The notes beneath the pieces were generated by a model. The model did not search any database, had not been told where the DNA came from, and saw nothing but the letters and a program-made list of their open reading frames with translations. From Escherichia phage teqhad, in the sequence record NC_054933.1: a stretch of 64,000 nt of DNA; one strand, given 5' to 3'. Positions 1 through 64,000 of this stretch are shown piece after piece. Position numbers and translations under genes: made by a program. How positions within the stretch are numbered: position 1 is the first letter of the stretch; every line of letters starts with the position of its first letter.

Positions 1-504
1 TTTTGCCACGGTGGAACTGTTTCAGCATCAGATTGTCCATTATATGCTTCTAGAATTGGAACAAGATATGGCGGAAGTTCATCAAATCCTGGATTACCTG
101 ATATGCGTGGTCTTTTTGTTCGCGGCTCTGGTCGTGGCTCTCACTTAACAAATCCAAATGTTAATGGTAATGACCAGTTTGGTAAGCCTAGATTAGGTGT
201 AGGTTGTACTGGTGGATATGTTGGTGAAGTACAGAAACAACAGATGTCTTATCATAAACATGCTGGCGGATTTGGTGAGCATGATGATTCTGGAGCATTC
301 GGTAATACCCGTAGATCAAATTTTGTTGGTACACGTAAAGGACTTGACTGGGATAACCGTTCATACTTCACCAATGACGGATATGAAATTGACCCGGCAT
401 CACAACGAAATTCCAAATATACATTAAATCGTCCTGAATTAATTGGAAATGAAACACGTCCATGGAACATTTCTTTAAACTACATAATTAAGGTAAAAGA
501 ATGA
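1..504 (+). CDS. 12: Short tail fiber protein gp12, C-terminal part (5' end outside window)
   Basis: Open frame from position 1 in frame with ORF 103..504; C-terminus ...[12 protein letters not shown] matches T4 gp12; stop overlaps wac start (ATGA). Confidence 0.9.
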
Positions 505-1964
505 CAGATATTGTACTGAATGACTTACCATTCGTTGACGGCCCTCCTGCGGAGGGCCAGAGCCGCATTTCCTGGATTAAAAACGGCGAAGAAATATTAG
601 GAGCTGACACACAGTATGGAAGCGAAGGTTCAATGAATAGACCTACAGTTTCTGTACTAAGAAATGTTGAAGTTCTTGATAAAAACATTGGAATACTTAA
701 AACATCTTTAGAAACCGCAAATAGTGATATTAAAACCATCCAGGGCATCTTAGATGTATCTGGTGATATTGAAGCTTTAGCGCAAATAAGTATCAATAAA
801 AAGGATATTTCTGACCTTAAAACGCTAACCAGTGAACATACAGAAATATTAAATGGAACTAATAGTACAGTTGACAACATTCTTGCTGATATTGGTCCAT
901 TTAACTCCGAGGCCAACTCTGTATACAGAACGATCAGAAATGATTTACTGTGGATAAAGCGTGAACTTGGACAATACACTGGTCAAGATATTAATGGTCT
1001 TCCTGTTGTAGGAAATCCTAGTAGTGGAATGAAGCATCGCATTATTAATAATACTGATGTCATTACTTCACAGGGAATACGTTTAAGTGAATTAGAAACA
1101 AAATTTATTGAATCTGATGTAGGTTCTTTGACCATTGAAGTTGGTAATCTTCGCGAAGAGCTTGGACCGAAACCACCGTCTTTTTCACAAAACATTTACA
1201 GCCGCTTAAATGAAATTGACACTAAACAGACAACAGTTGAGTCTGACATTAGTGCTATTAAGACCTCAATAGGATATCCAGGAAATAATTCGATTATTAC
1301 GAGTGTTAATACAAACACTGATAATATTGCATCTATTAATTTAGAGCTAAATCAAAGTGGAGGTATTAAACAGCGTTTAACCGTTATTGAAACTTCTATT
1401 GGTTCAGATGATATTCCTTCGAGTATTAAAGGCCAAATCAAAGATAATACAACTTCAATCGAATCTTTAAATGGAATCGTCGGTGAAAACACTTCATCTG
1501 GTTTAAGAGCGAATGTTTCGTGGTTAAACCAAATTGTTGGAACTGATTCTAGCGGTGGACAACCTTCTCCTCCTGGGTCTCTTTTAAACCGAGTTTCTAC
1601 AATTGAAACTTCTGTTTCAGGCTTGAATAACGATGTTCAAAACCTACAAGTAGAGATTGGTAATAACAGCACAGGAATTAAAGGACAAGTTGTAGCGTTA
1701 AATACTTTAGTAAATGGAACTAATCCAAACGGTTCAACTGTTGAAGAACGCGGATTAACCAATTCAATAAAAGCTAACGAAACTAACATTGCATCAGTTA
1801 CACAAGAAGTGAATACAGCTAAAGGCAATATATCTTCTTTACAAGACGATGTTCAAGCTCTCCAAGAAGCCGGTTATATTCCTGAAGCTCCAAAAGATGG
1901 CCAAGCTTACGTTCGTAAAGACGGCGAATGGGTATTGCTTTCTACCTTTTTATCACCAGCATAA
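501..1964 (+). CDS. wac: Fibritin (whisker / neck antigen)
   Basis: 487 aa; coiled-coil heptad-rich body; C-terminal foldon [27 protein letters not shown] is the T4 fibritin trimerisation domain. Confidence 0.96.
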
Positions 1965-1967
1965 CAT

Positions 1968-1983
1968 GGGGCCGCAAGGCCCC
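1968..1983 (+). terminator. GC-rich tetraloop hairpin (GGGGCC-GCAA-GGCCCC) after wac
   Basis: Perfect 6-bp GC stem with GNRA loop immediately 3' of the wac stop, followed by a T-rich tract. Confidence 0.5.
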
Positions 1984-1996
1984 AAAGGATTTTTAA

Positions 1997-3698
<1,702 letters not shown>

Positions 3699-3739
3699 TA
3701 AATATTATAAACTAATTAAAGCCCAGATTAGGAGAAATC

Positions 3740-6880
<3,141 letters not shown>

Positions 6881-6908
6881 TATTAAAGCATATTAAAGAG
6901 GATTAAAA

Positions 6909-8888
6909 ATGACTTTATTATCTCCGGGCATTGAGCTCAAAGAAACTACGGTTCAAAGCACCGTGGTTAATAACTCTACTGGTACAGCAGCTTTGGCCGG
7001 TAAATTCCAGTGGGGTCCTGCTTTTCAGATTAAACAGGTTACAAATGAAGTAGATTTAGTTAATACTTTTGGTCAACCAACCGCTGAAACTGCTGACTAT
7101 TTTATGTCTGCGATGAATTTCTTGCAGTACGGAAATGACTTACGAGTAGTTCGTGCTGTTGATAGAGATACCGCTAAAAACTCATCTCCGATTGCTGGTA
7201 ATATTGAATACACAATTTCTACCCCAGGTAGTAACTATGCAGTTGGAGATAAAATCACGGTCAAATATGTTTCAGATGATATTGAAACTGAAGGTAAAAT
7301 TACTGAAGTAGACGCAGATGGAAAAATTAAGAAAATTAATATTCCTACTGCAAAAATTATCGCTAAAGCGAAAGAAGTCGGTGAATATCCGGAATTAGGT
7401 TCTAACTGGACTGCGGAAATTTCTTCGTCTTCCTCTGGTTTAGCTGCAGTAATAACTCTTGGAAAAATTATTACTGATTCTGGTATTTTATTAGCTGAAA
7501 TTGAAAATGCTGAAGCTGCTATGACAGCGGTTGACTTTCAAGCAAATCTCAAAAAATACGGAATTCCAGGAGTAGTAGCTCTTTATCCAGGCGAATTAGG
7601 CGATAAAATTGAAATTGAAATCGTATCTAAAGCTGACTATGCAAAAGGAGCTTCTGCATTACTCCCAATTTATCCAGGTGGTGGTACTCGTGCATCTACT
7701 GCTAAAGCAGTGTTTGGATATGGACCACAAACTGATTCACAGTACGCTATTATAGTTCGTCGTAATGATGCTATTGTTCAAAGCGTTGTTCTTTCAACTA
7801 AGCGTGGTGAAAAAGATATTTACGATAGTAACATCTATATCGATGACTTTTTCACAAAAGGTGGTTCAGAATATATTTTTGCAACTGCACAAAACTGGCC
7901 AGAAGGCTTCTCTGGAATTTTAACTCTGTCTGGTGGATTATCATCAAATGCTGAAGTAACAGCAGGAGATTTGATGGAAGCTTGGGACTTCTTTGCTGAC
8001 CGTGAATCTGTTGATGTTCAATTGTTTATTGCTGGTTCTTGTGCCGGTGAATCTCTTGAAACAGCATCTACTGTCCAAAAACATGTTGTTTCAATTGGTG
8101 ATGCTCGTCAAGATTGCTTAGTATTGTGCTCACCTCCGCGTGAAACTGTAGTTGGAATTCCTGTAACTCGTGCAGTAGATAATTTAGTTAACTGGAGAAC
8201 TGCGGCAGGTTCATACACTGATAATAACTTTAATATCAGTTCAACCTATGCAGCAATCGATGGCAACTACAAATATCAGTATGACAAATATAATGATGTG
8301 AATCGTTGGGTTCCATTAGCAGCTGATATTGCTGGTTTATGCGCAAGAACTGATAACGTATCTCAGACTTGGATGTCTCCAGCTGGTTATAATCGTGGCC
8401 AGATTCTTAACGTTATTAAACTTGCTATTGAAACTCGCCAGGCTCAGCGCGACCGTTTATACCAAGAAGCTATCAACCCAGTAACTGGTACAGGTGGTGA
8501 TGGTTACGTATTGTATGGTGATAAAACAGCTACTTCTGTTCCTTCTCCATTTGATCGTATTAACGTTCGTCGTCTGTTTAATATGTTGAAAACGAATATC
8601 GGACGTAGTTCAAAATATCGTTTGTTCGAATTAAACAACGCGTTTACTCGTTCATCATTCCGCACAGAAACTGCCCAGTACTTACAGGGAATTAAAGCTC
8701 TCGGTGGAATTTATGAATATCGTGTAGTTTGCGATACAACAAATAACACTCCGTCAGTAATTGATAGAAATGAGTTTGTTGCAACATTCTACATCCAACC
8801 GGCTAGAAGCATTAACTACATTACCTTAAACTTCGTAGCAACTGCTACTGGTGCAGATTTCGATGAGTTAACTGGTCTTGCAGGTTAA
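6909..8888 (+). CDS. 18: Tail sheath protein gp18
   Basis: 659 aa, T4 gp18 length and position. Confidence 0.96.
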   Translation: MTLLSPGIELKETTVQSTVVNNSTGTAALAGKFQWGPAFQIKQVTNEVDLVNTFGQPTAETADYFMSAMNFLQYGNDLRVVRAVDRDTAKNSSPIAGNIEYTISTPGSNYAVGDKITVKYVSDDIETEGKITEVDADGKIKKINIPTAKIIAKAKEVGEYPELGSNWTAEISSSSSGLAAVITLGKIITDSGILLAEIENAEAAMTAVDFQANLKKYGIPGVVALYPGELGDKIEIEIVSKADYAKGASALLPIYPGGGTRASTAKAVFGYGPQTDSQYAIIVRRNDAIVQSVVLSTKRGEKDIYDSNIYIDDFFTKGGSEYIFATAQNWPEGFSGILTLSGGLSSNAEVTAGDLMEAWDFFADRESVDVQLFIAGSCAGESLETASTVQKHVVSIGDARQDCLVLCSPPRETVVGIPVTRAVDNLVNWRTAAGSYTDNNFNISSTYAAIDGNYKYQYDKYNDVNRWVPLAADIAGLCARTDNVSQTWMSPAGYNRGQILNVIKLAIETRQAQRDRLYQEAINPVTGTGGDGYVLYGDKTATSVPSPFDRINVRRLFNMLKTNIGRSSKYRLFELNNAFTRSSFRTETAQYLQGIKALGGIYEYRVVCDTTNNTPSVIDRNEFVATFYIQPARSINYITLNFVATATGADFDELTGLAG

Positions 8889-8904
8889 TACAGTGCATTC
8901 TAAA

Positions 8905-8922
8905 GGCCTGTTTCGGCAGGCC
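8905..8922 (+). terminator. Hairpin terminator after gene 18 (GGCCUG-UUCG-type)
   Basis: ggcctg tttcgg caggcc inverted repeat right after the gp18 stop. Confidence 0.5.
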
Positions 8923-8923
8923 A

Positions 8924-8931
8924 TATAAATA
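8924..8931 (+). promoter_or_regulatory. Late promoter TATAAATA (first of two upstream of gene 19)
   Basis: Exact TATAAATA in the 18-19 intergenic region. Confidence 0.5.
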
Positions 8932-8982
8932 CACTATATCCTTAATTCTTTAATTCTATATGCCCTAGGTTAAACATAGGGA

Positions 8983-8990
8983 TATAAATA
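8983..8990 (+). promoter_or_regulatory. Late promoter TATAAATA (proximal, gene 19)
   Basis: Exact TATAAATA about 15 nt upstream of the gene 19 ATG region with a GAGG ribosome-binding site. Confidence 0.55.
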
Positions 8991-9004
8991 CTACAGAGGC
9001 TAAT

Positions 9005-9496
9005 ATGTTTGTAGATGATGTAACACGAGCGTTTGAATCTGGTGATTTTGCTCGACCTAACTTATTCCAAGTAGAAATTTCTTATCTTGGACAAAATTTT
9101 ACGTTTCAATGTAAAGCCACTGCTTTACCAGCTGGTATTGTAGAAAAAATTCCAGTCGGATTTATGAACCGTAAAATTAACGTAGCAGGCGATCGTACAT
9201 TCGATGACTGGACTGTTACAGTAATGAACGATGAAGCTCATGATGCTCGCCAGAAGTTTGTTGATTGGCAAAGCATTGCTGCAGGACAAGGAAACGAAAT
9301 TACTGGTGGAAAACCTGCAGAGTATAAAAAGAGCGCTATCGTTCGTCAATATGCTCGTGACGCTAAAACAGTAACAAAAGAAATTGAAATTAAAGGTCTG
9401 TGGCCTACTAACGTGGGTGAACTTCAATTAGATTGGGATTCAAACAATGAAATCCAAACCTTTGAAGTAACTCTTGCTCTCGATTATTGGGAATAA
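9005..9496 (+). CDS. 19: Tail tube protein gp19
   Basis: 163 aa, T4 gp19 size and position. Confidence 0.95.
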   Translation: MFVDDVTRAFESGDFARPNLFQVEISYLGQNFTFQCKATALPAGIVEKIPVGFMNRKINVAGDRTFDDWTVTVMNDEAHDARQKFVDWQSIAAGQGNEITGGKPAEYKKSAIVRQYARDAKTVTKEIEIKGLWPTNVGELQLDWDSNNEIQTFEVTLALDYWE

Positions 9497-9528
9497 AATG
9501 AATGGGGAGAAATCCCCATCCTGCTTAA

Positions 9529-11153
<1,625 letters not shown>

Positions 11154-11154
<1 letters not shown>

Positions 11155-11393
11155 TGGAAGGTTTAATTGAAGCTATTAAATCAAACGACCTCGTAGCCGC
11201 TCGTAAATTATTTGCTGAAGCCATGGCTGCAAGAACGACTGATTTAATCAAAGAAGAAAAAATCGCTATCGCTCGTAATTTCTTAATCGAAGGTGAAGAA
11301 CCTGAAGACGAGGATGAAGATGATGACGAAGATAGTGATGATAAAGACGACAAAAAAGACAAAGACTCTGACGAAGACGAGGATGATGAATAA
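11154..11393 (+). CDS. 67: Prohead core protein gp67 (acidic C-terminus)
   Basis: 79 aa; D/E-rich tail; ATGA-coupled to gene 20 and gene 68. Confidence 0.85.
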
Positions 11394-11818
11394 TGCTTCT
11401 GATCCCTGAAACTCATGAATTAGTTCTCGAGAATGTCGAAGCACTTATTCCTGAAGCACAGGGTCGCTTTGACGAGTTGTCTTCTGCTTTAAATAAAGAC
11501 GATATAAATAAAATTATCGAGAATATGCTTGATGATGAAACTGATTTAGCGGTTGCATTAGCTTCTATTAATGAAAATATGCCGTTAAATGAATTTATCG
11601 TTAAACATGTTTCTGCCCGTGGTGAAATTACTCGCACTAAAGATCGCAAAACCCGCGAACGTAATGCATTTCAAACTACCGGGTTGTCTAAAGCAAAACG
11701 TAGACAAATTGCTCGTAAAGCTACCAAAACGAAGATTGCCAATCCAGCAGGTCAATCTCGTGCTCAGCGTAAGCGTAAAAAAGCTCTTAAACGCCGTAAA
11801 GCATTAGGATTAAGCTAA
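11393..11818 (+). CDS. 68: Prohead core scaffold protein gp68
   Basis: 141 aa, basic C-terminus; position between 67 and 21. Confidence 0.85.
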
Positions 11819-12456
11819 TGAATGAACCCCAATTACTAATTGAAACTTGGGGTCAACCTGGCGAAATTATTGATGGCGTACCAATGCTTGAATCTCATGA
11901 TGGAAAAGACTTAGGCTTAAAACCTGGTTTATACATCGAAGGAATATTCATGCAAGCGGAAGTCGTCAATAGAAATAAACGTCTTTATCCAAAACGTATA
12001 TTAGAAAAAGCGGTAAAAGACTATATTAATGAGCAAGTTTTAACTAAACAAGCTCTCGGAGAATTAAATCATCCTCCACGCGCTAATGTTGACCCGATGC
12101 AAGCCGCTATCATTATAGAAGATATGTGGTGGAAAGGAAATGACGTATACGGACGAGCTCGTGTTATTGAAGGTGACCATGGTCCTGGAGATAAATTAGC
12201 AGCTAATATTCGTGCCGGATGGATTCCAGGAGTTTCTTCTCGTGGATTAGGTTCATTGACTGACACAAATAAAGGTTATCGTATCGTAAACGAAGGATTC
12301 AAATTAACTGTAGGTGTTGATGCAGTATGGGGTCCAAGTGCTCCAGATGCATGGGTAACTCCTAAGGAAATTACCGAATCACAGACGGCGGAAGCCGATA
12401 CAAGTGCCGATGACGCCTATATGGCTCTCGCAGAGGCCATGAAAAAAGCGTTATAA
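11818..12456 (+). CDS. 21: Prohead core protease gp21
   Basis: 212 aa, T4 gp21 length and position; ATGA-coupled to gene 68. Confidence 0.92.
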   Translation: MNEPQLLIETWGQPGEIIDGVPMLESHDGKDLGLKPGLYIEGIFMQAEVVNRNKRLYPKRILEKAVKDYINEQVLTKQALGELNHPPRANVDPMQAAIIIEDMWWKGNDVYGRARVIEGDHGPGDKLAANIRAGWIPGVSSRGLGSLTDTNKGYRIVNEGFKLTVGVDAVWGPSAPDAWVTPKEITESQTAEADTSADDAYMALAEAMKKAL

Positions 12457-12459
12457 ATA
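12452..12459 (+). promoter_or_regulatory. Late promoter TATAAATA upstream of gene 22
   Basis: Exact TATAAATA overlapping the gene 21 stop, 28 nt upstream of the gene 22 ATG. Confidence 0.6.
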
Positions 12460-12486
12460 TTATTATCTAAACAACAGGACTACAAA

Positions 12487-13296
12487 ATGCTTAAAGAACA
12501 ACTGATTGCCGAAGCGCAGAAAATTGATGCTTCCGTTGCTCTTGATAGTATTTTCGAATCAGTTAATATTTCTCCGGAAGCAAAAGAAACTTTCGGCACT
12601 GTATTCGAAGCTACCGTCAAGCAGCACGCCGTTAAATTAGCTGAATCTCATATCGCTAAAATTGCTGAAAAAGCAGAAGAAGAAGTAGAAAAAAATAAAG
12701 AAGAAGCAGAAGAAAAAGCTGAGAAGAAAATCGCTGAGCAAGCTTCTAAATTCCTTGACCATCTTGCAAAAGAATGGCTCACTGAAAATAAATTAGCAGT
12801 AGATAAAGGCATTAAAGCCGAACTGTTTGAATCCATGCTTGGTGGATTGAAAGAGCTCTTCGTTGAACACAACGTTGTTGTTCCAGAAGAATCAGTTGAT
12901 GTTGTAGCTGAAATGGAAGAAGAACTGCAAGAACATAAAGAAGAATCAGCTCGTCTGTTCGAAGAACTCAATAAGCGTGACGCATATATCAATTATGTGC
13001 AGCGTGAAGTGGCATTGAGCGAAAGTACTAAAGATCTGACTGAGTCTCAAAAAGAAAAAGTCTCTGCTCTGGTCGAAGGTATTGATTATTCAGATGCATT
13101 CTCAAGCAAATTGAGTGCCATCGTAGAAATGGTGAAGAAATCTAATAAAGATGAAAGCACTATTACTGAGAGTATAAATACTCCTGATACTGAAGCAGCC
13201 GGACTGAATTTCGTCACTGAAGCTGTAGAAGATAAATCTGCACAAGGTGCAGAAGATATTGTAAGTGTATATGCGAAAGTCGCATCTCGTTTCTAA
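12487..13296 (+). CDS. 22: Major prohead scaffolding core protein gp22
   Basis: 269 aa, highly charged, helical E/K-rich; T4 gp22 size and position. Confidence 0.92.
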   Translation: MLKEQLIAEAQKIDASVALDSIFESVNISPEAKETFGTVFEATVKQHAVKLAESHIAKIAEKAEEEVEKNKEEAEEKAEKKIAEQASKFLDHLAKEWLTENKLAVDKGIKAELFESMLGGLKELFVEHNVVVPEESVDVVAEMEEELQEHKEESARLFEELNKRDAYINYVQREVALSESTKDLTESQKEKVSALVEGIDYSDAFSSKLSAIVEMVKKSNKDESTITESINTPDTEAAGLNFVTEAVEDKSAQGAEDIVSVYAKVASRF

Positions 13297-13314
13297 TTTT
13301 AAAGGTTAACACAA

Positions 13315-14880
13315 ATGACTATCAAAACTAAAGCTGAACTTTTGAACAAATGGAAGCCATTACTGGAAGGTGAAGGTTTACCGGAAATTGCTAATAGCAA
13401 ACAAGCGATTATCGCTAAAATCTTTGAAAACCAGGAAAAAGATTTCCAGACAGCTCCGGAATATAAAGACGAAAAAATTGCTCAGGCGTTCGGTTCTTTC
13501 TTAACAGAAGCTGAAATCGGTGGTGACCACGGTTACAACGCTACTAACATCGCTGCTGGTCAGACTTCTGGCGCAGTAACTCAGATTGGCCCAGCTGTTA
13601 TGGGTATGGTACGTCGTGCTATTCCTAACCTGATTGCTTTCGATATTTGCGGTGTTCAGCCGATGAACAGCCCGACTGGCCAGGTATTCGCACTGCGCGC
13701 AGTATATGGTAAAGACCCAATCGCTTCCGGTGCTAAAGAAGCATTCCACCCAATGTATGGTCCAGATGCAATGTTCTCTGGTCAGGGTGCTGCTAAGAAA
13801 TTCCCAGCTCTGGCTGCTAGTACTGAAACTGTTGTAGGTGATATCTATACTCACTTCTTCCAGGAAACCGGTACTGTATATCTGCAAGCTTCAGCTGTTG
13901 TGACAATTGATTCTAGTGCAAATGATGCAGCTAAATTAGATGCTGAAATTAAGAAACAAATGGAAGCAGGTGTACTGGTAGAAATCGCTGAAGGTATGGC
14001 TACTTCTATCGCTGAACTTCAGGAAGGTTTCAACGGTTCTACCGATAACCCATGGAATGAAATGGGCTTCCGTATCGATAAACAAGTTATCGAAGCTAAA
14101 TCTCGTCAGCTGAAAGCTGCTTACTCTATCGAATTAGCACAAGACCTCCGCGCTGTTCACGGTATGGATGCTGATGCTGAACTGTCTGGTATTCTGGCTA
14201 CCGAAATCATGCTGGAAATCAACCGTGAAGTTGTTGATTGGATTAACTACTCAGCTCAGGTTGGTAAATCTGGTATGACCCTGACTCCGGGTTCTAAAGC
14301 TGGTGTGTTTGACTTCCAGGATCCAATTGATATTCGTGGTGCTCGCTGGGCGGGTGAATCCTTTAAAGCTCTGTTGTTCCAGATTGACAAAGAAGCAGTT
14401 GAAATTGCTCGTCAGACCGGTCGTGGTGAAGGTAACTTCATTATCGCTTCCCGTAACGTAGTTAACGTTCTGGCTTCAGTTGATACTGGCATTTCTTATG
14501 CTGCACAGGGTCTGGCTACCGGCTTTAACACTGATACTACCAAGTCAGTATTTGCTGGTGTTCTGGGTGGTAAATACCGTGTATATATCGACCAGTATGC
14601 TAAACAGGATTATTTCACTGTAGGTTATAAAGGTCCGAACGAAATGGATGCTGGTATTTACTACGCTCCATATGTAGCTCTGACTCCGCTGCGTGGTTCC
14701 GATCCGAAGAACTTCCAACCAGTAATGGGATTCAAAACTCGTTACGGTATCGGTATCAACCCATTTGCAGAATCCGCTGCTCAGGCTCCGGCTTCTCGCA
14801 TCCAGAGCGGTATGCCTTCTATTCTGAATAGCCTTGGTAAAAACGCTTACTTCCGCCGTGTATATGTTAAAGGTATCTAA
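13315..14880 (+). CDS. 23: Major capsid protein gp23
   Basis: 521 aa; N-terminal propeptide; codon usage visibly shifted to CTG/CGT/GGT/CCG relative to neighbours (highly expressed). Confidence 0.97.
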   Translation: MTIKTKAELLNKWKPLLEGEGLPEIANSKQAIIAKIFENQEKDFQTAPEYKDEKIAQAFGSFLTEAEIGGDHGYNATNIAAGQTSGAVTQIGPAVMGMVRRAIPNLIAFDICGVQPMNSPTGQVFALRAVYGKDPIASGAKEAFHPMYGPDAMFSGQGAAKKFPALAASTETVVGDIYTHFFQETGTVYLQASAVVTIDSSANDAAKLDAEIKKQMEAGVLVEIAEGMATSIAELQEGFNGSTDNPWNEMGFRIDKQVIEAKSRQLKAAYSIELAQDLRAVHGMDADAELSGILATEIMLEINREVVDWINYSAQVGKSGMTLTPGSKAGVFDFQDPIDIRGARWAGESFKALLFQIDKEAVEIARQTGRGEGNFIIASRNVVNVLASVDTGISYAAQGLATGFNTDTTKSVFAGVLGGKYRVYIDQYAKQDYFTVGYKGPNEMDAGIYYAPYVALTPLRGSDPKNFQPVMGFKTRYGIGINPFAESAAQAPASRIQSGMPSILNSLGKNAYFRRVYVKGI

Positions 14881-14895
14881 TCTTTGACGATTTAA

Positions 14896-14911
14896 GGGAC
14901 CTTCGGGTCCC
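14896..14911 (+). terminator. Intrinsic terminator after gene 23 (GGGACC-UUCG-GGUCCC)
   Basis: Perfect 6-bp GC stem with UUCG tetraloop followed by T-rich run. Confidence 0.65.
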
Positions 14912-14928
14912 TTTAGTTGTTTTTATGG

Positions 14929-14936
14929 TATAAATA
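14929..14936 (+). promoter_or_regulatory. Late promoter TATAAATA upstream of gene 24
   Basis: Exact TATAAATA 28 nt upstream of the gene 24 ATG; AAGGAAAG ribosome-binding site. Confidence 0.6.
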
Positions 14937-14963
14937 AATCATATAAACCAAAAGGAAAGCGCA

Positions 14964-16247
14964 ATGGCTAAAATCAACGAACTTCTGCGCGAATCAACCA
15001 CAACGAATAGCAACTCAATCGGTCGCCCAAATCTCGTTGCTTTGACTCGCGCTACCACTAAATTAATATATTCTGACATTGTAGCAACGCAAAGAACTAA
15101 TCAACCTGTTGCTGCTTTTTATGGTATCAAATACCTTAACCCAGATAACGAATTTACATTTAAAACTGGTGCTACTTACGCTGGCGAAGCTGGATACGTA
15201 GACCGAGAACAAATCACAGAATTAACAGAAGAGTCTAAATTAACTCTCAATAAAGGCGATTTATTCAAATATAATAATATCGTTTATAAAGTATTAGAAA
15301 ATACACCATTTGCTGATATTGAAGAAAGTGATTTAGAATTAGCTCTTCAGATTGCAATTGTTCTTTTAAAGGTTCGTCTATTTTCTGATGCTGCAGTAAC
15401 AAGCAAATTTGAAAGCTCTGATAGTGAAATTGCGGATGCTAGATTCCAGATTAATAAATGGCAAACCGCAGTTAAATCTCGTAAACTTAAAACTGGCATT
15501 ACAGTTGAATTAGCACAAGATTTAGAAGCAAATGGATTCGATGCTCCTAATTTCTTGGAAGATTTGCTTGCAACCGAAATGGCAGATGAAATCAATAAAG
15601 ATATTCTGCAGTCTTTGATTACAGTGTCAAAACGCTATAAAGTTACAGGAATTACTGATACTGGATTCATTGATTTGAGTTATGCATCTGCACCTGAAGC
15701 CGGTCGTTCATTATACCGAATGGCGTGTGAAATGGTTTCACATATCCAGAAAGAATCAACTTATACAGCAACGTTCTGTGTTGCTTCAGCTCGTGCTGCT
15801 GCGATTCTTGCTGCATCAGGTTGGTTAAAACATAAACCAGAAGATGACAAATATCTTTCACAAAATGCCTATGGGTTCTTAGCTAATGGTTTACCGCTTT
15901 ATTGCGATACCAACAGCCCATTAGATTATGTAATCGTTGGCGTAGTAGAAAATATCGGTGAAAAAGAAATTGTTGGATCAATTTTCTATGCTCCGTATAC
16001 AGAAGGTCTTGACTTAGATGACCCTGAACATGTAGGTGCATTTAAAGTTGTAGTTGATCCAGAAAGTTTGCAGCCATCTATCGGTTTATTAGTTAGATAT
16101 GCTTTATCTGCAAATCCTTACACTGTAGCAAAAGATGAAAAAGAAGCAAGAGTAATTGACGGTGGAGACATGGATAAAATGGCGGGTCGTTCAGATTTGT
16201 CTGTTTTATTAGGTGTTAAGCTACCAAAAATTATCGTTGATGAATAA
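14964..16247 (+). CDS. 24: Capsid vertex protein gp24
   Basis: 427 aa; paralogous to gp23 (shared ELAQDL-type motifs visible); T4 gp24 size. Confidence 0.95.
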   Translation: MAKINELLRESTTTNSNSIGRPNLVALTRATTKLIYSDIVATQRTNQPVAAFYGIKYLNPDNEFTFKTGATYAGEAGYVDREQITELTEESKLTLNKGDLFKYNNIVYKVLENTPFADIEESDLELALQIAIVLLKVRLFSDAAVTSKFESSDSEIADARFQINKWQTAVKSRKLKTGITVELAQDLEANGFDAPNFLEDLLATEMADEINKDILQSLITVSKRYKVTGITDTGFIDLSYASAPEAGRSLYRMACEMVSHIQKESTYTATFCVASARAAAILAASGWLKHKPEDDKYLSQNAYGFLANGLPLYCDTNSPLDYVIVGVVENIGEKEIVGSIFYAPYTEGLDLDDPEHVGAFKVVVDPESLQPSIGLLVRYALSANPYTVAKDEKEARVIDGGDMDKMAGRSDLSVLLGVKLPKIIVDE

Positions 16248-16253
16248 AACAAA

Positions 16254-16269
16254 GGGACCGAAAGGTCCC
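16254..16269. terminator. Bidirectional hairpin terminator between convergent genes 24 and rnlB
   Basis: gggacc-gaaa-ggtccc flanked by A-run on one side and T-run on the other. Confidence 0.6.
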
Positions 16270-16276
16270 TTTTTAT

Positions 16277-17281
16277 TTAACTTACCAATTCAATCCAAGC
16301 CGGACGAAGTACATCTTGTACCATTTTAACTAATTCCTTCTTAATCAAAGAAGGATTATCCGCTTGAGCTAAAGTAATACCTTCACGAGAAGTTTCTTCC
16401 AAAATATCTTGAACAGTTAGTCCCATCACCTTTCCAAAATCCTTTGGACCAATTTCGCCAATTTTAGAAATAACGTTATTTACTCGATTCAGTGTAACGT
16501 AACAAGCTAAAATTCCAACCAATTTGTTATCAGCTTCTGACAGTTCAACTTTAGCTTTAATAGGCTTATCAGACTTTTTCTTTTCACTAAATTTAGAGTT
16601 CTTGCATTTGATGGCTACACGATTGCGATTAGGCAGCCAAGAAGGATAACAAGGTTTCAATACATATCCTTCAGCAGTAAATACTTCGCCTTTTGCTTCA
16701 GCATTCCAAACGCATTTATTTGCATCAACTAATCCAGCATGGTCTACTGTAAAATTATAATCTTGGACGACAGAATCTAAATCATTTGGCAATTTAATAA
16801 GTTCTTCAAATTTACCGCGACCTAAAAGTGGAGCCATTTTAAATTTAAATGTATTACAAAATGATTCCATCATATAATCATCGACATAAGTTACATCACC
16901 ACTTTCGGTAGTAACAATAATGTCAAATACATAAAAATCTTTATCACCATAATCGACATTCTTCTGAATGCCAGGTCCAGCGAATTCGCCAAAGACTTGA
17001 TAAGATACAACCGCTGAAGTTTCCATAATATCTTGTACTGCTTTAATAGAATCAGCGTAATTCTTCAAAATAATTTCATACCCAAAGAAATCTTCAGCAG
17101 GAAGAATAGGACCAGTGCGTTTAGCACAAGTTACTTTATCACGCTCAATAATCAACGAGAAATTTGTGCCATGAATCTTTTCACGAGCCACCCATTCGCC
17201 ACCAGTCAATCCCAAGCTATAAAGTTTTTCAATAAATTTAGAGTTGTAATGATTTTCAAGACTGCTATACTTTTTAAACAT
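16277..17281 (-). CDS. rnlB: RNA ligase 2 (Rnl2)
   Basis: 334 aa; nucleotidyltransferase lysine motif EKIHGTN near N-terminus; T4 gene 24.1 position. Confidence 0.92.
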
Positions 17282-17290
17282 AATTAATCC

Positions 17291-17569
17291 TCAAAATGTA
17301 ATTTCTAACCAATCACCATCACGCTGATCACTATTGACTTTAAAATTAAATCCTTCTTTTCTCAGCCAATCACCAATTTCTTCAGTAATCAATTTATCGC
17401 GAGCAGTACAATAATAACTAAAATATGTTTTACCTTGTTCAGCTGCTTTATTAGCAAGTTCCGAAAAATCTTTAATAAAACACTCTAGCTTAAACTGTTT
17501 ACTTTTAAGTGCTTTTTCACGTAATTGATTAGCAAAAGATTCATTTTCATAAAAATCATACTGTTCCAT
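17291..17569 (-). CDS. Hypothetical protein (T4 24.2 position)
   Basis: 92 aa ORF co-directional with rnlB, tightly packed. Confidence 0.7.
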   Translation of the reverse strand: MEQYDFYENESFANQLREKALKSKQFKLECFIKDFSELANKAAEQGKTYFSYYCTARDKLITEEIGDWLRKEGFNFKVNSDQRDGDWLEITF

Positions 17570-17771
17570 TTTTCACCTTTTTATTAATATGTCTTTTTCT
17601 ATAGACAACTTTTTCTCGAGTTTCAAATTTATTCTTAGCAGTCATAGCTCGAGCCCATAATACAGCCACTTCTTTTGCCTGTAAGTTCAATTCACGAGCA
17701 ATTTCAATGAATGACTTTCCAGACTCATGAAGAGTAAACACCACAACTTCAGTTCTCATAATCAATCTCAT
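17556..17771 (-). CDS. Hypothetical small protein with helix-turn-helix-like segment (T4 24.3 position)
   Basis: 71 aa; SGKSFIEIARELNLQAKEVA resembles an HTH; 14-nt overlap with the downstream ORF. Confidence 0.65.
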   Translation of the reverse strand: MRLIMRTEVVVFTLHESGKSFIEIARELNLQAKEVAVLWARAMTAKNKFETREKVVYRKRHINKKVKNGTV

Positions 17772-17840
17772 GTTATCGAGTTGGTGCCATTATATACATC
17801 ATTTTCTGAGTGTGTTTTGTGTGCTTTCAAAATGAAGAAA

Positions 17841-17854
17841 GGGGCCGAAGCCCC
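17841..17854 (-). terminator. Hairpin terminator after hoc (minus strand)
   Basis: ggggc-cgaa-gcccc; on the minus-strand RNA it is followed by a U-rich tract. Confidence 0.5.
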
Positions 17855-17860
17855 TTATGA

Positions 17861-18991
17861 TTATGGATAGGTATAGATGATACCAGTTTCTAAAGCAGTT
17901 TTATGAATGATGTATCCATTACGTGATTCTTGAACATCAACTTCTGGATAGTCTTTCATCATCTTCTGAAGAGTGTAACGATGCAGGTAGTATTTACTAT
18001 CTGGATCTTCAGTTTTCCAATCTTTACCTTCTTCGGTCATTTTTTGGATTTCATCCATAACCCACCAACCGCACCAGATATAAGCCGAAGTACGATGTGG
18101 AAGAGGATGAACATAAGGCAATTCACCTTCTGGTTCTGGAGCAACTTTATCAGTCACTTGAACTTGACCTTCTGCTGTGATAGTTTTGCTATCATAATCA
18201 GTGGCAGTAACAGTTGCAGTAACTTCAATAGTTTGACTTCCAATAGATGATGTATCAACGGTGTATACATTAGTTGACCCTTCTACAGGAGAAGAATCTT
18301 TCTTCCATGAGTATTCGATTTGTGCTTCTTCTGGAGCATCAGTGACATTAGCAGTAAATGTAGCCGAAGCATCTTGCTGAACGTTAATAGAAGCAGGAGT
18401 CAATGTAACCTGCGGATTCATTGTTTTCTTATTAACTGTCAATGATACTTCATTAGAAGTAACTTCCTTTTCATTATAATTTTCAGCCGTTACTTGGGCT
18501 ACACACTTGATTTTTTTAACTCCGCTTGTGTCAGGAGTGTAATTGAATGTAGCGTCAGTTGCTTCGTCTACAGGAGAACCGTCAACGTACCATTGATACG
18601 TAGCGTTTGCACCTGATGGCTGTGAAGCTAAGGCAGCGGTAAATTCAATTGGAGTTCCAATCACTCCAGCATCAGGGCTACCAGGAGTTACAGCTAAAGT
18701 AGTTGTTTGTGTCTTATTTTGAACTGTGATAGTTGTACTAATTTCAGCTGTTTCAGGTTCAGATTCTGCAACTTGATTGGTTGCAACTACTTTAATAGTC
18801 TTTTGACCGGCAGGTCCTTTTAGTACATAACTAAAAGTTGCTGACGTTTCTTCCTGTGGAGCGTCGTCTACAGTCCAAGCATATGTAATAGGTCCATCTC
18901 CAGTTTGACCACTGGGTGTAGCAGTAAACTGCTGAGTCTGATCTATAACTCCAGTAGGTGTTTTAGGAGTTATATCAACTGTAAAAGTCAT
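17861..18991 (-). CDS. hoc: Highly immunogenic outer capsid protein Hoc (Ig-like domains)
   Basis: 376 aa; repeated Ig-like T/V-rich beta modules; T4 Hoc size and position. Confidence 0.9.
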   Translation of the reverse strand: MTFTVDITPKTPTGVIDQTQQFTATPSGQTGDGPITYAWTVDDAPQEETSATFSYVLKGPAGQKTIKVVATNQVAESEPETAEISTTITVQNKTQTTTLAVTPGSPDAGVIGTPIEFTAALASQPSGANATYQWYVDGSPVDEATDATFNYTPDTSGVKKIKCVAQVTAENYNEKEVTSNEVSLTVNKKTMNPQVTLTPASINVQQDASATFTANVTDAPEEAQIEYSWKKDSSPVEGSTNVYTVDTSSIGSQTIEVTATVTATDYDSKTITAEGQVQVTDKVAPEPEGELPYVHPLPHRTSAYIWCGWWVMDEIQKMTEEGKDWKTEDPDSKYYLHRYTLQKMMKDYPEVDVQESRNGYIIHKTALETGIIYTYP

Positions 18992-19000
18992 AAGTTATCC

Positions 19001-19681
19001 TTATTTTAATGTTACGAAAGAAGAATTGCGTGTTTCACGAATTAAAACTGATCCGTCACGGTTAATGTAATAAATTAAGCTAAATAATGTTTGGTGTGCA
19101 GAAGCATGCTCAAAACTAGTTGGGTGAGATTTCCAATCCGGAGTTTCAGCGATCCATTGATAAATCCACCAAGGAACAGTACAGAATCCTGGATTTTTTC
19201 CAATCAGCTGAAGATTCGGGCTAAAGTTTTCCGGAAGAGTAAATACAGACGGCTTTTCAGATTCAATAATCTCAGCTACAGCCTGTTCAAACTTTTCTTC
19301 AACAAAGGGAGTATCTTCAATCAAAACGTCGGTATTTTCAGGAATTTTATCCGTTTCTACTACTTCAATTTTAATGTCAGATTTAACTGGAGAATCAATC
19401 AGAAGTGCTGCTTCTGGATTGACTTCTTCATCGTCATATTTTAATCCCTCTGCAGCATCAGCAGCATCAATTAAGTCTTTAATAGATAACCCATCAGTCT
19501 CTGGCATAGGTTCACTAGCGAGCTTCTGGAGAGCTTCTTCAATATCAACAACGATATTATCAAAAGATTTATTCTTTTTGACCTTTATACCAAACTGTTC
19601 AGCATATTCAGCTAATTTAGCTTTAGCTTCTTTATTATCATCAAGAGCCTTCAGCTCTGCAATATAATCTTTATCTATCAT
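19001..19681 (-). CDS. inh: Inh (inhibitor of prohead protease, hoc.1)
   Basis: 226 aa acidic ORF between hoc and uvsW, as in T4. Confidence 0.8.
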   Translation of the reverse strand: MIDKDYIAELKALDDNKEAKAKLAEYAEQFGIKVKKNKSFDNIVVDIEEALQKLASEPMPETDGLSIKDLIDAADAAEGLKYDDEEVNPEAALLIDSPVKSDIKIEVVETDKIPENTDVLIEDTPFVEEKFEQAVAEIIESEKPSVFTLPENFSPNLQLIGKNPGFCTVPWWIYQWIAETPDWKSHPTSFEHASAHQTLFSLIYYINRDGSVLIRETRNSSFVTLK

Positions 19682-19694
19682 AATATTTCCTCAG

Positions 19695-19702
19695 TATAAA
19701 TA
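19695..19702 (+). promoter_or_regulatory. Late promoter TATAAATA upstream of uvsW
   Basis: Exact TATAAATA 30 nt upstream of the uvsW ATG. Confidence 0.5.
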
Positions 19703-19731
19703 TAGATATATTTATTACATGGTATTTAGAC

Positions 19732-21243
19732 ATGACTGACATTAAAGTACATTTTTATGATTTTAGTCACGTGAGAATTGATTGTGAAGAAAGTACATTT
19801 CATGAACTCCGTGATTTCTTTAGCTTTGAAGCTGATGGGTATCGTTTTAATCCGAAATACAAATATGGCCACTGGGATGGACGAATCCGTCTTTTAGATT
19901 ATAATCGTCTTCTTCCATTCGGCTTAGTCGGGCAAATTAAAAAGTTCTGTGATAACTTTGGCTATAAAGCCTGGATTGACCCACAAATTAACGAAAAAGA
20001 AGAATTATCAAGAAAAGATTTTGATGAATGGCTTTCTAAATTAGAAATCTATTCAGGAAATAAAAGAATTGAACCACACTGGTATCAAAAAGATGCAGTG
20101 TTCGAAGGATTAGTTAATCGTCGTAGAATTCTTAATCTTCCAACATCCGCTGGTAAATCGTTAATTCAAGCTTTGCTTGCGCGATATTATTTGGAAAATT
20201 ATGAAGGTAAAATTCTTATCATTGTTCCAACAACTGCTCTGACAACTCAGATGGCTGATGACTTTGTTGATTATCGTTTATTCAGTCATGCAATGATAAA
20301 GAAAATTGGTGGAGGAGCATCAAAAGATGATAAATATAAAAATGATGCACCAGTCGTTGTTGGTACATGGCAAACTGTAGTAAAACAACCGAAAGAATGG
20401 TTCTCACAGTTTGGAATGATGATGAATGATGAATGCCATCTTGCTACAGGAAAAAGTATTTCATCTATCATATCAGGTTTAAATAACTGCATGTTCAAAT
20501 TCGGTTTGTCTGGTTCATTACGTGACGGCAAAGCTAATATCATGCAGTATGTTGGAATGTTCGGTGAAATATTTAAGCCAGTAACGACTTCTAAATTAAT
20601 GGAAGATGGACAAGTAACTGAGCTAAAAATTAATAGTATTTTTCTTCGCTATCCAGATGAGTTCACTACTAAATTAAAGGGAAAAACTTACCAAGAAGAA
20701 ATAAAAATTATTACTGGGCTCAGTAAAAGAAATAAATGGATCGCTAAATTAGCTATTAAGCTTGCGCAAAAAGATGAAAACGCTTTTGTCATGTTTAAAC
20801 ATGTATCGCATGGTAAAGCTATTTTCGATTTAATTAAAAATGAATACGATAAAGTTTATTACGTATCAGGGGAAGTTGATACCGAAACCCGCAATATAAT
20901 GAAAACCTTAGCTGAAAATGGTAAAGGAATAATTATAGTAGCTAGTTATGGTGTATTTTCTACTGGTATTTCAGTTAAAAATCTGCATCACGTTGTTTTA
21001 GCGCACGGTGTTAAATCAAAAATCATTGTATTACAAACAATCGGTCGTGTATTACGTAAGCATGGTTCTAAAACAATCGCAACCGTCTGGGACCTCATAG
21101 ATGATTGTGGTGTTAAGCCAAAATCTGCTAATACGAAAAAGAAATATGTTCATTTGAACTATCTTTTAAAACACGGCATTGATCGTATTCAGCGCTACGC
21201 AGATGAAAAATTTAATTACGTAATGAAAACAGTTAATTTATAA
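19732..21243 (+). CDS. uvsW: UvsW DNA/RNA helicase (SF2)
   Basis: 503 aa; Walker A (PTSAGKS) and DECH box (NDECHLATG). Confidence 0.95.
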   Translation: MTDIKVHFYDFSHVRIDCEESTFHELRDFFSFEADGYRFNPKYKYGHWDGRIRLLDYNRLLPFGLVGQIKKFCDNFGYKAWIDPQINEKEELSRKDFDEWLSKLEIYSGNKRIEPHWYQKDAVFEGLVNRRRILNLPTSAGKSLIQALLARYYLENYEGKILIIVPTTALTTQMADDFVDYRLFSHAMIKKIGGGASKDDKYKNDAPVVVGTWQTVVKQPKEWFSQFGMMMNDECHLATGKSISSIISGLNNCMFKFGLSGSLRDGKANIMQYVGMFGEIFKPVTTSKLMEDGQVTELKINSIFLRYPDEFTTKLKGKTYQEEIKIITGLSKRNKWIAKLAIKLAQKDENAFVMFKHVSHGKAIFDLIKNEYDKVYYVSGEVDTETRNIMKTLAENGKGIIIVASYGVFSTGISVKNLHHVVLAHGVKSKIIVLQTIGRVLRKHGSKTIATVWDLIDDCGVKPKSANTKKKYVHLNYLLKHGIDRIQRYADEKFNYVMKTVNL

Positions 21244-21256
21244 GGGCTTCGGCCCT

Positions 21257-21499
21257 TTGGAGAAAAAGATGTTACTAGAATTTAAACAATTTCTTTATGA
21301 AGCTTCTATTGATGAATTTATGGGTAAAATTGCCTCTTGTCAAACATTAGAAGGTTTAGAAGAACTTGAAGCTTATTATAAGAAAAGAGTCAAAGAAACT
21401 GAATTAAAAGATACTGATGACATCTCTGTGAGAGATGCTTTGGCAGGAAAAAGAGCTGAATTAGAAGATTCAGATGATGAAGTAGAAGAAAGCTTTTAA
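21257..21499 (+). CDS. uvsW.1: UvsW.1 small acidic protein
   Basis: 80 aa ORF directly downstream of uvsW. Confidence 0.7.
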   Translation: MEKKMLLEFKQFLYEASIDEFMGKIASCQTLEGLEELEAYYKKRVKETELKDTDDISVRDALAGKRAELEDSDDEVEESF

Positions 21500-21554
21500 A
21501 TTAAAAAAGGCCCAACCAAAAAGGAAGGGCCAAAACTATAGACTAAAGGTCACA

Positions 21555-21722
21555 CTATAGCAAAAGTTGTGTTTCATTTAATTGTTCTTCCGAACTTTCT
21601 GAAACTGGTAGTTCTTTAATGTAATTATAGCAAGGCCCGGGATGTACAGGACCTTTGTCTGTTTCAACAACCAATGCAGAATCGATTGGAGTTTTACAGA
21701 CAACACAAATCTTATCTGACAT
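21555..21722 (-). CDS. Small Cys-containing protein (T4 uvsY.-2 position)
   Basis: Not in ORF track (55 aa, below cutoff). Hand-translated: MSDKICVVCKTPIDSALVVETDKGPVHPGPCYNYIKELPVSESSEEQLNETQLLL; CxxC...C pattern; minus-strand late promoter just upstream. Confidence 0.6.
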   Translation of the reverse strand: MSDKICVVCKTPIDSALVVETDKGPVHPGPCYNYIKELPVSESSEEQLNETQLLL

Positions 21723-21747
21723 GATTGTCTCCTCTGAATTATATATC

Positions 21748-21755
21748 TATTTATA
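21748..21755 (-). promoter_or_regulatory. Late promoter (TATAAATA on minus strand) upstream of the uvsY.-2-like ORF
   Basis: Plus-strand TATTTATA, i.e. TATAAATA on the minus strand, 26 nt upstream of the ATG at 21722. Confidence 0.45.
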
Positions 21756-21975
21756 CAACTCTCATATGCATATCAATGCCCATATCTTTAGAATAAAAAT
21801 ATTCATCAAGATATCCGGCAAATTTTCCTTTAATATAAAGGACATCTTCACCACACGGGTGGTCGGCCAGGATACGAATATCCTGGCGCTTAAGATTATG
21901 CTTTTTCATTAAGAATTGAATTTCCGTTTCAAATTCTTCTTCATAATTAAAAGCATCATCAATGCTATATCTCAT
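21751..21975 (-). CDS. Hypothetical protein (T4 uvsY.-1 position)
   Basis: 74 aa; ATGA-coupled to uvsY. Confidence 0.7.
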   Translation of the reverse strand: MRYSIDDAFNYEEEFETEIQFLMKKHNLKRQDIRILADHPCGEDVLYIKGKFAGYLDEYFYSKDMGIDMHMRVV

Positions 21976-22388
21976 TATTTTCCAGCCTCAAATGCTCGCA
22001 TGTCTTGAATATGCTTAATAGCAAATCCACGCGATTTAATAGCATCAAGAGCTCCGCTACAAAAATCCAATAAAATTCCCCAATACTGTAACGAGGTATC
22101 AACCTTTAAAACATCCTTATCCGCTGATAGAACTGTCTTCATTTCTGATTTCTCGTAACGATCCATACTAAATTCATCACCATCTCCTCGTCCCGAGTAG
22201 TAGTCTAATTTAGCTTTAAGAGCAACTTTTTTCTGTGCATCAATTCTAAGCATTTCCTTTTTAATACTTGAATGCTTATTAAGCCATTTACTATATAACA
22301 TCACATTATTAGCTGCTTCATACTGTAATTTAGTCGAATCTATAAACACATCTTTCTTCAATTCTTCTTGAAGATCTTCTAATCTCAT
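21975..22388 (-). CDS. uvsY: UvsY recombination mediator protein
   Basis: 137 aa, T4 UvsY length and position. Confidence 0.9.
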   Translation of the reverse strand: MRLEDLQEELKKDVFIDSTKLQYEAANNVMLYSKWLNKHSSIKKEMLRIDAQKKVALKAKLDYYSGRGDGDEFSMDRYEKSEMKTVLSADKDVLKVDTSLQYWGILLDFCSGALDAIKSRGFAIKHIQDMRAFEAGK

Positions 22389-22454
22389 ATTGTTCTCTAT
22401 TCAATTGTTATTGGATGGACTTAGATTCATTATACCACGTTTATACGTGAAGCA

Positions 22455-22853
22455 TTATACTCTATTACTGGAAGCCAGTTGTAGTTTTATCTGCTCAATG
22501 TCATCAGGGTTATCAATGACCGAAAAGCGTATTTCTACTATCAGAGTATAATCATCATAAACTGGTATAACATTAACTGCTAATTTATCAATACGTGGCT
22601 CATAGTTTCTTACTGCGCTTTCGATATTGCGCTCAACTGTGTCAGCAGTAAGAGGAGTCATATTTTCAAAAAGCTGGTCTGATAAATCACATCCAAATTC
22701 AGGGTCAAACGGTCTTGAACCTTTTCTTGTTGTAATAATTCCCAAAAGACTGTTTTTAATTGACCTTAATCCAAGTGATCTGGAAACGTCTTTGTTCCAA
22801 TCCATTTTCATCTCTGGGTCAATATCAGAATAAAGCTTATTAATATTTGCCAT
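22455..22853 (-). CDS. 25: Baseplate wedge protein gp25 (lysozyme-like fold)
   Basis: 132 aa; T4 gp25 size; ATGA-coupled to gene 26. Confidence 0.9.
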   Translation of the reverse strand: MANINKLYSDIDPEMKMDWNKDVSRSLGLRSIKNSLLGIITTRKGSRPFDPEFGCDLSDQLFENMTPLTADTVERNIESAVRNYEPRIDKLAVNVIPVYDDYTLIVEIRFSVIDNPDDIEQIKLQLASSNRV

Positions 22854-23479
22854 TACAATAGCTCAAAGAATTCTTTGAGTCCTCTTATTACATGAGCGTG
22901 AGTTTTTCCACACTCTGGACACTTAATTGGAACAGCCAAATAAACAGTAGGCTTTAAAAGCATATCTTTTATAGCTACAATATCTGACTCTGTGATGATA
23001 GAATATAAATCTTCCAGTTCTTTTTCATTTAAGTCTTCAACTGGAATGCTTTCCCCGTTAGCATGAATCGTTTCTATACATGATACTATCATGTGGGCTA
23101 TATTTTTATCATCAAAAATTTTAGGGTAATGGAATTTAATTTTAATGTCACCCAGTGTATACCAGAGGTCTTCTGGTGCATCTATTTGTGTATGTAATAG
23201 ATTTATATGGGTTGGTATTTCAGTTCCACAGGTGCACTTCCAGGAATTTTCGTGATTAACTTCACCAAGAGAATGTGCCCATAAATGAATCAACAATAGT
23301 TCTGATTCTTGGCGGTTTAAATCTTTTGCATTTGTGCAGTCTTTGATTAGCTTTTTAACAATTACTTCTACGGAACCATTATTTTTGGCAGTAATAAGTT
23401 CTAGATATTCTTTAAGCGTGAATGCGCGACAATTGATTATTTTAGAACCAACTCTCACATCAAATTTATATTCATACAT
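22853..23479 (-). CDS. 26: Baseplate hub protein gp26
   Basis: 208 aa; divergent from gene 51 as in T4. Confidence 0.85.
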
Positions 23480-23500
23480 ATTTAGCTCCTTTATTTATCA

Positions 23501-23508
23501 TATTTATA
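23501..23508 (-). promoter_or_regulatory. Late promoter for gene 26 (minus strand), half of the palindrome TATTTATAAATA
   Basis: Plus-strand TATTTATA is TATAAATA on the minus strand; AAGGAG ribosome-binding site 7 nt before the gene 26 ATG. Confidence 0.55.
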
Positions 23509-23512
23509 AATA
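23505..23512 (+). promoter_or_regulatory. Late promoter for gene 51 (plus strand), other half of the same palindrome
   Basis: Exact TATAAATA 18 nt upstream of the gene 51 ATG; AAGGAG ribosome-binding site. Confidence 0.55.
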
Positions 23513-23529
23513 GAATAAAAGGAGCATCT

Positions 23530-24279
23530 ATGGCAAACATTATTCGTTGTAAATTACCAGATGGTGTTCATCGTTTTAAACCATTTACGGTAGAAGATTA
23601 TCGAGATTTTTTGTTAGTTCGAAACGATATAGAACATCGGTCACCACAAGAACAAAAAGAAATAATTACTGATTTAATTGATGATTATTTTGGAGACTAT
23701 CCGAAGACTTGGCAACCATTTATATTTTTGCAGGTATTTGTAGGTTCAATAGGTAAAACTAAAGTACCCGTCACATTTGTATGTCCAAAATGTAAAAAAG
23801 AAAAGACAGTTCCATTTGAAATATATCAAAAAGAATTAAAGGAACCTGTTTTTGATGTAGCTAATGTTAAAATTAAATTAAAGTTTCCTTCTGAGTTTTA
23901 TGAAAATAAAGCAAAGATGATTACTGAAAATATTCATTCTGTTCAAGTAGATGAAATATGGTATGATTGGAAGGAAATTAGTGAATCAAGCCAAATAGAA
24001 CTTGTTGATGCCATCGAGATAGAAACATTAGAAAAAATTCTCGATGCAATGAATCCTATTAATTTAACTCTACATATGTCATGCTGTAATAAGTACATTA
24101 AAAAATACACTGATATAGTAGACGTGTTTAAGCTATTAGTTAACCCAGATGAGATATTTACTTTTTATCAAATTAATCACACACTCGTAAAAAGTAATTA
24201 TAGCTTAAATTCAATAATGAAAATGATTCCTGCCGAGCGCGGATTCGTATTAAAACTGATTGAGAAGGATAAACAATAA
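23530..24279 (+). CDS. 51: Baseplate hub assembly catalyst gp51
   Basis: 249 aa; T4 gp51 size and position. Confidence 0.85.
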
Positions 24280-25454
24280 TGAGTATGTTGCAACGCCCCG
24301 GATATCCAAATCTCAGCGTTAAATTATTTGATAGCTACGACGCTTGGAGTAATAATAGATTTGTTGAATTAGCTGCTACTATTACCACATTAACTATGCG
24401 GGATTCTCTTTATGGACGAAATGAAGGAATGCTGCAGTTTTATGATTCTAAAAATATCCACACAAAAATGGATGGAAATGAAATAATTCAAATTTCTGTA
24501 GCTAATGCAAACGATATTAATAATGTTAAAACACGAATTTATGGATGCAAGCATTTTTCCGTGTCAGTAGATTCAAAAGGTGATAACATCATTGCTATTG
24601 AATTGGGAACTATTCATTCTATAGAAAATCTTAAATTTGGTAGACCATTTTTCCCTGATGCAGGTGAATCTATAAAAGAAATGCTTGGTGTCATTTATCA
24701 AGACCGCACATTATTAACTCCAGCAATAAATGCTATAAATGCTTATGTTCCTGATATTCCATGGACTAGCACATTTGAAAACTATTTGTCATATGTAAGA
24801 GAAGTTGCTCTAGCTGTAGGAAGCGACAAATTTGTATTTGTATGGCAAGACATCATGGGAGTTAACATGATGGACTATGATATGATGATAAATCAAGAAC
24901 CATATCCAATGATTGTCGGTGAGCCATCTTTAATAGGTCAATTTGTCCAAGAATTAAAATACCCATTAGCATATGATTTTGTTTGGTTGACTAAATCGAA
25001 TCCTCACAAACGTGACCCAATGAAAAATGCTACTATCTATGCTCATTCATTTTTAGATTCTTCACTGCCAATGATTACTACAGGAAAGGGCGAAAACTCT
25101 ATTGTGGTGTCAAGGTCAGGTGCTTATTCTGAAATGACTTATAGGAATGGATATGAAGAAGCTATTCGTCTTCAAACTATGGCACAATATGACGGCTATG
25201 CTAAATGTTCTACTGTCGGTAATTTTAACTTGACTCCTGGTGTTAAAATTATTTTTAATGATAGTAAAAACCAATTTAAAACAGAATTTTACGTTGATGA
25301 AGTTATCCATGAATTATCAAATAATAATTCAGTAACTCATCTATATATGTTCACTAATGCAACGAAACTGGAAACAATAGACCCAGTTAAGGTTAAAAAT
25401 GAATTTAAATCTGATACTACCACTGAAGAAAGTAGTTCTTCCAATAAGCAATAA
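24279..25454 (+). CDS. 27: Baseplate hub protein gp27
   Basis: 391 aa; T4 gp27 size. Confidence 0.9.
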
Positions 25455-25932
25455 AGAAGTTTCTATTCCTAAAATGGGTCTTAAACATTATAACATTTTA
25501 AAGGATGTTAAAGGTCCTGATGAAAATTTAAAACTTCTTATTGATTCTATTTGTCCGAATTTATCACCGGCAGAAGTTGATTTCGTTTCTATTCATTTAT
25601 TGGAATTTAATGGAAAGATTAAATCTCGTAAAGAAATAGATGGCTATACTTATGACATTAATGATGTCTATGTATGCCAAAGATTAGAATTTCAATACCA
25701 AGGAAATACATTTTATTTTAGACCTCCTGGAAAATTTGAACAATTTTTAACGGTGAGCGATATGTTATCCAAATGCTTGCTTAAGGTCAATGATGAAGTT
25801 AAAGAAATTAATTTTCTTGAGATGCCAGCATTCGTTTTAAAATGGGCAAATGATATTTTTACAACTTTAGCAATTCCTGGCCCTAATGGTCCAATAACCG
25901 GAATTGGCAATATTATTGGATTATTTGAATGA
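25399..25932 (+). CDS. 28: Baseplate distal hub protein gp28
   Basis: 177 aa; overlaps the gene 27 3' end by 56 nt in another frame; T4 gp28 size. Confidence 0.8.
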
Positions 25933-27701
25933 AAAAGCCACAAGAAATGCAAACGATGCGTAGAAAAGTTATTTCAGATAATAAACCAACACAGGAAGCG
26001 GCTAAATCCGCTTCCAACACTTTATCTGGACTTAACGATATATCTACGAAATTGGATGATGCTCAAGCTGCCTCTGAATTAATAGCTCAAACTGTCGAAG
26101 AAAAATCGAATGAAATAGTTGGAGCAATTGACAACGTTGAAAGCGCAGTGAGTGATACTACCGCAGGTTCTGAGTTAATTGCCGAGACTGTTGAAATTGG
26201 CAATAATATCAATAAAGAAATCGGTGAATCACTCGGGAGCAAATTAGATAAATTAACAAGTTTACTAGAGCAAAAAATCCAGACAGCTGGAATTCAACAG
26301 ACTGGGACTAGTTTAGCTACAGTTGAAAGCGCTATTCCTGTTAAAGTCGTTGAAGATGATACTGCTGAATCTGTGGGTCCTTTATTACCGGCTCCCGAAG
26401 CAGTTAATAATGATCCTGATGCTGATTTTTTCCCGACCCCTCAGCCAGTTGAGCCAAAGCAAGAATCACCAGAAGAAAAACAGAAAAAAGAAGCATTTAA
26501 CTTAAAATTATCTCAAGCTTTAGATAAATTAACAAAGACAGTTGATTTTGGATTTAAGAAATCTATTTCAATTACTGATAAAATATCAAGCATGCTATTT
26601 AAGTACACCGTCAGTGCTGCTATTGAAGCTGCTAAAATGACTGCAATGATATTGGCTGTTGTTGTTGGAATAGACCTGTTGATGGTTCATTTTAAATACT
26701 GGTCAGATAAATTTTCAAAAGCCTGGGATTTATTTAATACTGACTTTACTAAATTCTCTAGCGAAACCGGAACATGGGGTCCTTTATTACAGAGCATCTT
26801 TGATTCTATTGATAAAATTAAACAACTTTGGGAAGCGGGAGATTGGAGTGGATTAACAGTAGCTATTGTTGAAGGGCTTGGAAAGGTTCTTTTTAATTTA
26901 GGAGAGCTTATTCAATTAGGTATGGCTAAATTATCTGCGGCAATTCTTCGAGTTATTCCTGGTATGAAAGATACCGCTGATGAAGTAGAAGGAAGAGCGC
27001 TGGAAAATTTCCAAAATTCTACTGGAGCATCTCTCAATAAAGAAGACCAGGAAAAAGTTGCAAATTATCAAGATAAACGAATGAACGGAGACCTTGGTCC
27101 GATAGCAAAAGGATTAGATAAAATTGCTAATTGGAAAACTCGTGCATCTAATTGGATTCGTGGGGTTGATAATAAAGAAGCACTAACTACCGACGAAGAA
27201 CGTGCAGCAGAAGAAGAAAAATTAAAGCAACTTTCACCTGAAGAAAGAAAAAATGCTTTAATGAAGGCTAATGAAGCCCGTGCCGCAATGATTCGCTTTG
27301 AAAAATATGCTGATTCAGCTGATATGAGTAAAGACTCAACGGTTAAATCTGTTGAATCTGCCTATGAAGACCTTAAAAAACGGATGGATGACCCGGATTT
27401 AAATAATTCACCGGCAGTTAAAAAAGAACTTGCTGCTAGATTTTCTAAAATTGATGCTACTTATCAAGAGCTCAAGAAAAATCAGCCTAATGCCAAACCT
27501 GAAACTTCTGCTAAATCGCCAGAAGCAAAACAAGTCCAGGTAATAGAAAAGAACAAAGCACAGCAAGCTCCTGTTCAACAAGCATCTCCTTCAATCAACA
27601 ATACTAATAATGTTATTAAGAAAAATACTGTCGTTCATAATATGACACCTGTCACAAGCACGACTGCTCCTGGTGTATTTGATGCGACTGGAGTTAATTA
27701 A
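25929..27701 (+). CDS. 29: Tail length tape-measure / baseplate hub protein gp29
   Basis: 590 aa; T4 gp29 size. Confidence 0.9.
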   Translation: MKKPQEMQTMRRKVISDNKPTQEAAKSASNTLSGLNDISTKLDDAQAASELIAQTVEEKSNEIVGAIDNVESAVSDTTAGSELIAETVEIGNNINKEIGESLGSKLDKLTSLLEQKIQTAGIQQTGTSLATVESAIPVKVVEDDTAESVGPLLPAPEAVNNDPDADFFPTPQPVEPKQESPEEKQKKEAFNLKLSQALDKLTKTVDFGFKKSISITDKISSMLFKYTVSAAIEAAKMTAMILAVVVGIDLLMVHFKYWSDKFSKAWDLFNTDFTKFSSETGTWGPLLQSIFDSIDKIKQLWEAGDWSGLTVAIVEGLGKVLFNLGELIQLGMAKLSAAILRVIPGMKDTADEVEGRALENFQNSTGASLNKEDQEKVANYQDKRMNGDLGPIAKGLDKIANWKTRASNWIRGVDNKEALTTDEERAAEEEKLKQLSPEERKNALMKANEARAAMIRFEKYADSADMSKDSTVKSVESAYEDLKKRMDDPDLNNSPAVKKELAARFSKIDATYQELKKNQPNAKPETSAKSPEAKQVQVIEKNKAQQAPVQQASPSINNTNNVIKKNTVVHNMTPVTSTTAPGVFDATGVN

Positions 27702-27709
27702 GGAATAAT

Positions 27710-28804
27710 ATGGCAATTGTTAAAGAAATAACTGCTGATTTAATTAAAAAGTCCGGTGAGAAAATTTCAGCCGGACAGAGTACTAAATCAGAAGTAGGAA
27801 CTAAAACATACACAGCCCAGTTTCCAACTGGGCGTGCTAGTGGTAATGACACTACAGGGGACTTCCAGGTAACAGATCTATATAAGAATGGATTATTATT
27901 TACTGCATACAATATGTCATCTAGGGATTCTGGAAGTCTTAGATCGATGAGATCTAACTACTCTTCTTCATCTTCGAGTATTTTACGTACAGCCAGAAAC
28001 ACTATCAGTAATACAGTATCAAAACTGTCAAATGGATTAATATCAGATAATAATTCAGGAACAATAAGTAAAGCCCCTGTTGCAAATATTCTTTTACCAA
28101 GATCTAAATCCGATGTTGATACATCATCACATAGATTTAATGATGTTCAAGAAAGTCTTATCAGCAGAGGCGGAGGTACTGCTACTGGTGTGCTAAGTAA
28201 TATTGCTTCAACTGCAGTATTTGGGGCACTGGAAAGTATAACACAAGGTATAATGGCTGATAATAATGAACAGATTTATACGACAGCCAGAAGTATGTAT
28301 GGTGGTGCTGAAAATAGAACTAAAGTGTTTACATGGGATTTGACTCCACGTTCAACAGAAGATTTAATGGCTATTATTAATATCTATCAATATTTTAACT
28401 ATTTTTCTTATGGTGAAACGGGTAAATCTCAATATGCTGCTGAAATAAAGGGGTATTTAGATGATTGGTATCGTTCTACGTTAATTGAACCTTTATCTCC
28501 GGAAGACGCAGCTAAAAATAAAACACTATTTGAGAAAATGACATCGAGTTTAACTAACGTTCTAGTAGTTTCAAACCCGACAATTTGGATGGTGAAAAAC
28601 TTTGGTGCAACATCTAAGTTTGATGGAAAAACGGAAATATTTGGCCCATGCCAAATACAAAGCATCAGATTTGATAAAACACCTAATGGTAACTTTAACG
28701 GATTGGCTATTGCTCCAAACCTCCCTAGTACATTTACTCTTGAGATTACTATGAGAGAAATTATCACGTTAAACCGTGCTTCTTTATATGCGGGGACTTT
28801 TTAA
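27710..28804 (+). CDS. 48: Baseplate tail-tube cap protein gp48
   Basis: 364 aa; T4 gp48 size. Confidence 0.9.
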   Translation: MAIVKEITADLIKKSGEKISAGQSTKSEVGTKTYTAQFPTGRASGNDTTGDFQVTDLYKNGLLFTAYNMSSRDSGSLRSMRSNYSSSSSSILRTARNTISNTVSKLSNGLISDNNSGTISKAPVANILLPRSKSDVDTSSHRFNDVQESLISRGGGTATGVLSNIASTAVFGALESITQGIMADNNEQIYTTARSMYGGAENRTKVFTWDLTPRSTEDLMAIINIYQYFNYFSYGETGKSQYAAEIKGYLDDWYRSTLIEPLSPEDAAKNKTLFEKMTSSLTNVLVVSNPTIWMVKNFGATSKFDGKTEIFGPCQIQSIRFDKTPNGNFNGLAIAPNLPSTFTLEITMREIITLNRASLYAGTF

Positions 28805-29769
28805 TGTATTCTTTAGAGGAATTTAATAATCAAGCAATAAACGCAGATTTCCAACGTAATAATATGTTTAGCTGCGTTTTTGCGACAACTCCATCAACTA
28901 AAAGCTCTTCGTTGATAAGTTCAATTAGCAACTTTTCTTATAATAACTTGGGCCTAAATTCAGATTGGTTAGGATTGACTCAAGGTGATATTAATCAGGG
29001 AATTACCACGCTAATTACTGCTGGCACACAAAAACTGATAAGAAAATCAGGGGTTAGTAAATATCTTATTGGCGCTATGAGTCAACGTACAGTTCAAAGT
29101 TTATTAGGCTCATTTACAGTTGGTACATATTTAATTGACTTCTTTAACATGGCATATAACTCATCTGGATTGATGATATATTCTGTAAAAATGCCAGAGA
29201 ATAGATTATCCTATGAAACTGACTGGAACTATAACTCTCCTAATATTCGTATAACTGGAAGAGAATTAGACCCTTTGGTTATTTCATTTAGAATGGATTC
29301 AGAAGCTTGTAACTATCGTGCAATGCAAGACTGGGTTAACGCTGTTCAAGACCCAGTAACTGGATTGCGTGCTTTACCGCAAGATGTCGAGGCAGATATT
29401 CAGGTTAATCTTCATTCTCGTAATGGATTGCCTCATACTGCGGTGATGTTCACTGGATGCATTCCAATATCAGTGAGCGCTCCTGAGTTATCATATGATG
29501 GAGATAACCAAATAACTACATTTGACGTTACTTTTGCGTATAGAGTGATGCAGGCTGGAGCAGTTGATAGGCAAGCTGCGCTTGAATGGCTTGAATCTGC
29601 TGCTATAAATGGTATTCAAAGCGTTCTCGGAAATAGTGGAGGTGTTACTGGACTATCTAATTCGCTTTCACGACTCAGTAGATTAGGGGGAACTGCAGGA
29701 AGCATTTCAAACATTAATACTATGACAGGAATTGTCAATTCGCAAAGTAAAATATTAGGAGCAATATAA
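28804..29769 (+). CDS. 54: Baseplate tail-tube initiator gp54
   Basis: 321 aa; T4 gp54 size; ATGA-coupled to gene 48. Confidence 0.9.
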   Translation: MYSLEEFNNQAINADFQRNNMFSCVFATTPSTKSSSLISSISNFSYNNLGLNSDWLGLTQGDINQGITTLITAGTQKLIRKSGVSKYLIGAMSQRTVQSLLGSFTVGTYLIDFFNMAYNSSGLMIYSVKMPENRLSYETDWNYNSPNIRITGRELDPLVISFRMDSEACNYRAMQDWVNAVQDPVTGLRALPQDVEADIQVNLHSRNGLPHTAVMFTGCIPISVSAPELSYDGDNQITTFDVTFAYRVMQAGAVDRQAALEWLESAAINGIQSVLGNSGGVTGLSNSLSRLSRLGGTAGSISNINTMTGIVNSQSKILGAI

Positions 29770-29773
29770 CAAT

Positions 29774-29791
29774 GGGGACCTTTCGGTCCCC
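29774..29791. terminator. Bidirectional hairpin terminator between gene 54 and the convergent minus-strand block
   Basis: ggggacc-tttc-ggtcccc followed by T-rich run; lies between the two convergent stop codons. Confidence 0.55.
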
Positions 29792-29797
29792 ATATTT

Positions 29798-30088
29798 TTA
29801 TTTACGGAATGAAATAAAAGCAGCAACTGAAGCAACTAAACTGTCTTCAATATAAACCTCAATTTTTACCGGAGCTTCTGACTCAAATTTACCTGTTACT
29901 ATACCCTGAAAAATACTTTCAGTCTGTTCTGGCTTTGAAAAATTTTCAGAAGGAAAAATTCCGAACTTTTTATCTGTTCCAAAAATTTTAATAAATTCAT
30001 CGTAAACTGCTTCATTAAAAGCATTATCAGCAGGAATAACGCCTTCAACTACAAGTTCTTGACCTAAAAAGCGCAAAGAAGATTTCAT
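29798..30088 (-). CDS. Hypothetical protein (T4 alt.-3 region)
   Basis: 96 aa ORF; GAGGAA ribosome-binding site lies inside the 3' arm of the upstream hairpin element. Confidence 0.7.
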   Translation of the reverse strand: MKSSLRFLGQELVVEGVIPADNAFNEAVYDEFIKIFGTDKKFGIFPSENFSKPEQTESIFQGIVTGKFESEAPVKIEVYIEDSLVASVAAFISFRK

Positions 30089-30095
30089 TTTGTGT

Positions 30096-30149
30096 TCCTC
30101 ATGTTATGCCAGTAAGACTACTATAACACAACACGAGGGACTTGTAAAC
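30096..30149 (-). repeat. 54-bp promoter/hairpin element, copy 1 (51/54 identical to 45910..45963)
   Basis: Minus strand reads GTTTAC-N18-TATAGT; outer inverted repeat cctcatgtt/aacacgagg; 3' arm contains the ribosome-binding site of the downstream ORF. Confidence 0.6.
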
Positions 30150-32206
30150 TACATTTTGAACTTTTTAGACATTCCGTTGATGTTAACCAAAGAAGCCAAG
30201 ATTTGAGAAACTTCGTTTTCCTCTTCTTTTGATTCTTCTACAAGGAATTGATTAAATCCAGCCATTGGACGAACTTCACCAGTTTCCATTAGATGGTCGC
30301 CATCATATACCGATTCCTCTAATTGTTCAGAAGGAGGAACGATTGTACCTTCTATTAGATACTTGTTATAAGCAGTTTCTTTCATAAAGTACGTGCTCAC
30401 TTTATTAATCTTCAGTAAAATTCCACGCGGTAGAATAACTTCAGCTTCTGATGGAAATCCTGATAAATGACCTGGAACGATAACTTTGATTCGCTCAGCT
30501 CCTTTAATTACCATACCCACGCTAGTTTCAGCATCTTCATTAGCATATGTAGAATGACTACCCATATGCATCAAATCTTCTGCATCAACGGAACCTTCTC
30601 CTTCGCCAGAAAATACTGCGCCGGAATCATCTAGAGCCATATAGTTTTTACCGTGCTCACCGAAAATATTTGGTTTAAGCGATGTGGATACGAAGTTCTT
30701 GAAATAGAACATTTTGTTTTCAATATTATGACGCAAAGTTTTAAAGGTAACTTCTTGTCCACGGTAAAGTGTAGTTCCTGGAGGAAGAACTGAACCTTTA
30801 GCGAATGCAGAATCAAGCGTCTCGATGTGTTTAATAGCTCGTTCCATATATTCTTCACGGGTAGAATCTGGTTTACCCAAAAGGAACGAGTTCATTTCAA
30901 CATATGAATCTGCACAATAATCTTCAATTACGTCAGATTCAGCCTGAGTTAATCCTTTTGGAGTTACTTCAGTACTTGCATATTCATATGCCTGAGCGGC
31001 AGATTCATTAATCAATTTATAAATGCCATTCATGACAAATTGAATAATAGCTGTCTTTTCATCTGGCGTAGCTTTAGAACCTTTAGCTAAATCATTGACA
31101 ATTTTCTTAATAACATCAAAACTATTAGAAATATTAATATCAGCAAGATCGCTTAAAATTTTATCAGTTTTATAATCAAAGAATTCTTTATTCTTTAAAT
31201 ATTCTTGAGAACCTTGATATGTTATATCGCTCTGCAGCTTGATAGATGGATCGCGTAAACGTGCATGGGCCAATGCAATATGATTTCGGAAGTTTTCTAG
31301 TTCATAATCGTTAGATTTAAAACGAGAAGCACTTCTCATACCACCGATAGCTCCTTTGCTAAAGTTTGAACCAATCTGAATAACGCCAGAGTTCATCGGA
31401 CCTTCTGCTTTATATACCGGAACTTTAGATTCAAACTCTTGATATTTCTTAGCAGCGAAGCTATCACCCTGAAGTGAAGCATCAACAGTAGAATATTGAG
31501 CTTGTGCTGCTAATCGACGACTAATTTTAGTTTTCTGAATAACAGCTTGATCCGTGCGCTTATCATTTTCTAAAGCAATAGAAGCAGCAACAGCGACAGC
31601 TTTAGGAACAGCATTACCTGTTTTAACGTCTACATAAACATCACCAACCTTTGATTCAACTTTTGTGAATAACTCAGTTGAAATAGGAGGTACACCTGGA
31701 ATGTCTTCTAAATTGGCATTTTTACGGTAAACCATAATATATGCATATTTCTTATCATAGTCCCAGATTTCCTTTAAAAGAACATATCGACCTGCTCCTT
31801 TAGTACGTACTAAACGGTCAGCAATAACTTGCATTTGACGAGCTGCGCCATTTGTTTTACTTTTTAGTACGCGGAATAGGCATGCGTCGATTTTATACTG
31901 TTTCATTGTTTGAAGAGCAGTATCAAAAACAGCATTAATGACGCCAATTGGATTTCCACCCAAGTTTCTAAGCTTGACTAACGATAATTTCTCGTTGACA
32001 CCTATCATTACGATATGCATCATTTTGTCGCCTGGCTTAACGTTTTTATTTGTATCACCGCCAGAGGTGTATGTACAAAATCTAAATCCAGGAAGAACGC
32101 TTTCTTCACCGGCTTGAATAGCAAAAATTTGTGGTATTTTATGCTTAGGATTTAAGTTAACAACCGGCGCCGAAGCGCCGTCAAATAATTCTGTAATAAG
32201 TTCCAT
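30149..32206 (-). CDS. Alt-family NAD-protein ADP-ribosyltransferase paralog
   Basis: 685 aa; N-terminus MELITELFD shared with the neighbouring paralog; R/STS/ExE motifs present (LYRGQ, FVSTSLKP, SEAEVILPRG). Confidence 0.85.
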   Translation of the reverse strand: MELITELFDGASAPVVNLNPKHKIPQIFAIQAGEESVLPGFRFCTYTSGGDTNKNVKPGDKMMHIVMIGVNEKLSLVKLRNLGGNPIGVINAVFDTALQTMKQYKIDACLFRVLKSKTNGAARQMQVIADRLVRTKGAGRYVLLKEIWDYDKKYAYIMVYRKNANLEDIPGVPPISTELFTKVESKVGDVYVDVKTGNAVPKAVAVAASIALENDKRTDQAVIQKTKISRRLAAQAQYSTVDASLQGDSFAAKKYQEFESKVPVYKAEGPMNSGVIQIGSNFSKGAIGGMRSASRFKSNDYELENFRNHIALAHARLRDPSIKLQSDITYQGSQEYLKNKEFFDYKTDKILSDLADINISNSFDVIKKIVNDLAKGSKATPDEKTAIIQFVMNGIYKLINESAAQAYEYASTEVTPKGLTQAESDVIEDYCADSYVEMNSFLLGKPDSTREEYMERAIKHIETLDSAFAKGSVLPPGTTLYRGQEVTFKTLRHNIENKMFYFKNFVSTSLKPNIFGEHGKNYMALDDSGAVFSGEGEGSVDAEDLMHMGSHSTYANEDAETSVGMVIKGAERIKVIVPGHLSGFPSEAEVILPRGILLKINKVSTYFMKETAYNKYLIEGTIVPPSEQLEESVYDGDHLMETGEVRPMAGFNQFLVEESKEEENEVSQILASLVNINGMSKKFKM

Positions 32207-32209
32207 GAT

Positions 32210-34303
32210 TTATCCTTGAACGAACTTGTAAGGCATGTTTGTAATATCTATGCAAGACGCAATAATTCCAAGAGATGATTCTACTTTCTGTTTAACGTTT
32301 GATGAAACAAATGATGCAAAGTCAACTCTGTCTTCTATTTCAATATCACCTGTCATTGCAACCAATTCACCAGTTTCCATTAAATGGTCTCCATCATAGA
32401 TTACCGATTCGGTGAGCTCTTCCGTGGTCATAACTTCAGCTTGAATGAGTTTTGTATTATTAGATGTTGTTCCGTCATTATTAGAAGCATCAGTTATTTT
32501 ATTAACTTTGACCATCAATCCACGCGGTAGAATAACTTCAGCTTCTGTTGCTATTCCGAGACTTCCTGGATATACAACATTAACTTTATGAGCTCCATCA
32601 ATTGCCCATCCTATTTGAACTTTAACGTATTCAGGATTTTCTTTATACGCTCTTATTTCGTTTGGATTAATAGTTATTCCTTCTTCATTTTTATCAACTG
32701 TTAATTCATTGCGAGCTTCTGGTTCTAAAAGACCAATACCAGCATGTGTAATTCCAAAACGTCCAAAAATGATAGGAGTTAAAGAAGTAGATACAAAATT
32801 TCTGAAGTAGAACACTTTATTTTTAACTAGTGCTTCGTATATAGGAGCAGTCATACTTTGAGCACGATAAACTGTAATGCCTTCTGGTATACGGTCACCA
32901 TTTTCAAAAGCTGAATCTAAGTTATTTATAGCAGATTCAATTTCTTTTTCACTCATTACATCATATCGTTCTGGATTGTAACGACCTAAAAGAAGATTAT
33001 TAATGTCAGTATATCCTGAACCACAATATTCTCTAATACCTCTCTTTTGTGATGGAGTATATTTAGAACCATCACGAGCGATTGTAATATCAATCATAGG
33101 ACCAGCTCCTACGCCAGAGAAACTGTATATCATTCGTTTGAGGAATTTAGTTTTTGCTGCGTTCCAGGAATTTTTAGTTATTTCTTCCCAGACTTCATCT
33201 GGTTGTCCTTTACGATTTTTATTATGATTAGCAAGCCATTTATCTTTATAATCTTCAAAGAATTGATTTACAGCTGCTGCGTATTTCTCTAAACATTTTA
33301 TTGAAGTAGTTGGTTCATTTTTAATTGCATTAAAAATTACTTCTTTAATTTTTTCTGAAACTTCACCGACTTGACTCATTGGAAAGAATTTATAATCATA
33401 GTGAAGTTCATCTGCCGTTCCTTCAGCAATAATTTTTGCTGCCTTTGTTTTAGAAGCTAATGAATTAATTCCAATTTTCATTTCTTCTGCTTCGGGAATT
33501 AAAGGTGCAGTAGCTGGTTTATTAAAATTAGCTGCTGTAGATTCATACTTCTGGAATAATTCACTTTCAAATCTAGAAGATTCCAATGACTGGCTTTGTG
33601 CAATTGCTCTACGGGAAATTTTAACTTTAACGATTACAGCTTGGTCAGAACGTTTATCATTTTCTTGTGCAATAGATGCTGCAATTGCCTCATTTTTGGT
33701 TACTTGGGCTCCAGTATCTTTATTGATATAAACATCACCGACTTTCGATTCAACTTTAGTAAAGAGCTCGGTACTAATTTCCGGAACTCCTGGAATGTCT
33801 TCTAGTGATACATTTTTACGATGTATAAGAATATATGCATACTTTTTATCGTAATCCCAGAGTTCCTTAAGAAGGACGTATCTGCCACCTGAACGACTAC
33901 GGATAAGTCTATCAGCAATAACTTGAATTTGTCGAGCTTGACCAGCGGTTTTAGACTTAAGAATACGAAGCATACAAGCATCAATTTTATATTGACGCAT
34001 TGTTTGCATTGCAACAGTAAAAACTGAATTGATATAATTAATTGGGCTTGGACCAAGACCTTTTAATTTAGCAATTGAACCTTTAGCAGTTAATGTAAAA
34101 GGAACGATATGCATCATTTTATCGCCCATTTTTAAATCGCGATTAGTATCACCTCCAGATGTATACGTGCATAAACGAAAGCCTGGTTGTTCAATTGCAT
34201 CATCAACATGAACTGAAAAAATTTGTGGTATTTTCTTCTTTGGATTTAAGTTTGTAATCGGAAGAGTAGTATCTTCGTCAAATAATTCTGTAATGAGTTC
34301 CAT
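32210..34303 (-). CDS. alt: Alt ADP-ribosyltransferase (probable canonical alt; head-packaged)
   Basis: 697 aa from the second ATG (GAGG at 5 nt; track ORF starts at 34306); motifs VYRAQ, FVSTSLTP, TEAEVILPRG; own late promoter upstream. Confidence 0.8.
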   Translation of the reverse strand: MELITELFDEDTTLPITNLNPKKKIPQIFSVHVDDAIEQPGFRLCTYTSGGDTNRDLKMGDKMMHIVPFTLTAKGSIAKLKGLGPSPINYINSVFTVAMQTMRQYKIDACMLRILKSKTAGQARQIQVIADRLIRSRSGGRYVLLKELWDYDKKYAYILIHRKNVSLEDIPGVPEISTELFTKVESKVGDVYINKDTGAQVTKNEAIAASIAQENDKRSDQAVIVKVKISRRAIAQSQSLESSRFESELFQKYESTAANFNKPATAPLIPEAEEMKIGINSLASKTKAAKIIAEGTADELHYDYKFFPMSQVGEVSEKIKEVIFNAIKNEPTTSIKCLEKYAAAVNQFFEDYKDKWLANHNKNRKGQPDEVWEEITKNSWNAAKTKFLKRMIYSFSGVGAGPMIDITIARDGSKYTPSQKRGIREYCGSGYTDINNLLLGRYNPERYDVMSEKEIESAINNLDSAFENGDRIPEGITVYRAQSMTAPIYEALVKNKVFYFRNFVSTSLTPIIFGRFGITHAGIGLLEPEARNELTVDKNEEGITINPNEIRAYKENPEYVKVQIGWAIDGAHKVNVVYPGSLGIATEAEVILPRGLMVKVNKITDASNNDGTTSNNTKLIQAEVMTTEELTESVIYDGDHLMETGELVAMTGDIEIEDRVDFASFVSSNVKQKVESSLGIIASCIDITNMPYKFVQG

Positions 34304-34326
34304 CATATCCTCTCTAGTGTTTATTC

Positions 34327-34334
34327 TATTTATA
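34327..34334 (-). promoter_or_regulatory. Late promoter (TATAAATA on minus strand) upstream of alt
   Basis: Plus-strand TATTTATA about 20 nt upstream of the alt ATG. Confidence 0.5.
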
Positions 34335-34339
34335 AAATT

Positions 34340-34357
34340 AAAGGCCCGAAGGCCTTT
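34340..34357. terminator. Palindromic hairpin AAAGGCC-CGAA-GGCCTTT
   Basis: Perfect inverted repeat with GNRA-like loop flanked by A/T runs on both strands, between the 62-aa ORF and alt. Confidence 0.45.
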
Positions 34358-34544
34358 AATAATCTATTGGTAAGAGAGTACGATATATTTCAAACTTTGG
34401 ACCTTTTTCATAGGCATCAAATGTTTCTGTGAATTTATTATAAGCATATGCATCTATAAATTCAATCATGATTTGTGATACAGAAGTAGAAACATCTCCA
34501 CCTTCTTTTTGAGCCACGACAATTGTTTCTAAGTAAGCTTTCAT
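34356..34544 (-). CDS. Hypothetical small protein downstream of DNA ligase
   Basis: 62 aa ORF; start overlaps ligase stop (ATGA). Confidence 0.55.
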   Translation of the reverse strand: MKAYLETIVVAQKEGGDVSTSVSQIMIEFIDAYAYNKFTETFDAYEKGPKFEIYRTLLPIDY

Positions 34545-36004
34545 AAACCAGTTACCTCATGAAAATTACCAAATACATCCTCGAATGTATTAGCTTTAGT
34601 TTTATCTTCACGCAAACGAATCGCAATCGGAAGAAATAATTTAACGTAATCAGTGCGGCCATCAGATTTTAACCAACCGTTGCATTCGCACTCTAGAATT
34701 TTTCCAATATAATAATTTTGGTTTTCCATAATGCGAGTACGGTCAAGTTCATGTGATTTTACGCCGGCTTTATCTTTTAAGCCTGAACCAGCATTTACTT
34801 TAATTTTTCCACACTCTGACTCAAGAATAAATCCACCCGCTTTAGTAGGGTCTTTACGGTGAGGATAAATTCCTACAATTTTTAAATCAACATCAATTAC
34901 TTCTTTAAATTTATAGAGATTTTTTGAACGAGCATTTTCCCATAATCCATCGATATTTTTGAGAATAATACCTTCAAGACCTTGATCAATATACTTTTTG
35001 TAAATTACCTTAGCTTCATCTAGGTTATTTACTACTTGGTTTTCAATTAAAATTACTTTATCATAGCCTGATGTCATTTGTTCTAGTTTAGAAAAACGTA
35101 CATCATATTTTAAACGAAATGCTGGAAGACCATATATTTCTACTAATGGAACATAATCCCAGACCTGAAACTTCATGCATTGTGCTTCTTTTTCAGAAAT
35201 GGTTCCCTTTAAAGATTTATTGGCGATGCCATTAGATGCAGTACGTGATTCAGCTACTTCGGCGAATTCTTTAGCTTTACTAATTTCAGGATAAGCATCA
35301 AAAAGAAAATCTAGGCCTTCTGGTTCCTTTTCAACTTGCTCATGGTATACCAATTCGCCATCAATTAACACACCTTCTGGATGAATCTGGCGGGCTTCAG
35401 CAGTCATTTTGATTAACTCTTCCTTAAGAAGATCTAATCCTAGATATTCATTGCCAGCTCGTGATAAAAGACGAACATCATCTAATTCATCACCTCTGAC
35501 TTCGGCAAAGCACCGAGCTCCATCAGCTTTTAACTGGGCAAAGGCTGGAAATTTGATATTCTTATTAATGCCTTTTTCATCATAAGAACTTGCAAGCATT
35601 TGAGGTTGTTCAGGAATTAAACCTGGCCAAACTTTGTTCGCAATAGATACTGATGCACCGCATTCAAGGTCTCGCATCATTACTCGACGTAATACTTCAA
35701 CATCATCTTTTTTACCGTCAGTAATATATCCAGTTAATTCCTCAATTGCCGCATTTCCAGTCAATTTCCGAGTAGCTAACGTGAATTCAATGAAGTCGAG
35801 CATATCGGTAAGAGTCAACATTCCAAAACTCTGGGTAGCAATACCCGGTTTAGGCCATTTCTTGATATAATACTGTAACCCACGAGAATAAGTCAGACGA
35901 TATACTCGTTTAAGCAATTCATTATCTTTATTCTTTTCAAGAATTGCTTGCTTCTGCTTAGTTGAACCAATAGATGCTATTTCGTTCAGAATTTTAAGAA
36001 TCAT
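34541..36004 (-). CDS. 30: ATP-dependent DNA ligase
   Basis: 487 aa; adenylation lysine motif (AQLKADGAR); essentially the T4 DNA ligase sequence. Confidence 0.98.
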   Translation of the reverse strand: MILKILNEIASIGSTKQKQAILEKNKDNELLKRVYRLTYSRGLQYYIKKWPKPGIATQSFGMLTLTDMLDFIEFTLATRKLTGNAAIEELTGYITDGKKDDVEVLRRVMMRDLECGASVSIANKVWPGLIPEQPQMLASSYDEKGINKNIKFPAFAQLKADGARCFAEVRGDELDDVRLLSRAGNEYLGLDLLKEELIKMTAEARQIHPEGVLIDGELVYHEQVEKEPEGLDFLFDAYPEISKAKEFAEVAESRTASNGIANKSLKGTISEKEAQCMKFQVWDYVPLVEIYGLPAFRLKYDVRFSKLEQMTSGYDKVILIENQVVNNLDEAKVIYKKYIDQGLEGIILKNIDGLWENARSKNLYKFKEVIDVDLKIVGIYPHRKDPTKAGGFILESECGKIKVNAGSGLKDKAGVKSHELDRTRIMENQNYYIGKILECECNGWLKSDGRTDYVKLFLPIAIRLREDKTKANTFEDVFGNFHEVTGL

Positions 36005-36270
36005 TGTTCATCCTTTAGAGTTTGGTTTACAGCTCTATTATAAATCAATTCATCATTAAGCTCAGTCAAAGACCTGTGGTACGTGGTTCTAACTTTATTT
36101 CCTTGCATCCAGTGCTTGACGTAAATGAAACCTTGCTCTACACATTTTTTAAAAATTCGTTCGTCTTTTTGAGCTCGGAATTCTGGATTGCATCTAAAAA
36201 ATTGATTTACGTGACCGTAATCACGTGTAGTATTACCTTCATTTTCATAAATAGTATGAACAACAAACAT
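36001..36270 (-). CDS. Hypothetical protein (T4 30.1 position)
   Basis: 89 aa, ATGA-coupled on both sides. Confidence 0.65.
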   Translation of the reverse strand: MFVVHTIYENEGNTTRDYGHVNQFFRCNPEFRAQKDERIFKKCVEQGFIYVKHWMQGNKVRTTYHRSLTELNDELIYNRAVNQTLKDEQ

Positions 36271-37118
36271 TAGAATGCTCCTTGGAAAATATTATCACCA
36301 CTAGTAATTCTATTAAAATACCCTGTGTCACCAGGCTTAATATAACTCCATGTATGGAATGGATGCATCTGATGTGAGTGCGTATAATATGGATGATATG
36401 GATTATAAGGATTAAATCCAGGAGTTCTCCAGGTAGTGTTCCAACGAAAAGAATCGTTTTTAATCATCTTTTCAATTACATCTTTTATAGCTTTTTCACT
36501 ATCAAAACTTTCTTTATTTTCCTTTGGTGGAAAAAGCTTATTCTCTACATCATTCCATGTATAAACTCGCTGAGCGGTTTTTGGAATACTGTCACGCTCC
36601 CCTCGAGCCATCCAATAAACAGGAACATTTAATATTTCACTTGCATGATCGCAGTGGTGAGCGAGATCGTCAATATAACAAATTACGTTATATTTCTCTT
36701 TTGCCTTTTTGAACAACTCTTCTTTTGAAGAATCATGACCACACATCATTACTTCTGAGAAGGCACCAGGAAAAAGAGCATTCAAATTAAATTGGCGATT
36801 CAGCAGAGCGTCAATAGAATCACCCAATGCTGTAACAGCTACAAAATTATAATCTTCTTTTAATTTGTTAATTACACACAGAGCATCTTTATATGGAGAC
36901 AAGTAACGAATAAAATCTGATCGATTGTATTTTTCAATTAACTTGACGCCAAGTTCTTCATCACAGTTAAAGAGTTTACCAGGAGAAATAAATTTCTCAT
37001 CCTGGATCATTTTTAAAATATGTTCTAACGGAAGATTATATTTCTGAGCAAAATAAGGAAGGCCTGATTGCCAGCTTAAACATACTCCATCAATATCAGT
37101 TAAAATAGTAGGCTTCAT
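36270..37118 (-). CDS. HAD-superfamily-like hydrolase (T4 30.2 position)
   Basis: 282 aa; N-terminal DIDGV (HAD motif I, DxDx[TV]) and YIDD motif; His/Tyr/Pro-rich C-terminus. Confidence 0.65.
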   Translation of the reverse strand: MKPTILTDIDGVCLSWQSGLPYFAQKYNLPLEHILKMIQDEKFISPGKLFNCDEELGVKLIEKYNRSDFIRYLSPYKDALCVINKLKEDYNFVAVTALGDSIDALLNRQFNLNALFPGAFSEVMMCGHDSSKEELFKKAKEKYNVICYIDDLAHHCDHASEILNVPVYWMARGERDSIPKTAQRVYTWNDVENKLFPPKENKESFDSEKAIKDVIEKMIKNDSFRWNTTWRTPGFNPYNPYHPYYTHSHQMHPFHTWSYIKPGDTGYFNRITSGDNIFQGAF

Positions 37119-37579
37119 AGAGAGTCTCTTAATAGGTTTAACACATCAATAAATTCAGCTTCGGTTAGTATTGTATCATCTTTTGTTAGACCACTAGCCA
37201 TGCTGTGCTTCAAAACTTTTCCTTTCGAGGCTTGTAATGCATCACGAAAGCCCTTGTTTTGGATTGCTGCTTCAAAATATGCATTTGTGTATAATTCTTT
37301 CCACGCCGGGGAGTATCTTGAAAACGGAACTCCAAGCCAAAAGAGGGTCCCACGGTCCTGAGCTCTTGCATAAGACCTTCCAGCTTGTTGGGCGGCAAGC
37401 CCGGATAACCCAAATATACGACGTTGTTGTTCAACATTTTTCACCTTGCACCCTTGGAGGAATCCTTCAAGACCTCCAAATTGAATACCATCCATAACGA
37501 AAGGCCATTGGGCGAAATTACTTAATGCGCATGATGGCCATCTAAAATTACTTCTAATCTCTAACTCAGACATTTTCAA
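37115..37579 (-). CDS. NADAR (YbiA/DUF1768)-like protein (T4 30.3 position)
   Basis: 154 aa; LSNFAQWPFVMDGIQF... resembles the NADAR signature (LSNFYP..F..DG..). Assignment from motif recall, not a search. Confidence 0.6.
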   Translation of the reverse strand: MKMSELEIRSNFRWPSCALSNFAQWPFVMDGIQFGGLEGFLQGCKVKNVEQQRRIFGLSGLAAQQAGRSYARAQDRGTLFWLGVPFSRYSPAWKELYTNAYFEAAIQNKGFRDALQASKGKVLKHSMASGLTKDDTILTEAEFIDVLNLLRDSL

Positions 37580-37772
37580 TGCTTATAATTTCAACATCAG
37601 CCCAATGACCATAGCAAGGAAGACGAAATTCAACTGGCCAGTTAGGGTCCTTTTCTAATATAATAGACTCAACTTTCGGTTCTTCGTGTTCATCAGTATA
37701 CGGATTTTTATCTGTTACTTTATATGTGACCTTAATGTACTGAATTCCAAAAATCTTATTAATTATATTCAT
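37566..37772 (-). CDS. Hypothetical small protein
   Basis: 68 aa ORF in the 30.x operon array. Confidence 0.55.
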   Translation of the reverse strand: MNIINKIFGIQYIKVTYKVTDKNPYTDEHEEPKVESIILEKDPNWPVEFRLPCYGHWADVEIISIENV

Positions 37773-37966
37773 ACTAATTCCTTTAATCCGTAAATAGGAG
37801 ATAATTCATCACCCATACGAAGGTCTTCATTTCCATCTACCCAGGAAACAATATAAGCCTCTTTTATTTGAATACCACTCCATTTAAATGGAGGTAGAAC
37901 CTTAGAAATTAATCCAGGTATACCAACTCCCTTTAATTCAACGGTTTGACCTAAAAAGAATTTCAT
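37769..37966 (-). CDS. Hypothetical small protein
   Basis: 65 aa ORF, ATGA-coupled. Confidence 0.55.
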   Translation of the reverse strand: MKFFLGQTVELKGVGIPGLISKVLPPFKWSGIQIKEAYIVSWVDGNEDLRMGDELSPIYGLKELV

Positions 37967-38253
37967 TAAAACCTCATCTGAAAACCGTGCGATTTAACGT
38001 TACCGCCGCCAATATCAGAAATGTTAATTTCGCGCGCAATTGAAGGGTCAATGTCAATTTCACGATTGAGTTTAGTGATAGCTAAAGTATCGCGCCCATT
38101 TATAGTACGGAACTCTAAAGGACAAACCACATCAACGTAGTTTTTAATCGATTCACTGGTAGGCTGCAAATGAGCAGGAAGGTCTTTAGGCGCCTTTGAA
38201 AAAACCACTTCACAGAAATTTTTGCGGGTATCAAAATAAGTAGTCATAAACAT
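37966..38253 (-). CDS. Hypothetical protein
   Basis: 95 aa ORF. Confidence 0.6.
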   Translation of the reverse strand: MFMTTYFDTRKNFCEVVFSKAPKDLPAHLQPTSESIKNYVDVVCPLEFRTINGRDTLAITKLNREIDIDPSIAREINISDIGGGNVKSHGFQMRF

Positions 38254-38294
38254 AGTATTTTCCTCAGTAAGGGGCCGAAGCCCCTCATTTTATT

Positions 38295-38660
38295 TTAAAT
38301 ATCAAATTCGTTAAGAACTACATCAAAGATTGCTTCAAGATGCTCAGGTTTAGCTCTGTTACTCAGAATATGACGAATCCAAGTTTTAACCAAAAGCTTG
38401 CGATTAGCACCATTCCAGCAAGGATGAGTCCCTAAATCGCGTTGACGAAAATCATCATCCAGAGCGATTTTAAAGTTGGAACCTTCCATTGTGATTGAAA
38501 CCGTGATGCCATTTTCAAATCGCATATAAACGTAATTAGGAGTCATATACTGTTCAATTTCGCATACTGATCCATTTTGATGTTTCCAAAGGCAAATAGT
38601 ATCAATAGAACCTGCAATACCATTAGAAACATATTTACGTTCAAAGTTGATGTAGTTCAT
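38295..38660 (-). CDS. Hypothetical protein
   Basis: 121 aa ORF. Confidence 0.65.
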   Translation of the reverse strand: MNYINFERKYVSNGIAGSIDTICLWKHQNGSVCEIEQYMTPNYVYMRFENGITVSITMEGSNFKIALDDDFRQRDLGTHPCWNGANRKLLVKTWIRHILSNRAKPEHLEAIFDVVLNEFDI

Positions 38661-38728
38661 TTTTGTTCTCCGAGATGTTTAATTGCGGTACAGGTATATA
38701 ATATCATATCCTGTACCAAAGTAAACAA

Positions 38729-39061
38729 TTATTTTACTACTTTCCAATGCTGCATGTCAAGTTTACCAACTTTTTTCATCTTCTCAATTAAGCGTTCGGC
38801 ACGTTGGCGAGCTGTAACATAATGCCATTCGCCTAATTCATTTTGTTCAATTTTTCCAACGATTACTGTATTCAATTCATAAATCCAACCAGTAAAGAAA
38901 TTATGAACTTGAATTGTAAAGGTGAAATCTGTTCCCATACCTTCTGTTGTTTCTACTTCAATAATATCACCTTCAACTGCCATTAAGAACCACATAGTTT
39001 CATCATATTTACCATTGAAGCATTTAGTTTTAACTGCAGCGTTCAGATTAATCGTTTTCAT
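38729..39061 (-). CDS. Hypothetical protein
   Basis: 110 aa ORF; early-promoter-like GTTTACA upstream on the minus strand. Confidence 0.65.
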   Translation of the reverse strand: MKTINLNAAVKTKCFNGKYDETMWFLMAVEGDIIEVETTEGMGTDFTFTIQVHNFFTGWIYELNTVIVGKIEQNELGEWHYVTARQRAERLIEKMKKVGKLDMQHWKVVK

Positions 39062-39148
39062 TTTATTCTCCTTTGTTTGTGTAAGATAATACTATCACAA
39101 AGGAACCATACTGTAAACAACTTTGTGCAATCTTTGGAAAATAAAAAA

Positions 39149-39166
39149 GGACTCCCGAAGGAGTCC
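39149..39166 (-). terminator. Intrinsic terminator after the 30.9-like ORF (minus strand)
   Basis: ggactcc-cgaa-ggagtcc; minus-strand RNA has a U-run (uuuuuuauuuu) after the stem. Confidence 0.55.
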
Positions 39167-39171
39167 TCAAC

Positions 39172-39348
39172 TTATGCTTTCTGCTTACCAAAACGAGAAG
39201 CATCATCTCGAAGAACCGCACGTGCTCGGCGCATGATCTTCTCAACAGTTTGATTGATACGAGAGTTCGACCCACGCTTGTAGCCAGCGCGTTTAGAATC
39301 ACCAACTTTCTTTTCAACTGCTTTCTTTGCTTTAACTTGTTTTGCCAT
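39172..39348 (-). CDS. Small highly basic protein (T4 30.9 position)
   Basis: Track ORF extends to 39390; internal ATG at 39348 gives MAKQVKAKKAVEKK... (58 aa), a more natural N-terminus. Start choice uncertain. Confidence 0.5.
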   Translation of the reverse strand: MAKQVKAKKAVEKKVGDSKRAGYKRGSNSRINQTVEKIMRRARAVLRDDASRFGKQKA

Positions 39349-39593
39349 TATAAATTCTCTTTTAAATGAAAATGCAGGACTTATTGGCATTGCCTGCGCA
39401 AGCCCTCAAGGGGAACATAGGTTTTTGGATATTTAACGACCAGGATAACCATAAACCCGTCATCATTCACATTCAAGAGGTACACCATAAAACTGCCGGG
39501 GTCTTAAAACTATAATGATTCGCAAATCATTAATCAGACAGTTCGATGGCTCCTCGATTTTAGCTCACACTAAGGCAGTGAATCTCCAATAAA

Positions 39594-39842
39594 TTACTTC
39601 AGTGTTACCACAAAGTGACGAACTGCTTTTCGTGCAGCAGAAGCCAGAGGCTTAGCATACTTAAGTTCATCTTTTTCCTGAAGCTCAGCGGCTAATGCAG
39701 TTTGAGCAGGATTTAGATGTTTGAAATAACGCAGGATTTCAAGAGCTTCGGCTTCAACATCAATAGATGCGCCATAGTTTTCGTGACCATTATTCCATGC
39801 GTTTCGTTGCAGTTCAAGAGCGTGTTGTAATTGTTTAATCAT
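39594..39842 (-). CDS. rIII: rIII lysis-inhibition accessory protein
   Basis: 82 aa; T4 rIII size and position between the 30.x block and gene 31. Confidence 0.85.
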   Translation of the reverse strand: MIKQLQHALELQRNAWNNGHENYGASIDVEAEALEILRYFKHLNPAQTALAAELQEKDELKYAKPLASAARKAVRHFVVTLK

Positions 39843-39989
39843 TTAAAAATTCTCGTTAGAGATTAAAACTCGGTAGTCACGTTCTTCTGAATTTCATCTT
39901 CTTTCGACAGATCTCTCAGTTGTAGACTACCACATAGAATTGTTCGGTTAACTTATTATTCCGACACCCAATTCATATTATTATTTATA

Positions 39990-40325
39990 TCACTTATAAA
40001 GACACGGAATAGCTTTATAATGACAGGTAACGAATTTTTGTTTAATTTCTTTTGGCTGCTTAAGACCCAGAGCTACAAAAGGATGCGGAACGTTTCGAAT
40101 TTGACCAACTGGAAGAGAAGTCAAATCACCAACTTCACAAAAACCTTCAGGAACATCAGGACCGACAGAGTGAATTACACACAGTTCAGGAACTTCACCT
40201 TGGACACGTTTACCGATAATAAGTCCTGATTCTGTAACTTCTTCATCACCGGCTTGTGCAGGTTCAGAAACTAAAATAACATATTCACCGACAGCACGAA
40301 TTGGTAGCTGTTGTACTTCAGACAT
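39990..40325 (-). CDS. 31: Co-chaperonin gp31 (GroES functional analogue)
   Basis: 111 aa; [21 protein letters not shown]... matches T4 gp31. Confidence 0.95.
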
Positions 40326-40381
40326 CGTTTTTCCTTTTTGTTAACAGATGAATTAATAATAACAAATAATTCTTAAAGCAT

Positions 40382-40690
40382 TTATTTACCAATAAATTGG
40401 AGTAAATGCTCAACTTTCATACCATTAACAGAAATCAATTTGTCAATAGAAAAACCTCGCCATGCACCAAGTTCAACATCAAATACTGGAATCATGTCAG
40501 TAGATTCTTTCCGAGTAGATTCAGTCAATTTGCCAGTTTGCATGGTTGGCATAAAGTCTGCATCACGAGTACCTTTCATAGTACGAATAGTACCATCAGA
40601 CTTTTCAAAAACTACGTTTGAAACACCCATGGACAATTTAGTTTTCAAAATTTCGCGAATTGCTACTTTCTGCTCAGTTGTCAGTTTCAT
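40382..40690 (-). CDS. Hypothetical protein (T4 31.1 position)
   Basis: 102 aa ORF. Confidence 0.65.
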   Translation of the reverse strand: MKLTTEQKVAIREILKTKLSMGVSNVVFEKSDGTIRTMKGTRDADFMPTMQTGKLTESTRKESTDMIPVFDVELGAWRGFSIDKLISVNGMKVEHLLQFIGK

Positions 40691-40927
40691 TTATTTACCT
40701 ATCACAGTTTTAATATGAGTTGTTCCACGTTCTTTAAGGGTGGAAAGTAATTTTTGGCATTTTTCTAAATCAGATTTCCAACTATATGGTCTATCAATAC
40801 TAGTCCAATCAGTTTTATAATACTGTTTCCATTTAGAGAAAAAATATTTCTTATACTCTACAGCAAATGAGATGTTCTCGTTAGAATAAGAACTAATTGC
40901 TGTGAGCTTTACCAAACGAAATTTCAT
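40691..40927 (-). CDS. Hypothetical protein (T4 31.2 position)
   Basis: 78 aa ORF. Confidence 0.6.
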   Translation of the reverse strand: MKFRLVKLTAISSYSNENISFAVEYKKYFFSKWKQYYKTDWTSIDRPYSWKSDLEKCQKLLSTLKERGTTHIKTVIGK

Positions 40928-41508
40928 TATTCACCACAGAATTCGTTGATATTTTCCCAGTTTAACTTATTCAAGTTTTTCTTAGGAACATTAAACACTT
41001 CAATACCTGCATTTCGCAGAATATCATCCCAGCCAGGTTTATTTTTATCGTATGTTTCGCAATAAACCAGCTTTTTAATACCAGATTGAGCTATCGCTTT
41101 TGCACAATCTGGACAAGGAGAAAGTGTTACATACATAGTAGCACCTTCAATAGAAGAACCATTTCGTGCAGCAAACAAAATTGCATTTAGTTCAGCATGA
41201 ATTTCATTTTTAGACGACCATTCAGAGTGAGCGCTACGGTGTTCTTTCGCCAAGACAAAGCGATCAGTTGAACCAAATGATACGCATTCAGGCTTATGGC
41301 CTTGGATGATAGTATGTTTAGGTTTATTCAGCAACCAACCTTGCTCAGCGGCATAATCACAACAGTTCACACCTCCTGCGGGTGAACCATTATACCCAGT
41401 AGAAATAATACGTCCATTCTTTTCAATTACTGCTCCTACCTTCCAGGAGCAACATTTTGATTCTTGTGATACTAAATATGCAATTTGAAGTACTGTACTC
41501 GCTTTCAT
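40927..41508 (-). CDS. cd: dCMP deaminase
   Basis: 193 aa; zinc-binding deaminase motifs HAE...PCPDC (HAELNAILFAARNG...LSPCPDCAKAI). Confidence 0.95.
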   Translation of the reverse strand: MKASTVLQIAYLVSQESKCCSWKVGAVIEKNGRIISTGYNGSPAGGVNCCDYAAEQGWLLNKPKHTIIQGHKPECVSFGSTDRFVLAKEHRSAHSEWSSKNEIHAELNAILFAARNGSSIEGATMYVTLSPCPDCAKAIAQSGIKKLVYCETYDKNKPGWDDILRNAGIEVFNVPKKNLNKLNWENINEFCGE

Positions 41509-41843
41509 TTCATAATCACCAGATAAGCAGATTTAGCAGTTTCAACACGATAAATTTCATGACGAAGTTTAGTTATACTTTTAATAACAGAACTAATTAT
41601 ATTCTGTCCGTCTTTAAAGCGGTTTTTCTTATCAATAAAAATTGCGCCAACCATCTTTTTGTGAAGCTCAACTGGATACTTCGTCACAATAATAGCATCA
41701 TATACAGAAGGATGAATACTATTTACTAGAGTGTCATTCATTAAAGTTATTCTAATGAACTGTGCTGTTTCAGAGTCAAGCGCTCTATGATCGCCAGTAT
41801 CATTTTCAAGACAATTATCAATTATATCAGTTAAATTCATCAT
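41505..41843 (-). CDS. Hypothetical protein (cd.1-like)
   Basis: 112 aa ORF, ATGA-coupled. Confidence 0.6.
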   Translation of the reverse strand: MMNLTDIIDNCLENDTGDHRALDSETAQFIRITLMNDTLVNSIHPSVYDAIIVTKYPVELHKKMVGAIFIDKKNRFKDGQNIISSVIKSITKLRHEIYRVETAKSAYLVIMK

Positions 41844-42076
41844 AGTACGCCATACACCCTTTGTGCTTCAACTAATCCATCAAAATCCAATTTAAGATGT
41901 GTTATTTGATCACCATCACCTGGATTCACAATTACTAATACTGAACGAGGAGTTTCGGTAATAACACGAACCGATGTTTCAGGAAATCGTTCAGAAACCT
42001 TATTTACCAATTCCTGTGCAAATAGCTTAACTTTTTCTTGGAATTCTTTAACAGTAATCGGTTTTTCACTTAGCAT
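41840..42076 (-). CDS. Hypothetical protein (cd.2-like)
   Basis: 78 aa ORF. Confidence 0.6.
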   Translation of the reverse strand: MLSEKPITVKEFQEKVKLFAQELVNKVSERFPETSVRVITETPRSVLVIVNPGDGDQITHLKLDFDGLVEAQRVYGVL

Positions 42077-42612
42077 GTTGATCCCAGCTCCTTACTTTCA
42101 ACGTTTTTAACTAATTTGACAGAAACTAATTCAGCATCTTGAGTAATCATTACCGGGCCTTCTTCATACTCTTCAAGATATTCTAGAGCTTTCTTTTTAG
42201 CTTCTTCCTTCGTATCAGTTTGAGCATAGATATAAAACATACAACCAGTAATACCTACTACTTTCCATTTAATTTCTTTATCAGTTTTAATTTCAAATTT
42301 ACTGACAGAATCATCTTTTTGAACTTCTTCGAAAAAATAATATTCTGACATATAAGTAATTGAAAATAATGGGCTATCTTTATAGCATTCACCCATTACA
42401 TCAACAGCTTTATACCAGTAATCGTCAATTTCACGTTTAATGCTAATAACATTTTTCGCGGGATCAATTTTTACTTTAAATGAATTTTCCCCAATAAACT
42501 GAGCAATTCGTTTATTAGCCCCGCAAGTTTCATTAAAAATATCTTTATATCCAGCTTTAAAGCGATAAACCTTATCTTCTTCAAACCATTCGCTCATTTT
42601 CAATTTCCTCAT
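42070..42612 (-). CDS. Hypothetical protein (cd.3-like)
   Basis: 180 aa ORF; early-promoter-like GTTTAC upstream. Confidence 0.65.
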   Translation of the reverse strand: MRKLKMSEWFEEDKVYRFKAGYKDIFNETCGANKRIAQFIGENSFKVKIDPAKNVISIKREIDDYWYKAVDVMGECYKDSPLFSITYMSEYYFFEEVQKDDSVSKFEIKTDKEIKWKVVGITGCMFYIYAQTDTKEEAKKKALEYLEEYEEGPVMITQDAELVSVKLVKNVESKELGSTC

Positions 42613-42659
42613 TTGTTTGATAGAGCCATAATATCACAACTCTACTGTAAAGTAAACTA

Positions 42660-42935
42660 TTAAATCGCTTTGAATTCCGCAGTTTGAGATTCAAAGCGAA
42701 TGTCGCCTTTGATAACTAACTCAGCATCAAGACCGAATACGACAATGATATGCGCGGAACCTGGATACAGCGTAATGGCAACAGAATCCACCTGGTCTGG
42801 AAGCAAAGTGTTTAATACATGAGTCACTTGAGCATGGATTCGAAGTTCGGCTGCGTTATCAAGCTTTTCAAACATATTATTAGCGATAATTTGACTAAAC
42901 ACTACTTCTACGATTTTAGAATAAGTCGGAAACAT
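42660..42935 (-). CDS. Hypothetical protein (cd.4-like)
   Basis: 91 aa ORF. Confidence 0.6.
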   Translation of the reverse strand: MFPTYSKIVEVVFSQIIANNMFEKLDNAAELRIHAQVTHVLNTLLPDQVDSVAITLYPGSAHIIVVFGLDAELVIKGDIRFESQTAEFKAI

Positions 42936-42937
42936 AT

Positions 42938-43138
42938 TTACCTCACATAATTTTCTTCAAGCCAATCAATAACATCCAAAGCGTTATCAAAAGTTGAACC
43001 ATCTACTTTGTCTTCTGTTTCATAATCAAGAACATCTAAGCCTACTCTTCCGTCAACAATAGGCCATAAACAAAATAGATATTTCTTTTCTTTTTCAATT
43101 TTATCACAAAGACGATAAATCTTTTCTATGTTATTCAT
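42938..43138 (-). CDS. Hypothetical small acidic protein (cd.5-like)
   Basis: 66 aa ORF. Confidence 0.55.
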   Translation of the reverse strand: MNNIEKIYRLCDKIEKEKKYLFCLWPIVDGRVGLDVLDYETEDKVDGSTFDNALDVIDWLEENYVR

Positions 43139-43327
43139 AAGTTTTCCATGGTAAAGGCAGTTTAGTTTTCTTTACTGTTAGTTCAACATCAGGATTCTTT
43201 TCTCTCAATTTAAGACATTCCTCCCAAGCTCTGATTTCACTAGTGAATACACAAAATTGCCCATTACTAGTACCGACTAAACCACTATTTACAATAATAA
43301 TAGCCCAAGTTTCATGATGCCACGCCA

Positions 43328-43328
<1 letters not shown>
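43131..43328 (-). CDS. Hypothetical small protein immediately downstream of pseT
   Basis: 65 aa ORF; start overlaps the pseT stop. Confidence 0.5.
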
Positions 43329-44531
<1,203 letters not shown>

Positions 44532-44535
<4 letters not shown>

Positions 44536-44762
44536 TTATTTTTCTCAACCAATGATTGAATATAATCATGCAGGTCTTTAGATGCTTTACCCCACTTATT
44601 TTGGTATTCATTTTTAAGATTAGCACGTGATTGAGCTAATAAAACATCATTAGTTGGAGGTAAAGATTCTAATCGTTGAATCTGACGTCCATAAATCATT
44701 GCTGCCATCTCTGATTCATAAATCAATCCTTTGAGATGTTCAAATTGATGCCATGAAATCAT
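44532..44762 (-). CDS. Hypothetical protein
   Basis: 76 aa ORF. Confidence 0.55.
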
Positions 44763-45058
44763 TTACATTTATCCTCTTTTAACTCTTGACGATAATAACA
44801 TATCATAGTTTTCTGGTCATGTACATATCGTTTTACATCATTAAGCCAAATACGAAATTCCTGAGAATCTTCAAATGGCATACCGACCCAAGCTTTACCA
44901 TCGATAACTTTAACTTGCCAAGATAGTTTAGCTTCGTCATATGACTTTATTTGCACAGGCCAATTAGGATGAACTGTTTCTTTCTTTACTTCTAGAGGCT
45001 TTGTCGAACAACCAACTAGAAGACCAATAGATAATATTACTGCTGATAGTTTAATCAT
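44759..45058 (-). CDS. Outer-membrane spanin (o-spanin, Rz1-like lipoprotein)
   Basis: 99 aa; signal peptide with lipobox LLVGC|S; several Cys; directly downstream of a TM/coiled-coil ORF. Confidence 0.7.
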   Translation of the reverse strand: MIKLSAVILSIGLLVGCSTKPLEVKKETVHPNWPVQIKSYDEAKLSWQVKVIDGKAWVGMPFEDSQEFRIWLNDVKRYVHDQKTMICYYRQELKEDKCK

Positions 45059-45408
45059 TTAGAAAGGTCCTGGATGTCTTCTGCGAACTTGTTGAAGGAG
45101 TTGTTGATTTGTTTTTCAACCAATCCTGGCTTATGAGCCACCACATCCGCCTTCTTTGCGTCTTTGCGCAGCTTTTCATTTTCACGCTCAATTGCAGCAA
45201 TTGATTCACGATTTTTATTATTCATTGCATCAATATAATTATATTGATTTTTTAAATCATTTAATGCTAAGGCGTTTTCATTGGCCGTTTTTGTAATTTC
45301 TACAACAGACGTTTCTAATCTTTCAATTTTATTTTTTAAAATTAAAGAAGTTCCGCCCAATGCAATTACAATTAATAACAAGCCTGCTGTCGTATTACTT
45401 AATTGCAT
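45055..45408 (-). CDS. Inner-membrane spanin (i-spanin, Rz-like)
   Basis: 117 aa; N-terminal TM helix (LLLIVIALGGTSLIL) followed by coiled-coil-rich periplasmic domain. Confidence 0.7.
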   Translation of the reverse strand: MQLSNTTAGLLLIVIALGGTSLILKNKIERLETSVVEITKTANENALALNDLKNQYNYIDAMNNKNRESIAAIERENEKLRKDAKKADVVAHKPGLVEKQINNSFNKFAEDIQDLSK

Positions 45409-45905
45409 AAAGTTTTAATAACCTCTATAATATCGTCTTGAGAAAGACCGTTAATTAAAATATGATGTTCCGCCGGAGATTTAGAAATTTTAAAGCATGC
45501 CGCAACATCTTCTGCCATATCTGATGCGCTACGATTTGGATTACTAATTCCAAGACGATGTTTTCCCGTTAAAGGATTAACGATAATATAGCATTTACAG
45601 CTATTGATATGAACATTAGGTTGAGTCTGATTAATGAACACTTCACAATCATACTTAGCGAGTTGATTTTCTAAAAAGACTTTCATCTCCTCAACCGCAT
45701 CAGGAAGCATATCACGGGCTTGCTCAAGACGACGATTTCGATATTCTTTAATGGTCGTTTTCCGCTTGACTTGCTTAGCTAAATCTTTCTTAAGATCGGT
45801 GATATATCCAACTCGACGATTTCCTTTGAATACAGAAATCCCATCTGTAGTATCACCGTATGCTTCAACGACCATTTCAGTAGTAATAAGCTGTAAATCC
45901 ATCAT
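45399..45905 (-). CDS. alc: Alc (transcription termination on cytosine-containing DNA)
   Basis: 168 aa ORF at the T4 alc position upstream of the spanin pair; ribosome-binding site embedded in the repeat element. Confidence 0.75.
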   Translation of the reverse strand: MMDLQLITTEMVVEAYGDTTDGISVFKGNRRVGYITDLKKDLAKQVKRKTTIKEYRNRRLEQARDMLPDAVEEMKVFLENQLAKYDCEVFINQTQPNVHINSCKCYIIVNPLTGKHRLGISNPNRSASDMAEDVAACFKISKSPAEHHILINGLSQDDIIEVIKTLCN

Positions 45906-45909
45906 AAAG

Positions 45910-45963
45910 TCCTCATGTTATGTCAGTAAGACTACTGTAACACAACATGAGGGACTTGTAAAC
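45910..45963 (-). repeat. 54-bp promoter/hairpin element, copy 2
   Basis: Minus strand GTTTAC-N18-TACAGT; perfect outer stem cctcatgtt/aacatgagg and inner stem cagta/tactg; GAGGA ribosome-binding site of alc in the 3' arm. Confidence 0.6.
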
Positions 45964-45966
45964 AGC

Positions 45967-47554
<1,588 letters not shown>

Positions 47555-47562
47555 AATAAAAT

Positions 47563-47576
47563 GGGCCTTGCGGCCC
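47563..47576 (-). promoter_or_regulatory. Intercistronic GC hairpin between nrdB and denA
   Basis: gggcc-ttgc-ggccc sits 8 nt upstream of the denA ATG on the minus strand; possible attenuator/processing structure. Confidence 0.4.
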
Positions 47577-47581
47577 ACTCC

Positions 47582-48760
47582 TTAAAAATATTTTTTAAAA
47601 CTCATCATAACTTTATCATCAACATCATTATCAATCTGTGCAACAAGATAAGATGACAGTTCTACTTCTTGTGGCGCGGATTGAACATTATCAGAATTAA
47701 GATATTCACGAATCCAAGGATATGGATGTTTAACCGGAGCATCGGTAATTGGGCATGGAAGACCACACTGTTTCATACGAGATACAGTTAAGTAATCAAT
47801 AAAGCTCCACATGCTATTTGTATTTAATCCAGGAACATCGCCATCTTTAAATAAATGAACTGCCCAATCTTTTTCTTGGCGGTTAACTTCCATGAAAATA
47901 TCAACTGCTTCTTGTTCACACTCTTGAGCAATTTTAACCCATTCATCGCCATCAGTACCAGATTGAAGTTGACGAATAATATATTGTGTACCTTTAAGAT
48001 GAAGCTGCTCATCACGTGCAATGAACTTCATAATCTTTGCATTGCCTTCCATAATTTCCATGTTCTTATGGAAGTTAAAGGTACATGCGAAAGATACATA
48101 AAAACGAATAGCTTCCAATGCGTTGATTACATGCAAACAGAGGTAAAGAGATTTCATTAGCTCACGCTTCCAATATGTCTCATGCTCAATAGCATCTTCA
48201 ATAACATCTTCGTCTGCATTAATTTCTTTTTGGTATTCGATATCAGCTTTAGCGTTTTCCCAATAACGAGTTTTAGTCAGAACATCATCATAATAACGTC
48301 CAATGGATTCAGCACGTTTCATAATAGCTTCATCTAATACAATCTCATCAAATACCTTCGATGGATCAGTATAAAGATTTCGCATGATATGTGTATATGA
48401 ACGAGAGTGAATAGTTTCACTAAAAGTCCACGTAGCAACCCATGTATCAAGGCTTGGGTCTGAAATTAATGACATAAGTACAGCAGACGGCGCACGACCC
48501 TGAATGCTATCCAAAAGTGATTGATACTTCAGATTATTAGTAAAAATATTTTGCTGATACTGAGGAAGCTTATTAAACTGTGCAGCATCCATCATTAAGT
48601 TTACTTCTTCAGGACGCCAGAAAAATGATAATTGCTTTTCGGTTAAATCTTCAAAAACTTTATGGCGTTGAATATCATAACGCGCAATACCAAGACCTGA
48701 ACCAAAAAACATAGGTTCTTTTAAAACATCAACTGGATTTGTATTAAAAACTGTGCTCAT
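47582..48760 (-). CDS. nrdB: Ribonucleotide reductase small subunit (aerobic), uninterrupted
   Basis: 392 aa continuous ORF, MSTVFNTNPVDVLKEPMFF...; no intron-sized interruption. Confidence 0.95.
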   Translation of the reverse strand: MSTVFNTNPVDVLKEPMFFGSGLGIARYDIQRHKVFEDLTEKQLSFFWRPEEVNLMMDAAQFNKLPQYQQNIFTNNLKYQSLLDSIQGRAPSAVLMSLISDPSLDTWVATWTFSETIHSRSYTHIMRNLYTDPSKVFDEIVLDEAIMKRAESIGRYYDDVLTKTRYWENAKADIEYQKEINADEDVIEDAIEHETYWKRELMKSLYLCLHVINALEAIRFYVSFACTFNFHKNMEIMEGNAKIMKFIARDEQLHLKGTQYIIRQLQSGTDGDEWVKIAQECEQEAVDIFMEVNRQEKDWAVHLFKDGDVPGLNTNSMWSFIDYLTVSRMKQCGLPCPITDAPVKHPYPWIREYLNSDNVQSAPQEVELSSYLVAQIDNDVDDKVMMSFKKYF

Positions 48761-48811
48761 AAATTTTCCGCTTAGTTAATAGTTGGTGACTCGTCCGTGA
48801 GTCAAATTATA

Positions 48812-51076
48812 TCATAATTTACAGGATGAACAATCTTCAGCTTTTGGAGTTTCTATTTCATAATCATCAGTACCAGAACCATCACGGGTATTATGATAAT
48901 AGAAATTTTTTCCGCCAAAATACCAAAAATACAAAAGGTCATCAATCATTATTGACATTGGAACCTTTCCTTTTGGAAAAATCTGTGGGTCATAATATGT
49001 ATTCGCTGAAGCTGATTGACATACCCATTTCAGCATAATAGCTACCTGCGTAAGATAAGGTTTATTACCTTTCTTAGCTAATTTCCATGTATAATCATAG
49101 AGGTCTATGTTATGCTCAATATTGGGCACGACTTGATTAAAGGAGCCCTCTTTTGATTCTTTAACAGAGACTGGTCCACGTGGAGGCTCGATACCGTTTG
49201 TACTGTTAGAAACTTGGGAAGATGACTCACATGGCATAAGTGCTGATAATGTGCTATTACGGATGCCAAAGAGCTTAAGGTCTTCCCGCAGCGACGACCA
49301 GTCACAAACGTATTTTGGAGCTGCGATTTGGTCAATCTTTTTATTGTACCAGTCGATAGGTAATTCGCCTCGAGACCAACGAGTGTCTGAATAATATTCA
49401 CAAGGTCCTTTTTCTTTGGCGAGCTTAATGGATGCTTTAATGAGTCCATACTGTAATCTCTCAAATAGTTCATGTGTTAAATCGTTAGCATCTTCATAAG
49501 AAGCAAAGTTACTTGCCAGCCAAGCTGCATAGTTAGTAACACCTACACCAAGGTTTCGACGCTTTTTAGCTTTTTCTGCTTCAGGAACTGGATATCCTTG
49601 GTAATCCAAAAGATTATCAAGAGCACGAACTTGAACTTCTGCTAATTCATTAATTTTATCTTGGTCTTGCCAATCGAAGTTATCCAGCACAAATGCAGAT
49701 AACGTGCACAATCCAATTTCAGCATCAGGGCTATTCACATCATTTGTTGGAATAGCAATTTCACAGCACAAGTTACTCTGACGAATAGGTGCCTTTTCAC
49801 GAATAAACGGAGTATAGTTATTCGTATTATCAATGAACTGCACATAAATCCTTGCTGTTCCTGAGCGTTCAGTCATGAGCAATTCAAATAGTTCACGGGC
49901 TTTAATGCGCTTTTTACGAATATTAGGGTCTTTTTCTGCTGCTTCGTATAATTCACGGAAACGGTCTTGGTCTTTAAAATAAGAATAATAAAGCTCTCCA
50001 CCCATTTCATGTGGACTGAACAAAGTAATGTAATCGTTCTTTCCAAAACGTTCCATCATTAGATCATTCAGTTGAACACCATAATCCATATGACGAATGC
50101 GGTTTTCTTCTACACCTTTGTTATTTTTCAAAACGAGAAGATTTTCAACTTCCAAATGCCAAATAGGATAATAAGCAGTAGCAGCGCCGCCACGAATTCC
50201 ACCCTGTGAGCATGATTTAACAGCAGTCTGAAAATGTTTCCAAAAAGGAATAACACCGGTATGGCGTACTTCACCCATGCCAATCTTAGAACCTTCAGCA
50301 CGAATCATACCAACGTTAATACCAATTCCAGCGCGTTTAGAGATATATTCAACAATTGAAGCGGAAGCCTTATTGATAGACTTTAATGAATCACCTGCCT
50401 CAATAACAACACATGAACTAAACTGTCGAGTCGGAGTACGGCAACCAGCCATAATAGGAGTTGGCAATGAAATCTGTCGAGTAGATACTGCTTCATAAAA
50501 ACGGATAACGTGTTTTAATCTATCAACAGGTTCATCTTGATGCAATGCCATTCCAATAGTCATAAATGCAAACTGTGGAGTTTCATAAATTTGACCAGTG
50601 GTTTTATCTTTAACTAGATATTTTTCTTTTAATTGCATCGCCCCGGAATAAGTAAATTCCATATCCCGCTCGTGCTTAATTTTTGATTCTAAAAATGTAA
50701 TTTCTTCTGCTGAATATTTTGACAATAATTCAGGGTCGTATTTACCTTCATTTACACAGTAAGAAATATGGTCAATAAATGAACGTGGTTCATACTGCCC
50801 ATAAACATGCTTACGAAGAGCGAACATTAGACAACGTGCAGCTACATATTGATAATCAGGCTCTTCAACCGAAATAGAATTCGCAGCGGCCTTAATGACA
50901 ATAGTCTGAATATCATCAGTTGTCATTCCATCACGGAGATAAGATTTAATATTTTCATATAATTCATAAGGATCTACCGATGTTCCTTCAGCTGCCCAAG
51001 ATAAAACTTTAATAATTTTTTGTGGGTCAAAGCTCTGAGAAACACCACTACTTTTGATAACATTAATTAATTGCAT
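48812..51076 (-). CDS. nrdA: Ribonucleotide reductase large subunit (aerobic)
   Basis: 754 aa; catalytic Cys-containing motifs; only 51 bp separates it from nrdB. Confidence 0.97.
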   Translation of the reverse strand: MQLINVIKSSGVSQSFDPQKIIKVLSWAAEGTSVDPYELYENIKSYLRDGMTTDDIQTIVIKAAANSISVEEPDYQYVAARCLMFALRKHVYGQYEPRSFIDHISYCVNEGKYDPELLSKYSAEEITFLESKIKHERDMEFTYSGAMQLKEKYLVKDKTTGQIYETPQFAFMTIGMALHQDEPVDRLKHVIRFYEAVSTRQISLPTPIMAGCRTPTRQFSSCVVIEAGDSLKSINKASASIVEYISKRAGIGINVGMIRAEGSKIGMGEVRHTGVIPFWKHFQTAVKSCSQGGIRGGAATAYYPIWHLEVENLLVLKNNKGVEENRIRHMDYGVQLNDLMMERFGKNDYITLFSPHEMGGELYYSYFKDQDRFRELYEAAEKDPNIRKKRIKARELFELLMTERSGTARIYVQFIDNTNNYTPFIREKAPIRQSNLCCEIAIPTNDVNSPDAEIGLCTLSAFVLDNFDWQDQDKINELAEVQVRALDNLLDYQGYPVPEAEKAKKRRNLGVGVTNYAAWLASNFASYEDANDLTHELFERLQYGLIKASIKLAKEKGPCEYYSDTRWSRGELPIDWYNKKIDQIAAPKYVCDWSSLREDLKLFGIRNSTLSALMPCESSSQVSNSTNGIEPPRGPVSVKESKEGSFNQVVPNIEHNIDLYDYTWKLAKKGNKPYLTQVAIMLKWVCQSASANTYYDPQIFPKGKVPMSIMIDDLLYFWYFGGKNFYYHNTRDGSGTDDYEIETPKAEDCSSCKL

Positions 51077-51393
51077 AAGTCCTCAACTTGAAAATCGTCT
51101 TTAAACAATCGGTTAACTATATGAGCTATTATATCACCATGACACGGCTTTGGTTTACATGTGCATCCTAGCCTCATTCCACGTAAAGGCTCTAAATGTG
51201 CTTTAGTTATTTCTCCGGATTTAATTCGACGTATAAAATCTTTTTTGAATAATTCAATGGCAGCCTCCCGGCTGCCAGCATCTTTACCGACGTAATTTCC
51301 CCAAAATGTACCGCGGTGAATATTAACATCAAAGTCGGATTTGTATTTATTCACTACCCGGCATAGACGGCCCGGTTGGTAATAATTCTTCAT
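51067..51393 (-). CDS. Hypothetical protein (nrdA.1 position)
   Basis: 108 aa ORF; Cys/His-containing C-terminus ([12 protein letters not shown]). Confidence 0.65.
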
Positions 51394-51622
51394 ATTGTTT
51401 TTCCGTTAAAACAGTAATATCGTAGTAACAGTCAGAAGAAGTTTTAACTGTGGAAATTTTATTGTCAAAATACTCACGAGTCATTTTATGAGTATAGTAT
51501 TTTTTACCATAAATGGTAATAGGCTGTTCTGGTCCTGGAACTTCTAACTCGCTTGGATTAGGAAGTGTAAAAAGAACGACACCAGAAGTATCTTTAAATC
51601 GTAAAATCATATATCCTCTCAA
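51347..51622 (-). CDS. Hypothetical protein (nrdA.2 position)
   Basis: 91 aa ORF; overlaps the downstream ORF by 47 nt in a different frame. Confidence 0.6.
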
Positions 51623-51633
51623 TTAAATTAAAA

Positions 51634-52494
51634 TTATACCGCCATTTTTCCTTTAATTGGCAGATGAGATACATAGTTGTTAAGAACAAAATTATGAGGC
51701 TTTGCAAATTGACTCAACCAAAATACCTGCGATTCTGTGTCCCATTCATCAAATTCATCTGGAAATTTTAATTGTAATTCGCATAAATCCATAGGTTCAC
51801 GACGCAAAATTTCTTTACATTGTTCTACGTGATTCATATAGATATGAGTATTACCACCAGAAAATATCAAATCTCCCGGAATAAGATTACACATCTTAGC
51901 TACAATATGAACTAACGTAGCATATGATGCAATATTAAATGGAAGACCGAGGAAAACATCTACCGAACGTTGATACCACTGCAAATCTAAATAGCCATTA
52001 CGCACATTAAACTGATAGAACATATGACAAGGAGGTAATGCCATATATTTAAGTTCAGCTGGATTCCACGCAGAAACGATTTGACGTCGATCAGTTGGTA
52101 ATTTTTTAATACGATCAATAGTTTCAACTAATTGATCCACACCACCGAAATCACGCCATTGTTTACCATATATAGGACCAAGTTCACCACTATGATATCC
52201 TAGGTCTTTAGCCTGGTTTTCATAGTTATCGTCCCAAACTGTTTTGCCTTGGATTAACGAATCGTGTTGAATTAATCGTAAATCATTAACATTTGTGCTT
52301 CCTGATAAAAACCATATTAGCTCAGCAATGCATGCATTCCAGGCGAGCTTCTTAGTTGTTACTGCAGGAAAACCTTTGGTTAAATCCCAACGCAATTTAG
52401 TACCGAACAGAGCAATTGTTCCTGTGCCCGTTCGGTCATCGGTTTCATAGCCATTTTCAAAAATGTCTTTAATTAAATCTTGGTATTGTTTCAT
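51634..52494 (-). CDS. td: Thymidylate synthase, uninterrupted (no group I intron)
   Basis: 286 aa continuous ORF starting MKQYQDLIKDIFENGYETDDRTGTGT...; active-site region ...LPPCH... present. Confidence 0.97.
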   Translation of the reverse strand: MKQYQDLIKDIFENGYETDDRTGTGTIALFGTKLRWDLTKGFPAVTTKKLAWNACIAELIWFLSGSTNVNDLRLIQHDSLIQGKTVWDDNYENQAKDLGYHSGELGPIYGKQWRDFGGVDQLVETIDRIKKLPTDRRQIVSAWNPAELKYMALPPCHMFYQFNVRNGYLDLQWYQRSVDVFLGLPFNIASYATLVHIVAKMCNLIPGDLIFSGGNTHIYMNHVEQCKEILRREPMDLCELQLKFPDEFDEWDTESQVFWLSQFAKPHNFVLNNYVSHLPIKGKMAV

Positions 52495-52539
52495 TTAGTA
52501 CCTTATATAAATTATAATACATTTTATGAAGCTAAATAA

Positions 52540-52887
52540 TCAATACGGTTTAGCATCAAATTTTCTCTCAATTTCAGGTGTGAAATATAATTCTTTACCG
52601 CGTTTGGAAAAGCGACCAATAATATGATAATTATTCTCATCAAACGTAATATTACCAATATCCATAGCTTTCAACCAAATATCGATATTTCTATCCAGCT
52701 TTATGTCAAAATTCCAATACGGAGAACTATTACCGAAAATACTGCAAGCGGATTCAGTGAAACAGCTACTATAAATCTTGTCTTTAGGAACTACTAATTG
52801 ATAGACACCTTTAATAAACTGAGGACCCTGCCATTTAGGTTGTTTCACGTCTTTTTCTAATAGAATAGGGTAATAATTAAAATTCAT
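52540..52887 (-). CDS. Orphan ORF inserted between frd and td
   Basis: 115 aa from the ATG at 52887 (track ORF starts at an upstream GTG, 52899); no recognisable motif; sits in a ~0.4 kb segment splitting the normally overlapping frd/td pair. Confidence 0.55.
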   Translation of the reverse strand: MNFNYYPILLEKDVKQPKWQGPQFIKGVYQLVVPKDKIYSSCFTESACSIFGNSSPYWNFDIKLDRNIDIWLKAMDIGNITFDENNYHIIGRFSKRGKELYFTPEIERKFDAKPY

Positions 52888-52907
52888 ATTTTCCGCCACG
52901 CGTTATT

Positions 52908-53734
<827 letters not shown>

Positions 53735-53744
53735 ATTATTTTCC

Positions 53745-53987
53745 TTAAACAGACTTTTTCACAATTTTCCAATCAGCTTTAAACTGCTCGACGTCAGAAT
53801 GGTAAATCCAAAATCCTGCGCTTTCTCCGTCTTCATAAAGAGGGCATCCATCACATTCATCTTCCCATCCCATGTCACGTAAAAGATGTTCAGCTTTTTC
53901 AACAAGTTCAGAATCTTTACCGATGATATTAAAATACCATTTACCTCTAACTTCCGAATCTTTGATGCTCTGACGTTGTAATCTCAT
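53745..53987 (-). CDS. Hypothetical protein (frd.2 position)
   Basis: 80 aa ORF. Confidence 0.6.
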   Translation of the reverse strand: MRLQRQSIKDSEVRGKWYFNIIGKDSELVEKAEHLLRDMGWEDECDGCPLYEDGESAGFWIYHSDVEQFKADWKIVKKSV

Positions 53988-54045
53988 TTTATTCTCCTCA
54001 GTAGTTGATAGGGTAATAGTATCACACTACTACCCTTTCTGTAAA

Positions 54046-54426
54046 CTACTTTTTGAAAGTTTTTCGCAAAAGTTTAATGATTTCGTCTACATTGTTTTCG
54101 TCAACAATACAGTGAATTTTTGTTACGCCATAAACCTTGTCTTTGACTTCATCTTCTTCAGAAATTGGTTCTTTATACTCACGAAAACAATGAAATTCAT
54201 CTTCGCAAATTTCTAAAAGTCTATCTTTGAGGTAAAAATGCTTTCCATTTGCGCATTCAATGTGTTTTACTGCTTTATATCCATTAGCGACGGAAACTTC
54301 TTTAACTTCAAACCATCCGCCATTATCTCGAATAGCTTTAACTATTGATGAATTAGAACGTGGGCTGTAATTAATAAATGTATCAATAAGTCTTGGAACA
54401 AGTTCATACTTTTTACCAGTATACAT
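54046..54426 (-). CDS. Hypothetical protein (frd.3 position)
   Basis: 126 aa ORF. Confidence 0.65.
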   Translation of the reverse strand: MYTGKKYELVPRLIDTFINYSPRSNSSIVKAIRDNGGWFEVKEVSVANGYKAVKHIECANGKHFYLKDRLLEICEDEFHCFREYKEPISEEDEVKDKVYGVTKIHCIVDENNVDEIIKLLRKTFKK

Positions 54427-54470
54427 TACGTTTTCCTCATTTTGATAGGGGCTTGATAGCCCCTTGATAA

Positions 54471-54719
54471 TTATTGTTCAATCAGTCCCATGTAAAATTC
54501 TGCGTCTTCAGAATCCATGCCATCGCAATATTCATTAGCCATAAAGCGGGTGAGGTCTTCAAGAGGACCTTCAATAACGATTTGAATACTCCAAAACTTA
54601 GAATCTTGCACGCTTGTAATACTAAGTTCAGGATAACGATTACGAATAATTTCTTCAATATATTCAAAATCAACGATGTCAATATCAACTTTAGCCATAT
54701 TGTTTTCCTCTTTAATCAT
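54471..54719 (-). CDS. Hypothetical acidic protein upstream of the frd cluster
   Basis: 82 aa ORF; AAGAGGAAAA ribosome-binding site; early-promoter-like GTTTACA-N17-TACTAT upstream on the minus strand. Confidence 0.55.
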
Positions 54720-54802
54720 CAGCAGTATTGCCGATAGTTGTATAGTACCACAGTCCTTGTGGTATGTAAACCGTTTTGTGAAAAAATTTTTAAAATAAAA
54801 AA

Positions 54803-54821
54803 GGGGACCCTAGAGGTCCCC
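54803..54821 (-). terminator. Strong intrinsic terminator after gene 32 (minus strand)
   Basis: ggggacc-ctaga-ggtcccc; minus-strand RNA continues with a long U-run. Confidence 0.65.
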
Positions 54822-54843
54822 AATTAATTAGTAATATAATCTA

Positions 54844-55752
54844 TTAAAGGTCATTCAAAAGGTCATCCAGGTCCGTGTCATCAGCACTAGATGAACTGCC
54901 AGAGCTTGAGCTCATAAAATCATCTTCAGTTTTTGTATTGAAGTCATCAACATTGAATGCATCCAAATCATCAGCAACTTTATCAGCTTTCTTAGCAGCA
55001 GTTGCAGCGGCACCGCCCATCACAGCAGTTCCCATAACTTGACCAAATTTAGTGCTCAGTTCTTCAAACGATTTGAATTTATCTTTAGAAGTCATTTCAG
55101 AAAGGTCAACCATTTGTTCGAACAGTTCTTTCTGGAAAGATTCATCGTCAATGTTTGGAATCGCAGATTGATTCAGGAATTTAGATTCGTCGTAGTTACT
55201 AAATCCAGAAACCTGTTTAACTTTCAGTACAAAGTTAGCACCTTCCCACGGACAAGTTACATCAACCGGAGTTTCACCCATTTCAACATCAACCGCAATC
55301 ATCGCGTTGATTTTATCCCAGATTTTCTTACCGAAACGATATTTAAATACTTTACCTTCGTTTTCTGGAGCAGCTGGGTCTTTTACAACAAGAATGTTAG
55401 CCCAGTAAGAAGTTTTACGTTTAACAAGACTGTACTCTTTGTTGTCAGTGTTGTACAGATCATTTTTACTGATGTATTGACATACTGGGCAAGAATCGTA
55501 ATCACCGTGGGTAGATGAACAGTTTTCAATATACCATTTACCATTTTTCTTGAAACCGTGATTTACAAGAATTGCGAATGGTGCTTGTTCATCATTTTTA
55601 GACGGAAGAAAACGAATTACTGCTTGACCGTTACCCGCATTGTCGAGTTTCAGTTTCCACTCGCCTTTATCTTCAGAAGAAAAACCACCTTTATTTCCAG
55701 CCAGTTTAGCCATTTGTGCAGCGAGTTCAGCAGTAGATTTACGTTTAAACAT
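54844..55752 (-). CDS. 32: Single-stranded DNA-binding protein gp32
   Basis: 302 aa; [17 protein letters not shown]...; zinc-binding Cys/His; acidic Ser-rich C-terminus; T4 gp32. Confidence 0.98.
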
Positions 55753-55835
55753 TTTTATTTCCTTTTTAATTTAATTAACAGTTGGTGCTATGACGATGTA
55801 TGACCTCATAGCTGGTCAGTGAGATAATTATAATC
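55753..55835 (-). promoter_or_regulatory. Gene 32 autoregulatory translational operator (A/U-rich leader plus pseudoknot region)
   Basis: Minus-strand leader ...ACUGACCAGCUAUGAGGUCAUACAUCGUCAUAGCACC...UUAAUUAAAUUAAAAAGGAAAUAAAAAUG has the architecture of the T4 gene 32 operator (recalled, not aligned). Confidence 0.55.
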
Positions 55836-55843
55836 TATTTATA
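55836..55843 (-). promoter_or_regulatory. Late promoter (TATAAATA on minus strand) upstream of gene 32
   Basis: Plus-strand TATTTATA in the 32-59 intergenic region. Confidence 0.45.
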
Positions 55844-55851
55844 ATAAGCAA

Positions 55852-56505
55852 TTAATACTTACAAGATTTCACAGTTTCAATGAAAACATTTTTAGCTTTC
55901 TGTGAATCAATATTTAAAATTTTTCTATAAGCCTTTAACTTTATAGAATAATTATTCCAGACTAAATTATCAGTCTGTTCATCATGTTTATCAATTATAT
56001 TTAAAAATGAATCAAGCAAGATAAACGTCTCAAACGAAATTATGTTCGATTGCAGAAGTTTAAAAATATAACTTGACTGAACTTTTGGATTATACTCAAA
56101 GATTTCTTTAAAAGCAGAAACTTCAACTTTTTTACTAAAATAATAAATGTTGCGAATATCTTCTTCAAACTTAAATTTAATTTGCTTTAAGCGTCCGATA
56201 TATTCACGATAAAACACAAGTGCATCAGCGTCAGAGATGTCACCAATCCAAGCATCTTGGTTAGCAACAAGATTGCTTATAAAGATTAAAGCAAGTTCCT
56301 TTAATTTATATTTTTCTGATAACTTCTGGAAAAAATACTTATCCCTTCGCTTTTGATAAGCGGCATCAGACACCCGCATGCACCAATTATACTTAATAAC
56401 ATCATACTTTCCATTCATATGCTGTTTTATCATTAAGTATAATTTATAAACTGATTTACCATCAATGTATCTTTCACCACCAGCAGGCATGCGGAGTTTA
56501 ATCAT
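55852..56505 (-). CDS. 59: Helicase loader gp59
   Basis: 217 aa, MIKLRMPAGGERYIDGKSVYKLYLMIK...; T4 gp59. Confidence 0.95.
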   Translation of the reverse strand: MIKLRMPAGGERYIDGKSVYKLYLMIKQHMNGKYDVIKYNWCMRVSDAAYQKRRDKYFFQKLSEKYKLKELALIFISNLVANQDAWIGDISDADALVFYREYIGRLKQIKFKFEEDIRNIYYFSKKVEVSAFKEIFEYNPKVQSSYIFKLLQSNIISFETFILLDSFLNIIDKHDEQTDNLVWNNYSIKLKAYRKILNIDSQKAKNVFIETVKSCKY

Positions 56506-56840
56506 AGTAGAAAATCTAATGTATTAGTTTTTTCACAACGAACAACAGAAGGACGTAAAAGATTTTCGTCAATAGCTTCTGACTGAATTTTTTCAATTAT
56601 ACCCGAAGGAATAAATTTAGCAAATTGAGTTTCAGGAATAGAGTTTTCTTCCAAGAATGCTGTCGTAGCTTCAAGATAACTCATTCCAAACTCTTCTACC
56701 ATTTTTTCAATAATAAATCCATTTTCTTGACGATCAAGAAGCTTTGCTATTTCATCCTTTTCTTTCTTGATTGAAAGTTCTTTTTCTGAAAGACCGGTCT
56801 CATCGACCGGACGAATATCATTTAGAGAAAACTGTGTCAT
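56502..56840 (-). CDS. 33: Late transcription co-activator gp33
   Basis: Track ORF begins at a TTG (56849); ATG at 56840 with GAGGT ribosome-binding site gives 112 aa (MTQFSLNDIRPVDETG...) as in T4. Confidence 0.9.
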   Translation of the reverse strand: MTQFSLNDIRPVDETGLSEKELSIKKEKDEIAKLLDRQENGFIIEKMVEEFGMSYLEATTAFLEENSIPETQFAKFIPSGIIEKIQSEAIDENLLRPSVVRCEKTNTLDFLL

Positions 56841-57087
56841 AAAGTTCAACTACCTCTTCAGTTTCAGCTTCAAACACATCACGGTTATCTTTATGATACA
56901 AAGCTAACAGACGATTAAACATCTTACCATCAACGCCAAGTTCATCTTTGGCACGAATTCGAATATCTTTAATCAGTTCATTATAACCGGAAATTTTCAG
57001 TTTATGATCAGATGCTTCTTTAATAAATTTAGCCAAGTCTTCGCCGTGGATAGCTTCATCAAATTCAACCATTTCTTTTTTAGCCAT
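56818..57087 (-). CDS. dsbA: Double-stranded DNA-binding protein DsbA (late transcription enhancer)
   Basis: 89 aa; overlaps the gene 33 5' end as in T4. Confidence 0.85.
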   Translation of the reverse strand: MAKKEMVEFDEAIHGEDLAKFIKEASDHKLKISGYNELIKDIRIRAKDELGVDGKMFNRLLALYHKDNRDVFEAETEEVVELYDTVFSK

Positions 57088-57095
57088 TATTCACC

Positions 57096-58013
57096 TCAAA
57101 ATTCATTAATGCTATTAGTTAATTTAGAAAGACCCGCTTTTACAAAATATGAATAAATTTTGCCACGCGGTGGTAATTTATATGAATTATAGTAATTCAC
57201 AATGTTTGAAGCAATATTATCAGGAATATAATCAAAATCAATTAGAACTAAATTTTCTTTATAACGATTATATTCAGATTCTGTAAGAAGCACCTTAGCT
57301 TGCTCACGGTCATTAGCAATAGCTTCAACGATTGAAGTTTTCATTGAAGGAGTTCGTTCACCTTCAACTCTGGTAAACCAAAAGTCAGATCGTACTTTAA
57401 CTGAAGCAACGTTGTCCTTTTTGTCGCCTTTAAGGATTTTAGTCATACAGTCAATTTCAGCAGAACCGCTTTTAATTTTAACCCATTTCTTATGCATCGG
57501 TGACCATTGCTTAACATTTGGGTATTTATGAAGCTGTGTAAAGTCACCATCCGATGAAATGATTAAAATCTTGTGTCCTTCTAAAGAGAACTTTTTAACA
57601 AGAACAGCAATGTGGTCATCTGCTTCATACTTATCAATATCCATAACAATGTATGGCATATAAGCTTTCAATTCATCTATAACTTTATGACTGGATTCAA
57701 AATAACCTTCCCAGTCCCAAGTCGATTCTTCTCGTGCTTTTCCACGGTTTTTCTTATAATAATAAGCAAAATCACGGCGCCAGTATCCAGATTTCGCGTT
57801 ATCAATACACAGTACAATTTTAGTGTATCCAAGCGTTTTTGCTTTTTTGACGTTAAACTTAATTGAGTTCAATATCAAATGACGAACCATTGATAAATTA
57901 ATTTTTTCTTTATCTGGGAAGTTTACCAGAGCAGTTGAAAGCGCGATTTGACTAAAGTCAATTAAGCAAATTCCTTCTTTGTAATCTTCATCCAGCATCA
58001 TTTCTAAATCCAT
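57096..58013 (-). CDS. rnh: RNase H (5'-3' exonuclease / flap endonuclease)
   Basis: Start at the ATG at 58013 (MDLEMMLDEDYKEGICLIDFSQ..., GAGGT ribosome-binding site), 305 aa; FEN-family acidic residues. Confidence 0.95.
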   Translation of the reverse strand: MDLEMMLDEDYKEGICLIDFSQIALSTALVNFPDKEKINLSMVRHLILNSIKFNVKKAKTLGYTKIVLCIDNAKSGYWRRDFAYYYKKNRGKAREESTWDWEGYFESSHKVIDELKAYMPYIVMDIDKYEADDHIAVLVKKFSLEGHKILIISSDGDFTQLHKYPNVKQWSPMHKKWVKIKSGSAEIDCMTKILKGDKKDNVASVKVRSDFWFTRVEGERTPSMKTSIVEAIANDREQAKVLLTESEYNRYKENLVLIDFDYIPDNIASNIVNYYNSYKLPPRGKIYSYFVKAGLSKLTNSINEF

Positions 58014-58074
58014 ATGAACCTCGTTCAATTAGTGAGATTTCTATTATATACCATCCAAATCTTAAAGTAAACAA

Positions 58075-58082
58075 GTATAAAT
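58075..58082 (+). promoter_or_regulatory. Late promoter TATAAATA upstream of gene 34
   Basis: Exact TATAAATA 36 nt upstream of the gene 34 ATG; AGGAG ribosome-binding site. Confidence 0.6.
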
Positions 58083-58117
58083 ACTTATTATTGAAAACAC
58101 AATAGGAGCCCGGGAGA

Positions 58118-61100
58118 ATGGCCGAGATTAAAAGAAAGTTCAGAGCAGAAGATGGTCTGGACGCAGGTGGTGATAAAATAATCAACGTAGCTTTAGCTGA
58201 TCGTACCGTAGGAACTGACGGTGTTAACGTTGATTACTTAATTCAAGAAAACACAGTTCAACAATACGATCCAACTCGTGGATATTTAAAAGATTTTGTA
58301 ATCATTTATGATAACCGCTTTTGGGCTGCTATAAATGATATTCCAAAACCGGCAGGAGCTTTTAATAGCGGACGCTGGAGAGCATTACGTACCGATGCTA
58401 ACTGGATTACGGTTTCATCTGGTTCATATCAATTAAAATCTGGTGAAGCAATTTCGGTTAACACTGCAGCTGGAAATGACATTACGTTTACTTTACCGTC
58501 TTCTCCAATTGATGGTGATACTATCGTTCTCCAAGATATTGGAGGAAAACCTGGAGTTAACCAAGTTTTAATTGTAGCTCCAGTGCAAAGTATTGTAAAC
58601 TTTAGAGGTGAACAGGTACGTTCAGTACTAATGACTCATCCAAAGTCACAGCTAGTTTTAATTTTTAGTAATCGTCTGTGGCAAATGTATGTTGCTGATT
58701 ATAGTAGAGAAGCTGTAATTGTAACACCAGCGAATACTTATCAAGCGCAATCAAATGATTTTATCGTACGTAGATTTACTTCTGCTGCACCGATAAATAT
58801 TAAACTTCCGAGATTTGCTAATCACGGCGATATTATTAATTTCGTCGATTTGGATAAATTAAACCCTCTTTATCATACAATTGTTACGACATACGATGAA
58901 ACGACATCAGTACAAGAAGTTGGAACTCATTCCATTGAAGGCCGTACATCGATTGACGGTTTCTTGATGTTTGATGATAATGAGAAATTGTGGAGATTGT
59001 TTGACGGGGATAGTAAAGCACGTTTACGTATCATAACGACTAATTCAAACATTCGTCCAAACGAAGAAGTTATGGTATTTGGTGCGAATAACGGAACAAT
59101 TCAAACAATTGAGCTTCAGCTTCCAACTAATATTTCTGTTGGTGATACTGTTAAAATTTCCATGAATTACATGAGAAAAGGACAAACAGTTAAAATCAAA
59201 GCTGCCGGTGAAGATAAAATTGCTTCTTCAGTTCAATTGCTGCAATTCCCAAAACGTTCAGAGTATCCGCCTGAAGCTGAGTGGGTTACAGTTCAAGAAT
59301 TAGTTTTTAACGGTGAAACTAATTATGTTCCGGTTTTACAACTTGCTTATATAGAAGATTCTGATGGAAAATACTGGGTTGTACAGCAAAACGTTCCAAC
59401 CGTAGAAAGAGTAGATTCTTTAAATGATTCTACTAGAGCAAGATTAGGCGTAATTGCTTTAGCTACACAAGCTCAAGCTAATGTCGATTTAGAAAATTCT
59501 CCGCAAAAAGAATTAGCAATTACTCCAGAAACGTTAGCTAATCGTACTGCTACTGAAACTCGCAGAGGTATTGCAAGAATAGCAACTACTGCTCAAGTGA
59601 ATCAGAACACCACATTCTCTTTTGCTGACGATATTATCATCACTCCTAAAAAGCTGAATGAAAGAACTGCTACAGAAACTCGCAGAGGTGTTGCTGAAAT
59701 TGCTACGCAGCAAGAAACTAATACAGGTACTGATGATACTACAATCATTACTCCTAAAAAGCTTCAAGCTCGCCAAGGTTCTGAGTCATTATCTGGTATT
59801 GTAACTTTTGTATCTACTGCAGGTGCTACTCCAGCTTCTAGCCGTGAATTAAATGGTACTAATGTTTATAATAAAAACACTAATAATTTAGTTGTTTCGC
59901 CTAAAGCACTGGATCAGTATAAAGCTACTCCAACGCAACAAGGTGCAGTAATTTTAGCAGTTGAAAGTGAAGTAATTGCTGGACAGAGTCAAGAAGGATG
60001 GGCAAATGCGGTTGTAACGCCAGAAACGTTACATAAAAAGACATCAACTGATGGAAGAATTGGTTTAATTGAAATTGCTACGCAAAGTGAAGTTAATACA
60101 GGAACTGATTATACTCGTGCAGTCACTCCTAAAACTTTAAATGACCGTAGAGCAACTGAAAGTTTAAGCGGTATAGCTGAAATTGCTACACAAGTTGAAT
60201 TCGACGCAGGCGTCGACGATACTCGTATCTCTACACCATTAAAAATTAAAACCAGATTTAATAGTACTGATCGTACTTCTGTTGTTGCTCTATCTGGATT
60301 AGTTGAATCAGGAACTCTCTGGGACCATTATACCCTTAATATTCTTGAAGCAAATGAGACACAGCGTGGTACACTTCGTGTAGCTACACAGGTTGAAGCT
60401 GCTGCAGGAACATTAGATAATGTTTTAATAACTCCTAAAAAGCTTTTAGGTACTAAATCTACCGAATCACAGGAAGGTGTTATTAAAGTTGCAACTCAGT
60501 CTGAAACTGTGACTGGAGCATCAGCAAATACTGCTGTATCTCCAAAAAATTTAAAATGGATTGTGCAGAGTGAACCTACCTGGGCAGCTACTACTGCGGT
60601 AAGAGGTTTTGTTAAAACTTCATCTGGTTCAATTACGTTCGTTGGTAATGATACAGTCGGTTCTACCCAAGATTTAGAACTGTATGAGAAAAATAGCTAT
60701 GCAATATCACCATATGAATTAAACCGTGTATTAGCAAATTATTTACCGTTAAAAGCAAAAGCTGCAGATAGTAATTTATTGGATGGTCTAGATTCATCTC
60801 AGTTCATTCGTAGGGATATTGCACAGACGGTTAATGGTTCACTAACCTTAACCCAACAAACGAATCTGAGTGCCCCTCTTGTATCATCTAGTACTGGTGA
60901 ATTTGGTGGTTCATTGGCCGCTAACTCAACATTTACTATCCGTAACACAGGAACTATGACGCCCCGTATCGTTTTCGAAAAAGGTCCTGCATCTGGTGCA
61001 AACCCGGCACAGCCAATGAGTATTCGTGTATGGGGTAACCAATTTGGTGGCGGTAGTGATACGACTCGTTCGACAGTGCTTGAAGTTGGCGATGAAACAT

Positions 61101-61990
61101 CTTATCACTTTTATTCTCAACGTAATAAAGACGGTAATATAGCGTTTAGCATTAATGGTACTGTAATGCCAATAAACATTAATGCTTCCGGTTTGATGAA
61201 TGTGAATGGCGTTGCAACATTCGGTCGTTCAGTTACAGCCAATGGTGAATTCATTAGCAAGTCTGCAAATGCTTTTAGAGCAATTAGTGGTGATTACGGA
61301 TTCTTTATTCGCAATGATGCTGCTAATACCTATTTTATGCTTACTGCATCTGGTGATCAGACTGGCGGATTTAATGGATTACGTCCTTTAGCTATTAATA
61401 ATGCATCTGGTCAGGTTACGATTGGTGAAGGCTTAATCATTGCCAAAGGTGCTACTATAAATTCAGGTGGTTTAACTGTTAACTCGAGAATTCGTTCTCA
61501 GGGTACTAAAACATCTGATTTATACACCCGTGCGCCAACATCTGATACTGTAGGATTCTGGTCAATCGATATTAACGATTCAGCCACTTATAACCAGTTC
61601 CCGGGTTATTTTAAAATGGTTGAAAAAACTAATGAAGTGACTGGGCTTCCATACTTAGAACGTGGCGAAGAAGTTAAATCTCCTGGTACATTGACTCAGT
61701 TTGGTAACACACTTGATTCGCTTTACCAAGATTGGATTACTTATCCAACGACACCAGAAGCGCGTACTACTCGCTGGACACGTACATGGCAGAAAACCAA
61801 AAACTCTTGGTCAAGTTTTGTTCAGGTATTTGATGGAGGTAACCCTCCTCAACCATCTGATATCGGTGCTTTACCATCTGATAATGCTACAATGGGGAAT
61901 CTTACTATTCGTGATTTCTTACGAATTGGTAATGTTCGCATTGTTCCTGACCCAGTGAATAAAACGGTTAAATTTGAATGGGTTGAATAA
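58118..61990 (+). CDS. 34: Long tail fiber proximal subunit gp34
   Basis: 1290 aa; contains about 7 tandem ~40-aa repeats of the tail-fiber motif (TPKKL..R.ATE.RRG.A.IAT). Confidence 0.97.
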   Translation: MAEIKRKFRAEDGLDAGGDKIINVALADRTVGTDGVNVDYLIQENTVQQYDPTRGYLKDFVIIYDNRFWAAINDIPKPAGAFNSGRWRALRTDANWITVSSGSYQLKSGEAISVNTAAGNDITFTLPSSPIDGDTIVLQDIGGKPGVNQVLIVAPVQSIVNFRGEQVRSVLMTHPKSQLVLIFSNRLWQMYVADYSREAVIVTPANTYQAQSNDFIVRRFTSAAPINIKLPRFANHGDIINFVDLDKLNPLYHTIVTTYDETTSVQEVGTHSIEGRTSIDGFLMFDDNEKLWRLFDGDSKARLRIITTNSNIRPNEEVMVFGANNGTIQTIELQLPTNISVGDTVKISMNYMRKGQTVKIKAAGEDKIASSVQLLQFPKRSEYPPEAEWVTVQELVFNGETNYVPVLQLAYIEDSDGKYWVVQQNVPTVERVDSLNDSTRARLGVIALATQAQANVDLENSPQKELAITPETLANRTATETRRGIARIATTAQVNQNTTFSFADDIIITPKKLNERTATETRRGVAEIATQQETNTGTDDTTIITPKKLQARQGSESLSGIVTFVSTAGATPASSRELNGTNVYNKNTNNLVVSPKALDQYKATPTQQGAVILAVESEVIAGQSQEGWANAVVTPETLHKKTSTDGRIGLIEIATQSEVNTGTDYTRAVTPKTLNDRRATESLSGIAEIATQVEFDAGVDDTRISTPLKIKTRFNSTDRTSVVALSGLVESGTLWDHYTLNILEANETQRGTLRVATQVEAAAGTLDNVLITPKKLLGTKSTESQEGVIKVATQSETVTGASANTAVSPKNLKWIVQSEPTWAATTAVRGFVKTSSGSITFVGNDTVGSTQDLELYEKNSYAISPYELNRVLANYLPLKAKAADSNLLDGLDSSQFIRRDIAQTVNGSLTLTQQTNLSAPLVSSSTGEFGGSLAANSTFTIRNTGTMTPRIVFEKGPASGANPAQPMSIRVWGNQFGGGSDTTRSTVLEVGDETSYHFYSQRNKDGNIAFSINGTVMPININASGLMNVNGVATFGRSVTANGEFISKSANAFRAISGDYGFFIRNDAANTYFMLTASGDQTGGFNGLRPLAINNASGQVTIGEGLIIAKGATINSGGLTVNSRIRSQGTKTSDLYTRAPTSDTVGFWSIDINDSATYNQFPGYFKMVEKTNEVTGLPYLERGEEVKSPGTLTQFGNTLDSLYQDWITYPTTPEARTTRWTRTWQKTKNSWSSFVQVFDGGNPPQPSDIGALPSDNATMGNLTIRDFLRIGNVRIVPDPVNKTVKFEWVE

Positions 61991-61998
61991 GAGGTATT

Positions 61999-63114
61999 AT
62001 GGAAAAATTTATGGCAGAGTTTGGACAAGGATATGTCCAAACGCCATTTTTATCGGAAAGCAATTCAGTAAGATATAAAATAAGCATAGCGGGTTCTTGC
62101 CCGCTTTCTACAGCAGGACCATACGTTAAATTTCAGGATAATCCTGTAGGAAGTCAAACATTTAGCGCAGGCCTTCATTTAAGAGTTTTTGACCCTTCCA
62201 CCGGAGCATTAGTTGATAGTAAGTCATATGCTTTTTCGACTTCAAATGATACTACATCTGCTGCCTTTGTTAGTTTCATGAATTCTTTGACGAATAATCG
62301 AATTGTTGCTATATTAACTAACGGAAAGGTTAATTTTCCTCCTGAAGTAGTATCTTGGTTAAGAACCGTCGGAACGTCTGCTTTTCCATCTGACTCTATA
62401 TTGTCAAGATTTGACGTATCATATGCTGCTTTTTATACTTCTTCTAAAAGAGCTATCGCATTAGAGCATGTTAAATTAAGTAATAGAAAAAGCACAGATG
62501 ATTATCAAACTATTTTAGATGTTGTATTTGACAGTTTAGAAGATGTCGGAGCTACCGGGTTTCCAAGAAGAACGTATGAAAGCGTTGAGCAATTTATGTC
62601 AGCGGTTGGTGGAACTAATAACGAAATTGCGAGATTGCCAACTTCAGCTGCTATAAGTAAATTATCTGATTATAATTTAATTCCTGGAGATGTTCTTTAT
62701 CTTAAAGCCCAGTTATATGCTGATGCCGATTTACTTGCTCTTGGAACTGCGAATATATCCATTCGATTTTATAATGCATCAAATGGATATATTTCCTCAA
62801 CACAGGCTGAATTTACCGGGCAAGCTGGATCTTGGGAATTAAAGGAAGATTATGTAGTTGTTCCAGAAAACGCTGTAGGATTTACGATATATGCACAAAG
62901 AACTGCACAAGCTGGCCAAGGTGGCATGAGAAATTTAAGCTTTTCTGAAGTATCAAGAAATGGCGGAATTTCAAAACCCGCTGAATTTGGCGTCAACGGC
63001 ATTCGTGTTAATTATATCTGTGAATCTGCTTCACCTCCGGATATAATGGTACTTCCTACACAAGCATCGTCTAAAACTGGTAAAGTGTTTGGGCAAGAAT
63101 TTAGAGAAGTATAA
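61999..63114 (+). CDS. 35: Long tail fiber hinge connector gp35
   Basis: 371 aa; position between 34 and 36. Confidence 0.9.
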   Translation: MEKFMAEFGQGYVQTPFLSESNSVRYKISIAGSCPLSTAGPYVKFQDNPVGSQTFSAGLHLRVFDPSTGALVDSKSYAFSTSNDTTSAAFVSFMNSLTNNRIVAILTNGKVNFPPEVVSWLRTVGTSAFPSDSILSRFDVSYAAFYTSSKRAIALEHVKLSNRKSTDDYQTILDVVFDSLEDVGATGFPRRTYESVEQFMSAVGGTNNEIARLPTSAAISKLSDYNLIPGDVLYLKAQLYADADLLALGTANISIRFYNASNGYISSTQAEFTGQAGSWELKEDYVVVPENAVGFTIYAQRTAQAGQGGMRNLSFSEVSRNGGISKPAEFGVNGIRVNYICESASPPDIMVLPTQASSKTGKVFGQEFREV

Positions 63115-63119
63115 ATTGA

Positions 63120-63137
63120 GGGAGCCTTCGGGTTCCC
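63120..63137 (+). terminator. Hairpin terminator after gene 35 (UUCG loop)
   Basis: gggagcc-ttcg-ggttccc followed by ttttt. Confidence 0.55.
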
Positions 63138-63145
63138 TTTTTCTT

Positions 63146-63153
63146 TATAAATA
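63146..63153 (+). promoter_or_regulatory. Late promoter TATAAATA upstream of gene 36
   Basis: Exact TATAAATA 24 nt upstream of the gene 36 ATG; AAGGGG ribosome-binding site. Confidence 0.6.
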
Positions 63154-63176
63154 CTATTAAAATAAAGGGGCATACA

Positions 63177-63839
63177 ATGGCTGATTTAAAAGTAGGTTCA
63201 ACAACTGGAGGCTCTGTCATTTGGCATCAAGGAAATTTTCCATTGAATCCGGCCGGTGACGATGTACTCTATAAATCATTTAAAATATATTCAGAATATA
63301 ACAAACCACAAGCTACAGATAACGATTTCGTTTCTAAAGCTAATGGTGGTACTTACGCCGCGACTGTTCGATTTAATGGAGGCGTGCATGTTCCTACTAT
63401 AGGTAGTAGTCAACAGTGCGGTGTTTATCCAGGTAACGGTGATGCAGCTACTTTTGCTATGGCAAATATTGATATTGTTTCGTGGAATGGTATTGGTTTT
63501 AAATCATCACAAGGTTCAGCAGACCGAACTGTTGTAATTAATGCACGTAATGGTGATATTAGTACAAAAGGCGTTGTGACAGCAGTAGGTCAAATAAGAA
63601 GTAATGCAGTTGCTCCTGTAGCAGCGAATGACCTTACTAGAAAGGACTATGTTGATGGAGCAATAAATACTGTTACGGCAAATGCAAACTCTAGGGTGCT
63701 ACGGTCTGGTGACACCATGACAGGTAATTTAACAGCGCCAAACTTTTTCTCGCAGAATCCTGCATCTCAACCTTCACACGTTCCACGATTTGACCAAATC
63801 GTAATTAAGGATTCTGTTCAAGATTTCGGCTATTATTAA
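63177..63839 (+). CDS. 36: Long tail fiber distal connector gp36
   Basis: 220 aa; T4 gp36 size and position. Confidence 0.9.
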
Positions 63840-63847
63840 GAGGACTT

Positions 63848-64000
63848 ATGGCTACTTTAAAACAAATACAATTTAAAAGAAGCAAAACCGCAGGTGCACG
63901 TCCTGCTGCTTCAGTATTAGCCGAAGGTGAATTGGCTATAAATTTAAAAGATAGAACAATTTTTACTAAAGACGATTCAGGAAATATCATTGACTTAAGC
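63848..64000 (+). CDS. 37: Long tail fiber distal subunit gp37, N-terminal fragment (3' end outside window)
   Basis: ATG at 63848 with GAGGA ribosome-binding site; [43 protein letters not shown]... matches the gp37 N-terminus; open to window end. Confidence 0.9.

What the first reader, a model, noticed from the sequence alone, without database searches (positions are those of the whole stretch)
30096..30149. 54-bp element present twice (30096..30149 and 45910..45963): early-promoter-like motif fused to a hairpin that sequesters the downstream ribosome-binding site
The two copies are 51/54 identical yet precede unrelated genes (the 96-aa alt.-3-like ORF and alc) and each fills an entire intergenic gap. 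On the transcribed minus strand each reads GTTTAC-N18-TA(T/C)AGT, which resembles T4 early-promoter -35/-10 elements, followed by a compound stem-loop (outer stem cctcatgtt/aacatgagg, inner stem cagta/tactg). The 3' arm of the outer stem contains the GAGGA Shine-Dalgarno of the downstream gene. Read-through RNA from upstream would fold and occlude the ribosome-binding site; RNA initiated at the internal promoter would lack the 5' arm and be translatable. That logic is known for some T4 late genes but here appears as a duplicated portable cassette.
Basis: seen in the sequence. Interest (0 to 1): 0.55.

Follow-up and report, generated by a model that had tools for sequence, protein, structure and literature searches.

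The report
Phage early promoter with ribosome-site lock
Two near-identical 54-base cassettes in this T4-type phage each combine an early promoter with a hairpin that hides the next gene's ribosome-binding site on RNA read through from upstream, and comparison across related phages shows the hairpin is under selection and the design recurs at about a third of T4 early promoters.

Summary
Two copies (30096-30149 and 45910-45963, minus strand) are 51/54 identical; none is expected by chance. The window is a Tequatrovirus, and about 500 sequenced relatives, including T4, carry exactly two copies, upstream of alt.-3 and alc.

Each copy reads TTTACA-N17-TA(T/C)AGT with a TG extended -10. Each folds into a 13+5 bp hairpin (-23 and -26 kcal/mol) whose 5' arm is the promoter spacer and whose 3' arm contains the Shine-Dalgarno (SD) GAGGA. 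There is no T-run, so it is not an intrinsic terminator.

The main new evidence is comparative. The rnlA-alc gap in at least 8 other T4-like lineages has the same layout, with different but mutually complementary arm sequences. Cognate spacer/leader pairing averages -17.3 kcal/mol against -10.0 ± 0.8 for permuted pairs (0 of 20,000 permutations).

In T4, 9 of 27 early-promoter-adjacent genes show this read-through-specific SD occlusion, against 5 of 102 other genes. Those five are genes 55, I-TevII, 49, e and I-TevI, which include the textbook late-promoter cases.

The element belongs to the published class of PeSL-type promoter/stem-loop cassettes. Its SD-locking reading is an early-promoter variant of the known T4 e/49/I-TevI logic.

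The parts
30096..30149 (-). Copy A of the 54-nt cassette, upstream of alt.-3
30143..30148 (-). Copy A -35 hexamer TTTACA
   Evidence: 10/12 match to sigma-70 consensus, spacer 17
30120..30125 (-). Copy A -10 hexamer TATAGT, preceded by TG (extended -10). Predicted start site is the A at 30113.
   Evidence: the start site is inferred from spacing only
30126..30138 (-). Copy A outer 5' arm CCUCGUGUUGUGU (anti-SD), entirely inside the promoter spacer
30110..30123 (-). Copy A inner stem-loop UAGUA-GUCU-UACUG; its 5' half overlaps the -10 hexamer
30097..30109 (-). Copy A outer 3' arm GCAUAACAUGAGG, containing the SD (GAGGA, 30096-30100)
29798..30088 (-). alt.-3 (96 aa), the gene served by copy A
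30149..32206 (-). Upstream 685-aa Alt-like ADP-ribosyltransferase paralogue. Its stop codon overlaps the first base of copy A. It is the presumed source of read-through RNA.
45910..45963 (-). Copy B of the cassette, upstream of alc
45957..45962 (-). Copy B -35 hexamer TTTACA
45934..45939 (-). Copy B -10 hexamer TACAGT with TG. Predicted start site is the A at 45927.
45940..45952 (-). Copy B outer 5' arm CCUCAUGUUGUGU (anti-SD) in the spacer. Pairing extends further, to AAGUC/GACUU.
45911..45923 (-). Copy B outer 3' arm ACAUAACAUGAGG, containing the SD (GAGGA, 45910-45914)
45399..45905 (-). alc (inhibitor of host transcription). The T4-equivalent start is the second ATG, at 45902.
45967..47091 (-). 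rnlA (gene 63), upstream of copy B. The end coordinate is set by homology to the 1125-nt T4 gene.
39089..39117 (-). A third window promoter of the same design, for gene 30.8: TTTACA-N17-TAGTAT, with spacer TCCTTTG pairing with CAAAGGA of the SD

Best explanation
Each copy is a self-contained early-gene expression cassette of the T4 type: a strong sigma-70 early promoter, a short leader and an SD. The 17-nt spacer between -35 and -10 doubles as an anti-SD sequence.

Proposed mechanism. RNA started at the cassette's own promoter begins about 7 nt past the -10. It therefore lacks the anti-SD arm and has an open ribosome-binding site, so Alc or Alt.-3 is made in the first minutes of infection. RNA arriving from upstream (from rnlA, or from the alt genes, which are transcribed later) contains both arms and folds into an 18-bp hairpin that buries the SD. 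The gene is then carried on that RNA but not translated. The net effect is to tie translation of the gene to use of its own early promoter, which limits synthesis to the immediate-early period.

Origin of the two copies. They are near-identical because such cassettes are exchanged by homologous recombination or gene conversion between early promoters. The alc copy is the ancient one. The alt.-3 copy is specific to Tequatrovirus.

Shown: the repeat, the promoter match, the hairpin, its position relative to the promoter, the co-variation, and the conservation. Inferred: the start site, that read-through RNA exists and folds this way in vivo, and that translation is blocked.
For: 1. Promoter. TTTACA-N17-TATAGT / TACAGT with an extended -10. 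This matches the PST/T4 early-promoter consensus TTTACW-N17-TAYWAT apart from the G at position 5 of the -10 hexamer (Comeau 2014).

2. Expression in T4. alt.-3 and alc are early RNA and early protein. alt is middle RNA and late protein, alt.-1/.-2 are middle RNA, and rnlA is early RNA and late protein (PMC9697503 supplements).

3. Hairpin. z = -4.4 and -4.75. RNA starting downstream of the -10 is unstructured.

4. SD opening energy. 11.3 / 8.0 kcal/mol for read-through RNA against 2.2 / 0.5 kcal/mol for promoter-initiated RNA.

5. No T-run follows the stem in the window or in any of the 17 alc-locus sequence types, and the terminator scan does not flag it.

6. Co-variation at the alc locus. 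Karam-, Moon-, Jiaoda-, Dhaka- and Marfavirus and several IMG/VR lineages keep TTTACA-spacer-TAnnnT-leader, with arms such as TCTCCATTTGGTT/AACCAAATGGAGA, TCCTCATCAG/CTGATGAGGA and CCTCTCGTTTTTG/CAAAAACGAGAGG.
   - Cognate duplexes average -17.25 kcal/mol against -10.04 ± 0.84 for permuted pairs, with 0 of 20,000 permutations reaching the observed value.
   - All 17 spacer positions show at least 2 canonical pair types.
   - The SD core is fully paired in 12 of 15 SD-occluding types and all but one nucleotide is paired in the other 3.
   - RNAalifold on a plain MAFFT alignment finds 5 of 6 pairs with compensatory changes.

7. Constraint. Within Tequatrovirus the alc copy differs at 2.5% of positions, against 10.9% at flanking 4-fold degenerate sites.

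8. Generality and a positive control in T4. Read-through-specific occlusion (ddG >= 6 kcal/mol) is seen in 9 of 27 early-promoter-adjacent genes against 5 of 102 others (Fisher p = 2e-4). The five 'others' are genes 55, I-TevII, 49, e and I-TevI, which include the known late-promoter-in-hairpin cases.

9. Portability.
Against: - No experimental 5'-end, structure-probing or translation data for these two sites could be read. The T4 dRNA-seq start-site table of bioRxiv 2024.04.04.588121 is not held.
- Five alc-locus sequence types lack SD occlusion: Mosigvirus, a Providencia phage, L292, L286/L301 and L302. Their hairpins stop 0-3 nt before the SD, sit inside the spacer, or are absent, so the lock is dispensable.
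- The alt.-3 copy evolves at about the neutral rate (5.7% against 5.4% at 4-fold sites). Its inner stem decays in REP4, LYE-01 and ZN18, although the SD-covering outer stem persists (9.4-14.1 kcal/mol).
- In a 60-nt gap, a long stem anchored in the spacer will tend to overlap the SD for geometric reasons. Selection could therefore act on the hairpin for another purpose.
- The PeSL authors measured a terminator-like drop in reporter expression for one RB49-type stem-loop and read it as termination.
- In copy A the promoter-initiated RNA still pairs the SD weakly with codons 3-5.
Confidence: 0.62

Rival explanations
1. The stem-loop is a transcription terminator or attenuator. It stops RNA polymerase coming from the upstream gene just before the next promoter fires, which is the published reading of PeSL stem-loops.
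For: Arbiol et al. 2010 placed one RB49/phi1 PeSL stem-loop between a strong promoter and lacZ and saw a drop comparable to rrnB T1. The hairpin is intergenic and very stable.
Against: No T/U run follows the stem in either window copy or in any of the 17 alc-locus types; the following bases are A-rich SD-to-ATG spacers. The terminator scan does not flag either hairpin, although it does find the true bidirectional terminator at 29772-29793. The stem base is consistently the SD, which a terminator does not need. The lacZ assay in Arbiol 2010 does not separate termination from translational occlusion or RNA decay.
Confidence: 0.15
2. The hairpin is an RNA processing or stability element. It would be either an RNase III-type cleavage site separating upstream and downstream messages, or a 3'-end hairpin protecting the upstream mRNA from exonucleases.
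For: The duplex is long (13-17 bp plus an inner stem) and conserved by co-variation. T4 early mRNAs are heavily processed (PMC3014915).
Against: Nothing specific points to RNase III, and no Rfam family matches. This reading does not explain why the SD core is the invariant base of the stem, nor why the 5' arm always lies upstream of the start site. The same occlusion metric picks out the proven translational cases e, 49 and I-TevI.
Confidence: 0.1
3. The inverted repeat acts at the DNA level. It would either tune promoter melting or supercoiling response around the -10, or serve as a recombination hotspot, with the RNA structure being a by-product.
For: The repeat brackets the -10 and the start site. 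PeSLs are implicated in recombination and mini-circle formation. Leader and promoter modules are clearly exchanged between loci.
Against: G.U/U.G wobble positions (a G.U-to-A-U and two U.G-to-C-G/U-A changes between the window copies; several) pair in RNA but not as DNA cruciforms. The arm sequences differ between promoters, so no common protein site exists. Recombination needs identity between copies, not self-complementarity within a copy.
Confidence: 0.08
4. The similarity only reflects the extended T4 early-promoter consensus, and the hairpin is incidental.
For: -35, TG, -10 and a CTTACAC-like +1 region are shared by many T4-type early promoters, and GUGU/ACAC from these consensus pieces contributes to the inner stem.
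Against: The non-consensus 17-nt spacer and the leader are also identical (51-54 of 54). Other T4 early promoters differ throughout the spacer. The arms co-vary. The shuffle z-scores are -4.4 to -6.
Confidence: 0.02

Closest known systems
PeSL (promoter-early stem-loop) cassettes of T4-like phages (Arbiol et al. 2010, PMC2839356; Comeau et al. 2014, PMC4122927); T-even IP-locus analogues (Repoila 1994, as cited there)
   Same: An intergenic, roughly 50-60 nt composite of a sigma-70-type early promoter, a stem-loop, the SD and the start codon. The stem-loop can lie between or over the -35/-10 boxes. The cassette is repeated in the genome, shared between unrelated genes and exchanged by recombination. 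The PST/T4 consensus TTTACW-N17-TAYWAT fits apart from the G at position 5 of the -10 hexamer.
   Different: PeSL stem-loops were interpreted as terminators or attenuators. In PST they are drawn just upstream of the promoter. Pairing of the spacer with the SD is not described in the text available to me. Here there are only two copies per genome, and they flank conserved genes (alc, alt.-3) rather than ORFans in hyperplastic regions.
T4 late-promoter-in-hairpin translational control of e, soc, 49 and I-TevI (also I-TevII/III and Aeh1 mobE) (reviewed in PMC3014915)
   Same: The SD and/or AUG is buried in a helix in long read-through transcripts. A promoter inside the 5' part of the helix yields a shorter RNA that lacks the inhibitory arm and is translated. 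My occlusion metric scores both groups alike.
   Different: In the known cases the internal promoter is a late promoter (TATAAATA), so the gene is silent early and active late. Here the internal promoter is an early sigma-70-type promoter, so the polarity in time is reversed: active immediately, silent on later read-through.
Anti-SD 'insulator' motifs inside E. coli sigma-54 promoters (Levy et al. 2017, bioRxiv 10.1101/086108)
   Same: A CT-rich motif within the promoter pairs with the downstream SD and silences translation from read-through transcripts, while the promoter's own transcripts escape.
   Different: Those motifs are 3-5 nt, lie within 25 nt of the SD and are in sigma-54 promoters of the host. 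Here the stems are 9-17 bp, occupy the sigma-70 spacer and are in a phage.

Membership tests
PeSL-type cassette | Sigma-70-like early promoter (-35, about 17 nt, -10) | tested here: met
   TTTACA-N17-TATAGT / TACAGT with an extended -10. Activity was not measured.
PeSL-type cassette | Stable stem-loop adjacent to or overlapping the promoter boxes | tested here: met
   -23 / -26 kcal/mol, z about -4.5. The 5' arm lies in the spacer and the stem spans the -10.
PeSL-type cassette | SD and start codon of the downstream gene at the 3' end; intergenic position | tested here: met
   GAGGA lies 7 nt before the ATG, and the element fills the gap.
PeSL-type cassette | Many copies, concentrated in hyperplastic regions next to ORFans and indels | tested here: inconclusive
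   This exact sequence occurs only twice per genome. However, T4 has about 30 cassettes of the same build with partly shared modules. An indel (alt.-2 intact versus decayed) does abut copy A.
PeSL-type cassette | Stem-loop acts as a transcription terminator or attenuator | not testable with these tools
   By sequence there is no T-run. A functional assay is needed.
PeSL-type cassette | Mediates recombination or module exchange | tested here: met
   The same cassette sits at two loci. A related one lies at the ndd region in Mosigvirus. The alc leader is replaced by the alt.-3 leader in IMG/VR contig 2706795356 but not in its sister contig 641509422.
T4 promoter-in-hairpin RBS sequestration (e/soc/49/I-TevI type) | SD/AUG paired in the read-through transcript | tested here: met
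   Opening cost is 8-11 kcal/mol. The SD core is fully or almost fully paired in all 15 SD-occluding alc-locus types.
T4 promoter-in-hairpin RBS sequestration (e/soc/49/I-TevI type) | A promoter lies within the 5' arm, so the proximal transcript lacks the inhibitory strand | tested here: met
   The 5' arm is the spacer, so any start from this promoter is downstream of it. The start site itself is predicted, not mapped.
T4 promoter-in-hairpin RBS sequestration (e/soc/49/I-TevI type) | The internal promoter is a late promoter (TATAAATA) | tested here: not met
   There is no TATAAATA; the promoter is of the early sigma-70 type. The element works like this family but is a distinct variant.
T4 promoter-in-hairpin RBS sequestration (e/soc/49/I-TevI type) | Demonstrated reduction of translation from long transcripts | not testable with these tools
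   Needs reporter fusions or ribosome profiling.
Sigma-54 promoter anti-SD insulators | Short CT-rich motif within 25 nt upstream of the SD, inside a sigma-54 promoter | tested here: not met
   The promoter is sigma-70 type, the arm is 13 nt and lies about 26-38 nt upstream of the SD. This is a mechanistic analogue only.

The most novel reading that the evidence does not exclude
Spacer-embedded anti-SD arms are a general, previously unlisted layer of T4 temporal control. Roughly a third of early promoters (for motB.2, nrdC.8, regB, denV, e.8, alt.-3, 30.8, alc and the ndd.4 region; modB shows the same occlusion but not through its spacer) would license translation only of transcripts they start themselves. 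Synthesis of these proteins would then stop when early promoters shut off, even though the genes continue to be transcribed by read-through and from middle promoters. This would be the mirror image of the e/49/I-TevI late lock, and it would reinterpret the PeSL stem-loop as a translational insulator rather than a terminator.
Probability: 0.45. Interest if true: 0.65.

Novelty: new variant of a known kind. Interest (0 to 1): 0.5.

Why it matters
T4 is the reference system for temporal gene control. Its reviews list RNA-structure locks on ribosome-binding sites only for a handful of late-expressed genes (e, soc, 49, homing endonucleases).

If the early-promoter version is real, three things follow:
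- It explains how immediate-early proteins such as Alc and RegB can be limited to the first minutes even though their genes sit inside long delayed-early and middle transcripts.
- It gives a function to the stem-loops of the mobile promoter cassettes (PeSLs) that lack terminator features.
- It shows that a promoter's 'non-informative' spacer can be under strong selection for an RNA-level role.

It is also directly testable with existing T4 dRNA-seq data and simple reporter constructs. It offers a compact natural design (about 55 nt) for making a gene's translation depend on which promoter made the RNA.

Tried and rejected
1. Intrinsic terminator. Rejected by sequence: no T-run, and the scan does not flag it.

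2. Known RNA family. No Rfam match at gathering score anywhere in the window, and only noise at E <= 1 around the copies.

3. Consensus-only similarity. Rejected.

4. Loose pattern scans. Only about 50 of 260 matches had a -10 at the right distance.

5. A single-protein locus search with Alc found only close relatives. An alignment query was needed.

6. A plain MAFFT alignment puts the arms of different lineages out of register, so RNAalifold recovers only 6 pairs. I therefore used cognate versus non-cognate duplex energies and spacer-anchored pair counts in Python. I did not build a covariance model.

7. Literature.
   - No paper in the held library contains the element's sequence.
   - The T4 GenBank records held carry no promoter features at these sites.
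   - The T4 start-site and NAD-RNA tables of bioRxiv 2024.04.04.588121 are not held. Only alc qPCR primers are visible there, which suggests but does not show that alc RNA was a +1A NAD-RNA candidate.
   - Miller et al. 2003 (PMC150520) is not held, so I could not check whether these two promoters are in the classical early-promoter list.
   - One literature search was wasted on too-general terms.

8. Concerted evolution as the sole reason for identity. Not supported. In REP4, LYE-01 and ZN18, copy A has diverged while copy B has not.
Full report
**1. The observation**

They are 51/54 identical. Similarity begins exactly at GTTTAC and ends exactly at GAGGA, and the flanks do not align. A search allowing three mismatches finds only these two sites, with 0 expected in 100 dinucleotide shuffles. 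Among the direct-repeat families in the window this is the only high-identity intergenic pair. The other families shown are coding-sequence repeats or low-identity matches, including the alt paralogues and a repeat block at about 59.5-60.4 kb. Copy A fills the gap between a 685-aa Alt-like ORF and the 96-aa alt.-3 ORF. Copy B fills the gap between rnlA and alc. The two downstream proteins share no similarity.

**2. Where the window comes from**

The window is a Tequatrovirus: 99.6% identical to phage teqsoen and 97-99% to hundreds of T4-like coliphages. The RB32 record annotates alt.-2 / alt.-3 / 54 at this spot. The element is not peculiar to this isolate. A 74-nt query around copy A hits 577 phage records with 1074 places. 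A query around copy B hits 498 records with 995 places, which is two per Tequatrovirus genome. T4 itself has both copies, at NC_000866 123040-123093 (alt.-3) and 136283-136336 (alc), differing at 1 of 54 positions. One IMG/VR genome has two identical copies.

**3. Anatomy**

- Promoter. The sigma-70 scan aligns the promoter as TTTACA-N17-TATAGT (10/12) for copy A and TTTACA-N17-TACAGT (9/12) for copy B. Both have a TG extended -10. This matches the early-promoter consensus TTTACW-N17-TAYWAT published for the PST/T4 pair, apart from the G at position 5 of the -10 hexamer.
- Hairpin. As RNA, the element folds into a 13-bp stem, a 2-nt bulge, a 5-bp stem and a GUCU loop. MFE is -23.0 kcal/mol (copy A) and -26.1 kcal/mol (copy B), z = -4.4 and -4.75, with 0 of 200 shuffles as stable.
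- Position of the arms. The outer 5' arm (CCUC[G/A]UGUUGUGU) is the promoter spacer. The inner 5' arm overlaps the -10. The outer 3' arm ends in the SD (GAGG). Any transcript started by this promoter, predicted at the A at 30113 / 45927, therefore lacks the 5' arm. Such RNAs are essentially unstructured (-2.2 and -3.2 kcal/mol, z about 0).
- Energetics. Opening the SD costs 11.3 / 8.0 kcal/mol in read-through RNA against 2.2 / 0.5 kcal/mol in promoter-initiated RNA.
- Not a terminator. No T-run follows the stem, and the terminator scan does not flag it. The same scan does find the true bidirectional terminator at 29772-29793.
- No Rfam family matches.

**4. Comparative evidence at the alc locus (the decisive part)**

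The order rnlA, a 58-63 nt gap, then alc is conserved in Karamvirus, Moonvirus, Jiaodavirus, Mosigvirus, Dhakavirus, Marfavirus, a Providencia phage and many 155-177 kb IMG/VR contigs. In nearly all of them the gap is TTTACA-N16/17-TAnnnT followed by a leader and the SD.

In about 12 of 17 distinct sequence types, the bases immediately 3' of the -35 form an anti-SD arm that pairs with an SD-containing 3' arm. The arm sequences differ between lineages but stay mutually complementary:

| 5' arm (spacer) | 3' arm (contains SD) |
|---|---|
| TCTCCATTTGGTT | AACCAAATGGAGA |
| TCCTCATCAG | CTGATGAGGA |
| TCCTCATTTTGTTG | CAACAAAATGAGGA |
| CCTCTCGTTTTTG | CAAAAACGAGAGG |
| CCTCGTTTG | CAAACGAGG |
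| TCCTCATTTCGTT | AACGAAATGAGGA |
| TCTCCTCAT | ATGAGGAGA |

Tests on these sequences:
- Across 16 representative types, cognate spacer/leader duplex energy averages -17.25 kcal/mol. Spacers permuted among leaders give -10.04 ± 0.84 kcal/mol, and 0 of 20,000 permutations reach the observed value. Shuffled spacers give -6.6 kcal/mol.
- Anchored on spacer position, all 17 positions show at least two canonical pair types. The SD core is fully paired in 12 of the 15 SD-occluding types and all but one nucleotide is paired in the other three.
- Even a plain MAFFT/RNAalifold run, which mis-registers several lineages, returns 6 pairs, 5 of them with compensatory double changes.
- Within Tequatrovirus the alc copy differs at 2.5% of positions, against 10.9% at flanking 4-fold degenerate sites. 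The whole 54 nt, including the spacer, is therefore under purifying selection.

Exceptions exist. L292, L286/L301 and the Providencia phage have 11-bp hairpins that span the -10 but stop 0-3 nt short of the SD. Mosigvirus has only a small hairpin inside the spacer. L302 has none.

**5. The alt.-3 copy is younger and less constrained**

Alt.-3 orthologues in other T4-like lineages have their own promoter: GTTTACAA..CCACAaggaTGTGG..TACTAT..ACATGAGGA. There is no spacer-SD pairing, and SD opening costs only 0.6-6.4 kcal/mol. In Tequatrovirus the alt.-3 copy diverges at about the neutral rate (5.7% against 5.4% at 4-fold sites). In REP4, LYE-01 and ZN18 the -10 has moved to TATAAT and the inner stem is broken. 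In SCS4, three 5'-arm transitions all preserve pairing. Every variant still keeps the SD-covering outer stem, at 9.4-14.1 kcal/mol. The alc locus is therefore the ancestral home, and the alt.-3 copy arose by transfer or conversion in the Tequatrovirus lineage.

**6. Portability**

- Mosigviruses carry a related cassette at a third locus, between ndd.1 and ndd. It has the same -35, the same TATAGTAGTCYTACTG and the same AACATGAGGAACACAAAATG as copy A. Its 5' arm is different and gives a 10-12 bp hairpin over the -10, with a G-C to A-U compensatory change between isolates.
- In IMG/VR contig 2706795356 the alc leader (CCTTACACAAACATGAGGAGAACATTATGAA) is identical to that genome's alt.-3 leader. 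Its sister contig 641509422 has a different alc leader. This is a second, independent exchange between the same two loci.
- The same leader also serves a third gene in another contig (L056).

**7. Generality in T4, with a positive control**

I scanned the minus strand of T4 (1-77 kb and 122-169 kb). I found 30 TT[TG]ACN-N16-18-TAnnnT promoters directly upstream of an SD plus start codon. In 13 of them the spacer/leader duplex has z <= -4.

- Large read-through-specific SD occlusion is seen for motB.2, nrdC.8, regB, denV, e.8, alt.-3, 30.8, alc and the ndd.4 region, and for modB (there not via the spacer).
- The dmd, mobD.2, ipII, ipI and 30.7 promoters have hairpins over the -10 that do not reach the SD.

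As a control I computed, for 129 minus-strand gene starts, the extra SD-opening cost contributed by 80 nt against 24 nt of upstream context. It is >= 6 kcal/mol in 9 of 27 promoter-adjacent genes and in 5 of 102 others (Fisher p = 2e-4; Mann-Whitney p = 0.0017). The five 'others' are genes 55, I-TevII, 49, e and I-TevI. Of these, e, 49 and I-TevI are experimentally established late-promoter-in-hairpin cases, and I-TevII is a predicted one (PMC3014915). The metric therefore recovers known positives and little else.

**8. Expression context in T4 (published data)**

In time-resolved transcriptomics and proteomics (PMC9697503 supplements):

| Gene | RNA class | Protein class |
|---|---|---|
| alt.-3 | early | early |
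| alc | early | early |
| alt | middle | late |
| alt.-1 / alt.-2 | middle | not classified |
| rnlA | early | late |
| denA | middle | late |

Both cassettes thus sit at a boundary where a later-acting gene runs, without a terminator, into an immediate-early gene. That is the situation in which an insulator against read-through translation would be useful. This is consistent with the model but is not a test of it.

**9. Mechanism, with shown and inferred steps marked**

- Shown: the repeat; the promoter-like sequence; the hairpin and its stability; the 5' arm lying upstream of any start from this promoter; the SD in the 3' arm; the lack of terminator features; the co-variation and purifying selection at alc; the recurrence at other T4 early promoters.
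- Inferred: the promoter fires early at about +7 from the -10; read-through RNA reaches the cassette and folds as predicted in vivo; the fold blocks 30S binding; the benefit is restriction of Alc and Alt.-3 synthesis to the immediate-early window.
- Rivals: a terminator/attenuator role (the PeSL authors' reading), an RNA processing or stability role, and a DNA-level role. These are not excluded and are not mutually exclusive. However, none of them explains why the SD is the constant base of the stem and why the partner arm always lies upstream of the start site.

**10. Relation to what is known**

- The cassette type is published. PeSLs (promoter-early stem-loops) are described as mobile regulatory cassettes in RB49/phi1, PST/T4 and nt-1/KVP40. 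Their stem-loops are placed between or over the promoter boxes, and the SD and start codon sit at the 3' end. The window's pair passes the structural criteria. The copy-number and hyperplastic-region criterion is only loosely met.
- The RBS-lock logic is also published, but only for late promoters inside hairpins (e, soc, 49, I-TevI and others). A host analogue is the short anti-SD motifs in sigma-54 promoters.
- What I could not find in the held literature is the early-promoter version, in which the sigma-70 spacer itself is the anti-SD arm, or its conservation at alc. Miller et al. 2003 and the classical promoter catalogues are not held. I therefore cannot say whether these two promoters are formally listed. 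The T4 record's naming style (Pe133295) suggests they would be Pe~123.06 and Pe~136.30.

**11. Verdict**

The element is a new variant of two known kinds: a PeSL cassette and the T4 promoter-in-hairpin translational lock. Interest is moderate. The components are familiar and the element is present in the best-studied phage. Even so, the co-variation at alc and the recurrence at about a third of T4 early promoters point to an unlisted general layer of early-gene control that existing data could test quickly.

Noticed in passing
window 30149-32206 (-): An intact 685-aa second Alt-like ADP-ribosyltransferase gene sits where T4 has only the decayed remnants alt.-1 and alt.-2. REP4, LYE-01 and ZN18 also have the intact paralogue, so T4 is the degenerate state at this locus.
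   Followed up: partly
window 29772-29793: A perfect 9-bp GC-rich hairpin with T-runs on both strands forms a bidirectional intrinsic terminator between convergent genes 54 (+) and alt.-3 (-).
   Followed up: no
window 39089-39117 and 38698-38725 (-); T4 130309 and 129917: The promoters of genes 30.8 and 30.7. The 30.8 promoter has an anti-SD spacer (TCCTTTG/CAAAGGA; read-through against own-transcript SD opening 9.9 against 0.4 kcal/mol in T4) and is preceded by a classical terminator. The 30.7 promoter has an 8-bp hairpin (GGTACAGG/CCTGTACC) spanning the -10 only.
   Followed up: yes
T4 NC_000866 20611 (dmd) and 57989 (mobD.2), minus strand (L306, L307): Another near-duplicate early-promoter cassette pair in T4: TTTACAAG(C/T)TGACAAGA(C/T)TATGGTATAGTA(G/A)TCTTGTC. 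A compensatory change (AGACT/AGTCT to AGATT/AATCT) occurs in a hairpin that spans the -10.
   Followed up: partly
T4 62796 (regB), 65412 (denV), 8217 (motB.2), 53942 (nrdC.8), 166806 (ndd.4 region): Each of these early promoters has a 10-13 bp spacer arm complementary to its own SD (duplex -18 to -23 kcal/mol, z -4.9 to -6.8). For regB the buried GGAG is also the RegB autocleavage site. At 166806 the SD-backed ATG (166749) lies 15 nt downstream of the annotated ndd.4 start.
   Followed up: partly
L278, L279, L303 (IMG/VR contigs of about 170 kb) and phage UPEC01 (H106): The alc match spans about 740 nt, or is split into two pieces, instead of about 500 nt. This suggests an insertion inside alc in some T4-like phages. 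In the three IMG/VR contigs the rnlA-alc gap lacks the standard TTTACA-N17-TAnnnT motif; the UPEC01 gap was not examined.
   Followed up: no
MG010123.1 31824-31877 (Staphylococcus phage SAJK-IND, 32 kb): This record carries the T4-type cassette at 94% identity near its end. It is most likely a chimeric or contaminated assembly.
   Followed up: no
many loci: T4-like early promoters share GTG(T/A/G) just before the -10 and a (C)TTACAC(A)AAC-like motif around +1. These two consensus pieces are complementary (GUGU/ACAC) and supply the inner part of many of the hairpins, so part of the stem comes for free with the promoter.
   Followed up: partly
window 59519-60444 (+): Degenerate 108/120-nt coding repeats (families D1, D3, D6 in the repeat scan); the gene containing them was not identified.
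   Followed up: no

Follow-up and report, generated by a model that had tools for sequence, protein, structure and literature searches.

A probable late two-gene unit for paralogous Alt-family ADP-ribosyltransferases in Escherichia phage teqhad

The locus analysed here carries two adjacent Alt-like genes, and the question that it raises is whether the second of them encodes a working ADP-ribosyltransferase (ART), whether its product would travel in the phage head and whether it would act on targets of its own. The analysis of a 64,000-nucleotide stretch of Escherichia phage teqhad (NC_054933.1; the window) identified alt and a paralog (copy 2) head-to-tail on the minus strand (30149-34303), with a gap of 3 nt between them. 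The pair is flanked by DNA ligase and alt.1 on one side, and by alt.-3 and gp54 on the other. The two adjacent Alt-like ORFs of the preliminary description were confirmed in the ORF listing, both on the minus strand (30149..32206, 685 aa, and 32210..34306). The longer ORF begins with MM, and its second ATG is at 34303. The start of alt was placed at this second ATG because its spacing to the Shine-Dalgarno sequence GAGAGGA (34308..34314, minus strand) is better, and because the same start was chosen in the RB14, T2 and T4 records. From this ATG, alt (copy 1; 32210..34303, minus strand) encodes 697 aa plus stop with the N-terminus MELITE, and is the ortholog of the T2 and RB14 alt. Copy 2 (30149..32206, minus strand), named alt.-2 in RB14 and RB32, is full length at 685 aa plus stop.

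A T4-type late promoter (TATAAATA; 34327..34334, minus strand) precedes the alt ATG by 23 nt, and RB14, T2 and T4 all retain it. As had been proposed, the late promoter belongs to the ligase-proximal gene only; it is the sole conserved one of the pair, copy 2 being without a conserved promoter of its own. T4 alt is a late gene (PMC9697503). Immediately ahead of the promoter is a 10-bp UUCG hairpin (AUUAAAGGCC-UUCG-GGCCUUUAAU, then UUUU; 34337..34360, minus strand), which overlaps the alt.1 stop codon, has a folding energy of -13.5 kcal/mol (z = -2.9) and is kept in RB14, T2, T4 and IME281. The hairpin looks like a terminator shielding the late unit from upstream transcription. A second TATAAATA was identified inside alt (32923-32930), where it forms the codons A-I-N-N; it is absent from T4, T4_ev151 and IME281, and is probably a coding coincidence rather than a further promoter. 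The Shine-Dalgarno sequence of copy 2 (AAGGA; 32213..32217, minus strand) lies 6 nt ahead of the copy 2 ATG and is made of the final codons of alt, just ahead of the alt stop codon. The short intergenic gap suggests that the two genes are co-transcribed, and their translation is possibly coupled.

A Pfam profile search placed both proteins in PF03496 (ADPrib_exo_Tox), with scores of 129.9 bits for alt and 71.9 bits for copy 2 against a gathering cut-off of 23.4 bits, and the precomputed Pfam domains of all close relatives include PF03496 plus PF26846. The phrog_802 ('Alt-like') profile covered residues 1-696 of alt (E = 3.4e-273) and residues 1-685 of copy 2 (E = 1.6e-256); this profile and the alignment showed that both copies are homologous to T4 Alt over their whole length, from the N-terminal domain to the C-terminal tail. 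The ART domain comprises about residues 421-632 of alt (32408..33043, minus strand) and about residues 411-631 of copy 2 (30314..30976, minus strand). All of the R / S-T-S / E-x-E motifs quoted in the preliminary description were present. In alt, they are VYRAQ (R480; 32864-32866), FVSTSLTP (S505-T506-S507; 32783-32791) and TEAEVILPRG (E587, 32543-32545; E589, 32537-32539), and in copy 2 they are LYRGQ (R482; 30761-30763), FVSTSLKP (S507-T508-S509; 30680-30688) and SEAEVILPRG (E587, 30446-30448; E589, 30440-30442), all on the minus strand. On careful alignment no catalytic residue was lost from either copy; across 122 homologs the R, the first S and both E were invariant, and the third S was present in 120. 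The second glutamate of the T4 Alt ExE motif (E577) is needed for activity (PMC11404850). The profile alignment paired the arginine with the YRG arginine, and the ExE with the QxE, of a C3-like toxin. The AF2 model of copy 2 (pLDDT of 76.7) is of medium confidence, and the alignment behind it is shallow (20 sequences). A Foldseek search with this model matched Vis (E = 3.6e-8; target-normalised TM-score of 0.68-0.71), and also C3, CDTa, VIP2 and iota Ia. Since the ExE motif is present and the best structural match is an arginine-specific relative (Vis), the motif and the model point to arginine as the acceptor of the ADP-ribosyl group.

Copy 2 could nevertheless be decaying or catalytically dead, a pseudo-enzyme or a mere structural component of the core, and both its loss in T4-type phages and its lower Pfam score than that of Alt (71.9 vs 129.9 bits) would fit such a fate. 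However, its frame runs through 685 codons without interruption, its dN/dS is 0.03-0.05 (0.028-0.046 versus RB14 and T2), all of its catalytic residues are invariant, its predicted ART fold is intact, and its 99%-identity cluster holds 772 member sequences. The dN/dS of alt among its orthologs was 0.033-0.088. Copy 2 is under strong purifying selection, and the preliminary description's concern that one gene might be a pseudogene finds no echo in its reading frame or its dN/dS. We regard a dead copy 2 as highly improbable; on its residues and length, it is apparently a full-length, functional enzyme.

The tandem pair is ordinary and already annotated. Full-length copy 2 is found in about 400 of about 500 Tequatrovirus records, T2 included; 401 phage records carry copy 2 at an identity of at least 80%, and 364 records carry at least 80% of the whole region. 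The earlier expectation that T-even phages have alt plus an alt-like neighbour therefore holds for hundreds of genomes, but not for T4 itself, which has only a deleted remnant. The T4 ORFs alt.-1 and alt.-2 (61 and 67 aa; PHROGs 23015 and 15247, 'unknown function') correspond to codons 1 to ~116 of the copy-2 gene, their DNA is 96% identical to window 31859-32225, and they favour copy 2 over Alt (137.9 vs 77.8 bits and 129 vs 70.3 bits, respectively). Two lesions disrupt the copy-2 gene of T4: the loss of 1 nt from an A-run, which causes a frameshift, and a 1,699-bp deletion between CTAAAAAGT repeats. Both 9-bp direct repeats are still intact in this phage, the upstream copy (31859..31867, minus strand) at the left end of the T4 deletion and the downstream copy (30160..30168, minus strand) at its right end. 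As the copy-2 gene is intact here, the sequence comparison indicates that T4 alt.-1 and alt.-2 are what a deletion left of a full-length paralog; the T4 record reads them as a duplicated initial portion of alt, which the same intact gene counters. Copy 2 was lost in T4 and about 100 relatives, and is therefore dispensable on laboratory hosts. The preliminary description had called the targets of the second enzyme uncharacterised, and our literature search likewise found no paper describing them; no biochemistry of either allele present here (copy 1 or copy 2) was found in the literature searched. The loss of copy 2 from T4 may explain why no study of the second enzyme was found.

To the two genes applies a common plan of a 6-residue propeptide (ITE), an alpha/beta domain of ~230 aa, a helical centre, the ART domain and, after an L-x-E site, an acidic C-terminal propeptide of ~55-65 aa. 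The pairwise alignment called for in the preliminary description showed 41% identity between alt and copy 2 (BLASTP, E = 4e-163), and 72% identity between alt and T4 Alt. The N-terminal alpha/beta domains (alt residues 7-240, 33584..34285; copy 2 residues 7-238, 31493..32188; both minus strand) had been described as near-identical, which overstated their likeness, as they are only 67-68% identical over ~238 aa (65.7% at the nucleotide level, dS about 2). The AF2 model of the copy 2 domain (pLDDT of 84.5) has no close solved relative. The central regions do diverge as claimed, with an identity of about 20%, and the ART domains are 35-39% identical. The ARTT turn-1 residue is Phe/Tyr in the copy-2 lineage (F584 here; 30455-30457, minus strand), Ile in the Alt of this phage and Pro in T4 Alt. 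As the diverged parts (the central helical region, the STS-to-ExE segment and the ARTT turn-1 residue) are those by which enzymes of this class select their substrates, we infer that alt and copy 2 would have different substrates. At the level of sequence, the Alt family is built of modules: the N-terminal domain is specific to the genus, and the centre/ART cassettes can be exchanged.

The similarity in architecture, catalytic motifs and processing sites could also mean that the two enzymes are redundant, copy 2 providing a higher dose of injected ART or a back-up that shares the targets of Alt (RNA polymerase alpha and others), and it accords with redundancy that T4 thrives without copy 2 and that T4 Alt itself is non-essential (PMC9026906). 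Redundancy is harder to reconcile with centres and ART domains as far apart as given above when each gene has a dN/dS below 0.09 among its orthologs, with two lineages that stay distinct by position across Tequatrovirus and Dhakavirus, and with an ARTT turn-1 residue that differs systematically by lineage. We thus consider redundancy unlikely, though not negligible, and prefer different substrates.

T4 Alt is cleaved by gp21 at ITE-6 and LTE-619 (PMC5694885). The N-terminal MELITE of alt (34286..34303, minus strand) and of copy 2 (32189..32206, minus strand), previously noted as a prohead-protease pattern, matches the published ITE-6 site. At the other end, LTE-632 of alt aligns with LTE-619 of T4 and is followed by the C-terminal propeptide (residues 633-697; 32213..32407, minus strand), which starts SVIYDGDHLMETGE. 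In copy 2, the predicted C-terminal propeptide (residues 632-685; 30152..30313, minus strand) starts SVYDGDHLMETGE after LEE-631, and the predicted mature protein would comprise residues 7-631 (69.2 kDa). Putative gp21 site motifs are thus at aligned positions at both ends of both proteins. Eight Alt proteins spanning four genera retain the LxE with an S directly after it, and all 122 homologs have L/I/M at P3 and E at P1. The C-terminal YDGDHLMETGE block pointed out earlier is indeed present in both proteins, but it lies outside the predicted mature enzyme, where it opens the C-terminal propeptide after LxE.

By analogy with T4 Alt, alt and copy 2 would both be made late and then built into the prohead core, where gp21 would trim both ends, alt to about 70 kDa and copy 2 to about 69 kDa. 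Both enzymes would be ejected with the DNA and, as soon as infection begins, would modify arginines of host proteins by ADP-ribosylation. Most likely, both are packaged, processed and injected, and their substrates differ. Our literature search found no experimental report of copy 2 in virions, processed, injected or enzymatically active, and no virion proteomics for any copy-2-bearing phage. Copy 2 might instead be an active ART that stays unpackaged and acts late inside the producing cell, with no effector delivery; packaging was demonstrated for T4 Alt only, how Alt is directed into the core is not understood (PMC9958956), and the N-terminal domains of the two copies differ by a third. However, copy 2 retains the same MELITE propeptide and the LxE site ahead of SVYDGDHLMETGE, which argue for packaging because they make no sense except on a protein that the prohead protease cleaves, and this protease acts inside the prohead. 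Furthermore, the N-terminal domains of both copies track each other in three genera, which would follow if one head has to accommodate both. An unpackaged copy 2 is accordingly distinctly improbable in our estimation, and delivery of both enzymes is the preferred reading.

Taken as a whole, this region of a T2-like Tequatrovirus is probably a single late transcription unit whose two genes encode paralogous arginine-type mono-ADP-ribosyltransferases. More tentatively, it may be that most T-even phages, unlike T4, inject two different ARTs, that copy 2 has its own host targets and that the family is a cassette system. If so, copy 2 possibly acts on a protein of defence or stress response, N-terminal head-delivery modules specific to each genus would recombine with exchangeable centre/ART effector modules, and there would be a ready genetic explanation for some of the T2/T6-versus-T4 differences in host takeover or defence-system sensitivity.

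Among known systems, T4 Alt (gpAlt, UniProt P12726) is a capsid-packaged, injected NAD:arginine ADP-ribosyltransferase which has the same slot (ligase - alt.1 - alt - ... - alt.-3 - gp54), late promoter and domain order as here, with R/STS/ExE motifs and ITE-6 and LTE gp21 sites as in this pair. Its overall identity to copy 1 comprises 100% in the N-terminal domain, 96% in the C-terminal propeptide, 34% in the centre and 68% in the ART domain, copy 1 being a T2-type allele with another cassette. Copy 2 is a separate lineage from T4 Alt (41% overall, 13-20% in the centre), and its ARTT turn-1 residue is aromatic where T4 Alt has Pro. Modification of RNA polymerase alpha (Arg265) and of further recognised Alt targets has been established for the T4 allele only, which differs from both copies in the ART and central modules.

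Tandem Alt-like genes have been reported in other Straboviridae (Nolan 2006; PMC1524935), and Dhakavirus IME281/JS10, Biquartavirus 44RR/L9-6 and RB49-like Krischvirus have two, head-to-tail in the same slot. The genes of the Dhakavirus pair are likewise 3 nt apart, and their centres and ART domains are orthologous by position to those of this pair. The N-terminal domains of these other pairs are genus-specific, the Biquartavirus copies have no positional orthology in the ART domain, and Krischvirus has a full-length Alt plus a stand-alone ART of 274 aa.

T4 ModA/ModB, which the phage encodes and which modify proteins of host transcription and translation (PMC5512222, PMC10468400), belong to the R-S-E clade and the same catalytic class. 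Unlike this pair, they are ~200-aa, early proteins that are not packaged, and are without the N-terminal domain, propeptides and late promoter. Vis, C3 exoenzymes, VIP2, iota Ia, CDTa and Certhrax have the ART fold, NAD-binding Arg, STS and catalytic Glu in common with the phage enzymes. However, the identity of these bacterial R-S-E toxins to the phage enzymes is only 13-20%, the phage STS-to-ExE insert is longer, and the toxins use a binary-toxin or secretion route, whereas the phage enzymes would be delivered via the phage head. The IPs are, like Alt, core-packaged, trimmed by gp21 at (L/I)xE and ejected with the DNA, and are hypervariable between relatives with a role in host takeover or counter-defence (PMC9026906, PMC9958956). 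In contrast to Alt, a ~70-kDa enzyme with about 40 copies that is processed at both ends, the IPs are small, basic proteins with about 360 copies and a 10-residue capsid-targeting sequence.

The segment of the window between 29.7 and 36 kb corresponds to the alt locus of T-even phages. On the minus strand, DNA ligase (34541-36004) is followed by alt.1 (34356-34544, 62 aa), alt (copy 1; 32210-34306, a 697/698-aa ORF), a second long alt-type gene, copy 2 (30149-32206, a 685-aa ORF), and alt.-3 (29798-30088, 96 aa). The plus-strand genes gp54 and gp48 converge on this group. The alt ORF opens with Met-Met; the second ATG, at 34303, lies 4 nt past GAGAGGA, is the start in the RB14, T2 and T4 records, and yields the 697 aa given in the preliminary description. 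The two long genes are named alt and alt.-2 in the RB14 and RB32 records, and in other records both products are listed as the RefSeq 'Alt-like RNA polymerase ADP-ribosyltransferase'. As a sequence feature, the tandem pair is ordinary, having already been annotated in hundreds of records and described in outline since 2006. Of the small neighbouring genes, alt.1 matches Pfam PF24647 'Phage_blade' (E = 7.5e-29) and PHROG 1976 (unknown function), and alt.-3 is DUF5498/PF17602. C-terminal extensions of the T4 Alt.-3 protein allow phage escape from the CmdTAC defence system (PMC11618068).

The preliminary description of two tandem Alt-family ADP-ribosyltransferases (ARTs) was correct, and its interpretation was sound. 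Both genes are intact. The two proteins align end to end with 41% identity (BLASTP, E = 4e-163), and the identity is unevenly distributed. Over residues 1-238 (copy 2 numbering) it is 67-68%, so that the earlier term 'near-identical' for the N-terminus was overstated. The pairwise comparison bore out the divergence of the central regions, with about 20% identity over residues 239-410. Identity is 35-39% in the ART domain and 31-44% in the C-terminal tail, where the value varies with the alignment and the boundaries.

Every ART signature motif quoted previously is present in both proteins. In an alignment of 122 homologs, the catalytic Arg, the first Ser and both Glu residues are invariant, and the third Ser of the S-T-S motif is kept in 120. 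In T4 Alt, mutation of the second Glu (E577A) abolished activity (PMC11404850). Alt and copy 2 both pass the Pfam threshold for ADPrib_exo_Tox and belong to PHROG 802, and NCBIfam has no model for either. Searched alone against PDB sequences, copy 2 gave no match at E ≤ 0.01; the toxin ARTs were reached from copy 2 by profile search only. In the family profile, the Arg aligns to the Arg of Y-R-G, and E-x-E to Q-x-E, of a C3-like toxin. The AlphaFold model of copy 2 (pLDDT 76.7) has the arginine-specific Vis toxin as its best structural match (E = 3.6e-8), and also matches C3, VIP2, iota Ia and CDTa. Three residues ahead of the first Glu, at the ARTT turn-1 position, the copy 2 lineage has Phe/Tyr, 102 T4-type Alts have Pro, and the alt protein studied here has Ile. 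In C3 and iota-type toxins, this position contributes to target recognition. Divergence falls on the helical centre, the turn-1 position and the long insert that separates STS from ExE, so the substrates of Alt and copy 2 are expected to differ.

In T4 heads, mass spectrometry has located two cuts made in Alt by gp21, the prohead protease: one at ITE-6 and one at LTE-619, by which 6 N-terminal and 63 C-terminal residues are lost (PMC5694885, PMC9026906). T4 LTE-619 aligns with LTE-632 of alt and LEE-631 of copy 2, and in both proteins the sequence SV(I)YDGDHLMETGE follows immediately. The common YDGDHLMETGE block reported previously is thus present in both copies, but its position places it at the start of the C-terminal propeptide, outside the mature enzyme. 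Cleavage at the LME within the block was considered and rejected in favour of the published LTE site, 11 residues upstream. Eight Alt proteins, spanning four genera, retain L-x-E followed by Ser at the C-terminal site, and at both cleavage sites all 122 homologs have L/I/M at P3 and E at P1. The predicted mature products are residues 7-632 of alt (70.1 kDa) and 7-631 of copy 2 (69.2 kDa), and both C-terminal propeptides are acidic (pI 4.2 and 4.6). These motifs are the main argument that copy 2 may be packaged like Alt, since they would have no purpose in a protein that never encounters gp21 within the prohead.

Upstream of alt lies a UUCG-loop hairpin of 10 bp (34337-34360, minus strand; −13.5 kcal/mol, z = −2.9). 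This terminator-like structure overlaps the alt.1 stop codon, which falls inside it. Directly after the hairpin, and 23 nt before the alt start, is the late promoter TATAAATA (34327-34334, minus strand). The layout of hairpin and TATAAATA is kept in RB14, T2 and T4, in agreement with the late promoter previously assigned to the ligase-proximal gene, and the Dhakavirus IME281 carries a CATAAATA variant at this position. In T4, alt is a late gene (PMC9697503). Only 3 nt separate the alt stop codon from the copy 2 start, and the copy 2 ribosome-binding site, AAGGA, is supplied by the final codons of alt; the promoter at 34327-34334 is the only conserved one for the pair and would drive late transcription of both genes. 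A second perfect TATAAATA octamer lies inside alt at 32923-32930 (minus strand), 717 nt upstream of the copy 2 start, and was weighed as a possible copy 2 promoter. RB14 and T2 carry it as well. As the octamer is accounted for by A-I-N-N codons and neither T4 nor T4_ev151 nor IME281 has it, it was rejected and is probably a coincidence. A site resembling a T4 early-type promoter, TTTACA-17-TATAGT (30120-30148, minus strand), lies just past the copy 2 stop codon, ahead of alt.-3. The unit is closed by a perfect 9-bp GC-rich hairpin (29772-29793) between the converging gp54 and alt.-3, which reads as a putative terminator on both strands.

Relative to RB14 and T2, copy 2 has 62-77 synonymous and 7-14 non-synonymous differences (dN/dS 0.028-0.046), which is as tight as alt in the same comparison (0.033-0.088). 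This strong purifying selection argues against copy 2 being a pseudogene. Copy 2 was found at ≥80% identity in 401 phage records by tblastn, and its protein cluster at 99% identity has 772 members. Megablast of 29700-34600 matched 541 phage records, and in 364 of these ≥80% of the stretch was covered; Escherichia phage Kelasse ranked first (98.5%), with RB14, RB18 and T2 at ~97%. Approximately four-fifths of sequenced Tequatroviruses, T2 among them, keep copy 2. In Shigella phage sb4, both genes are in fragments; decay was rejected as the explanation in favour of poor assembly, because ligase and gp48 are likewise split. Searches of the literature turned up no work on the function of the second Alt and no proteomics that covers it.

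Two short ORFs, alt.-1 (61 aa) and alt.-2 (67 aa), come next after alt in T4 (NC_000866), and the T4 record explains them as an old duplicate of the beginning of alt. Their translations correspond to residues 1-53 and 62-116 of the copy 2 protein, and their PHROGs (23015 and 15247) are far closer to copy 2 than to Alt. The T4 DNA matches the 5′ end of the copy 2 gene at 96% identity, one A short in an A-run, and then skips 1,699 bp, resuming at the last copy 2 codons. The 9-mer CTAAAAAGT is single at the T4 junction; in the window it occurs at 31859-31867 and 30160-30168, at both ends of the missing segment. Given the 96% match, the jump and the placement of the repeat, the T4 ORFs are the remnant of a full-length paralog, left by a repeat-mediated deletion. 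Of 500 matching records taken as a spread sample, approximately one-fifth have the T4 junction and four-fifths are uninterrupted up to it, which agrees with the tblastn count. T4_ev151 (LR597660.1, 2501-4588), a phage named as a T4 derivative, has a T2-type alt of 695 aa that shares 97% identity with the window, in place of the canonical T4 allele of 682 aa, but retains the T4-type alt.-1/alt.-2 remnant; its locus is therefore recombinant.

Comparison of Tequatrovirus with Dhakavirus showed 67% identity in the centre and 94% in the ART domain for copy 1, and 47% and 58%, respectively, for copy 2, whereas the cross-comparisons of copy 1 with copy 2 gave 15-37%. The centre and ART modules are thus orthologous by position. 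The N-domains (31493-32206 and 33584-34303, minus strand, in the window) follow another pattern. The two copies within a genome are 67%, 67% and 55% identical in Tequatrovirus, Dhakavirus and Biquartavirus, and N-domains across genera are at most 47% identical for any copy; this closer likeness within the genome is limited to the N-domains and is absent from the effector parts. A dS of about 2 and a nucleotide identity of 65.7% between the N-domains led to the rejection of recent gene conversion. The likeness could stem from old gene conversion or concerted evolution, or from adaptation of both copies to one and the same head.

The copy 1 ART module (32408-33043) is 93-94% identical to that of IME281 in protein and 88.9% in DNA (dS 0.5), whereas ligase in the same two genera is 65% identical (dS > 2); in the N-domain and the C-terminal propeptide on either side, identity drops to about 47%. 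The contrast suggests that the copy 1 ART cassette alone was recently exchanged between genera. Swapping of this kind is a usual trait of effector genes that are selected in an arms race. Relative to canonical T4 Alt, the alt protein here is 100% identical in the N-domain and 96% in the C-terminal propeptide, but only 34% in the centre and 68% in the ART domain. Some metagenomic relatives join the copy 2 centre and ART domain (98-100%) to another N-domain (70-75%), and others carry the same N-domain (93%) with another centre and ART domain (59% and 72%). On the basis of the positional orthology, the N-domain pattern, the ART exchange, and the T4 and metagenomic mosaics, the Alt family behaves as a genus-specific N-terminal module with exchangeable effector cassettes, joined near residue 238-240.

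A Foldseek search matched the N-domain fold, at low identity, to viral models of non-ART proteins from unrelated myoviruses, in a region that seems to be their N-terminus. When both N-domains were used as queries in an exhaustive HMM search, no more than 74 cluster representatives came up, and almost all had the length of an Alt (about 600-710 aa). In a Pfam scan of ten of the weakest or atypically sized matches, five had an ART domain, four had no Pfam match and one had spurious matches only. For a general delivery module fused to many effectors, there is therefore no more than a weak hint.

Alt is the textbook capsid-packed, injected phage enzyme that reprograms the host. To our knowledge, almost all of what is known about it derives from T4, which is the exception among the Tequatroviruses, having lost the second Alt-type enzyme by deletion. 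For Alt and copy 2 alike, we infer that the proteins would join the prohead core, be trimmed by gp21 at both ends, enter the next host with the DNA, and ADP-ribosylate host proteins on arginine, probably with distinct targets. If copy 2 is injected and has targets of its own, a part of the T-even takeover of the host in the first minute would so far have been overlooked. The analysis adds the placing of the C-terminal block in the propeptide, the identification of T4 alt.-1/alt.-2 as a repeat-mediated deletion remnant, and the modular mosaic of the family.

The alt paralogs of RB49, 44RR and T4 have been noted previously (Nolan et al. 2006, PMC1524935). Like the window, the Dhakavirus IME281 has a tandem pair with a 3-nt gap, and the Biquartavirus L9-6 has two full-length copies. 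Unlike the window, the Krischvirus Ec_Makalu_003 (3923-6877) has in its alt slot one full-length Alt, followed by a stand-alone 274-aa ART that lacks the N-domain, which is another outcome of duplication at the alt locus.

What the first reader, a model, noticed from the sequence alone, without database searches (positions are those of the whole stretch)
36270..37579. NADAR-like protein next to a HAD-like hydrolase in the post-ligase early operon
The 154-aa ORF (37115..37579) carries an LSNF..WPF..DG..F signature reminiscent of the NADAR/YbiA (DUF1768) family, whose members process ADP-ribose adducts and have been reported to reverse DarT-type guanine ADP-ribosylation of DNA. The adjacent 282-aa ORF has HAD motif I (DIDGV). 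Together with the Alt ADP-ribosyltransferases a few kb away, this makes the region an ADP-ribose writer/eraser neighbourhood. The NADAR could be a counter-defence against host DarT-like toxins or a regulator of phage-made ADP-ribosylation.
Basis: inference. Interest (0 to 1): 0.45.

Follow-up and report, generated by a model that had tools for sequence, protein, structure and literature searches.

The report
T4 AdfN anti-DarT enzyme plus phosphatase
The small gene is the already-characterised phage T4 enzyme AdfN (gp30.3), which strips ADP-ribose that the bacterial DarT1 toxin puts on phage DNA, and its neighbour is a conserved but uncharacterised HAD-type phosphatase (gp30.2) that published data show is not needed for that job.

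The parts
37115..37573 (-). adfN (gene 30.3) CDS, 152 aa: stand-alone NADAR-family DNA ADP-ribosylglycohydrolase
   Evidence: It is 151/152 identical to T4 gp30.3. Pfam PF08010 scores E=2e-70. The AF2 model has pLDDT 93. The top three Foldseek hits are 2B3W, 8BAU and 8BAT, all NADAR structures.
37466..37468 (-). codon GAA = Glu36, catalytic residue of AdfN
   Evidence: Read from the sequence. It is invariant in 60 homologues. The E36A mutant of T4 AdfN is defective in vivo and in vitro (PMC11825919).
37445..37447 (-). codon AAG = Lys43, catalytic/ADP-ribose-contacting residue
   Evidence: Read from the sequence. It is conserved in at least 90% of homologues. The K43A mutant of T4 AdfN is defective.
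37205..37207 (-). codon CAC = His123 in the last beta-strand, the residue that distinguishes phage (gp30.3-type) NADARs from YbiA (Glu) and DarT1-linked (Asp) NADARs
   Evidence: It is invariant in the alignment and lies in strand E120-123 of the model. Its role as the distinguishing residue is stated in PMC11125620 and PMC11543638.
37121..37162 (-). C-terminal helix (residues 138-151) of AdfN. It is intact here; the RB69 allele loses it by frameshift and is defective
   Evidence: DSSP assigns a helix at 138-151. The RB69 truncation and the engineered truncation are described.
36270..37118 (-). gene 30.2 CDS, 282 aa: HAD-superfamily phosphatase (core residues 1-195) plus a variable, disordered aromatic/Pro/His-rich tail
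37083..37097 (-). HAD motif I, DIDGV (residues 8-12). Asp8 is the nucleophile and Asp10 the general acid/base
   Evidence: Read from the sequence. The residues are invariant. The residue roles come from established HAD-superfamily enzymology, not from a test here.
37566..37772 (-). gene 30.4 (68 aa), immediately upstream. Its stop overlaps the adfN start by 8 nt (ATGTCTGA)
   Evidence: It is the only other significant gene in the public T4 DarTG1 transposon screen (log2FC -1.79, padj 0.014).
37210..37437 (-). 30.3' : 75-aa out-of-frame ORF inside adfN, annotated in T4
   Evidence: It is 96% identical to T4 30.3'. It has no known function.

Best explanation
The 152-aa gene is adfN (T4 gene 30.3), an orphan antitoxin-like enzyme of the NADAR superfamily. 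[quoted passage not shown] AdfN is made from the tightly packed 30.7-to-30 gene block. It hydrolyses the ribose-guanine N-glycosidic bond, releases ADP-ribose, restores the base, and so lets replication proceed. Catalysis uses Glu36 and Lys43, plus His123 in the last strand. The C-terminal helix is needed for full activity. The activity and the phenotype were shown for the T4 protein; they are inferred for this phage from 99.3% identity. The adjacent 282-aa gene is 30.2, a C1-capped HAD-superfamily phosphatase with a complete DxD / T / K / DD catalytic set. The fold and motifs are shown here. My inference is that it dephosphorylates a small phosphomonoester, most likely a (deoxy)nucleoside monophosphate. 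It works independently of AdfN. It sits beside adfN because both genes occupy the ligase-proximal accessory block of T-even genomes, not because they form a pathway.
For: Identity to T4: gp30.3 is 151/152 identical, gp30.2 is 93% identical and ligase is 99% identical, with the same gene order 30.7-30.1-30-alt.

NADAR membership:
- PF08010 scores E=2e-70.
- 23 of 60 family members also hit Pfam NADAR PF08719, best E=1.5e-7.
- The family profile hits E. coli YbiA 2B3W at E=0.005, aligning LSNF with FSNF and E36 with the YbiA Glu.
- The AF2 model has pLDDT 93 and pTM 0.88.
- Foldseek against the PDB returns YbiA (E=4e-5, TM 0.68), PnNADAR 8BAU and G. lovleyi NADAR 8BAT as the only hits with probability above 0.1.
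- E36 and H123 are invariant, and K43 is conserved in at least 90% of homologues.

Function of AdfN, from the literature:
- T2 and T4 adfN deletions lose about 4 logs on DarTG1.
- Ectopic AdfN rescues RB69.
- The E36A and K43A mutants are defective.
- Purified AdfN removes ADP-ribose from DarT1-modified DNA (PMC11257639 and PMC11825919).
- Guanine-ADPr hydrolysis was shown independently in vitro (PMC11125620).
- The T4 transposon screen gives 30.3 log2FC -7.25 on DarTG1.

Independence of the two genes: 30.2 has log2FC -0.12 (p=0.61) on DarTG1. A Karamvirus keeps 30.2 next to ligase and alt but has its NADAR 58 kb away among tRNA genes. Three non-Straboviridae NADAR loci have no gp30.2-like ORF within 6 kb.
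Confidence: 0.9

Rival explanations
1. The NADAR and the HAD phosphatase form a two-step pathway, or gp30.2 is the unidentified T-even-specific factor that AdfN needs. For example, the phosphatase might process the released ADP-ribose or a phosphorylated adduct.
For: The genes are adjacent and translationally coupled by an ATGA overlap. Both are widespread in Straboviridae, with near-identical taxon distributions. The authors of PMC11825919 suggest that AdfN may need an additional T-even protein.
Against: T4 insertions in 30.2 (71 sites) are neutral on DarTG1, log2FC -0.12, p=0.61. The genes are 58 kb apart in a Karamvirus. No gp30.2-like ORF lies near gp30.3-family NADARs in three other phage lineages. 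NADAR hydrolysis of the N-glycosidic bond needs no phosphatase step. Purified AdfN alone works in vitro.
Confidence: 0.04
2. AdfN is the eraser for phage-made ADP-ribosylation, that is, the Alt, ModA and ModB modifications of host proteins or RNA. This would make the region a writer/eraser module.
For: Two Alt paralogues lie 2.8-7.4 kb away on the same strand. [quoted passage not shown]
Against: All NADARs tested act on guanine-linked ADP-ribose, not thymidine-linked. No activity on Arg-linked protein ADP-ribose has been reported in the papers read. Insertions in 30.3 have no fitness effect on K-12 without DarTG1, in LB or M9. Insertions in alt are neutral on DarTG1. In the Karamvirus the NADAR is nowhere near alt.
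Confidence: 0.04
3. In addition to DNA repair, AdfN degrades soluble ADP-ribose-derived immune signals or toxins. This is the general role that Iyer et al. predicted for phage NADARs.
For: This rests on the contextual argument in PMC9503650. The family is far more widespread (1509 phage records, many hosts) than one would expect if DarTG1 were the only pressure.
Against: Nothing I read or computed gives direct evidence for it. The only phenotype found in genome-wide screens is against DarTG1. I did not examine all screen conditions.
Confidence: 0.08

Closest known systems
T4 AdfN (gp30.3), anti-DarT factor NADAR (Johannesman, Carlson & LeRoux, Nat Commun 2025; PMC11825919)
   Same: It is the orthologue: 151/152 identical, the same length, the same genomic slot between 30.4 and 30.2, the same catalytic residues, and an intact C-terminal helix.
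   Different: There is a single I125M substitution. Proteins identical to the window's occur in other sequenced Tequatroviruses. Nothing here suggests a functional difference.
DarG1, the NADAR antitoxin of DarTG1 (Geobacter lovleyi NADAR 8BAT; E. coli C7 NADAR; Schuller et al. 2023, PMC11543638)
   Same: It has the same fold and removes the same adduct, guanine-N2-ADP-ribose in ssDNA.
   Different: AdfN is an orphan with no DarT next to it. It has His instead of Asp in the last strand. It is smaller (152 aa against 219 aa). It cannot neutralise DarT1 in uninfected E. coli.
E. coli YbiA (2B3W), the founding NADAR/DUF1768 member
   Same: It is the best structural match (Foldseek E=4e-5, TM 0.68) and the only PDB sequence reached by the family profile (E=0.005).
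   Different: Identity is 18%. YbiA has Glu in the last strand, is described as an N-glycosidase of riboflavin intermediates, and sits in a LexA-controlled operon.
5'(3')-deoxyribonucleotidases cdN/mdN (NT5C family; 2JAO, 2I7D, 1MH9) and the S. epidermidis deoxyribonucleotidase-like protein 3BWV

Membership tests
NADAR superfamily, phage gp30.3/AdfN clade | [quoted passage not shown] | tested here: met
   The AF2 model has pLDDT 93 and pTM 0.88, with strands 3-6, 25-27/30-32, 76-79/82-85 and 120-123 and six helices. The top three Foldseek PDB hits are the three solved NADARs, and every other hit has probability 0.07 or less.
NADAR superfamily, phage gp30.3/AdfN clade | Sequence-profile match to the family models | tested here: met
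   PF08010 Phage_30_3 scores 235 bits against a cut-off of 36. PF08719 NADAR is not reached by the query itself at E<=1, but 23 of 60 homologues reach it, best E=1.5e-7. The family profile hits YbiA at E=0.005.
NADAR superfamily, phage gp30.3/AdfN clade | Catalytic Glu and Lys (E36, K43 in T4 numbering) and the clade-specific His in the last strand | tested here: met
   The codons GAA (37468-37466), AAG (37447-37445) and CAC (37207-37205) are present. E36 and H123 are invariant and K43 is conserved in at least 90% of 60 homologues. Their roles are described.
NADAR superfamily, phage gp30.3/AdfN clade | Full-length C-terminal helix (absent in the defective RB69 allele) | tested here: met
   The protein is 152 aa with a helix at 138-151. 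The RB69 frameshift is described.
NADAR superfamily, phage gp30.3/AdfN clade | Hydrolysis of guanine-linked ADP-ribose on DNA, and protection from DarTG1 | not testable with these tools
   This was shown for the T4 protein, which is 99.3% identical. It is inferred here.
DarTG1 toxin-antitoxin system | A DarT ADP-ribosyltransferase toxin gene adjacent to the NADAR gene | tested here: not met
   The neighbours are 30.4 and 30.2, and no DarT-like ORF is present. The gene is an orphan antitoxin homologue, not a TA system.
HAD (haloacid dehalogenase-like) superfamily phosphatases (gp30.2) | Four catalytic motifs: I DxD, II S/T, III K/R, IV DD/ED | tested here: met
   D8, D10, K132, D150 and D151 are invariant and T96 is conserved in at least 90% of 56 homologues. 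The DxD form of motif I marks phosphotransferases rather than dehalogenases (established HAD enzymology).
HAD (haloacid dehalogenase-like) superfamily phosphatases (gp30.2) | Rossmannoid HAD core with a cap inserted after motif I (C1) | tested here: met
HAD (haloacid dehalogenase-like) superfamily phosphatases (gp30.2) | Match to a curated HAD sequence model | tested here: not met
   No HAD family appears in Pfam at E<=1 or in NCBIfam at E<=1. There are only weak PHROG hits to polynucleotide kinase/phosphatase (E=0.0035) and phosphoheptose families.
NT5C 5'(3')-deoxyribonucleotidase subfamily (gp30.2) | Specific similarity to cdN/mdN beyond the generic HAD core | tested here: inconclusive

The most novel reading that the evidence does not exclude
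AdfN may need a helper encoded in the same translationally coupled gene block. The better candidate is not the HAD (gp30.2) but the 68-aa gp30.4 (37566..37772), whose stop overlaps the adfN start. 30.4 is the only other gene significantly depleted in the public T4 DarTG1 transposon screen (log2FC -1.79, padj 0.014), and the preprint's main text does not mention it. It is neutral in LB versus M9. Its homologues are confined to T-even-type coliphages. That restriction would fit the published, unexplained observation that AdfN works only during T-even infection. The duller and more likely reading is a polar or translational-coupling effect of insertions on adfN expression.
Probability: 0.1. Interest if true: 0.45.

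Novelty: already known. Interest (0 to 1): 0.12.

Why it matters
It matters little as a discovery. gp30.3 was listed as a phage NADAR in 2012-2023 bioinformatic work. It was shown active in vitro in 2024. It was named AdfN and shown to be the T-even anti-DarTG1 factor in 2024-2025, and this was re-confirmed by transposon sequencing in 2025. The value here is annotation: most of the GenBank records listed for this gene still call it 'hypothetical protein'. Two open questions remain. One is the substrate and role of gp30.2, a HAD phosphatase found in about 1400 sequenced phages with no phenotype so far. The other is why AdfN functions only in the T-even context.

Tried and rejected
(1) Direct sequence search of gp30.3 against the PDB found nothing meaningful (E=0.61 to an unrelated ATP pyrophosphatase). 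The profile search and the fold search were needed.

(2) I tested for a conserved partner gene next to gp30.3-family NADARs in three non-Straboviridae lineages. An HMM of gp30.2 found nothing within 6 kb, and the flanking ORFs of the three lineages share no similarity with each other or with gp30.4, gp30.5 or gp30.1. The module idea is rejected.

(3) I checked gp30.2 as AdfN's missing cofactor against the published transposon tables. It is neutral on DarTG1, in M9, and in the delta-rnlA comparison. This is rejected.

(4) Pfam and NCBIfam scans of gp30.2 gave only sub-threshold thiamine pyrophosphokinase noise, which I disregarded.

(5) The promoter and terminator scan of 34300..40500 gave no more sites than shuffled sequence (26 against 22.4 +/- 4.3). 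The transcription-unit statement therefore rests on T4 knowledge and on gene packing, not on this scan.

(6) A literature search for gp30.2 found no functional study.

Full report
**What the window is.** The region 36000..37800 is 97-98% identical at the DNA level to hundreds of Tequatrovirus (T4-like) genomes. Gene order matches T4 exactly. On the minus strand, in the direction of transcription, it runs 31, rIII, 30.9, 30.8, 30.7, 30.6, 30.5, 30.4, 30.3, 30.2, 30.1, 30 (DNA ligase, 99% identical to T4), alt.1, alt. The finding covers T4 genes 30.3 and 30.2.

**Observation check.**
- Both ORFs are present as described.
- The 154-aa reading begins at a TTG (37579). The ATG two codons downstream (37573) is the start annotated in T4, and it is the one that makes the published residue numbers fit. 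The CDS is therefore 37115..37573, 152 aa.
- The 282-aa ORF 36270..37118 starts MKPTILTDIDGV.
- The five genes 30.4, 30.3, 30.2, 30.1 and 30 are chained by overlapping stop and start codons: ATGTCTGA, ATGA, TAATG, ATGA.
- One correction concerns the title. These genes are transcribed towards lower coordinates, so 30.3 and 30.2 are upstream of ligase. 'Post-ligase' holds only in plus-strand coordinates.

**The 152-aa protein is AdfN.**
- It is 151/152 identical to T4 gp30.3, the only difference being I125M.
- Pfam places it in PF08010 (Phage_30_3) at E=2e-70. The query itself does not reach PF08719 (NADAR) at E<=1.
- The link to NADAR is nevertheless solid on three independent lines.
  - 23 of 60 family members hit PF08719, best E=1.5e-7.
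  - A profile of the family hits E. coli YbiA (2B3W) as the sole PDB sequence at E=0.005. This aligns LSNF with FSNF and Glu36 with the YbiA Glu.
  - An AlphaFold2 model built on the 60-sequence alignment (pLDDT 93, pTM 0.88) matches YbiA, the Phytophthora NADAR-ADP-ribose complex 8BAU and the Geobacter lovleyi DarG1-type NADAR 8BAT. These are the only hits with Foldseek probability above 0.1.
- Glu36 and His123 are invariant, and Lys43 is conserved in at least 90% of sequences. His123 lies in the last strand, the position that separates phage NADARs (His) from YbiA (Glu) and DarT1-linked NADARs (Asp).
- The C-terminal helix (138-151) is present. The natural RB69 frameshift removes this helix.

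**What AdfN does, from the literature.**
- Schuller et al. 2023 showed that DarT1 ADP-ribosylates the amino group of guanine in ssDNA and that NADARs reverse this. They noted the phage clade with His (PMC11543638).
- A 2024 study showed that the coliphage gp30.3 protein hydrolyses guanine-ADP-ribose but not thymidine-ADP-ribose in vitro. It cannot protect uninfected E. coli from DarT1 (PMC11125620).
- Johannesman, Carlson and LeRoux mapped DarTG1 resistance of T2 and T4 to gene 30.3 by phage crosses and renamed it adfN.
  - Deletions cost about 4 logs on DarTG1.
  - Ectopic AdfN rescues RB69.
  - E36A, K43A and the RB69-like truncation are impaired.
  - The purified enzyme removes ADP-ribose from DarT1-modified DNA.
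  - AdfN does not counter DarTG2.
  - It works fully only in T-even infections. This is independent of DNA modification (T4-GT7), so an unidentified T-even factor may be required (PMC11257639, PMC11825919).
- A 2025 transposon-sequencing preprint re-confirmed the result. In its DarTG1 table, 30.3 has log2FC -7.25 with adjusted p of 0 (10.1101/2025.11.20.689424).

**The 282-aa protein is gp30.2, a HAD phosphatase.**
- It is 93% identical to T4 gp30.2, with the differences concentrated in the C-terminal tail.
- Curated sequence models do not recognise it. The 56-sequence alignment, however, shows the complete HAD catalytic set: D8-x-D10 (motif I), T96 (II), K132 (III) and D150-D151 (IV). Five of these residues are invariant and T96 is near-invariant.
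- The AF2 model is confident for residues 1-195 and disordered from about 229/245 onward.
- Foldseek gives 100 PDB hits at E<=1e-3, all of those listed being HAD-fold proteins, led by mouse cytosolic 5'(3')-deoxyribonucleotidase 2JAO at E=2e-8.
- The family profile's only PDB hit below E=1 is again 2JAO (E=0.034). There the invariant W16 aligns with a Phe of cdN.
- I conclude that HAD-superfamily phosphatase is shown. A nucleoside-monophosphate substrate is the best guess, but it is weak.
- About half of the homologues are 200-220 aa and lack the aromatic/Pro/His-rich tail.
- I found no functional study of gp30.2.
- In T4 it is non-essential, with 72 of 72 sites hit, and neutral in LB versus M9.

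**Is the neighbourhood a functional module?** I tested this in three ways.
- Genetics. In the T4 DarTG1 screen, 30.2 (log2FC -0.12, p=0.61), alt (-0.01) and adfA/61.2 (-0.34, not significant) are neutral. Only 30.3 and 30.4 are significant.
- Synteny within Straboviridae. gp30.3 and gp30.2 homologues occur in 1509 and 1437 phage records, with near-identical host distributions. They are adjacent in Tequatrovirus, in phage p000v, and in an Acinetobacter phage. In the Karamvirus vB_VIPECLOM01, however, 30.2 stays with ligase and alt while the NADAR sits 58 kb away among tRNA genes.
- Outside Straboviridae. Three unrelated metagenomic phage lineages carry gp30.3-family NADARs but have no gp30.2-like ORF within 6 kb. 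They also share no flanking gene with each other.

The HAD therefore travels with ligase, and the NADAR is a free-standing accessory gene. Their adjacency in T-evens is positional. The Alt link is no better supported. The window does carry two intact Alt paralogues. However, the NADARs tested acted on guanine-linked ADP-ribose and not on thymidine-linked. In addition, adfN insertions have no phenotype without DarTG1.

**A residual lead.** Gene 30.4 (68 aa) overlaps the adfN start by 8 nt. It is the second of only two significant genes in the DarTG1 screen (log2FC -1.79, padj 0.014). It is neutral in LB versus M9 (-0.05), and the preprint's main text does not mention it. Its homologues are limited to 718 T-even-type coliphage records. 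A polar or coupling effect on adfN is the likeliest cause. Because AdfN is reported to need the T-even context, a helper role is not excluded.

**Verdict.** adfN and its mechanism are published, and gp30.2 is an ordinary-looking HAD phosphatase with no demonstrated link to ADP-ribose biology. Interest is low.

Noticed in passing
window 30149..32206 (-) and 32210..34306 (-): There are two tandem full-length Alt-type ADP-ribosyltransferase genes. The 698-aa one is the T4 alt orthologue (71% identity). The 685-aa one is only 41% identical to T4 Alt, but its first 116 residues are 95-96% identical to T4 Alt.-1 plus Alt.-2. T4 therefore carries the decayed remnant of a second Alt gene that is intact in this phage.
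   Followed up: partly
window 37566..37772 (-), gene 30.4: This 68-aa ORF has a stop that overlaps the adfN start (ATGTCTGA). In the public T4 transposon screen it is the only gene besides adfN that is significantly depleted on DarTG1 (log2FC -1.79, padj 0.014). The preprint's main text does not mention it. Homologues are restricted to 718 T-even-type coliphage records. It could be a polar effect or an AdfN helper.
   Followed up: partly
window 37210..37437 (-): A 75-aa ORF lies in a different frame inside adfN. It is 96% identical to the T4-annotated 30.3' ('internal translation in a different reading frame'). Whether it is expressed, or conserved beyond what adfN conservation forces, was not tested.
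   Followed up: no
window 36270..36533 (-), residues ~196-282 of gp30.2: The C-terminal extension is variable and rich in aromatic, Pro, His and Asn residues. It has one predicted helix (207-220) and is then disordered (pLDDT below 50). About half of the homologues lack it and are 200-220 aa long. It might be a protein-interaction tail.
   Followed up: no
window 38731..38760 (-) and 39147..39168 (-): A near-consensus sigma-70-like promoter (TTGACA-18-TAAAAT, 11/12) lies just upstream of 30.7. A GC-rich hairpin followed by a T-run lies between 30.9 and 30.8. The scan as a whole was not above chance, so these are only candidates for the boundaries of the adfN transcription unit.
   Followed up: no
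L013 (Enterobacter phage vB_VIPECLOM01, OQ721912.1 70338-76775): In this Karamvirus the gp30.3-family NADAR gene is embedded in the tRNA gene cluster, with tRNA genes on both sides. It is 58 kb from the 30.2-ligase-alt locus, which shows that the NADAR gene has moved within Tevenvirinae.
   Followed up: partly
L002-L005 (ENA metagenome contigs, up to 308 kb): A gp30.3-family NADAR in a large (jumbo-size) phage-like contig lies about 2.6 kb from a Nudix hydrolase gene and a Thg1-like gene on the opposite strand. This could be ADP-ribose or RNA-repair context, and it was not examined.
   Followed up: no

Follow-up and report, generated by a model that had tools for sequence, protein, structure and literature searches.

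With its 15 homing endonucleases, phage T4 stands out as an outlier from its relatives, most of which have few (PMC2988022), and T2 has been cited as a T4-like phage poor in homing endonuclease genes (PMC10448857). The marker exclusion seen between T2 and T4 is explained by the homing endonucleases of T4 (PMC2988022). The intron endonuclease I-TevI follows a target rule in which a CNNNG motif lies 23/25 nt upstream of the insertion site, while the free-standing endonucleases cut within neighbouring genes (nrdB, 32 and uvsW), hundreds of base pairs off the junction (PMC2988022); MobE-dependent nicks in T2 nrdB have been mapped to nt 122-126 (PMC2790892). A cyclical model of gain, degeneration and loss has been cited for these genes (PMC2988022), and unrecognised endonuclease families, such as hef, occur in T-even-like phages (PMC2988022; PMC10448857). 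Work on T2, whose architecture the phage described here shares, has already established intron homing, intronless homing, trans-homing by MobE and T2/T4 marker exclusion, the last of these by experiments on the very loci treated below.

T4 mobile DNA and its empty positions

The window, meaning the whole 64-kb stretch of DNA that was analysed, spans gene 12 to gene 36 of a Tequatrovirus genome. It is colinear by blastn with T4 (NC_000866) at 95.8% identity over 60,272 aligned bases (~60 kb), and the backbone gene order is common to both. Six T4-only segments, named from the T4 annotation, are absent from it: segD, segE, the nrdB intron with I-TevIII, nrdB.1/mobE, the td intron with I-TevI, and segG (Table 1). 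T4 mobile DNA in this interval totals ~4.4 kb, and the window very probably holds empty-site alleles at all six of its positions, in an architecture of the T2 type. The first-pass annotation had already proposed that the T4 introns, I-TevI, I-TevIII, mobE and seg genes are absent, and alignment to T4, T2 and T6 agrees, the T4 junctions being longer by these extra segments.

Table 1. Positions and sizes of the genes, junctions, small open reading frames and T4 mobile segments compared (segment sizes by blastn).
Feature	Window position	Strand	In the window	Comparison
Gene 23-24 junction	14881..14963	+	83 bp	100% identical to T2; segD in T4
inh-uvsW junction	19682..19731	+	50 bp; TATAAATA box	100% identical to T2
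180-aa ORF, RB32ORF214c-like	42070..42612		between cd.2 and cd.3	in T6, not in T2 or T4
Small ORF	44233..44535		between pseT and pseT.1	
nrdB, class Ia RNR beta subunit	47582..48760	-	uninterrupted ORF, 392 aa	
nrdB intron	48085-48086		2 bp	T4 138458-139057, 600 bp
nrdA-nrdB spacer	48761..48811	-	51 bp	T2 length, 4 mismatches; nrdB.1 + mobE in T4
nrdA, RNR alpha subunit	48812..51076	-	754 aa	colinear with T4 and T2
td, thymidylate synthase	51634..52494	-	uninterrupted ORF, 286 aa	
td intron	51945/51946		0 bp	T4 143547-144563, 1017 bp
115-aa ORF, RB32ORF229c-like	52540..52887	-	between frd and td, directly upstream of td	
Small ORF	53489..53734		between frd and frd.1	
Gene 59-32 junction	55753..55851	-	99 bp	1 mismatch to T2; segG in T4
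segD			60 bp	T4 789 bp
segE			19 bp	T4 635 bp
segG			35 bp	T4 623 bp
nrdB.1 + mobE			55 bp	T4 139720-140419, 700 bp

Both genes that are split in T4 are continuous at their mature protein lengths, as the first-pass annotation had read them. The td product matches Pfam Thymidylat_synt (PF00303) over positions 1-266 of 266 (E 7.6e-92), and the nrdB product matches Ribonuc_red_sm (PF00268) over positions 9-271 of 281 (E 4e-37), each within a single ORF; NrdB has the same length in T2, while spliced T4 NrdB has 388 aa. Open reading frames of 286 and 392 codons with full-length family matches rule out chance as their source. The window sequence is continuous across the join of T4 exons 1 and 2 in td (0-bp gap), where the empty insertion site lies between 51946 and 51945, and it likewise reads through the corresponding join in nrdB, whose empty site lies at about 48085-48086; the reading frames thus cross the T4 exon joins with no intron mis-read as coding. 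Given the absence of the six elements and the continuity of the frames, td and nrdB would be ordinary uninterrupted genes, translated without splicing.

Searches of the whole window by tblastn with SegD, SegE, I-TevIII, MobE, NrdB.1, I-TevI and SegG gave a best E value of 0.3. With element DNA as the query, blastn-short returned only matches of 13-24 nt (13-21 nt for the td and nrdB introns), so that no remnant was detectable. An Rfam scan of the whole window at the gathering threshold reported no group I introns, as it also did for the control, a 20-kb T4 locus containing the td and nrdB introns; the scan is thus uninformative, and direct alignment was relied on in its place. The label "intron-free" is confined to td and nrdB, since nrdD, like the other nine T4 endonuclease loci, lies outside the 64 kb.

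The 23-24, inh-uvsW, nrdA-nrdB and 59-32 junctions hold no GIY-YIG or HNH ORFs and consist only of short sequence with regulatory-looking motifs. The first of them contains a GGGACCTTCGGGTCCC hairpin followed by a T-run, together with a late-promoter-like TATAAATA box, and the 59-32 junction includes a homologue of the T4 gene 32 translational-operator sequence (PMC535899). In T4, segE is inserted immediately behind the shared ...TTATTAC of the inh-uvsW junction. The 23-24, inh-uvsW and 32-59 junctions are indeed too short for seg genes, as had been suggested, with no Seg match by tblastn, and the nrdA-nrdB spacer measures the length first given for it and has no MobE match by tblastn.

Relationship to T2, T4, T6 and other relatives

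T2 (MH751506) shares the gene order of the window. Its td (861 nt) and nrdB (1179 nt) are likewise uninterrupted, and its nrdA-nrdB, 23-24, inh-uvsW and 32-59 gaps equal those of the window (51, 83, 50 and 99 bp). It also carries RB32ORF217c, 229c and 231c, along with a pair of full-length alt paralogues, as the window does, and from pseT to gene 36 (window 43295-63814) the two are colinear in a single HSP. It differs in nucleotide identity, which is only ~94-97%, in being without the RB32ORF214c-like ORF of the window (42070..42612) and cd.4/cd.5, and in the 3' end of td, which is unlike the T6-type cassette of the window. T4 differs further in being without the four small ORFs of the window and its second full-length alt gene. 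T6 (MH550421) shares the td 3' cassette (96-99% identity) and carries RB32ORF214c, 217c, 229c and 231c, but has segD, segE, full-length mobE and the td intron with I-TevI, as well as further insertions in the 13-14, 18-19 and uvsW regions. Since T6 bears these elements, the description "T2-like" fits the architecture. It does not extend to sequence: in nucleotide identity (~94-97% to T2, 95.8% to T4) the window is as far from T2 as from T4, and its td 3' end is T6-type, so that the "T2-like intron-less relative" first proposed applies to the architecture only. The closest database record is FriedrichZschokke (MZ501067, Tequatrovirus teqhad, BASEL), which is 98.1% identical over window 44000-56000 and arranges nrdB, nrdA, td, the td-frd ORF, frd, 32 and 59 identically, with one additional small ORF of its own between frd.1 and frd.2.

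The flank of the td insertion site reads TTGGGT/CTACC in the intron-bearing T4 and T6 (the slash marks the site) and GGT/CTTCC in the intron-less T2 and the window; window and T4 differ at 7 positions in the 60 bp spanning the site, and every difference around the flank is synonymous. Farther downstream, at td nt 676-825, the window is only 49-61% identical to T2. The 5' 680 nt of nrdB are T2-type (91.9% identity to T2, 83.8% to T4), the identity to T4 rising from 83.8% in the 5' part to 96.6% in the 3' part, and over its first 150 nt uvsW matches T2 at 100% and T4 at 74%.

Prevalence was counted at >=80% query coverage in 50,697 phage records. The td intron was found in 197 records, the nrdB intron in 118, segG in 142, segD in 53 and segE in 159; the mobE region gave any match in 143 records and reached the coverage threshold in 20. 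By comparison, the td 3' exon is matched by ~544 records and the 12-kb region is covered to at least 80% by 486. Each T4 element is present in a minority of the database relatives, and uninterrupted genes with short junctions are the common state among T4 relatives, already well documented. The observation is correct but ordinary and already known: the phage joins the Tequatrovirus majority that is without the T4 introns and seg/mob genes in this interval, which has little import beyond annotation.

Alternative readings and the small ORFs

That introns or endonuclease genes were collapsed out during sequencing or assembly is of negligible probability. No support for such an artefact was found. 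The junctions of T2, an independent complete genome, have the same lengths as here; FriedrichZschokke agrees at 98% identity over 12 kb and in gene order; hundreds of further records cover the region; and the reading frames run unbroken at full length. Secondary loss, in which the elements were once carried and then precisely deleted or replaced by recombination with an empty allele, is unlikely, though it would accord with the cyclical model (PMC2988022) and with the mosaic character of the genome: a T6-type td 3' cassette, T6 itself carrying the td intron, in an intron-less td implies that intron-bearing and intron-less lineages recombined in this gene. Against it, the td insertion flank, the nrdB 5' part and the uvsW 5' end are of the T2, empty-allele type rather than the co-converted T4/T6 type, and neither tblastn nor blastn-short detected remnants of the elements in the window. 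The alleles are better regarded as probably un-invaded, or at least not recently invaded; an ancient loss with later allele replacement looks the same as a site that was never invaded, and the two cannot be told apart.

The first-pass label "homing-endonuclease-free" holds for recognisable families and is qualified by four polymorphic small ORFs that have no T4 counterpart by blastn and lie at junctions other than those described above (Table 1). That one of them belongs to an unrecognised family of homing endonucleases or other selfish elements, as was the case for Hef of phage U5, is very improbable; the best candidates are the 180-aa and 115-aa ORFs. In favour of this reading, the ORFs vary in presence or absence at fixed intergenic sites beside conserved nucleotide-metabolism genes, such families are known in T-even-like phages (PMC2988022; PMC10448857), and three of the ORFs are labelled "putative homing endonuclease" in FriedrichZschokke. 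A homology basis for these labels is unsupported, as none of the four ORFs has a nuclease match, GIY-YIG and HNH included, in Pfam, NCBIfam or PHROGs; the passage of the BASEL methods that concerns the label ties it to comparative genomics (presence or absence in alignments), with no domain evidence described there. A search of PDB sequences with 42070..42612 and the td-frd ORF (searched as 52540..52899) likewise returned no nuclease match, and homologue searches with the 180-aa ORF yielded three close relatives only and no informative domain.

The 115-aa td-frd ORF (52540..52887) has no recognisable nuclease fold and no conserved catalytic residue set: Q, W, G, G, K, G and F are the residues that stay invariant over 18 homologues, and no acidic/histidine set is conserved. 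Its AF2 model used an 18-sequence alignment from an exhaustive representative search in place of a four-sequence one (pLDDT 60.5, poor). The ORF occurs in 361 records, T2 and T6 among them, and is absent from T4, a distribution that looks like absence in the T4 lineage rather than mobile insertion. Mutual exclusion with the td intron, through co-conversion by I-TevI removing the ORF, was considered and rejected because T6 has both. It falls outside the pattern of absences described above, yet it qualifies the "endonuclease-free" label. If one of the small ORFs were an endonuclease or other selfish element, the roles would be reversed, and this phage would exclude markers of T4 at cd or td/frd.

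Predicted outcome of mixed infection with T4

If the window holds empty-site alleles, these would be expected to act as recipients in mixed infection with T4. Within td, I-TevI would cleave 23/25 nt upstream of the intron site; MobE would place nicks in nrdB close to nt 122-126; and SegE would cut in uvsW and SegG in gene 32. Repair from the T4 copy would then convert these loci, the kind of localized marker exclusion already demonstrated for T2 x T4. Such exclusion by T4 is a reasonable inference from the target sequences: the I-TevI cleavage motif CAACG lies 23 nt upstream of the td insertion site, its natural distance; nrdB nt 122-126 are identical to T2; and the first 150 nt of uvsW are T2-type. 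Weighing against sensitivity to the T4 enzymes are the 7 differences from T4 in the 60 bp around the td insertion site and two positions, 3 and 6 nt downstream of the MobE nicks, at which nrdB departs from T2. The junctions themselves had first been named as the potential targets. Because the free-standing endonucleases cut inside neighbouring genes, the junctions are insertion points and not targets. The loci predicted to be converted by T4 are td, nrdB in its 5' part, uvsW at its 5' end, and gene 32, a list useful in designing crosses and in selecting stretches for phylogeny without noise from gene conversion. Around the MobE nick positions, the window reads GAAAAGCA at nrdB nt 121-128, as T2 does, where T4 reads GAGCGGCA.

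T4 mobile elements and their empty sites

The first-pass annotation described the window as lacking the T4 introns of td and nrdB, I-TevI, I-TevIII, mobE and the seg-type genes, an observation confirmed in all particulars when the whole window was compared by blastn with positions 85000-162000 of T4 (NC_000866). T4 from 91629 (gene 12) to 156687 (gene 36/37) is colinear with the window at 95.8% identity over 60,272 aligned bases, and both the missing segments, labeled by the annotations of the T4 record, and the extra window DNA were read from this alignment. No match below E = 0.3 was found for SegD, SegE, I-TevIII, MobE, NrdB.1, I-TevI, or SegG in six-frame tblastn searches of the window, and when the six T4 elements were used as DNA queries in short-word blastn, only 13-24-nt matches resulted.

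Table. T4 segments missing from the window and window DNA that is extra relative to T4 (blastn). Records are those carrying the element at at least 80% query coverage in a 50,697-record phage collection.
Feature	T4 position	Window position	ORF in window	Strand	Records	Remark
segD	106522-107310 (789 bp)	14892-14951 (60 bp)			53
segE	112045-112679 (635 bp)	19719-19737 (19 bp)			159
nrdB group I intron with defective I-TevIII	138458-139057 (600 bp)	48085-48086 (2 bp)			118
nrdB.1 + mobE	139720-140419 (700 bp)	48761-48815 (55 bp)			20	mobE region; 143 with any match
td group I intron with I-TevI	143547-144563 (1017 bp)	51945/51946 (0 bp)			197
segG	147919-148541 (623 bp)	55816-55850 (35 bp)			142
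Second full-length alt paralogue		30169-33496		(-)		extra DNA
RB32ORF214c-like, 180 aa		42076-42603	42070..42612	(-)		extra DNA, between cd.2 and cd.3
RB32ORF217c-like, 100 aa		44234-44528	44233..44535			extra DNA
RB32ORF229c-like, 115 aa		52498-52902	52540..52887			extra DNA, directly upstream of td
RB32ORF231c-like, 81 aa		53509-53711	53489..53734			extra DNA

Both interrupted T4 genes had been read as continuous, and this is borne out. The td gene is a single ORF (51634..52494, (-), 286 aa) that covers the whole Pfam thymidylate synthase profile (1-266/266, E 7.6e-92), and nrdB, likewise one ORF (47582..48760, 392 aa), matches the RNR small-chain profile. The introns are absent, with 0 and 2 bp where T4 has 1017 and 600 bp (blastn). 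At the td join, ...TTTTCCTCGGT runs directly into CTTCCATTTAAT... in the window, while T4 exon 1 ends ...TTTTCTTGGGT and exon 2 begins CTACCGTTTAAT... after the intron; the T4 nrdB exon join is read through as ...TCTTTCGCATGTACCTTTAAC... in the window. In a gathering-threshold Rfam scan of T4 130000-150000, the group I introns that T4 itself has in td and nrdB went undetected, and therefore a negative Rfam result is unusable for excluding ORF-bearing phage introns. A 12-nt indel in the 5′ part of nrdB (48087-48760) makes NrdB 392 rather than 388 aa long.

The nrdA-nrdB spacer is indeed 51 bp from nrdA stop to nrdB start (48761-48811), with mobE absent and T4 nrdB.1 and mobE unmatched, and the 23-24 (83 bp), inh-uvsW (50 bp), and 59-32 (99 bp) junctions are, as claimed, too small for a 600-700-bp seg gene. 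In the 23-24 gap, a GGGACCTTCGGGTCCC hairpin with a T-run behind it precedes a TATAAATA box and a Shine-Dalgarno sequence. This box is also present in the inh-uvsW gap, which is common to T4 as far as ...TTATTAC, where T4 departs into segE. The operator region of T4 gene 32 has its sequence homologue in the 59-32 gap, and in T4 the 5′ part of the gene 32 pseudoknot overlaps segG (PMC535899). From known T4 consensus, we infer that these junction motifs would have regulatory roles. In T6 (MH550421), mobE is one 642-nt gene (1589-2230 of the T6 extract L008), whereas the T4 reference has mobE of 426 nt and nrdB.1 of 252 nt (9721-10420 of L001, the T4 130000-150000 extract), a stretch over which 698 bases align in other T4 records, vs 700. 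A frameshift or sequence difference at nrdB.1/mobE in the T4 reference entry is suggested.

Relatedness and prevalence of the arrangement

Megablast of window 44000-56000 matched 1023 phage records, nearly all Tequatrovirus/T4-like with hosts in Escherichia, Shigella, and relatives, the top record being Escherichia phage FriedrichZschokke (Tequatrovirus teqhad, from the BASEL collection) at 98.1% across all 12 kb. The proposed T2-like layout holds, as T2 (MH751506) has an nrdB of 1179 nt, a td of 861 nt, and gaps of 51 (nrdA-nrdB), 83 (23-24), 50 (inh-uvsW), and 99 bp (59-32); no base differs from the window in its 23-24 and inh-uvsW junctions, while there is one difference in the 59-32 junction and four in the nrdA-nrdB spacer. 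Because T6, unlike the window, carries segD, segE, full-length mobE, and a td intron with I-TevI, along with other insertions, “T2-like” is accurate for architecture. The label does not extend to relatedness as a whole: the window is 96.8% (1-37633) and 94.0% (43295-63814, a single colinear HSP) identical to T2, vs 95.8% for T4.

The genome is a mosaic, as seen in td nt 676-825 (window 51670-51819), a 3′ cassette with 96-99% identity to T6 and only 49-61% to T4 and T2. The td 3′ end is dimorphic, with ∼35 residues altered in the C-terminal region of thymidylate synthase, and the window/T6-type cassette occurs in ∼159 records; td nt 226-375 diverge by ∼15-20% from T4, T2, and T6. Further divergence hot spots relative to T4 (57-85% in 200-bp windows) lie at 17500-18900 (hoc), 54100-54500 (frd.2), and 63300-63600, where no T4 endonuclease genes are associated. 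Two full-length alt (ADP-ribosyltransferase) paralogues (30149-32206 and 32210-34306, both (-), 685 and 698 aa) are shared with T2 and T6, whereas T4 keeps the second copy only as alt.-1/alt.-2 remnants. Downstream of uvsW (19732-21243 (+), 503 aa) lies uvsW.1 (21257-21499 (+)), an 80-aa ORF of its own, as annotated in T2, whereas T4 RefSeq has a single 1764-nt uvsW with a note on sequence discrepancies there.

Each empty site is the majority state and the arrangement is not unusual, since the element counts (Table) fall below the ∼544 records that match the td 3′ exon and the 486 with 80% or more of the 12-kb region covered. The alleles of the window are of T2 type and poor in mobile elements, and the phage is an ordinary Tequatrovirus. 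The first-pass interpretation is correct in essentials, and the biology is already known; T2 itself was named an HEG-poor T4-like phage by Barth et al. (PMC10448857).

Small ORFs in the extra DNA

Three of the four small ORFs in the extra DNA (42070..42612, 44233..44535, and 52540..52887) are labeled “putative homing endonuclease” in FriedrichZschokke. The BASEL methods text ties such labels to comparative genomics (presence/absence in alignments), with no mention of domains as evidence. Searches of Pfam, NCBIfam, and PHROGs gave no nuclease family for any of the four, placing them in families of unknown function, and PDB-sequence searches with the 180-aa ORF and the td-frd ORF (52540..52887) found no nuclease. 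The td-frd ORF is present in 361 records, T2 and T6 among them, and has 16 relatives in an exhaustive HMMER search; in an 18-sequence alignment, Q16, W19, G27, G91, K95, G97, and F102 are invariant, and no set of acidic or histidine residues is conserved. This phage protein is small and beta-rich. That it belongs to a nuclease family yet to be recognized is formally possible, a situation for which Hef provides a precedent (cited in PMC2988022), but nothing found supports such a role. The 180-aa ORF, found in T6 but in neither T2 nor T4, belongs to PHROG 3710 (unknown function) and also matches goF weakly among the PHROGs (E 3e-4); only three close homologues turned up in 5.8 billion proteins.

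Allele history and targets for T4 endonucleases

The td, uvsW, and nrdB flanks, all of T2 type, argue for empty-type alleles over recent loss from a T4-like allele. At the td insertion site (slash), TTGGGT/CTACC is common to both intron-bearing phages and GGT/CTTCC to T2 and the window, and the window-T4 differences in this stretch, seven in the 60 bp around the site, are all synonymous. Beside the segE site, uvsW nt 1-150 (window 19732-19881) match T2 at every position (100%) and T4 at 74%; in nrdB, identity over the first 680 aligned nt is 83.8% with T4 and 91.9% with T2, and ∼96.6% with both in the 3′ part. An ancient loss followed by allele replacement may also have led to these empty-type alleles. 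Identity to T4 falls sharply beside the segE and mobE insertion points; local T2-vs-T4 divergence beside endonuclease insertion sites has been plotted previously, according to the Figure 1 legend of PMC2790892.

The junctions themselves had been proposed as potential targets for marker exclusion; the targets would instead be the adjacent coding sequences, as free-standing endonucleases cut at distances of hundreds to thousands of bp from the gene encoding them, and their sites coincide with markers of T2 that are excluded when it is crossed with T4 (reviewed in PMC2988022). The I-TevI recognition sequence is ∼38 bp long and many substitutions in it are tolerated, with a preference for 5′-CXXXG-3′ placed 23/25 nt upstream of where the intron inserts (PMC2988022); CAACG lies at exactly this distance in the window td. 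In T2 nrdB, the nicks that depend on MobE map to nt 122-126 (PMC2790892); over nt 121-128 the window is identical to T2 (GAAAAGCA) and T4 is different (GAGCGGCA), with two window substitutions relative to T2 lying 3 and 6 nt downstream of the nick region. Given the CAACG spacing, the T2-identical MobE site, and the coincidence with excluded markers, marker exclusion by T4 at these putative recipient loci would be a reasonable expectation.

What the first reader, a model, noticed from the sequence alone, without database searches (positions are those of the whole stretch)
52495..52910. ~0.4 kb insertion with an orphan ORF exactly at the frd-td junction, flanked by a duplicated td start (ATGAAA)
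In T4 the frd stop and td start overlap (ATGA), per the published overlap of the DHFR and thymidylate synthase genes. Here the frd stop is still embedded in aATGAaa-TAA at 52903..52911 on the minus strand, so the first two td codons (ATG AAA) are present but hit a stop immediately. The real td start (ATG AAA CAA TAC CAA GAT) lies 414 bp further downstream at 52494. The intervening segment carries a 115-aa ORF (52540..52887) with no recognisable motif. The 9-bp direct repeat ATGAAA(T/C)AA at both edges looks like the footprint of an insertion event at the gene junction. Small orphan ORFs inserted at conserved junctions in T-even genomes are often host-takeover or anti-defence genes.
Basis: partly seen in the sequence, partly recalled or inferred. 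Interest (0 to 1): 0.62.

Follow-up and report, generated by a model that had tools for sequence, protein, structure and literature searches.

The report
Conserved small gene that T4 lost
The extra 0.4 kb between the dihydrofolate reductase and thymidylate synthase genes is an old, strongly conserved small phage gene of unknown function found in most T4 relatives, and phage T4 is the odd one out because it deleted it.

Summary
Relative to T4 the window carries 417 bp (not 414) between frd and td. The segment is bounded by a 12-nt direct repeat, TAAATGAAA(T/C)AA, and holds a 115-aa ORF.

The ORF is not an orphan and not a recent insertion.
- About 360 public T-even genomes carry it at 90% amino-acid identity or more, including T2, T6, RB18 and ECML-134.
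- It belongs to phrog_1928 and is annotated 'RB32ORF229c' in T6.
- Homologues at 26-47% identity sit in the same frd-td slot in at least five other genera, usually as a tandem pair of paralogues.
- Only 32 records, mostly T4 itself and its near-identical strains, have the direct frd/td ATGA overlap.

The T4 junction is therefore best read as a deletion between the two short repeats.

The gene is under very strong purifying selection (dN/dS 0.01-0.07, lower than frd). The predicted fold is confident (pLDDT 87.5): a small beta-barrel with OB-like topology. The family has no invariant catalytic-type residue and no match in Pfam, NCBIfam, PADLOC or PDB sequences. Function is still unknown. My best guess, at low confidence, is a non-enzymatic binding protein co-expressed with DHFR and TS. 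The feature is ordinary and already catalogued.

The parts
52908..53489 (-). frd (dihydrofolate reductase), 193 aa. Its stop TGA is at 52910..52908.
   Evidence: ORF list. 95% aa identity to T4 Frd. Annotated as DHFR in all matching records.
52903..52914 (-). Left copy of the 12-nt direct repeat, TAAATGAAATAA. It covers the last frd codon, the frd stop and 5 nt beyond.
   Evidence: the repeat finder family D1. Conserved in T2, T6 and, as AAATGAAATA, in Mosigvirus PTK.
52540..52887 (-). 115-aa gene (13.7 kDa, pI 8.5) of family phrog_1928, called 'RB32ORF229c' in T6. Predicted small beta-barrel of OB-like topology.
   Evidence: - Coding and family. dN/dS 0.01-0.07.
- Structure: AF2 models with pLDDT 76.9 and 87.5 give the same topology.
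- Conservation: invariant Q16 W19 G27 G91 K95 G97 F102.
52495..52539 (-). 45-nt ORF-td spacer.
- Promoter-like elements: TTGATT-N18-TATTAT, or the MotA-box-like ATTTAGCTTCA at 52537..52527 with TAATTT/TATAAT at 52516..52509.
- td ribosome-binding site AAGG at 52504..52501.
- The spacer is absent from T4, and 32 nt of it are absent from Mosigvirus PTK.
   Evidence: Sequence. Sigma-70-like consensus match at 52543..52514, with the count in the region not above shuffles. The annotators of phage Lutter mark a promoter at the same place. PTK lacks it. Promoter function is inferred, not shown.
52486..52497 (-). Right copy of the direct repeat, TAAATGAAACAA. It covers 3 nt upstream of td and td codons 1-3.
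   Evidence: the repeat finder family D1. T4 keeps exactly this copy at its fused junction.
51634..52494 (-). td (thymidylate synthase), 286 aa, with no intron.
   Evidence: ORF list. No I-TevI homologue in the window.

Best explanation
**Origin (shown, about 0.85).** The 417-bp segment is an ancestral resident of the frd-td slot of enterobacterial T-even-type phages, not an insertion. The older arrangement is frd - family member A - paralogue B - td. Tequatrovirus and Mosigvirus kept only member A, which is this ORF. T4 and its closest kin lost it through a deletion between the two TAAATGAAA(Y)AA repeats. That deletion fuses the frd stop to the td start and creates the well-known ATGA overlap. 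Only a deletion at that microhomology would leave both enzyme genes intact.

**The gene (shown).** It is a genuine protein-coding gene under stronger purifying selection than frd. It lies 20 nt after the frd stop with no promoter-like element in that gap, so it is probably transcribed with frd. In other genera its start overlaps the frd stop and its stop overlaps the next gene's start.

**Function (inferred, about 0.25).** The product is a 13.7-kDa single-domain beta-barrel of OB-like topology. Its invariant residues are aromatic, basic or glycine (Q16, W19, G27, G91, K95, G97, F102) and none is an invariant acidic, His or Cys residue. It is therefore most likely a non-enzymatic binding protein made together with DHFR and thymidylate synthase before replication. 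It may bind a nucleic acid or a partner protein of the nucleotide-synthesis or replication machinery. It is dispensable, at least in laboratory E. coli, because T4 lacks it.

The confidence value of 0.75 refers to the origin and gene-identity parts of this statement. The functional part stands at about 0.25.
For: Distribution:
- 361 records at 90% aa identity or more, including T2, T6, RB18 and ECML-134. All cluster members are named 'hypothetical protein'.
- Only 32 records hold the T4-type junction: T4 strains, RB55, RB59 and a few others.
- A third allele, a 68-aa gene, occupies the slot in about 135 Tequatrovirus records.

Synteny:
- Homologues lie between frd and td in five other genera and in 14 of 14 IMG/VR loci.
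- All 10 of those loci that are only distantly related to the window (frd 43-53% identical) carry a tandem pair.
- The paralogy is visible in the alignment.

Age:
- Against the Mosigvirus copy, dS is 0.99 and dN is 0.036.
- Both repeat copies are present there.

T4 flanks:
- The first 60 nt of T4 td differ from the window at 2 positions.
- They differ from the 68-aa-allele phage Sf21 at 9 positions.

Selection:
- dN/dS is 0.01-0.07 for the ORF.
- It is 0.17-0.22 for frd and 0.05-0.14 for td.

Structure:
- Two independent AF2 runs give b1 6-12, b2 27-34, b3 62-64, helix 68-77, b4 86-96, b5 99-104.

No catalytic signature:
- Invariant columns.
- No hits in Pfam, NCBIfam or PADLOC.
Against: - The polarity rests on parsimony, not on a rooted genome phylogeny with the alleles mapped.
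- The 3' end of T4 frd is marginally closer to the 68-aa-allele phages (99.3% against 97-99%), so T4 could be a recombinant.
- There is no direct evidence of expression, of a binding partner or of any phenotype.
- Linkage to frd and td may only reflect history in a tightly packed genome rather than shared function.
Confidence: 0.75

Rival explanations
1. First reader's model. The ancestral state is the T4-like frd/td overlap. A 0.4-kb cassette carrying an orphan gene was inserted there and duplicated the td start (ATGAAA) as a target-site footprint.
For: The block is bounded by an 11/12 direct repeat that includes the td start. After the frd stop the sequence reads ATG AAA TAA, like a decayed td start.
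Against: - Homologues sit in the same slot across at least six genera, and in 14 of 14 metagenomic loci.
- Synonymous divergence of the ORF between genera (dS 0.99) is of the same order as its flanks (0.43 and 1.69), so there is no sign of recent transfer.
- Both repeat copies predate the Tequatrovirus/Mosigvirus split.
- The ORF-less state is confined to 32 T4-centred records.
- The segment has no transposase, integrase or nuclease, and no terminal inverted repeats. The only end-proximal inverted repeat is an A/T-only 9-mer, and one arm lies inside frd coding sequence that T4 also has.
Confidence: 0.05
2. The ORF is a free-standing homing endonuclease, as annotated in the BASEL phages Bas43 and FriedrichZschokke. 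It would spread by cutting ORF-less frd/td junctions.
For: Two GenBank records call it 'putative homing endonuclease'. T-even genomes do carry optional endonuclease genes between conserved genes, such as segG and mobE in T4.
Against: - No GIY-YIG, HNH, LAGLIDADG or other nuclease domain appears in the ORF or in 30 family members.
- There is no invariant His, Asp, Glu or Cys.
- At 115 aa it is too short for a catalytic domain plus a DNA-binding domain.
- The locus is fixed and divergence looks vertical, unlike the sporadic distribution of such elements.
- The predicted fold is a small beta-barrel.
Confidence: 0.03
3. This is the same gene with the same history, but its role is host takeover or counter-defence. 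It would inhibit a host factor or a defence system rather than work with the nucleotide-synthesis enzymes.
For: - It is small, made before replication, dispensable and polymorphic: three alleles occupy the slot within one genus.
- Paralogues are tandemly duplicated in other genera.
- The family is restricted to phages: 16 hits among 1.84 billion representatives.

These traits are typical of phage accessory inhibitors. That generalisation is my own knowledge, not a tool result.
Against: - There is no similarity to any described inhibitor or defence-related family.
- dN/dS is extremely low and there is no sign of diversifying selection, which is unusual for arms-race proteins.
- Strict linkage to frd and td over long evolutionary distances suggests a housekeeping-type association.
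Confidence: 0.2
4. It is a chance open reading frame in AT-rich spacer DNA and not a gene.
For: None beyond the lack of a known domain.
Against: - Against Mosigvirus PTK the ORF has 35 synonymous and 10 non-synonymous differences, and 13 against 1 for T2.
- The reading frame is conserved in more than 550 records.
- The AF2 fold is confident.
- The HMM family includes distant members.
Confidence: 0.01

Closest known systems
'RB32ORF229c' / phrog_1928 hypothetical proteins of T2, T6, RB18, ECML-134, AR1, wV7, PP01 and others
   Same: It is the same gene. Identity is 100% to RB18 and SHFML-11, and the exact sequence is on record under ECML-134 and teqhad accessions (AFO10758.1). Identity is 99% to T2 and T6. 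The position between frd and td is the same.
   Different: Nothing. It is uncharacterised everywhere.
T4 frd/td ATGA overlap junction (GenBank M12742, NC_000866)
   Same: The flanking sequences are the same. The T4 junction equals the window sequence with the 417 bp between the two repeats removed.
   Different: T4 lacks the ORF and the promoter-like spacer. This state is held by only 32 records.
OB-fold binding domains (RPA14/32, Teb1, HIN, S1, SSB, RecO N-terminal domain)
   Same: The predicted order of elements is b1-b2-b3-helix-b4-b5, and these folds dominate the structural hit lists. Conserved aromatic and basic residues lie on b4, and W19 lies in the b1-b2 loop.
Free-standing homing endonuclease genes of T-even phages (segG, mobE)
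   Same: These are also optional ORFs between conserved genes and are present or absent among close relatives.
   Different: This ORF has no nuclease domain, a fixed locus and vertical-looking divergence.
Deletions between short direct repeats in T4 (classical rII deletion studies; cited from my own knowledge, not retrieved here)
   Same: The T4 junction is what recombination or slippage between two 9-12-nt repeats would leave.
   Different: This is a natural allele that became fixed, not a laboratory mutant. The event itself is inferred.

Membership tests
phrog_1928 (phage protein family of unknown function) | Significant full-length match to the family HMM | tested here: met
   E 1.4e-35, residues 4-111 on profile positions 2-125 of 126.
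frd-td slot family (orthologue A / paralogue B of Tevenvirinae), as defined here | Motifs Q-x-x-W near the N-terminus, G-[IV]-[YH] in b2, and I-G-R-F-x-K-x-G-x(4)-F at the C-terminal hairpin | tested here: met
   Alignments A2, A3 and A5. Invariant residues are Q16, W19, G27, G91, K95, G97 and F102.
frd-td slot family (orthologue A / paralogue B of Tevenvirinae), as defined here | Location between frd and td | tested here: met
   14 of 14 IMG/VR loci and all annotated phage loci examined.
Homing endonuclease (GIY-YIG / HNH / LAGLIDADG) | A recognisable nuclease domain with conserved catalytic residues | tested here: not met
   No Pfam or NCBIfam hit for the ORF. None of 31 members reaches significance. 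No invariant His, Asp, Glu or Cys.
Homing endonuclease (GIY-YIG / HNH / LAGLIDADG) | Sporadic, mobile distribution with biased inheritance | tested here: not met
   The locus is fixed across genera, and synonymous divergence is comparable to the flanks. Biased inheritance in crosses cannot be tested with these tools.
Transposable insertion with target-site duplication | Terminal inverted repeats and/or a transposase inside the element | tested here: not met
   The only gene inside is the 115-aa ORF. No terminal inverted repeats were found: pair I3 is an A/T-only 9-mer with one arm in frd coding sequence.
OB fold | Five-stranded closed beta-barrel with a helix between b3 and b4 | tested here: inconclusive
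OB fold | Binding of ssDNA, RNA, oligosaccharide or a protein on the b2-b3 / L12 / L45 face | not testable with these tools
   This needs EMSA or pull-down experiments.
Known anti-phage defence proteins (PADLOC) | Match to a defence-system protein model | tested here: not met
   0 families at E up to 1.

The most novel reading that the evidence does not exclude
The protein is an unrecognised, strongly conserved OB-like accessory subunit of the T-even thymidylate / dNTP-synthesis module. It would tether DHFR-TS to DNA or to the replisome. Classical biochemistry would have missed it because all of that work was done on T4, the rare lineage that deleted the gene.
Probability: 0.1. Interest if true: 0.55.

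Novelty: already known. Interest (0 to 1): 0.22.

Why it matters
The practical lesson is to be careful when using T4 as the reference for T-even genomes. At this junction T4 is the exception: about 32 records have its arrangement against about 360 with the 115-aa gene and about 135 with a 68-aa gene. The textbook frd/td overlap is a secondary deletion scar.

The gene itself is an uncharacterised hypothetical protein already present in hundreds of GenBank records, so finding it here is not new. What remains interesting is that a dispensable 115-aa protein evolves more slowly than the enzyme gene upstream of it. It has also stayed between DHFR and thymidylate synthase across several genera. Its function is a reasonable small target for a knock-out or pull-down study.

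Tried and rejected
**Domain and sequence searches: nothing significant.**
- Pfam gave no hit on the ORF, and nothing significant (best E 0.014) on 31 family members.
- NCBIfam and PADLOC gave no family hit.
- The PDB sequence-profile search gave no significant match (best E 0.67).

**Structure searches.**
- Foldseek on PDB gave a best E of 0.38.
- BFVD returned only uncharacterised T4-like phage proteins.
- The afdb50 library was unavailable.

**Literature.** 'RB32ORF229c' and 'phrog_1928' returned no paper. Two broader searches found nothing on this gene. The Petrov 2010 review mentions frd only as an auxiliary metabolism gene.

**Link to the td intron: rejected.**
- T6 has both the ORF and the intron.
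- T4 has the intron only.
- T2 and the window have the ORF only.

**Other checks.**
- Second copy in the window: an HMM search of all six-frame ORFs found only this one.
- Terminal inverted repeats: rejected.
- Promoter in the ORF-td spacer: consensus matches exist, but the regional count is not above shuffles (11 against 12.3), so it stays a candidate.

Full report
**1. What is in the sequence**

The window is a T-even (Tequatrovirus-type) phage genome segment. The nucleotide-metabolism genes lie on the minus strand:
- gene 32 at 55752..54844
- frd.3, frd.2 and frd.1
- an 81-aa ORF
- frd at 53489..52908
- the ORF in question at 52887..52540
- td at 52494..51634, with no intron
- nrdA.2, nrdA.1, nrdA and nrdB

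T4 itself (NC_000866) has frd at 145109..145690 and td ending at 145112, a 4-nt ATGA overlap. Aligning the two junctions shows one clean block of extra DNA in the window.

The block is bounded by a 12-nt direct repeat with one mismatch, TAAATGAAA(T/C)AA, at 52914..52903 and 52497..52486. Start-to-start spacing is 417 nt.

The exact 9-mer occurs 10 times in the window against 3.3 expected. Three occurrences are at true gene starts. It is a fairly common gene-boundary word, but two copies exactly at the T4 breakpoints are not chance.

**2. The ORF is a real gene and is not an orphan**

tblastn of the 115-aa product finds 553 phage records. Of these, 361 are at 90% identity or more and 192 are below 60%. 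The 801-nt region is present at 95-99% identity in several hundred Escherichia, Shigella, Yersinia and other phages.

Carriers include T6, where the annotators label it 'RB32ORF229c', T2, RB18, RB51, AR1, wV7, PP01 and ECML-134. The exact protein is in public databases under many accessions, all named 'hypothetical protein'. It matches phrog_1928 ('unknown function') at E 1.4e-35.

The substitution pattern shows it codes for protein:

| Comparison with the window | Synonymous differences | Non-synonymous differences | dN/dS (ORF) |
|---|---|---|---|
| T2 | 13 | 1 | 0.01 |
| Mosigvirus PTK | 35 | 10 | 0.04 |

Across all four comparisons (T2, T6, Bas43 and PTK) dN/dS is 0.01-0.07 for the ORF. 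It is 0.17-0.22 for frd and 0.05-0.14 for td.

At the protein level the ORF is 93% identical between the window and PTK, where Frd and Td are only 80-81%.

**3. Polarity of the indel**

Homologues at 26-47% identity lie in the same place in other genera:
- Kanagawavirus (Kosakonia phage 305)
- Jiaodavirus (Klebsiella phage Mineola)
- Roskildevirus (Erwinia phage Cronus)
- Moonvirus (Salmonella phage KM16)
- an unclassified Klebsiella phage

In these genomes the gene is usually translationally coupled, with frd stop / ORF start and ORF stop / next start overlapping.

Several of these genomes carry a second, paralogous copy next to the first. It has an inserted 'PTIEQYKRNP'-type segment but the same Q-K-K-W, H-G-[ILV]-Y and G-R-F-x-K-x-G-S-x-[ILV]-x-F motifs.

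A pattern scan of IMG/VR returned 14 loci. In all 14 the family member lies between frd and td. All 10 loci that are only distantly related to the window (Frd 43-53% identical) carry the tandem pair.

In the Mosigvirus copy both repeat copies are present, although synonymous sites in the ORF are near saturation (dS 0.99). The ORF's dS is of the same order as its flanks (0.43 for frd, 1.69 for td). There is therefore no sign of recent lateral arrival.

A 44-nt probe that can only seed on the fused T4 junction finds just 32 records. These are T4 strains and sequence fragments, RB55, RB59 and about a dozen other isolates.

A third allele exists. About 135 Tequatrovirus records, such as Shigella phage Sf21, carry a 68-aa gene in the slot instead. 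In a Klebsiella phage that 68-aa gene coexists with both family members.

The simplest history is a multi-gene ancestral slot that different lineages trimmed differently. T4 removed everything. The T4 junction equals the window sequence after recombination or slippage between the two repeats. The first 60 nt of T4 td are of the 115-aa-allele type: 2 differences from the window against 9 from Sf21.

Only a deletion at that microhomology leaves frd with a stop and td with a start. This explains why this particular deletion survived. Deletion between short direct repeats is a classical T4 mutational mechanism (my own knowledge, not retrieved here).

I put the deletion-in-T4 reading at about 0.85 and the insertion reading at about 0.05. 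The segment has no transposase, no nuclease and no terminal inverted repeats.

**4. What the protein looks like**

The protein is 13.7 kDa with pI 8.5. There is no hit in Pfam, NCBIfam or PADLOC, and no significant PDB sequence match, for it or for 30 relatives.

The family is confined to T4-like phages:
- 16 hits among 1.84 billion representative proteins
- 30 hits in the profile search
- only uncharacterised T4-like phage proteins in BFVD, reaching as far as Aeromonas phages at marginal scores

Two AlphaFold2 runs on different alignments agree. The paralogue-rich alignment gave pLDDT 76.9. The orthologue alignment gave pLDDT 87.5 and pTM 0.81. Both predict b1 6-12, b2 27-34, b3 62-64, helix 68-77, a short strand 80-82, b4 86-96 and b5 99-104. 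That is the element order of an OB fold.

The invariant positions are Q16, W19, G27, G91, K95, G97 and F102, with N79 and F93 nearly invariant. No acidic residue, His or Cys is invariant. This argues against an enzyme. It fits a binding surface built from aromatic and basic side chains on b4 and the b1-b2 loop.

**5. How it most likely works**

Shown:
- It is a conserved gene placed 20 nt after frd. It is followed by a 45-nt spacer and then td.
- In other genera it overlaps its neighbours.

Inferred:
- It is transcribed with frd in the prereplicative period and translated at levels linked to DHFR and TS.
- The spacer after it carries promoter-like elements. One is TTGATT-N18-TATTAT. The other is a MotA-box-like ATTTAGCTTCA with a TAnnnT element 12 nt downstream. 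Together with an AAGG Shine-Dalgarno, these would give td its own start signals. The Lutter annotators marked a promoter at the same place.
- T4 and Mosigvirus PTK lack this element. The regional count of consensus matches is not above shuffles, so promoter function is unproven.

My best functional guess, at about 0.25, is a non-enzymatic OB-like binding protein. It would act with the nucleotide-synthesis or replication machinery and is dispensable in laboratory hosts. The main functional rival, at about 0.2, is a host-directed or counter-defence inhibitor. The very low dN/dS and the strict linkage to frd and td weigh somewhat against that rival.

The 'putative homing endonuclease' label in two BASEL records fails both tests that could be run: there is no nuclease domain or catalytic residues, and the distribution is not mobile.

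**6. Comparison with what is known, and verdict**

The gene is identical or nearly identical to annotated hypothetical proteins in hundreds of genomes and belongs to a catalogued PHROG. As a feature it is already known. No paper in the searchable library mentions it by its ORF name or PHROG number.

Two points are worth keeping:
- T4 is the outlier at this junction, and the textbook overlap is a deletion scar.
- The gene is unusually constrained for a dispensable small ORF.

Interest is low to moderate (0.22). The most novel reading still open is a missed accessory subunit of the thymidylate / dNTP-synthesis module. I give it a probability of about 0.1.

Noticed in passing
window 53489..53734 (-): An 81-aa ORF lies directly upstream of frd, with its stop overlapping the frd start. 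It is 96% identical to T6 'RB32ORF231c'. T4 lacks it and has a 71-nt gap between frd.1 and frd. This is a second indel relative to T4 within 1 kb of the finding.
   Followed up: partly
window 47582..56505: The window phage lacks every T4 homing-endonuclease gene of this region. There is no mobE or nrdB.1 between nrdA and nrdB, no SegG between genes 32 and 59, and no I-TevI. Both td and nrdB are uninterrupted.
   Followed up: partly
L009 2539-2745 (Shigella phage Sf21); L010; L005 3148-3354: The frd-td slot has an alternative allele. A 68-aa gene, annotated DUF4858 in one record and 'flagellar biosynthesis protein' in others, occupies it in about 135 Tequatrovirus records. Copies at 79% identity occur in Klebsiella phages, and copies at about 43% in Phapecoctavirus-type phages. 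In one Klebsiella phage it coexists with both family members.
   Followed up: partly
L002 2817-3176; L005 2748-3143; L006 2787-3134; L004 2059-2493; L018-L027: Outside Tequatrovirus and Mosigvirus the family occurs as a tandem pair of diverged paralogues between frd and td. The second copy carries a 20-residue insertion of the 'PTIEQYKRNP' type after the Q-K-K-W motif.
   Followed up: yes
L011 894-1511 (Mosigvirus phage PTK): Two extra A residues before the ATGA make frd read 12 codons further and overlap the start of the 115-aa gene. The 32-nt promoter-like spacer before td is missing.
   Followed up: partly
window 54046..54426 (-): The frd.2 homologue is only 64% identical to T4 Frd.2, while the neighbouring frd.1 and frd.3 products are 100% identical to T4. 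This is a sharply mosaic patch.
   Followed up: no
L010 2745-3925 (phage Shinka): td is annotated as two separate CDS (2745-3296 and 3611-3925) with a 314-nt gap. That is much shorter than the T4 intron with I-TevI, which suggests an ORF-less td intron or a deletion derivative.
   Followed up: no
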